NCBI GenBank assembly: GCA_009859145.1
Contig: VRVR01000024.1
Coordinates: 192,799-214,803 of the forward strand
Direction: 5' to 3'
Length of the DNA: 22,005 bases
Origin: Andalucia godoyi And28
Taxonomy: Eukaryota; Protista; Jakobida
The position numbers and the translations under genes are program-made. The notes beneath the pieces are model-generated. The model was not told the DNA's origin, did no database searches, and saw nothing but the letters and a program-made list of their open reading frames with translations. The stretch's first letter is position 1. Each line of letters opens with the position of its first letter. This document shows, piece by piece, positions 1 through 22,005 of the stretch.

Positions 1-405
1 CTGCAAGAGACGGTCCCTGAGGCGTTCTGCTTCGGGGTTGGCTGCCCTGCGTGCTGGGGATTGGAGATCGTGTCTTGGAAGTTCGCCTCTTGGCAGTGCG
101 CTGAACGAATGATGGAATAGATGGCCACGGATGTTGCGTTAAATAGCGTCGAAAATGCGGAGCCTGTGTCACAGGTCGCGTCTGTTTATGTGTACTTTCG
201 TATGCATGACAATGGCGTGTTATTATTCATCGGCTAAACTGTCACCGACGACAGATCCAAGAACACATGTTTTTATTTTAACTTGGAGCGAGCACCAACT
301 CTTCAATGCAGATTGCTGGTCATCGCAATCGACATATTCCCCAATCGATTCATCATTCAAAATGAACGCTGGAGAAAAGAGAATCAGGTCGGCGGTGGGA
401 CACAT
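1..405 (-). CDS. Possible spliced gene running off the window edge, with a retropepsin-like DTGS motif (speculative; start approximate)
   Basis: Joining ORF 223..615 (MCPTADL...VKIKTCVLGSVV) through a putative GT-AG intron 245..182 (64 nt, weak GTGACA donor) gives ...VKIKTCVLGSVVDATCDTGSAFSTL..., open to position 1. Confidence 0.2.
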
Positions 406-790
406 TGCGCCTGATGACGCATTTTCCTTTGCTCCTTCTTGTTCTCTGACTTGAGAGCGCATTCCGAACGCAAATCGATCACTTCTTCGTGATTTGATGA
501 TCATTACCCTTACTCCTGTGGAATCCCTCCCTACCCCTGTTTGCGTCTTCCTGACTGCCCGGGGCATACGCAACCTATTGACATTAAAAAGAATCTGACA
601 CTGCAGGAATGTCAATAATCCCGGGGGGGCGTGGTTTCCTTTTTGGCAGGCTCAAAAGACTGCATCGTCGGAAGAAGCACCTGCAGAGGGACCAAAAGCA
701 GAAGTACGAAATGCGTGCAGGAGGAGATGGGGCTGAGAAAAAGGAAATTTACAAAATGGAAGAAATCTCGGACTTTCTGAATTCAATTTT

Positions 791-1743
791 ATGGAAGCGT
801 CCTTGCTGAATTCTGCGGTTTCGACTGCATTTCTCGTCGTGTCTCGAGTGTACTACTCGCTATTCGAGCGAATGCTGCATTCGTATGCCCCGATTTCTGC
901 AGTCTTCCGGAACACTTCGGCTGCGAATGTGGTGGTCGGTCGCTGCTGTTCTTTTTGTAAATATTTCTGTTTGCGGGAAGGTGTGGAAGCATGGCCGTCA
1001 CTGTTCGTAAGCAGCTGCTTGTTTGTGGAGCTTCCCTTTGTGTGCGGTTTTTATATTCTAAATATTTAATTTCAAATGTATCTTTTTTTTTTTTTTTTTT
1101 TTGTTTTCTTTGTTGCTGTTCTTGCAAGAGAAGTTGTCCGTCTTGCGAGAAGCGACTGTTTTGCCAGCCTGCAAACAGTATTTTCGAAATCAAAGCGGAT
1201 CGGGCGCAGAGGTACGAAAAAGCGAGCGAGGAAATGGATGATGAATTTCTGGCTGCTCTGAGTCAGCTTTCCGACACGGATTTTCAGATTGTTCGTGACT
1301 TTGTGTTTGCACGAAATCCACATGAACAAAGCAATGCGCAGATGTCCGCGGAAGCAGCGAACAACACCAGTGCAACTGAGTATTTGTTCTCGCTTGTGCG
1401 TCGAGATCTTGCCAAGGCCAAGAAAATGGAGCATCAGCTGACAACGCTCTTGACCGATCAACAAACTCAGATTGACCAGCTCATGGCACGATCACGGCAG
1501 CTTGAATCGGAGTCCTATCGCAAAGATGAGCATATCGTGCACGTCGAATCCATGCTTCAGCAAGCCGAGCAAGCTTCCACATCCGTCCATAAGATTCATG
1601 GAATGGTCGATGCAGCACTCACCGAGGCCAAGAAGCTCGATCACCGTGAAACTGTCGTTCAGAAGCAAGCCGCGGAAATCGATCGGCTGCAAATCCTCGT
1701 GAGTAGCTTAACCAACATGATCGAAAAAAGCTCCCACTCTTGA
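791..1743 (+). CDS. Coiled-coil protein of unknown function, probably spliced (exon 791..1006, intron 1007..1128, exon 1129..1743; about 276 aa)
   Basis: GTAAGC donor at 1007, long poly-T/pyrimidine tract, AAG acceptor ending at 1128. The splice joins ORF 791..1069 in phase 0 to the frame of ORF 991..1743. The C-terminal part (from ATG 1234) is helical and heptad-like. The 5' exon structure is uncertain. Confidence 0.55.
1007..1128 (+). other. Spliceosomal intron (122 nt)
   Basis: GTAAGC donor, T-rich interior, AG acceptor; phase-compatible with both flanking ORFs. Confidence 0.6.
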
Positions 1744-1984
1744 TCATCTTCGTGTCGAGCAAGCATTCATCCCTGCGGTCTGCGCATGATGAATTGTACA
1801 GCATTTTATCACACTTGCAACAAAAACCCGTCCAATTCTCCCCTGTTCAATGGCAGCAACAACGACAACGGTAGCTCCTTGTCTTATTTTTGTTTCTTTT
1901 ATTTTAATTATTAACTATTTTGTCTGAAATGTGTAATGAAAGCAGCTGGTGAGATGCGTTGCAATGAGATGCGATGAGGTTTGG

Positions 1985-2419
1985 TCAGTGATGGCCGCTA
2001 CCGTGTCCATGTTCGTCACCATGACCGTGATTTTCAAAAGGCGGTTTAAATCCCTATCCACAACCACGTAATAACCAATGTGCGGATGACATAATTAGAA
2101 AACCAGTTGCTTGCACTAAAAACACGAATCCAAACGAGAAGACAGTCCACAACAACCAAGTCAGAGCAGGGAGAAGAAAGGGGAAAATGCATACAAAAGT
2201 AGCTGCGCCATCGTGATACGCGCGATAAAACACCCAGAACCACATCATTGCGCCAAATGCCTTTCCACCGACTACATGCCAATCGGACACATGTGGAGCC
2301 TCAAACTCGCCAGCACGCGCCGACGACGAATGCGAGTGTGAGTGCGAATGGTCGCCGCGAGTAAACATTCGTGAAGAGCGAAGTGCCGATGAGGAACGAG
2401 AAAACAGATGACGAAGCAT
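1985..2419 (-). CDS. NDUFB2: NADH:ubiquinone oxidoreductase accessory subunit B2 (AGGG)-like, 97 aa; exons 2419..2195 and 2053..1985
   Basis: HVSDWHVVGGKAFGAMMWFWVFYRAYHDG matches the plant-type NDUFB2 core (W-H-x-V-x-G-K...MWFWxxYRAxxDG). Removing the GTATGC...TAG intron restores the His-rich tail GFKPPFENHGHGDEHGHGSGHH*. The Arg/Ser-rich N-terminus resembles a mitochondrial presequence. Confidence 0.85.
2054..2194 (-). other. Spliceosomal intron (141 nt, phase 0) in the NDUFB2-like gene
   Basis: GTATGC donor at 2194, TTCTAAT branch-like sequence at 2100..2094, TAG acceptor at 2056..2054. Confidence 0.85.
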
Positions 2420-2427
2420 GGTACGCT

Positions 2428-2483
2428 CAACAACAACAAAAACAACAGCAACAGCAACAGCAACAGCACCAGCACCAGCACCA
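2428..2483. repeat. Compound CAA/CAGCAA/CACCAG microsatellite just upstream of the NDUFB2-like start
   Basis: Direct reading of tandem units. Confidence 0.85.
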
Positions 2484-2779
2484 ATATATGTTTTATAAGA
2501 AAAACTAAGGATAGTAATAATATTAGTCAATGCAATGCAATGCAATTTCAAACCAGCGTTTGAAAGGTTGGAGCTTGGGAATTACTTTCAGTGGGACTGC
2601 AATTGGCACAAATGATGGAAAACGATAAAGAAAGGGAGGTTTTGTTTTTTGAGCAGTGCTTGACTACGGCAGATTGAATTCTGGGGGAAGAGGAAGGAAA
2701 GCCATGGGGAAGCCCCCGGAATGAAATCTAGAGCTGTTGCCTTTGTGGATGTGGCTTGCTGTTTATTGAATTGAAAATG

Positions 2780-5700
2780 CTATAGAAGCCTCTTGCTTTC
2801 ATCGTCGTCGTCGTGGTCGTTGCCGCCGTTGCCGTTGTTGTTCTCGCGATCAGTTTCAGTATTTGGAGACAGGGCGAAATCGGGAACGGCGACTTTGTTG
2901 GGCGGTCGGGCTCGGTTGGGTGCCGGAGCAGAGACTACAGAGGCCGTGGGATTGGAAGTGGAGTTGGCCATGGACTCCATTGCGATTGCTCGGAGATGCG
3001 CGGCACTTGAATCTCCGGTTTGAGAGACCATGGAAGCAAAGACGCCCGGAGGATTCATGTTCAACAAGATTCCTGGCATGCCAGTTTCGACGATTCTTCC
3101 ACCGTCCATTACAATCACACGGTCATAGTCTACAATCGTATTCAGACGATGTGCAATGGTAAGAATTGTGCAGTTTGAAAACTCGGCTCGGATTGTTTTC
3201 TGGATCAAAGCGTCGGTGTCGCCATCTACCGAGGCTGTGGCTTCGTCCAGGACAAGGATTTGTGCACTGCGCAGCAGTGCTCGAGCAAGACAGAATAGCT
3301 GACGTTGCCCAGTAGAAAAGTTGGCGCCATATTCCATTACAGGAGCACAGAGCTTCAAAGGCAGCTCCGATACAACCAACTTCAAATGGGCACGCTCCAG
3401 CGCCATCCAGATTTCGTCATCGGTGTGCTGATCAAAGGGATCCAGGTTCGAGCGCACCGTTCCGGAAAAGAGAAAGGGATCCTGCGGGATGATGCAAACT
3501 GCGCGGGTACGCAGAGTCTCCAAATCAACTCGTGAAATGTCAATGCCATCGATGGAAATCGTCCCTGCCTGCAACTCGCAGAATCGAAACAGCGCAGCAA
3601 TCACACTGGACTTTCCCGCACCAGTACGCCCCACAATACCAATCTTCTCACCACCGCGAACTTGCAGAGATACGCCCTTTAGGATCGGATCTTGGTCATC
3701 CTTGTACGACATGTAAACATCGTCAAACTCGACCGATCCAGAGGAAGGCCACTGTCTTTCTGCTGCCTCCTCATGGTCCAAAGAGTTCTTGCCGGACGGC
3801 TCCACTGGCACATTTTCCGCGAAATGCAGCAATCTTTCCACGGAATTCAGCTGTGCCTCAGATTCTGCAGCCAACCGGATGCACAAGTTTAAGAACGCTG
3901 TCATTGCCTGCGCATACATGAGCACGAGGCCCACCAATCCCCCGTTCAAATTCTCTCCGAAAATGATGACAAACAGTGCAACAAGACTGACAATCCACGC
4001 GGCAAGCATCTCCAAGCGAATGACCAGCCATCGTTGTGCAATTGCGAGTGCCCACGCAGCTCGCAGGTTGTTCGTCAACCTTTCGTGATTCTGGGCACAG
4101 AAATCAGCCTGCTTCCCGTACGCACGAATCGTCGCTGTCCCGCCCAATGTTTCAGAAAAATGGGTGTAAAGTGGGGTCCGCGAAATCGAGTCGAGACGTT
4201 TCAGCTCGCGTGATGAACAACGGTACAAACGCTGAAGGAAATAGTATACCCCGACCACCGGCAAAAGAATGATGGCAAAGAACGGCAACACGACACAAAT
4301 GACAATAATGAATGCAGCGAGAATCATGAACGTATTAAAGAACGCCTGCAGTGAGGGTACAAGAACATTGTCGACTGCATCAACATCCTTGGAGAACCGG
4401 TTGAGAATTCGACCCACAGGTGTGGCATCGACGAAGGACATCTTGGCCCGCAGTACTCGACTCAAGGCTTCCAAATGAAGAGTCCTGGCCGCACGCACTC
4501 CGGCAAAGGAAAACGTGAATCCCCTTACGATTTCCGACACAAACGCACCCAGTGCAAGAAGGCCGTACACCATCATGTACTGATGAACCGTCAAGTCTAT
4601 AGAATCGGTTGACCAAAAAGAGAGCCAGAGATCGATTGCGGTGCGAAAACTCTGTAGAGACAGATACAGCAGCCCAACAACGATCCACACACAGTATCCG
4701 CCGCCCGCTACCATGTAGTGTCGAATAACATGACGATCAACGGTTCCCGTCATCCTGTCTTCCACGGCAGTGAGCTTGCCTTCCGATTTGTGATGCACGC
4801 GAGGTGTTGCCATTTCACCTGAAAACGCATCGTGGGACCGGTGCGCTGACGATTCAACCGGAGAATTCTTAGTGATATCGTCGTTGGACGCACTGAATCC
4901 GGTGTGGCTAGCTAGCATGGCTGAGAGAAGGCTGCCTTGCTTTGAGGTAAGTTCTGCATACGTCCCAGACTCTACAATGCCTCCCTGATTCATCACAACC
5001 ACCATGTCTGCTCGTGAAACGTACTGCAGTTGATGTGTAACCAAACAGCGGGTTTTGCCCGAGAGTGCCCCCACAATACAATCCTCAAAGATGTGGCGAC
5101 CAACATGGGCATCCACTGCCGATAAACAGTCGTCAAGAAACAAAACGTCAGCTTCCGAGAACACTGCGCGTGCTAAGCTGATGCGCTGCTTCTGCCCTCC
5201 AGAGAGATTGATCCCGCGCTCCCCGATCTCTGTTTGATCACCGGCTGCAAACATCCCAATGTCCCGTTCCAATGCACAAACACGCAGCGTGTTTTCGTAC
5301 TTTTGTTGATTCCATTCCTCGCCCATCAGAATGTTCTCTCTTACAGTTGCATTCTGGATCCAAGCCTCTTGCGCTACATATGCTTTAGATCCGTGAACTT
5401 CCACATGTCCCGAGTGCCGGTGCATTTCTCCAAGTGCAGCGGCCAGTAATGAGGATTTTCCAGAGGCGATCGGGCCGACAATCATCACCAACGCACCTCG
5501 GGGAACTGACAGATTAATATTTCGCAGCTCGCATGGAACAGGTTCATTTTCTCGAGCCTCGTCGTCCACTATCAAATATTGCGAAGACTGCGAAGATTGC
5601 AACAGCTGTTCCTCATCTCGTCGGCTCGAAGCGGGAGAAGTGCTGCGTGTTTTTTCGTTCCAACAGAATTCTCCATCACGGATCACGACTGCAAGACCAG

Positions 5701-6922
5701 GAGCAGCAACAGCTGCGGTGGTGGCGGTGGCGAACTCCGAAGCAGCCTCGAGCTCCGACGAATCCAAGAATGCTGCAATGCGAACGGCAGCCACATGGGC
5801 ATCCGCAATAGTTGAAACAACATTTGGAAGCATCATCATGGGAAACCGCAGAATGTTGAATAGCACAAGAGACGGGAAGACGACTTCGGCAGTGAGAGCA
5901 TTTCCTAAAGCGGCATAGGTCTCAAACGTGACAAGAGCAACCAAGGTCGGAGACAGCATCAGCAATGCCATGTTTGCTGCTCGAACCAGTGTTGCCGCTC
6001 GAACCTTGATCATTTCCAAATTGCGAATACTGCTGACCTTTTGAAGGAACGACGCTTCCCAGGCAAAAAACTTGATAACGCGGATTCCTTGCATGACCTC
6101 ATTGATTGTCTTCACTCTTTTGTCCGTAAATTGCATCATTTCTTTCCGCAAACGCGCCAAGACCGTCGATACCCGTCCCTGTACTGGTAACAGCAGCATC
6201 ATCATCGCGAAACCGGCAAACATGGAGGGCCCCACAAAGATATACAGCAAAGAAAGGGCAATGAGGATCTGCAGACTTCCAGACCACGTGACATGTAGGA
6301 ATTGCGCCAATGCCTCGATCTTCGCCGTATCTAAGCTCATGAGCGTTGTGATTTCACCAATCGTCTTCCCTTGGCGAGAAGAATTGCTCAATACGAGAGA
6401 TTTCCGGTATATTGCAGACACAAGCCCAGTACGGGCATGCATTCCCGAGCGCAGAACGCGTGTAAAATACGTATTTGTCAAGCATGCTTGTATGTTCAAG
6501 ACAATAAACAGCACTGCACACCAAGTAAAGGCGGCAGTTGGATTGATCGAGTCCCCAGAAGCAGAATAGGCAATAATAGACCGAATGGCAATAGGCTGCA
6601 CAAACGTAAGAATATCGGAGAGGAACTTGATGAGCCCGGAACGAATGAACGGACCGCCGTATGCGTAATACAATGCTCGGGCAACCGAACGTTTTCCTGC
6701 GGGGTACCGTTCTGAAACTCTGGCCCACGCATTCTGGAACTTCAGTGAATTGTCCTCTGGCTTGTCCTTCTTGGACAAGTTTGCAAGATCTGGCTCTTCA
6801 AGTGGCCGTCGTCGCCCAATCCATATTAGCGGCGTGATGTACGAGAAAAACATTCGCCCAAAAAAGCCGCATCCATCTTCTGAAAATGCTTTTTTCTCGC
6901 TTTTCAGCTTGGCATTGGTCAT
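2780..6922 (-). CDS. ABCC (MRP-type) transporter, short form TMD1-NBD1-TMD2-NBD2 without TMD0, about 1380 aa, intronless
   Basis: NBD1: Walker A GPIASGKSS, signature LSGGQKQR, degenerate Walker B LFLDD. NBD2: GRTGAGKSS, FSTGQRQL, ILVLDEATASVD. The lasso-like start FFGRMFFSYITPLI...RPLEEPDL follows the probable ATG at 6922; the upstream in-frame extension is AT-rich and low complexity. Confidence 0.95.
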   Translation of the reverse strand: MTNAKLKSEKKAFSEDGCGFFGRMFFSYITPLIWIGRRRPLEEPDLANLSKKDKPEDNSLKFQNAWARVSERYPAGKRSVARALYYAYGGPFIRSGLIKFLSDILTFVQPIAIRSIIAYSASGDSINPTAAFTWCAVLFIVLNIQACLTNTYFTRVLRSGMHARTGLVSAIYRKSLVLSNSSRQGKTIGEITTLMSLDTAKIEALAQFLHVTWSGSLQILIALSLLYIFVGPSMFAGFAMMMLLLPVQGRVSTVLARLRKEMMQFTDKRVKTINEVMQGIRVIKFFAWEASFLQKVSSIRNLEMIKVRAATLVRAANMALLMLSPTLVALVTFETYAALGNALTAEVVFPSLVLFNILRFPMMMLPNVVSTIADAHVAAVRIAAFLDSSELEAASEFATATTAAVAAPGLAVVIRDGEFCWNEKTRSTSPASSRRDEEQLLQSSQSSQYLIVDDEARENEPVPCELRNINLSVPRGALVMIVGPIASGKSSLLAAALGEMHRHSGHVEVHGSKAYVAQEAWIQNATVRENILMGEEWNQQKYENTLRVCALERDIGMFAAGDQTEIGERGINLSGGQKQRISLARAVFSEADVLFLDDCLSAVDAHVGRHIFEDCIVGALSGKTRCLVTHQLQYVSRADMVVVMNQGGIVESGTYAELTSKQGSLLSAMLASHTGFSASNDDITKNSPVESSAHRSHDAFSGEMATPRVHHKSEGKLTAVEDRMTGTVDRHVIRHYMVAGGGYCVWIVVGLLYLSLQSFRTAIDLWLSFWSTDSIDLTVHQYMMVYGLLALGAFVSEIVRGFTFSFAGVRAARTLHLEALSRVLRAKMSFVDATPVGRILNRFSKDVDAVDNVLVPSLQAFFNTFMILAAFIIVICVVLPFFAIILLPVVGVYYFLQRLYRCSSRELKRLDSISRTPLYTHFSETLGGTATIRAYGKQADFCAQNHERLTNNLRAAWALAIAQRWLVIRLEMLAAWIVSLVALFVIIFGENLNGGLVGLVLMYAQAMTAFLNLCIRLAAESEAQLNSVERLLHFAENVPVEPSGKNSLDHEEAAERQWPSSGSVEFDDVYMSYKDDQDPILKGVSLQVRGGEKIGIVGRTGAGKSSVIAALFRFCELQAGTISIDGIDISRVDLETLRTRAVCIIPQDPFLFSGTVRSNLDPFDQHTDDEIWMALERAHLKLVVSELPLKLCAPVMEYGANFSTGQRQLFCLARALLRSAQILVLDEATASVDGDTDALIQKTIRAEFSNCTILTIAHRLNTIVDYDRVIVMDGGRIVETGMPGILLNMNPPGVFASMVSQTGDSSAAHLRAIAMESMANSTSNPTASVVSAPAPNRARPPNKVAVPDFALSPNTETDRENNNGNGGNDHDDDDESKRLL

Positions 6923-7489
6923 TTCATGGAGCACATTCAAACGAAAACCAGCCGCGGCGACAGAATAATTTTTATTATTATTAGAAAACCAAAGAGAAGA
7001 ATGATGACGTATGGAGAATTGGAAAGGAGTAGAGGAGTGTGGGAAGGTCAATGTGAGTTTTTTTATGTCCCCGTCAATTGTTTTTGGAATTCTGCATGAC
7101 AGAAAAACACGCAATGGGACGATCCTCGATTGCTCGCACTTCGGGAACGTCGGGGCGGTGGGTGTTTGGACGACAAGACAGTCCTGGTCGCAGATTGGCA
7201 ATGGACAGAAGAAAAGACCGGAGCTGCAAGTTCGGCAAAAACGATACGCTTTGTAGGAGCAAAATCTTTTCGAAGTGCGAGCTGCGTGTGTAAGCAGAGT
7301 GCTCCGGAACGGAAAGTGGCAATTCTGCGATGCGCCTGCGGTTAAAAATGGTGGCTGTACGGAGGCTTGAAGGTCTGAAGGCGTACAGACCACCAGAAGG
7401 ACGAGCACTGCATGTGAATACAACAACAACGATTCTGTCGGCAGACGTGTGATGTCTCTCCCAGTTCTTACGCAGTTGCTGGAATTTAG

Positions 7490-8332
7490 ATGGACGCTTA
7501 TCAAAAGTTTCCGGAGTCGGGGTCGCAAGCCTGCATCGTGTATCACGACCAATCGATAGCGCCACTGCCCTCTCCTGCAACCCGCAGCACATGGGACTTT
7601 GATCCTCAGCGCCTGCCTCTAACTTCTGCCAAGGAAAGAATGGTTCATGCTCGCGAATGGGTGCGACGCGGGCCGCATATCATGCTTGCCATTGGAGTTA
7701 GCAACATGGTATCAGTGATCACTGCAGGTGCAGAAGGAGCGGAGTCCCTGGCGATCGCCCACGGAACCTGGTGTGCATTGTTGATCGTTCTCGGTTGCTA
7801 CACATTCTTCACAGGAAAACGCAAGCGAATCGTGATGCTGACAAATGAACGACTGGTCTTTCGGGAGATGTCTGCTTACTGGGGCCTCAATCCGAAGCAC
7901 GACAGCGAAACGACACTGCGCATACGAGACGTGTCTGCAGTGGATGTGGCCTCGCGGTGGATCAACTTTTTGCTTGTGATTGCTCTTCTTTATCTCATGG
8001 CCGGATTCTTCACGTTCACCTCCCTGGGAAATGCAGCAACCATGAATTCACTAGTATACGGTATCTTGTTCTTGGTGGCGTACATCCTTATTGTGTTCCG
8101 CTTTCCGTCCTACAATGTGGTTGTTTCAACGACGCTAGGAAGCGCATGGGACTACTCTATAAAGGTCCCCTTTCGATCGGCCGATGACGCATTTGCGTTC
8201 GCAGATATGGTCAAGGCACTCCAAGAAGAGCTTTGCTGCCACCCAACACTTGTCGATTTCCTCCATCCTGTCTCAAAAACAACAGCTGTGACCGGTAATC
8301 ATTCACTGCCCCAGGTGATGTCCACCCTTTAG
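7490..8332 (+). CDS. Multi-pass membrane protein (about 4 TM, 280 aa) with bacterial-type PH-like segments
   Basis: ATG-initiated 280-aa ORF with two hydrophobic hairpins. IVMLTNERLVF...LRIRDVSAVDV resembles the bPH family pattern. Confidence 0.75.
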   Translation: MDAYQKFPESGSQACIVYHDQSIAPLPSPATRSTWDFDPQRLPLTSAKERMVHAREWVRRGPHIMLAIGVSNMVSVITAGAEGAESLAIAHGTWCALLIVLGCYTFFTGKRKRIVMLTNERLVFREMSAYWGLNPKHDSETTLRIRDVSAVDVASRWINFLLVIALLYLMAGFFTFTSLGNAATMNSLVYGILFLVAYILIVFRFPSYNVVVSTTLGSAWDYSIKVPFRSADDAFAFADMVKALQEELCCHPTLVDFLHPVSKTTAVTGNHSLPQVMSTL

Positions 8333-8373
8333 TCCCAGTCCCCGCCGTGCAGGATACATGACTTCTCCCAGTG

Positions 8374-8757
8374 CTACCCGTTATTATCGTCCCACCAACG
8401 ACTCCTGTTCGGTTTTTGCATGCACTCTCCACAGCTAGCCGCAGGCGCGATATCAATTTTTATATTAAAATACTCCTTTGAAAGTGACGGTCCGGTTTTC
8501 CTTCCTTTTTCGTAGTCCGCCAGCGCTTCGTTGTATTGCTTCGGTTCCCCCCTCCCTTCTGCACCTGAATGCTTCCACTTTGTTGACGAAGGATCCCGAA
8601 CTCCGCGTCCATGCGTACTGATTATTGCCATGAAATGGCCTTTATTCGTTGTTGAATCAAGAGGGACTGGTGACGTCGCAAAATGTCGGTTAGTCCGCTG
8701 TGACGGGCGGAAAAACTGCGCTGAACATTCGTCTTTTGTGTATGCCGAGCTGTGCAT
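8374..8757 (-). CDS. Hypothetical hydrophilic protein, about 127 aa (start could be 8805)
   Basis: ATG-initiated part of ORF 8374..8931 with normal composition; convergent with 7490..8332. No family recognised. Confidence 0.45.
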   Translation of the reverse strand: MHSSAYTKDECSAQFFRPSQRTNRHFATSPVPLDSTTNKGHFMAIISTHGRGVRDPSSTKWKHSGAEGRGEPKQYNEALADYEKGRKTGPSLSKEYFNIKIDIAPAASCGECMQKPNRSRWWDDNNG

Positions 8758-8954
8758 GGCCGCAATGGATGCGTCGAGGGGGGGATGCGTCGGATGATGG
8801 ATCATGATGACGCCACTGTTGATGATGATGACGATGAAGATCAAGCGCACAACATAAACAGTGACGGAGTGTCGATGACGACGGACACTCACAGTTCCAC
8901 ACAAACCTACCTGGTTCTTCGGAATCGGCAAACCCGCGAAAATCTGTATTTGTT

Positions 8955-8974
8955 TCTCTCTCTCTCTCTCTCTC
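8955..8974. repeat. (CT)n microsatellite
   Basis: Direct reading. Confidence 0.85.
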
Positions 8975-9054
8975 CTCTTCCAGGATTTCGCTTTTTACTT
9001 GTTGTTATTTTCGTTCGTTTTGAGAGTCGGTCACTCCTGGAGACATGTGAAGCG

Positions 9055-9327
9055 ATGATCGATCGAGACGGGAATGGAGCGCGCAACACCTGGGTACTAC
9101 CCTCCAACCCAAACGTCTGGTGGACGGTCGTGATTTCATCGGATAGTATGGCTGAGTTGACAGCCGCCGACTTCAGACGGAAAATAGATTGTTTCTGTAT
9201 TGGCGCGGTATGCGTGCCCGAGAGGTATGCGTTTGAGGGTTGCATCTTGAAAGAACACAGAGCGCATGTACAGTCATTTGTATTCGAATCCTCGGCCGAA
9301 TTTTTCGTCGATCTCAGCACTCTATGA
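9055..9327 (+). CDS. Possible ubiquitin-like-fold protein (90 aa core; may extend to ATG 8794 through an intron 8946..9026)
   Basis: RYAFEGCILKEHRAHVQSFVFESSAEFFVDL loosely parallels ubiquitin [30 protein letters not shown]. The CT-rich stretch from 8946 looks intronic. Confidence 0.4.
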   Translation: MIDRDGNGARNTWVLPSNPNVWWTVVISSDSMAELTAADFRRKIDCFCIGAVCVPERYAFEGCILKEHRAHVQSFVFESSAEFFVDLSTL

Positions 9328-9415
9328 GATGTGGACTTTTCCCGATATTTGCAATTGGGAAATTTGCCGTTTTTAAATATTTAAATCATTGTTCTTATTA
9401 TTCTTCTGTGGAGAA

Positions 9416-9628
9416 ATGGGGGACTGGAGTTCGATATTTGCTGGGGCAGCGATCGTGCTGGTTGTTAATTCATTGTGGAACCGGCTGTTTGGGCATGTTC
9501 CTTCTTCCACGGTTTACGATGTTCGAGAAGCGTATTACGACCCGGATCCATATTCCGGTCGCGGACGACGAGACCCGCTACGAACACCCGCGCTTGATAG
9601 CATTGCGAACCGATGGGATTCATCCTAG
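9416..9628 (+). CDS. Small single-pass membrane protein, 70 aa
   Basis: ATG in GAAATG context after an AT-rich spacer. N-terminal hydrophobic segment SIFAGAAIVLVVNSLW, then a hydrophilic tail. Confidence 0.5.
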   Translation: MGDWSSIFAGAAIVLVVNSLWNRLFGHVPSSTVYDVREAYYDPDPYSGRGRRDPLRTPALDSIANRWDSS

Positions 9629-9794
9629 GTTCCCCCGCCGCAAAAGCAAAACGAAGCACTTGCGGCCAGCTGTCTTTGGCTCGAGACCGAAAATCAATCG
9701 TAGACGACTTTCGCCCTTTTTGCGGGTATGAATGATCCGTTTCCAATCTTGTTTTGCTTTTTCCGTTCTATTTTGTTTCACGCATGCATATGTA

Positions 9795-9818
9795 TGTGTG
9801 TGTCTGTGTGTGTGTGTG
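9795..9818. repeat. Imperfect (TG)n microsatellite
   Basis: Direct reading. Confidence 0.85.
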
Positions 9819-9879
9819 ACTGTATTTCTTCTATCATTTCTCGGAACAAAGGATTTGTGATAACGGGGATCGTCAGGGA

Positions 9880-10431
9880 ATGGTAACATTCTTTTGTGAA
9901 GCATGTCAGTCTTCGGTTCGAAAGCCGTCTTTGCAGAAGCACATGCAAACTTGCCGAGGCGCTTGGAACTTTTCGTGTGTTGATTGTGCGAAGGATTTTG
10001 ATGGAAATACAGTTCATGCGCATTCTACATGTGTTTCAGAGGCCCAGAAATACGGACATTCGAAAGGAATTGTAAGAGTACCTCCGTCGCAGAACACCAC
10101 AAACAATAACATCAATAAGAACAATGTGGATGCAAATTCAAGAAAAAGAGATGCTCCAGGAGACTCTCCAAGCTCGGATTCCTCCCTCTCCTCCTCCTCG
10201 TCGTCTCTCAAGAAGAAATCAAAGACTGTGGGTGTGCAGAAGAGTGCGAAGAAAGTCATTCAAGAAGAAGTGAAAAACTGCTTGGCAAAGGATGGAGCGA
10301 TGGACATGTGTGCGTTGATGGACAAGATTGCGTCTGTTCGCGAGACAGTTGGCATGCCAAAATCGAAATTTGAAAAGAAAGCGCAGAGGATCATTTTGAA
10401 CAAGTTCAAGGTTGTTGTCCACCACAAATAA
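9880..10431 (+). CDS. LYAR: LYAR-type C2HC zinc-finger nucleolar protein, 183 aa
   Basis: MVTFFCEACQSSVRKPSLQKHMQTC...SCVDCAKDF...AHSTCVSEAQKYG matches the tandem LYAR zinc fingers; basic Ser-rich linker. Confidence 0.9.
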   Translation: MVTFFCEACQSSVRKPSLQKHMQTCRGAWNFSCVDCAKDFDGNTVHAHSTCVSEAQKYGHSKGIVRVPPSQNTTNNNINKNNVDANSRKRDAPGDSPSSDSSLSSSSSSLKKKSKTVGVQKSAKKVIQEEVKNCLAKDGAMDMCALMDKIASVRETVGMPKSKFEKKAQRIILNKFKVVVHHK

Positions 10432-10482
10432 TAAATAACAAAAAAAAATGGCGGCGGTTCTTTGTTTACTAATTCCGCGATG

Positions 10483-11334
10483 TCACGTCACGTTGCAGGG
10501 AATGCTTTCTCGTATTGGAAACGATTCTTCAAACGAAAAGCCAAGGTATCGCACTCCGGTGACGACCGTGATGCTAACCGAAACGGATCGCTCATGCGCA
10601 CAATTTCGCCACACGTCGTAAAACTGCAGTCCTCGCTTTTCCGAGTCAATCTGGATGGCATACCTTCGCCCTTCCTTGGCAGGAATGATGACGGCACTCT
10701 TGATATAGTCAACGAGAGTGACTCCTGTCGTGACGTCCACAACGTGCAGAGTGAGGTCCTGGATTTCAAATGCCACAAAGTTATCATTGCCCACGTCCAT
10801 GGAGAAATCAAGAGCGATGCGCACTCCGTAAGTATTGAGAGCAGGATAACGAGATAACTCAAGGCTGGGAACATCCACGAACACATCTTCAATCTTCGGA
10901 AATCGAGGAAACAAAAAATACAGCATCAAAACGATGCTAGCAAGCGAGAAGATCATCCCTGCAAAGAAAGTGCAGACAAGTTTCGTTTTCTTCCATCGAA
11001 AACGTAGGCGTTTTTCCAGCAAATACTCGTCCAAAGATCGATCTTTGCTGTGGGGATCAATACCGGGCACATGCGCCACGATGTCGTCTCGCGGACGACA
11101 TTCGCATATCGTCGAGTATGTGCTCTGCGCCACGACGCCGTAGGAAGGTGCGTCGAGATTGCTCACTAACGCGGCCCGACGTGGATGCACGTCCACAAAT
11201 GGTCTGCTGTGCGGTGACGGTGACGGTGACGGTGACGACGATGGCGATGATAATGATGTCGCACGGGACTCTGCAATGGTTTCCGCCACTTCGGAAGGAC
11301 TAGAGGGTTTCTCGATCTTGCAAGATGAACGCAT
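10483..11334 (-). CDS. TMEM106/LEA_2-like type II membrane protein, 283 aa
   Basis: RLRFRWKKTKL, a TM helix, YFLFPR, then a beta-rich domain containing NDNFVAFEIQDLT and a terminal Cys. These parallel TMEM106B RLRPRRTKL, FFLFPR and NNNYYSVEVENIT. Confidence 0.75.
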   Translation of the reverse strand: MRSSCKIEKPSSPSEVAETIAESRATSLSSPSSSPSPSPSPHSRPFVDVHPRRAALVSNLDAPSYGVVAQSTYSTICECRPRDDIVAHVPGIDPHSKDRSLDEYLLEKRLRFRWKKTKLVCTFFAGMIFSLASIVLMLYFLFPRFPKIEDVFVDVPSLELSRYPALNTYGVRIALDFSMDVGNDNFVAFEIQDLTLHVVDVTTGVTLVDYIKSAVIIPAKEGRRYAIQIDSEKRGLQFYDVWRNCAHERSVSVSITVVTGVRYLGFSFEESFPIRESIPCNVT

Positions 11335-11377
11335 TTTTCACCTGTTGCTTGTTCTCTCCCCCCTCCTCCTGGTAATG

Positions 11378-12002
11378 AACTAATGGCCACTGAGACGGCT
11401 TGGGATATTCCAGAATACTTGTCTACTTCAACACAAGTGTGAGTATTCAGACAGAGTAAAGGCGGCGAGACCGCCGATCGTCTCTCACTACAAGTGTGTG
11501 AGCTGCTGGTTGCATCGTGTGGACTTCGATTAACGATGGATGCGACGTTCATCTCTTCTCCCCCATCCAACAAGACGTTTTTTTCGCGCTCTATTCTGAG
11601 CGAACCCATAGAATCCCCCCTTGCACTGCGATAGGCAAATGTGATGTGGCACTTCACGTTCCCATGCAACTGCCGGGGTCGATCGGAACGTCTGCTCGTA
11701 TTGTTATTGCAAGAAATTTTTCCGGTGCAGTTCTGAATTGCGTGAGTTCGTACGCTCGTGATGAATAATGAAAAGGAGAGTAACTGAAACATTGGCTGGA
11801 ATTGTCGTGCAACCACACCGAGGGAGTTCAGAGCCAGCTCCTGCCTTTATTTTCATACGAGAGTGTTCCGAAAGATCAGCACTGCTATTCGCTCAAGAAC
11901 CGCAGAGCTTCCGAAAGTGCATCTTTCTCAGTAAGATTTGAATCTCGGAACTTGCAGAATGAAGCGTCGTAGAGCAAAGAATGGGTTCAGTGGCCATTAA
12001 AC
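11378..12002. mobile_element. Candidate MITE-like segment or paired promoter motif (13-bp perfect inverted repeat)
   Basis: TAATGGCCACTGA at 11381..11393 and TCAGTGGCCATTA at 11987..11999, with AAC on both flanks (11378..11380 and 12000..12002). Confidence 0.3.
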
Positions 12003-12306
12003 AGAGTGCGCCGAAATCTTCCATCAGAGCCTTCCTCATGGCCAGGCTTTCTCGCCGGCGTATGACGACGCTGACACATCTTTCGGTTCGATCAAAAATT
12101 CGCAACGCTTGTAGCGCTCGCCCCCTTCCCCTTTTCTTTTCTTGCTGCATGGCGTCTTTTGGCGTCTTTTGGCTTCTTTGTCCCCGCTTTCTCAATTTTC
12201 TTTTTTAAAAAATTTCTTTCAAGCCTTTTGTTTTTCAGCGCAAAACTCGTTTGAGAAAACCTGCAGAGGAAACGCTTTCCCCAAAAAAAGAGCCGTACTT
12301 TTCTCA

Positions 12307-14161
12307 ATGCTTCGTCGTTTTGGATTATCCACGCTTCGTCCATCGATTCGACCTGTTTTCCAGCGTTCTTATCATCCTTTTCTCTCCGAAGCTTCGTCAA
12401 ATGTGATTGACGGAAGCGTCGATACGTCCTCGGAAGCATACCGCAAGAATTACGCATACAACCACGGGCTTGCGCAGACGTTGCAGCAGCGGATCGCACA
12501 CGTAAAGCTTGGTGGAGATGAAAAAGCAAGAGAGAAGCACGTCGAAAGAGGTAAACTGCTTCCACGACAACGTGTCGAATTGCTCCTCGATCCTGGTTCG
12601 CCGTTCCTCGAGCTTTCTCAGATGGCTGCGTACAACGTGTACAATGAAGATGTCCCTGCAGCTGGAATCATTACAGGTATTGGAAGAATCCATGGGTATG
12701 TCGCTTGCAAAAAGCAAACTCGACATCAAATTTGTGTTTTTTCCCCCTTTTTTCTTTCTTTTCTTCTTCTTCTTCTGTTGCGTCAACGTTTTTTGTTTAC
12801 TGATGTTTTGATTTTTTTATTTTCTTCTTCTTTTGACTAGACGTGAGTGCATGGTTGTTGCGAACGATGCGACCGTTAAAGGAGGTACGTACTATCCGTT
12901 GACGGTGAAGAAGCATGTTCGGGCGCAAGAAATTGCGCACACAAACAACCTTCCCTGTGTTTACTTGGTCGATTCCGGTGGAGCAAACTTGCCGAACCAG
13001 GCAGAAGTGTTTCCTGACCGCGATCATTTTGGCCGGATTTTCTTCAACCAGGCCAACATGTCTTCTGCTGGAATTCCGCAGATTGCTGTGGTGATGGGAT
13101 CGTGTACTGCCGGTGGAGCATATGTTCCCGCGATGGCCGACGAATCTGTAATTGTTCGCAAGAACGGAACGATCTTTTTGGGAGGCCCTCCTCTGGTGCG
13201 TGCTGCAACTGGAGAAGTTGTGAGCGCAGAGGACTTGGGCGGTGCAGATTTGCACTGCAGAACATCCGGTGTTACGGATCATTATGCATACGACGACCGA
13301 CATGCATTGTACCTGGCGCGCCGCATCGTTTCCAATCTCAACACATACGGCCAGTCTGGTAAGAAGGTGTTTGATATGCGCCGCGATTCCGAGGCTCCGT
13401 TGTACGACGCGGCAGAATTGTACGGAGTCATCCCACAGGACGTCCGCCAGCCCTACGACTGCCGAAAGATCATTTCTCGTTTGGTTGATGGATCTCGGTT
13501 CGATGAATTCAAGGCGATGTACGGCGATACGCTGGTGACTGGGTTTTCAAAGATCTACGGAATGCCGGTTGGCATCATTGCGAACAATGGCGTCCTCTTC
13601 TCGGAATCCGCCGTCAAAGGAGCGCATTTCATTGAGCTGTGTGCACAGCGCAGGATTCCGCTCTTTTTCTTGCAAAACATCACCGGCTTCATGGTTGGCC
13701 GCAAGTACGAAGCAGGAGGAATCGCAAAGGACGGAGCAAAGTTGGTGATGGCAGTTGCGTGTGCAAAGGTTCCTAAGATTACGCTCGTGACGGGTGGGTC
13801 CTTTGGGGCTGGAAATTATGGAATGTGCGGTCGTGCATATGATCCGCGTTTCATGTACATGTGGCCGAACTCCAGAATCTCGGTTATGGGTGGCGAGCAG
13901 GCTGCGTCTGTGCTTGCGCAGGTCAAACGGGACAATATTGAGAAGGCTGGAAAACAGTGGACCGCTGAAGAAGAGGAAGCTTTCAAAAACCCCATCCGTG
14001 AGAAGTACGAACGAGAAGGAGACCCGTACTACTCCAGTGCCCGACTCTGGGACGATGGCGTGATTGACCCTGCGCACACCCGCCAGATCCTTGGTCTTTC
14101 TCTCTCAGCTTGCTACAATGCACCGATTGAGCAAACAACATTCGGTGTCTTCCGCATGTGA
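12307..14161 (+). CDS. MCCC2: 3-methylcrotonyl-CoA carboxylase beta (carboxyltransferase) subunit, 569 aa; exons 12307..12695 and 12841..14161
   Basis: The spliced junction reads [26 protein letters not shown]. Also [26 protein letters not shown] and the MCCB-typical C-terminus TFGVFRM*. Arg-rich mitochondrial presequence. Confidence 0.96.
12696..12840 (+). other. Spliceosomal intron (145 nt, phase 2) in MCCB
   Basis: GTATGT donor, TACTGAT branch-like sequence at 12798..12804, T-rich tract, TAG acceptor; removal restores conserved sequence. Confidence 0.93.
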
Positions 14162-14730
14162 TCCTGCTTCTTCTCTCGTCGTCCACTCCTTTTCCTTTCA
14201 TCTCATCCAGCTCAGCGCCAGCTTTGTTCTTTATTCTCGTGTGTGCGAATTCCTACGCAATTAATTAAAATAAAAATAAAAATGATTCCAACCCATAGAC
14301 ATCGAAAATGAAAAAAGAGGAACAGGTTTTCCAGGAACCCGAAGGTCAAGCATCCTGTAGCCACGAGACACGACCTTATTTTAAAAAAATAAATAAAATA
14401 AAATAATCATTCTACAGCCTGGACCCTCAAACCAAAAAAAGGTCCGTTTTTGGGTGACAGCTTTTGACAAATGCCGACAGCATAAATTAAAATAAAAAGC
14501 CCAAAACAAATCGAGGATGTTGATGATTCTGCAGACGTTCAGTGCTTTTCGAGTGCACCATTTCCCCGTTTCCAAAATAGTCAACAACTACTTTCCTCGC
14601 ATAGTGGCATTACAAAAAAAAGAAGAAAAGAGAAGAGAGAGAGAGAGAAAAGAAGAGAACGCGCAGTTCATTGCAAAGAAGAAAGAAAAGGAGAAAAGCA
14701 GTCCTTTAGTCTCACCAGGTTGCAGCGAAA

Positions 14731-14735
14731 CACAG

Positions 14736-14764
<29 letters not shown>
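14731..14764. repeat. (CA)n microsatellite
   Basis: Direct reading. Confidence 0.9.
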
Positions 14765-14769
<5 letters not shown>

Positions 14770-14970
14770 ACTCTTTCTCGTATTGCGCTGAGGCACACTG
14801 ACTCTGTTTTTCACTGGATCCTTCCGAACGCAAAGCAGCGCTAATTTACTCAGCATTGACGTGTCTCGTTCTCTCTTCACAGCTTGGAACTCTCTCACTT
14901 TGTGCAGGTCTTCATTTTTGCTAGACGCAGCAGTAGTTTCCTCTTCTTCTTCTCTTGATTGGATATTTGT

Positions 14971-15509
14971 ATGACGCACAGGTGTTCGCTTTCCTCGCTT
15001 GTTTCTCGAGCTGGATGTGCCGAACGTCCGGATCGGATTTGCGTACTGCTGCTAAACGCGAGTGTCGATGTTGCGTATTATGTGTTGAAACGAGAAATGA
15101 AGGCATCGAATGGTTCTTCGCGACCGATGCTGGTCGACTATGTCGGAGGCGAGGAACACGCTGCAGGATCAGACTCGTCGTTTCTTGTGGTTCAGTTTTC
15201 GTGTTCGGATCCTTCAGAGCTGAACAAAATGGGCGTCTCTCTTATCAAGGACGACTATCGTGTTTTCTTGTTTGATGGTTGGGGAGACGCCTTTCTCTCG
15301 AGGATTACAGTCTCGTTTCCTTTTGTAGAACTCGATATCCCGACATCCTTGGTCCTGAGCCCCGGTACTCATGTCCCAGAGCCGGCGTTTCGCGTACTCT
15401 CGGCTGCCGAGCAAGCGCAACAGTTGCAAGTCCAAAAGGACCTGGAAGATCAGCTGAAGCTCAGAGGCGCACACGCGTACGCGCAGACTCAGGAAAGCAT
15501 GCAGATGGT

Positions 15510-15548
<39 letters not shown>

Positions 15549-16212
15549 AGACTCGTTTCCAATGGAATTGGAGAATGACACTGGGAATGTGAACCAGGAC
15601 GGGAGCGGCGTCAAGCACAGCGAGCAGACGAAGGAGAGTATGAGGGAGAGTGAGGTTGCCGGTTGTTTGGCTGTGTGCCCTCCTACATCCCGAAGATCTT
15701 CCGCAGAGAAGCCGCCTGTTCCCCCTCAGCGGTTGCCCAATAGCTCGGCGACTCCTGGAAATAGCGCAGGTCTTAGCGGAAGCTTCGGAGCAGGCTACAT
15801 GTTCAATCATAGTTGCATCCAGAGTAGTGGGAGTTTGGTGGGTGCTTCACCGCCGATGTTTCAGTCCATATCCAACCCTATTGATATCCCGTCCTCCAAT
15901 TCGTCTTCGCAGACCACGGACGACTGTATACAGACGCCGCCGTCGCCGTTTCTGATGCGTTCGCCGGCCTCCGTGTCCAAACTCAAAGAAAAGCTCCGGA
16001 GGAAAGTGAGATGGTCTGATGAGGAGGACCCAACATCAAGCGATGACATTGATGCAATCTCAAATGGAATCCGAGACATGGTACAAAAGCAGTCCATGAA
16101 GGTTCGTGGACCTGCGCTGAAGTCCCACAACGTTGAGCGATTTTCAAAATCTGCTGCGCTCGAATTCCAGTCCTACATGACCGCCAAGAAAACCATCACC
16201 AATAACTCTTAG
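14971..16212 (+). CDS. Protein of unknown function, about 413 aa: N-terminal alpha/beta region, poly-Asp tract, S/P-rich region, RVxF-type motif
   Basis: Long ORF (first ATG 14971; alternative 15097). (GATGAC)6 at 15511..15546 encodes D12; RKVRW at 16000..16014. Confidence 0.8.
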
Positions 16213-16286
16213 CACCCGGTATTTGTGGCCAGCTGAGCATGCTCCAAGTATCGAGTGCCTTTGGACCGCACACGTTTGTTTATAGT

Positions 16287-16322
16287 GCTGCCTTTCCGCT
16301 GCCTTTCCGCTGCCTTTCCGCT
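16287..16322. repeat. 11-bp tandem repeat (GCTGCCTTTCC)x3 plus GCT
   Basis: Direct reading, downstream of the stop at 16212. Confidence 0.9.
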
Positions 16323-16621
16323 CCCACCTTCCGCGTTCGAAAAATTTCACCACGTGCACCCTCCGTTCTTAACCTCTCTTTCAACATGCGCTGTACATAT
16401 ATTATTGCACATTGTTCATACCGATGCCAGCCTCCAATCTCATCCTCCTTATCACTTCACAGTATTTTGTAAAGATCTCCATCGATGATCGAGCATTCTG
16501 CAGTAGCAGTTTGATGCATTTATCCAACAGTAAAGCCTACAACAGTAGATTTTTTCAGTATGGATGCAGCTGAAAAAGAACAAGGATACGCTCCGATTGG
16601 AAAATTGATTCGCTTCCTACG

Positions 16622-16925
16622 ATGGGGCAGCTGTTGTTTCTGTTAGAATACGCCAACGACTGTTCCATGCCCGACGGTGCTGTTCAGAGAGCTCTGGATG
16701 CCAGGGGTGTGCGTAAAGACAGACTGGCCCTCTCCACCGGGACCCATGATCTTGATAATGTGCAATGTACACGTAAACATTTCCATTTTGTCTAAATGGA
16801 TATTCACTCATGTCAATCAAATCGATTTGGGGCACGGCTCTTCAAGTGCACCACCTCAGCCACTTGCTGTAGTATTCGCGGACCGCGTGCGTCCCTCTCG
16901 GCTTGCCCCAGGTTTCCTTGAATAG
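16622..16925 (+). CDS. Possible spliced micro-gene, about 67 aa (exons 16622..16772 and 16873..16925)
   Basis: MGQLLFLLEYANDCSMPDGAVQRALDARGVRKDRLALSTGTHDLDNVQCT joined through GTAAAC...CTGTAG (100 nt) to LFADRVRPSRLAPGFLE*. Competes with a minus-strand model. Confidence 0.3.
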
Positions 16926-17084
16926 TCCGCCGTTCCTTTTTGGCCATTCCTTCCGCTCGTTCTCACGCAAGCAGCACGCGTTCTGCAGCATTCCTTCTGG
17001 CTTTCTTTGCATTTATTTAACTCATTTTTCCTGTTCTGTAGTTTGGCTTTCCCACCTTCCTCTCTCGTCGTAGCAGAAAAAAAA

Positions 17085-17204
17085 ATGCTGTCTATTCGTC
17101 TTCGTTATCCGATTGCAGCACAGTATGTGTTTGTTTTCTCAATCCGCTTATTGAATTGAAAACGGAGAATGTTTTTCTCACGAGTGTTTGTGCTTACTTA
17201 CCTT

Positions 17205-17263
<59 letters not shown>

Positions 17264-19456
17264 TATATTGTGAAAATAATAATGCATGCGCTCGTGTTTG
17301 CATGACGTGGTAGATTTGCGACGGAGAGATGCTTTTCGACTTCTTCTTCGAAGCTTTTTGATCGGATTTTGGTTGCCAATCGTGGAGAAATCGCATGTCG
17401 AGTGATGCGAACCGCTCGGAAGATGGGGATTGAGACAGTTGCCGTATACTCGGATGCAGATAAGAATGCAATGCACGTCCAAATGGCAGACCATGCTGTT
17501 CGCATCGGCAGTCCTCCTGCGCGAGAGTCGTATTTGCTTGCAGATCGCATCATCCAAGCTGCAAAGTCAACTGGCGCACAGGCGATTCACCCCGGATACG
17601 GATTCTTGTCGGAGAATGCAAAGTTTGCAGAGCAGTTGGCTGCAGATAAGCTGGTTTTTGTGGGGCCTCCTGCTTCTGCAATTCGTGCAATGGGCTCGAA
17701 ATCCGAGTCGAAACGGATCATGGAAAAGGCAAATGTACCGTGCGTCCCGGGATACCATGGAGACAACCAGGATCCAAAGTTTCTGGAAGAAACTGCGAGG
17801 AAGATTGGGTATCCCATTATGATCAAAGCAGTGTCTGGAGGTGGTGGAAAGGGAATGAGGATTGTGCATACACCCGATCAGTTCCATGAAATGCTCGAGT
17901 CTGCAAAGCGCGAAGCAAAGGCCTCGTTCAATGACGACGTAGTGCTGCTGGAACGGTACATCTCAGAACCCAGACACATTGAAGTCCAGGTTTTCGTAGA
18001 CAACATGAATAATGCCGTGTACTTGTTTGAACGCGATTGCTCTGTGCAGCGTCGCCATCAGAAGATCATTGAGGAAGCTCCTGCACCAAACCTGTCGCCC
18101 GAACAGAGACGCCAACTTGGACAGGCCGCAGTGAGCGCTGCGCTGGCGGTGGGATACCGCGGCGCAGGTACCGTGGAGTTCATCTTTGACAGGACCACGG
18201 GCCAGTTCTTCTTTATGGAGATGAACACCCGCCTCCAAGTTGAGCACCCAGTCACGGAAATGATTACGGGTACGGATTTGGTGGAATGGCAGCTGCGTGT
18301 GGCAGCCGGTGAGCGTTTGCCAAAGCTGCAGGAAGATCTCTCAATCCGCGGACATGCGTTTGAGGCTCGGGTTTACGCAGAGGACCCTGCTCGTGGCTTC
18401 TTGCCGCAGACAGGAAAGATCGCGTATCTGCGCACACCAGAGAATCTAGGCTACGCGCAGAACGCCAATGTGGACAAGACGGTCCGTGTGGACACCGGTG
18501 TTCGTGAAGGAGACACTGTTTCCGTGTTCTATGACCCGATGATTGCAAAACTTGTGTGCTGGGGTCCGTCGAGGTCCGAAGCGCTTCGAAAGTTGAACTC
18601 CTGTTTGAACTCGTTCCGAGTCGTTGGAGTCAACAACAACCTTGGATTCTTGCACTCTTTGGGGTCACACCCGTCTTTCCAGGCCGGGGATGTGTGGACT
18701 GGATTCATTCCGCAGCACGAGAAATCTCTGTTTGCGGATCACACCCCACCATATGCACAGGCTCTTGCCGCTGCCGGGTCGGTGATCTTGGACTCTTTGA
18801 AGGCTGCCCGGCAGCTGAACAAGGTTGATCCCTGGAATTCTTCCGCATTGCGCGATTTTCGTGTGAACCCAAATGCAGCTCCCATGGAGTATCCCATCAC
18901 TTTCAAGAAGGAAGGCCACAAGAACACGACGTGCAAGGTGACAGCTGGTCTTGGAAACTCATTTGACGTTCACTCACCGCATGGGGATTTTGCGTTTGCA
19001 GTTTCTGCTATCACGCCGGATGCGTATAATGAGTCTGCTGTGGATATCACTGTGCAAGTGACCAACAAGAAGACCGAGGCAGTGAGTCAGCTGGAGGCTA
19101 CGATTGTGCGTCATGCGGATGGCCGTGTATTCGTATTCCTGCCAAATACACCAGAGATTGCTTTCAACCTGGACATTCCCCAGTACGATGCCGCATCACT
19201 GGCTGCGTCTGCTGGCGGACGGAGTGCCCTTGGCACGCTGATTTCGCCGATGCCCGGCAAGATTGTCAAGGTGTTCAAGACCCAGGGCACGACTGTGAAG
19301 AAAGGCGACGCTATCGTCATTCTTGAGGCAATGAAGATGGAGCATGTGGTTCGTGCGCCGTTTGACGGTCTTTTAGAGCAAGTCGTTGCAGTGGAGCGTG
19401 AGGGGCAGATGGTCCAAGAGAAATTCTTGCTTGCAAAAATCACTCCTTCTGCATAA
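17085..19456 (+). CDS. MCCC1: 3-methylcrotonyl-CoA carboxylase alpha (biotin carboxylase + BCCP) subunit, 726 aa; exons 17085..17122 and 17314..19456
   Basis: ILVANRGEIACRV, HPGYGFLSEN, GGGGKGMR, EMNTRLQVEHPVTE, MCC-type GHAFEARVYAEDP, biotin site EAMKM. The spliced N-terminus MLSIRLRYPIAAQFATERCFSTSSSKLFDR is presequence-like. Confidence 0.95.
17123..17313 (+). other. Spliceosomal intron (191 nt, phase 2) in MCCA, containing (TG)28
   Basis: GTATGT donor at 17123 and TAG acceptor ending at 17313; the join is in frame with ORF 17369..19456. Confidence 0.88.
17207..17262. repeat. (TG)28 microsatellite
   Basis: Direct reading. Confidence 0.95.
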
Positions 19457-19472
19457 CACGCATCATTCTTGC

Positions 19473-19507
19473 TTCTGTTCTGTTCTGTTCTGTTCTGTTC
19501 TGTTCTG
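19473..19507. repeat. (TTCTG)7 pentanucleotide repeat just 3' of the MCCA stop
   Basis: Direct reading. Confidence 0.95.
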
Positions 19508-19656
19508 TGATTATTAATTTTTTTAATTTTTTTTTTTTGGTTGTTTTTAATCCGTTCCGCTCATGATCACTTAATACATCCTATCCCGAAAATCCTTTGT
19601 ATGTTGCTCTTTGTCAAAGATAAGAAGAGTAAAAAAGAAAAGAAAAAAACACGTTG

Positions 19657-21489
19657 CTATGGTCGCGAGCGAGGTGGACTCTCCACCAAATCCTTCAGCT
19701 TCTTTCTCGGAGAATGGAGAATACTCTCAAATTCCTCCACAGGAAACGACGAACGCAAACTGCTTCTTCTGGGAGAGATGTTCGGCGAGCGAGGTTCTCC
19801 AGTCACGTTCGAAACCACCGAGTCCAACACGGAGAACGGATCCACCTCTTTGTAACTGCCACGGCGACCCTTTTGCAGCTCTCGATTCACTCTTTCAACC
19901 AACAAGATACCCTCTGGAGTTCTCTTGTCAATATATGCAATCCGCGACACCACATCCGGTCGCATTTTGTTGATCTTCTGCAAATCCTTCGTCACATCAA
20001 CCCTGCTTCTCGCAGAAACCGTCACAATCTTTCCGACCTTTGGAAGTCCTCGCTTCTTTGGCTCAATCGACTCACTCTCCCTCTTTCCGGGCGACTCAGG
20101 GGCTGCGGCGTCCCGTCCGGGAGACATTTTGCCAGCAGTTGCAGACGCTCTGAGCGTGCTGGCATTTGCGGGCGTTCCCGGGACCACCGCTGTTGAAGAA
20201 GAAGAAGAAGATGCACCAGCACTAGCTGGAGGAGGAGGAAATGAAACGACATTCCTTACAGACTTGGCTGCCGCGGCCTGCGTTTCCGTGACGGTGGACA
20301 GGTTGAGAAGCGGAATGATCACCTTTGCTGGGGACTTGGGTCGCGGATTTTTCATGAATGGAGAGTACGCAACCTCCAGCACCGGTCGAATGTCTGTCAT
20401 TGTCAAATGGACTTGAGAGTTCGGTTCGGAAAACGGGTACGCTGTGGATGCATCTGTGTGCAAGACTTCTTCTACACGTGCGATTTCCGGATCATCCAAA
20501 TCTGAATCCGAGTCTCCATCTCCATCCAAACCCCCATTCCTATCATCGCTATTATTGTTTTTGAAACTACCTCTGCTTCCCATCCTGTTGGCAGGCATTG
20601 CCGTTGCGGACGTGCCACCTGTTCTTGACGAATCCGGTCCAGCCATGCCCAGTTCATAGGCACGCCACGGCTCCTTGATGACAATCACCTCATTTGTTCT
20701 CTGCGTCAACAAGAGGTCTCGAGCAGCATCAAACTGTTTTTCCAGTTGCGCTGCCCTGCGACTCTTGGTTCTCCACATCTCCGCCGCTCTGTACCAAGCC
20801 GCGATCGAGTTTCCCACGACAAGCAGCTTTCGGAGCAAATGTAACTTTTCCTGCTTCTTTTTCGCGACAAGAATGGCAGCTCGGCGAGCAAGTTCTTCCG
20901 GATCGTTATCTAGTATCGAAACTCTCTTCACCGGAGCACCACTGCTGTCTTCCAGCCGCTTCATCTGCTCGACATCCACGGCGGAAGCTCTCTTGGTCCC
21001 AATCGGTTTGAGATACTGGTCAAGCTCCGCATCGTCAAATTTGAACGAAGACTTGACTGCATCTTCGTCCAAATGCTGCATAATGATGTGAGTCGGAAGC
21101 AAATGCCCTTTTCCCGCTTCAAACACCTTCTGTATCTGCTCTGGCTTCAGCTCCCCCGCGTTCATAAGCAAGCCCCGAAGCGCTGTCGACATCTTCTTCT
21201 GTTCAACTGCAGCATCATTTTCATTATCGTGACGCCGGTGCAAATGATCGTACTTTTTCAACACTCCCTTGATCTTCTGTTCCTCCTTTTCATCCGCTAC
21301 TGACTTCCTGGTCTTGTTCATCGACAGCCGTGTCTGAGACGCGCTCATTCGAATCAGCGACTTTCGGCGCTCCTCTTCAAACTTTACAAACCGCTGTTCC
21401 GATCGCCGAAACGTCCAGTTGATCTCATCGATCTCCGTCTGAATATTCGAAATAAGTGCCGCTGTATCTGTCCGCGATGTCGAGCTCAT
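19657..21489 (-). CDS. Protein of unknown function, 610 aa: helical/coiled-coil N-terminal half, IQ-like motif, disordered S/P/R-rich C-terminal half
   Basis: Long ATG-initiated intronless ORF; IAAWYRAAEMWR at 20805..20770. Confidence 0.85.
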   Translation of the reverse strand: MSSTSRTDTAALISNIQTEIDEINWTFRRSEQRFVKFEEERRKSLIRMSASQTRLSMNKTRKSVADEKEEQKIKGVLKKYDHLHRRHDNENDAAVEQKKMSTALRGLLMNAGELKPEQIQKVFEAGKGHLLPTHIIMQHLDEDAVKSSFKFDDAELDQYLKPIGTKRASAVDVEQMKRLEDSSGAPVKRVSILDNDPEELARRAAILVAKKKQEKLHLLRKLLVVGNSIAAWYRAAEMWRTKSRRAAQLEKQFDAARDLLLTQRTNEVIVIKEPWRAYELGMAGPDSSRTGGTSATAMPANRMGSRGSFKNNNSDDRNGGLDGDGDSDSDLDDPEIARVEEVLHTDASTAYPFSEPNSQVHLTMTDIRPVLEVAYSPFMKNPRPKSPAKVIIPLLNLSTVTETQAAAAKSVRNVVSFPPPPASAGASSSSSSTAVVPGTPANASTLRASATAGKMSPGRDAAAPESPGKRESESIEPKKRGLPKVGKIVTVSARSRVDVTKDLQKINKMRPDVVSRIAYIDKRTPEGILLVERVNRELQKGRRGSYKEVDPFSVLDSVVSNVTGEPRSPNISPRRSSLRSSFPVEEFESILHSPRKKLKDLVESPPRSRP

Positions 21490-21605
21490 GATGTTTCAGC
21501 GCATAAACAACGGGAAAAAATCAACAACACTGATAGTAATGATATTAATATTAATAAATAAAGAGAAGAAAGAATAAAAGAAACTCTTTTCCTCCTCCAG
21601 ATAGT

Positions 21606-21609
21606 ACAC

Positions 21610-21645
<36 letters not shown>
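21606..21645. repeat. (CA)n microsatellite
   Basis: Direct reading. Confidence 0.9.
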
Positions 21646-21647
<2 letters not shown>

Positions 21648-21839
21648 AATGCCAATAAACAACAGTACAACATTGGAAAGAACAAGATGACGCACAGTCC
21701 ATTAATGACGCAGACTGTGGTCTCTCATCGAAGAGTGAGGAACGCATATTTTGTTTAGAGACGTTCCCAACGTTGGGAAACTTACGCCGGACTTTTCTCT
21801 GCATTGAAAGAACAGACGCAGAAAGAACAGAGGGATTGA

Positions 21840-21880
21840 AAGAGAGACAGAGAGACACAGAGAGAGAGAGAGAGAGACAC

Positions 21881-21920
<40 letters not shown>

Positions 21921-21930
21921 AGAGAGACAC

Positions 21931-21961
<31 letters not shown>

Positions 21962-22005
21962 CACACAGAGAGACAGAGAGAGAGAGAGAGAGAGACAGAG
22001 AGAAG
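21840..22005. repeat. Long compound (AG)n/(AGAGAC)n purine-rich repeat running to the window end
   Basis: Direct reading. Confidence 0.95.

Follow-up and report, generated by a model that had tools for sequence, protein, structure and literature searches.

The window analysed here, a 22,005-nucleotide stretch of the Andalucia godoyi nuclear contig VRVR01000024.1, carries on its + strand the genes predicted to encode both subunits of methylcrotonyl-CoA carboxylase (MCC): MCCB for the beta or carboxyltransferase subunit, and MCCA for the alpha subunit, which combines biotin carboxylase and biotin carrier (Table 1). In window coordinates, 2923 bp separate the stop codon of MCCB from the start of MCCA. 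Both spliced products reproduce the published, RNA-Seq-curated A. godoyi models exactly, introns included. These models, together with the domain content and Table S1 of Gray et al. 2020 (PMC7050145), confirm what an initial annotation of this DNA had given for the identity, presequence, intron and strand of each gene and for their order, and its placement of the two genes on one strand, 2.9 kb apart, agrees with the coordinates. Its description of the genes as clustered stands as far as linkage is concerned, with one correction: a third gene, termed X here, occupies the gap, and the two are not directly adjacent.

Table 1. Features of the MCCB-MCCA region, in window coordinates
Feature	Position	Strand	Description
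MCCB exon 1	12307..12695	+	presequence followed by the N-terminal region of the carboxyltransferase; codons 1-129 and a further 2 nt
MCCB intron	12696..12840	+	145 nt, GTATGT...AG, phase 2; size agrees with Table S1
MCCB exon 2	12841..14161	+	remaining carboxyltransferase domain through the stop codon
Gene X	14971..16212	+	ORF, orphan of 413 aa, between MCCB and MCCA
MCCA exon 1	17085..17122	+	first part of the presequence; 12 codons and a further 2 nt
MCCA intron	17123..17313	+	191 nt, GTATGT...AG, phase 2; size agrees with Table S1
(TG)28 microsatellite	17207..17262		inside the MCCA intron
MCCA exon 2	17314..19456	+	biotin carboxylase, linker (BT) region, biotin-carrier domain with AMKM biotinylation motif, stop codon
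Gene Y	19657..21489	-	610 aa, convergent with MCCA, no Pfam domain; within the block that is collinear in the relative

For the two products, in silico mitochondrial-targeting scores of 89 (MCCB) and 54 (MCCA) have been tabulated, along with protein lengths equal to those found here and introns of the same sizes, 145 and 191 nt (Gray et al. 2020, Table S1, PMC7050145). The spliced MCCB product comprises 569 aa, is 100% identical to KAF0852631.1 (ANDGO_08227) and is longer at its N-terminus by ~34 aa than the 535-aa bacterial homologues. It contains a full-length Carboxyl_trans domain (Pfam PF01039, E=1.1e-159, residues 78-560), and its top match among solved structures is human MCCC2 (E=2.6e-254, 848 bits); P. 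aeruginosa MCC beta scores 826 bits against it, compared to 476 for geranyl-CoA carboxylase beta and ~260 for PCC beta. The spliced MCCA product of 726 aa is 100% identical to the A. godoyi database protein (P0121) and contains the Pfam domains Biotin_carb_N (PF00289), CPSase_L_D2 (PF02786), Biotin_carb_C (PF02785) and Biotin_lipoyl (PF00364), the biotinylation motif AMKM being present in the translation as EAMKME. Pfam BT_MCC_alpha (PF21139) is not reported for MCCA; a region of the right length lies between the biotin carboxylase and carrier domains. The top solved-structure match, human MCCC1, is aligned over residues 20-710 (E=3.9e-203, 680 bits). As judged by Pfam domains and best solved-structure matches, the predicted products of MCCB and MCCA are the beta and the alpha subunit of MCC, respectively. 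In this enzyme, the alpha subunit carboxylates its biotin with bicarbonate and ATP; from there the carboxyl group is passed by the beta subunit to 3-methylcrotonyl-CoA, yielding 3-methylglutaconyl-CoA in the breakdown of leucine. As in the rest of the family, the two A. godoyi subunits would be imported separately into the mitochondrion and then assembled as a holoenzyme.

Between gene X and its neighbours lie spacers of 810 and 872 bp. Its predicted protein has a poly-Asp tract as well as a C-terminal motif that is conserved, KVRW(S/A)DEE...SMKVRGxALK. No significant Pfam domain is detected (CDC45 at E=0.0068 only, below the cut-off), one match only is obtained among 1.84 billion representatives, and no similarity to enoyl-CoA hydratase was found. 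A homologue occupies the same position in a diverged uncultured relative (L003, 1362..2048, E=6e-12, colinear), and 10 synonymous versus 3 nonsynonymous codon differences separate the X genes of two variants of that relative. X is thus a real, selectively constrained gene unrelated to leucine catabolism.

Neither a gene nor a remnant of IVD, ECH/AUH or HMGL/HMGCL is present in the window, in L001 or in L003; window and L001 between them extend from 10 kb upstream of MCCB to 4.7 kb downstream of MCCA (~22 kb examined). This result includes the IVD, AUH and HMGCL genes that the initial annotation had suggested seeking in flanking contigs. Upstream words of at least 9 bases common to MCCB and MCCA were not found either. 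The locus accords with the notion of a metabolic gene cluster as the physical linkage of non-homologous genes of one pathway in that two such genes lie within 2.9 kb, with the unrelated X between them. Two larger readings do not hold up: (i) a multi-gene leucine-catabolism cluster, as no further pathway gene lies within the ~22 kb examined, and (ii) in all likelihood also an operon, given that MCCB and MCCA are separated by an unrelated gene and long spacers and are ordinary eukaryotic genes. The spacers and the separate gene between also argue against a eukaryotic polycistronic operon. Hence the "operon-like mini-cluster" of the initial annotation is not upheld, with an orphan and two spacers between the genes, no third pathway gene and no common upstream motif; because X is unrelated and both MCC genes are ordinary eukaryotic ones, the pair is a modest curiosity and probably not an operon.

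The order MCCB-X-MCCA recurs on two contigs of the uncultured relative, L003 and L013, which are independent metagenome contigs sharing 96.9% nucleotide identity. The MCCA of this relative is 61-64% identical to that of Andalucia and has no intron. Its full order is MCCB - X - GluQRS-like(-) - MCCA, with two intervening genes, of which the GluQRS-like one is the addition. Collinearity reaches past MCCA and takes in Y and Z, which are unrelated genes; Y aligns over its full length with L003 5805..7736(-) at 30% identity (E=9e-67). Since Y and Z are included, the collinearity is a general one, with nothing specific to MCC. In L002, which comes from the sister of this relative and carries the closest MCCB homologue, likewise intronless, the next gene within the 1.36 kb beyond MCCB is a different one from X and MCCA. 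The MCCB-MCCA linkage is real and fairly old: the initial annotation had proposed that its absence in close relatives would indicate chance adjacency, and in the closest available relative it is kept. That an assembly artefact joined two unlinked genes has a negligible probability and nothing in its favour; the contig measures 329 kb in a curated assembly, and the same order on two independent metagenome contigs refutes this explanation.

Where the two genes come from was addressed by separate neighbour-joining trees. In the MCCA tree, all named eukaryotic sequences, including Andalucia, form one group apart from all named bacterial ones, with a bootstrap value of 100%. In the MCCB tree, Andalucia, L013 and L002 fall together with human MCCC2 and a sequence from an uncultured eukaryote, the bootstrap value being 94% (283/300); these two are the only eukaryotes in that tree outside the Andalucia group. 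Raw identities of MCCB point in the other direction, with 75% to Azospirillum and 67.5% to human. They are one of the two observations compatible with a recent horizontal transfer of a partial bacterial liu operon into the Andalucia lineage, with introns and presequences gained later: MCCB shares 72-75% raw identity with the Azospirillum and Geobacter proteins, above human MCCC2, and the gene order is bacterial-like. Branching of both subunits with eukaryotic orthologues, by contrast, argues against such an event and so against the horizontal-transfer origin entertained in the initial annotation, as do the top MCCA matches after the relative, which are fungi, amoebozoans and animals, the spliceosomal introns and presequences in both genes, and a GC content of MCCA and MCCB resembling that of the surrounding window. 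With these observations, a recent transfer is extremely improbable; acquisition of the MCC genes from bacteria in recent times was rejected on the eukaryotic affinity seen in the neighbour-joining trees.

Among 72 bacterial loci, 63 have beta before alpha on the same strand, which makes the arrangement that the initial annotation had likened to liuB/liuD the dominant bacterial layout. In 38 of the 72, a single gene fills the gap, a hydratase in 36 of these, and a further 19 loci have the two genes directly adjacent; the complete order liuA-B-C-D-E is seen in Geobacter pickeringii (L012). Andalucia shares with the liu operon the beta gene upstream of alpha on one strand. Tight packing, either with a hydratase between or by direct adjacency, is not found, and flanking IVD and HMG-CoA lyase genes are absent from the window and L001.

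The five other eukaryotes checked show no such linkage. In Catenaria, Blastocladiella, Dictyostelium purpureum and Spizellomyces, no MCCB lies within 10 kb of MCCA; in the uncultured eukaryote carrying P0086, MCCA is likewise missing within 6.5-10 kb of MCCB, and tblastn agrees in all these cases. The two genes are also unlinked in humans and Arabidopsis. In Catenaria anguillulae and Blastocladiella emersonii (Blastocladiomycota), MCCA adjoins the gene for HMG-CoA lyase.

MCCB, one gene and MCCA could descend from the liuB-liuC-liuD operon of the mitochondrial ancestor through a single block transfer to the nucleus that preceded the last eukaryotic common ancestor, the order being kept only in the Andalucia lineage and the hydratase gene being replaced by X. 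In its favour, no bacterial layout is commoner than beta first on one strand with a single gene between, the raw identity of MCCB is highest to alphaproteobacterial proteins, and bacterial traits are reported to persist in unusual number in A. godoyi, many of them in its mitochondrion (PMC7050145). Such a descent is nevertheless highly improbable. As linkage is missing from the five other eukaryotes checked and from humans and Arabidopsis, many independent losses would be needed; X bears no trace of a hydratase; given linkage, a matching order is a 1-in-4 coincidence; and the operon does not occur in all alphaproteobacteria, Rhodospirillum centenum being without it.

How surprising the pair is by chance can be approximated. 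For ~8,700 genes, a number taken from the highest gene ID (08608), our estimate is that two named genes lie within one intervening gene with p ~4.6e-4; over ~50 two-subunit enzymes, we estimate a chance of ~2% per genome. This low probability is one reason to consider that the linkage was selected, proximity aiding co-regulation (through chromatin neighbourhood or subunit dosage) or co-inheritance in a minimal, separately transcribed metabolic gene pair. Order and orientation have moreover outlasted the divergence of gene Y to 30% identity and the insertion of an extra gene into the spacer. Leucine-pathway genes have also come together independently in Blastocladiomycota and in Aspergillus, where mccB (AN4687), ivdA (AN4688) and mccA (AN4690) form a cluster and ivdA and mccB are reported to be up-regulated together (PMC4117967); A. 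terreus locus tags fit the same leucine cluster (PMC7842363). Leucine-catabolism genes thus appear to cluster repeatedly in eukaryotes, and their repeated clustering in fungi makes selection for linkage in this pathway plausible. For the A. godoyi pair, selection is nonetheless a somewhat doubtful explanation: the conserved block also holds the unrelated X, Y and Z, so that no MCC-specific constraint is needed, a common upstream motif of at least 9 bases is lacking, IVD, AUH and HMGCL are absent from the neighbourhood examined, and in L002 the gene that follows MCCB is a different one.

Taken together, the findings favour an ordinary neighbourhood specific to this lineage over an operon or a transfer relic: MCCB and MCCA are probably two ordinary nuclear genes, independently transcribed, whose linkage is specific to their lineage. 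Their independent transcription is inferred, as is the dispensability of selection. Each gene would represent its own transcription unit with its own 5' region, presequence, one small spliceosomal intron and AT-rich 3' region. The order MCCB - X - MCCA may have arisen within the Andalucia lineage or may have been kept only there, presumably predates the split from the diverged uncultured relative, and would persist as part of the collinear block of MCCB, X, MCCA, Y and Z.

In eukaryotes, genes for partner subunits are seldom linked, and such linkage bears both on the origin of metabolic gene clusters and on whether any bacterial gene order outlasted transfer from the mitochondrial ancestor to the nucleus. 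The text of the A. godoyi genome paper does not remark on the MCC linkage (PMC7050145). If the order did descend from the mitochondrial ancestor, it would be direct physical evidence for endosymbiotic gene transfer on the scale of an operon. The main value of the pair is that of a cheap test case for ancient versus co-regulated linkage.

Among known systems, the liu operon resembles the Andalucia locus in encoding the same two subunits, beta upstream of alpha on one strand and commonly with one gene between. It differs by gaps of tens of bases, a hydratase in the middle, flanking IVD and HMG-CoA lyase genes and co-transcription, whereas Andalucia has spacers of 810 and 872 bp, an orphan between, no pathway neighbour, and an intron and a presequence in each MCC gene. 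In the Aspergillus cluster, too, the genes for both MCC subunits are linked in the nuclear genome and transcribed separately (PMC4117967); it includes ivdA as a third pathway gene, while Andalucia has none and carries an unrelated gene between the two, and the two linkages arose independently. In Blastocladiomycota, two genes of the leucine pathway have likewise come to lie together, independently of the other cases; here alpha is joined with the lyase rather than with beta, in direct adjacency and on opposite strands. The human MCCC1/MCCC2 holoenzyme (PDB 8j4z), which provides the best solved-structure matches, appears to share its domain architecture and presequences with A. godoyi MCC. The human genes are located on different chromosomes; the difference lies in the genomic arrangement only and not in the enzyme.

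The genes for the two subunits of methylcrotonyl-CoA carboxylase (MCC), an enzyme of leucine breakdown, lie head-to-tail on the nuclear contig VRVR01000024.1 of the jakobid protist Andalucia godoyi (assembly GCA_009859145.1). The spliced products of MCCB (beta, carboxyltransferase) and MCCA (alpha, biotin carboxylase and biotin carrier) match the deposited A. godoyi mitochondrial MCC beta and alpha proteins at 100% identity. Their introns (145 nt in MCCB, 191 nt in MCCA) both begin with GTATGT, end in AG and are in phase 2; the same intron sizes are listed in Table S1 of Gray et al. 2020 (PMC7050145), together with RNA-Seq-checked models and targeting scores of 89 (beta) and 54 (alpha). According to Pfam, MCCB contains a complete Carboxyl_trans domain, and MCCA the biotin-carboxylase N-terminal, ATP-grasp and C-terminal domains as well as a biotinyl domain. 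The top solved-structure matches are human MCCC2 for MCCB (848 bits) and human MCCC1 for MCCA (680 bits); the beta subunits of geranyl-CoA carboxylase (476 bits) and propionyl-CoA carboxylase (~260 bits) score well below these. NCBIfam contains no MCC-specific model, and thus did not sharpen the assignment. Judged by sequence, identity and function of both genes appear secure, and the initial annotation is borne out in every detail. The MCCA intron also holds a (TG)28 microsatellite (17207-17262), and a (TTCTG)7 microsatellite directly follows the MCCA stop codon (19473-19508).

Features of the MCC locus and of the homologous contigs of an uncultured relative (window positions unless a contig is named)
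Feature	Position	Strand	Remark
NDUFB2-like complex I subunit	2054-2551	-	annotated in record
ABCC-type ABC transporter gene	2780-7552	-	
ORF without known domains	7490-8332	+	one of several
LYAR-type zinc finger protein	9880-10431	+	PF08790, E=5.7e-13
ORF without known domains	10483-11816	-	one of several
MCCB exons	12307..12695 + 12841..14161	+	spliced product 569 aa
Gene X	14971..16212	+	ORF, 413 aa
MCCA exons	17085..17122 + 17314..19456	+	spliced product 726 aa
AG microsatellite	21841-22003		~81 copies, window end
GluQRS/YadB-like gene (bacterial-type tRNA glutamyl-Q(34) synthetase)	L003 2102-3139; L013 2849-3712	-	

The 2923-bp gap between the two genes is occupied by a further gene, X, which includes a run of 13 aspartates (15510-15552). 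A homologue is found in the same place in an uncultured relative (E=6e-12, plus a weak colinear N-terminal match), and two variants of this relative differ by 10 synonymous and 3 nonsynonymous codon changes in X; X is therefore a real, constrained gene. A C-terminal stretch, KVRW(S/A)DEE...SMKVRGxALK, is kept in the relative; its start may resemble the RVxF motif through which proteins dock onto protein phosphatase 1. X has no significant Pfam domain (the sole match, CDC45, at E=0.0068 is far short of the cut-off) and a search of 1.84 billion representative proteins yielded a single match of 78 aa, which makes X a lineage-restricted orphan. Since the C-terminal part of X was likewise called at 78 aa on the contigs of the relative, this match is probably the relative's X fragment. 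A decayed hydratase or a member of another known family could be rejected on the same grounds, tblastn having detected no similarity of X to enoyl-CoA hydratase. An 11-mer is repeated three times after X (16287-16322).

The spacers flanking X (810 bp and 872 bp) are long for the A. godoyi genome, in which closely packed gene pairs have a mean spacing of 217 nt (PMC7050145), and the upstream regions of MCCB and MCCA have no non-repetitive words of at least 9 bases in common that could be candidate shared cis-elements. Further leucine-pathway genes, which the initial annotation had suggested seeking in the flanks, left no trace: neither IVD nor hydratase nor HMG-CoA lyase was detected by tblastn in the window or the extended A. 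godoyi locus. The A. godoyi genes for IVD (_07931), methylglutaconyl-CoA hydratase (_03296) and HMG-CoA lyase are not linked to the pair. The curated mitochondrial genes of A. godoyi number 864. Up to 10 kb before MCCB and 4.7 kb past MCCA, the sole other annotated mitochondrial gene is NDUFB2-like; tRNA and Rfam scans of the window revealed no RNA genes, and a tandem-repeat scan microsatellites only. The intervening X, the long spacers, the separate presequences and introns, and the lack of other pathway genes nearby all speak against the proposed operon-like character of the pair; MCCB and MCCA would rather be expressed independently of each other, in an ordinary linkage specific to the lineage.

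Synteny in related genomes, a check named from the outset, was indeed found. The nearest MCCA to that of Andalucia among 5.8 billion proteins is intronless (61% identity by BLASTP, 64% by pairwise alignment) and sits on a 14.6-kb JGI metagenome contig (L003, from metagenome 3300042934), which starts within MCCB (last 247 aa, 81% identity by tblastx). In this contig, tblastx revealed the order MCCB, X, a GluQRS-like gene (minus strand), MCCA, a homologue of gene Y (minus strand as in A. godoyi; 30% identity, E=9e-67), a diacylglycerol-kinase-like gene and a homologue of gene Z; Y and Z are unrelated genes beyond MCCA, and the kinase-like gene between them is extra compared to A. godoyi. That metagenome yielded another contig (L013; 96.9% nucleotide identity), which carries MCCB (490 aa), X, the GluQRS-like gene and MCCA. 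The MCCB-X-MCCA order on both contigs indicates that the linkage already existed before two now well-diverged species separated, and that it is not an artefact of assembly. The GluQRS-like gene, which scores 245.6 bits against NCBIfam NF004315 (cut-off 250) and has neither counterpart nor remnant in the A. godoyi locus, may be an insertion or a horizontally acquired gene in the relative's lineage. Between L003 (744-1373) and L013 the MCCB-X intergenic region differs by 1.3% and the coding regions by 2.1-2.9%, with mostly synonymous changes in the MCCB C-terminus and X, where countable; the low intergenic divergence may point to an exon that was not recognised, or to conservation of an untranslated or regulatory element. 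A third relative, represented by a 4.1-kb Logan contig (L002, from run SRR15116022; genome GC 60%), encodes an MCCB of 75-77% identity, followed by neither X nor MCCA within 1.36 kb, a contig too short to decide. When metagenomes were scanned with an alignment of MCCA's variable BT region, only two distant loci (39-41% identity) were recovered, L003 was missed and no synteny information was obtained; a homologue search with this alignment gave three weak matches (one named bacterial, two unnamed metagenome proteins). At locus L006, the opposite strand encodes a divergent carboxyltransferase.

The inheritance of both subunits was assessed by neighbour-joining trees from Kimura-corrected distances (200 bootstrap replicates for MCCA, 300 for MCCB). 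In the MCCA tree, Andalucia and its relative are sisters (100%) within a group that takes in all named eukaryotic sequences (fungi, amoebozoans, Capsaspora, animals), and the split between this group and the most similar bacterial sequences is fully supported (100%). In the MCCB tree, which includes only two eukaryotes besides the Andalucia group, Andalucia, L013 and L002 are grouped (100%), L002 being sister to the L013 organism; this group joins human MCCC2 and an uncultured eukaryote (94%), apart from alphaproteobacterial, Geobacter, Pseudomonas and Mycobacterium sequences. That Andalucia MCCB shares a higher raw identity with Azospirillum (75%) than with human MCCC2 (67.5%) likely reflects slow enzyme evolution in Andalucia and bacteria, and the trees rule it out as evidence of transfer. 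Within the limits of neighbour-joining and the MCCB sampling, both genes look vertically inherited; a recent horizontal transfer, one origin initially considered, is disfavoured by both trees.

The other origin, a relic of a bacterial operon, was weighed against the 80 bacterial loci best matching Andalucia MCCB, 72 of which extend at least 4 kb downstream of it. MCCA follows on the same strand within 6 kb in 63 of these 72, so that beta-before-alpha was rightly taken for the bacterial layout, and lies upstream in none of the scanned loci. The genes are adjacent in 19 of the 63, one gene apart in 38 (a hydratase in 36) and farther apart in 6; Geobacter pickeringii has the full order IVD-MCCB-hydratase-MCCA-lyase. 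The alphaproteobacterium Rhodospirillum centenum (CP000613.2) is an exception to this otherwise near-universal liu gene order: no MCCA is found within 8 kb after MCCB, and a hydratase lies 4.4 kb downstream, with unrelated genes around. Descent of the Andalucia pair from such an operon is very improbable, as the hydratase would have had to give way to an orphan gene, and the linkage would have had to be lost independently in all other eukaryotes examined. MCC subunit genes are known to be unlinked in humans and Arabidopsis; searches confirmed by tblastn found no MCCB up to 10 kb away from MCCA in Catenaria anguillulae, Blastocladiella emersonii, Dictyostelium purpureum and Spizellomyces punctatus, and no MCCA within 6.5-10 kb of an MCCB adjoining a PI3-kinase gene in an uncultured eukaryote.

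MCCA directly adjoins an HMG-CoA lyase gene (HMGL-like) in Catenaria (L004 8524-12492, divergent) and Blastocladiella (L094 10001-13351, convergent), a second eukaryotic case, independent of the first, of paired leucine-catabolism genes. In D. purpureum, MCCA lies directly downstream of the gene for the glycine-cleavage P-protein (L007 6536-12508), a mitochondrial enzyme without pathway relation. An ABCC-type transporter gene is located a few kb from MCC genes in Andalucia, Catenaria (L004 4-5429, minus) and Blastocladiella (L094 13885-17815, plus), probably by coincidence, since identities of only 25-45% are at paralogue level in a large family.

Two explanations are left: a juxtaposition specific to the lineage that has persisted neutrally, or weak selection that favours proximity. 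The chance that the genes of this pair are separated by one gene at most is estimated at ~5e-4, or ~2% per genome over all two-subunit enzymes; together with the independent clustering of leucine-pathway genes in fungi, this makes selection a live rival, albeit a rather unlikely one. All five genes common to A. godoyi and the relative are collinear, the MCC pair being one part of the block; conservation of the linkage therefore says little on selection specific to the pair, and selection is not required. The arrangement is probably best explained as an ordinary linkage, specific to this lineage, of two genes expressed independently of each other.

Both genes are already annotated and published, but their linkage, which the text of the A. 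godoyi genome paper (PMC7050145) does not mention, appears not to have been discussed earlier. It is one more case of linked primary-metabolism genes in a eukaryote, of modest significance that would grow sharply only if other deep-branching eukaryotes shared the arrangement. In Aspergillus nidulans, both MCC subunit genes are clustered with ivdA (PMC4117967), a third pathway gene, whereas the Andalucia pair has no other pathway gene nearby. Given linkage, four combinations of order and orientation are possible, of which Andalucia shows one, and its layout of beta, one gene and alpha on a single strand is like the commonest bacterial form, in which, however, the middle gene is a hydratase instead of the orphan X.
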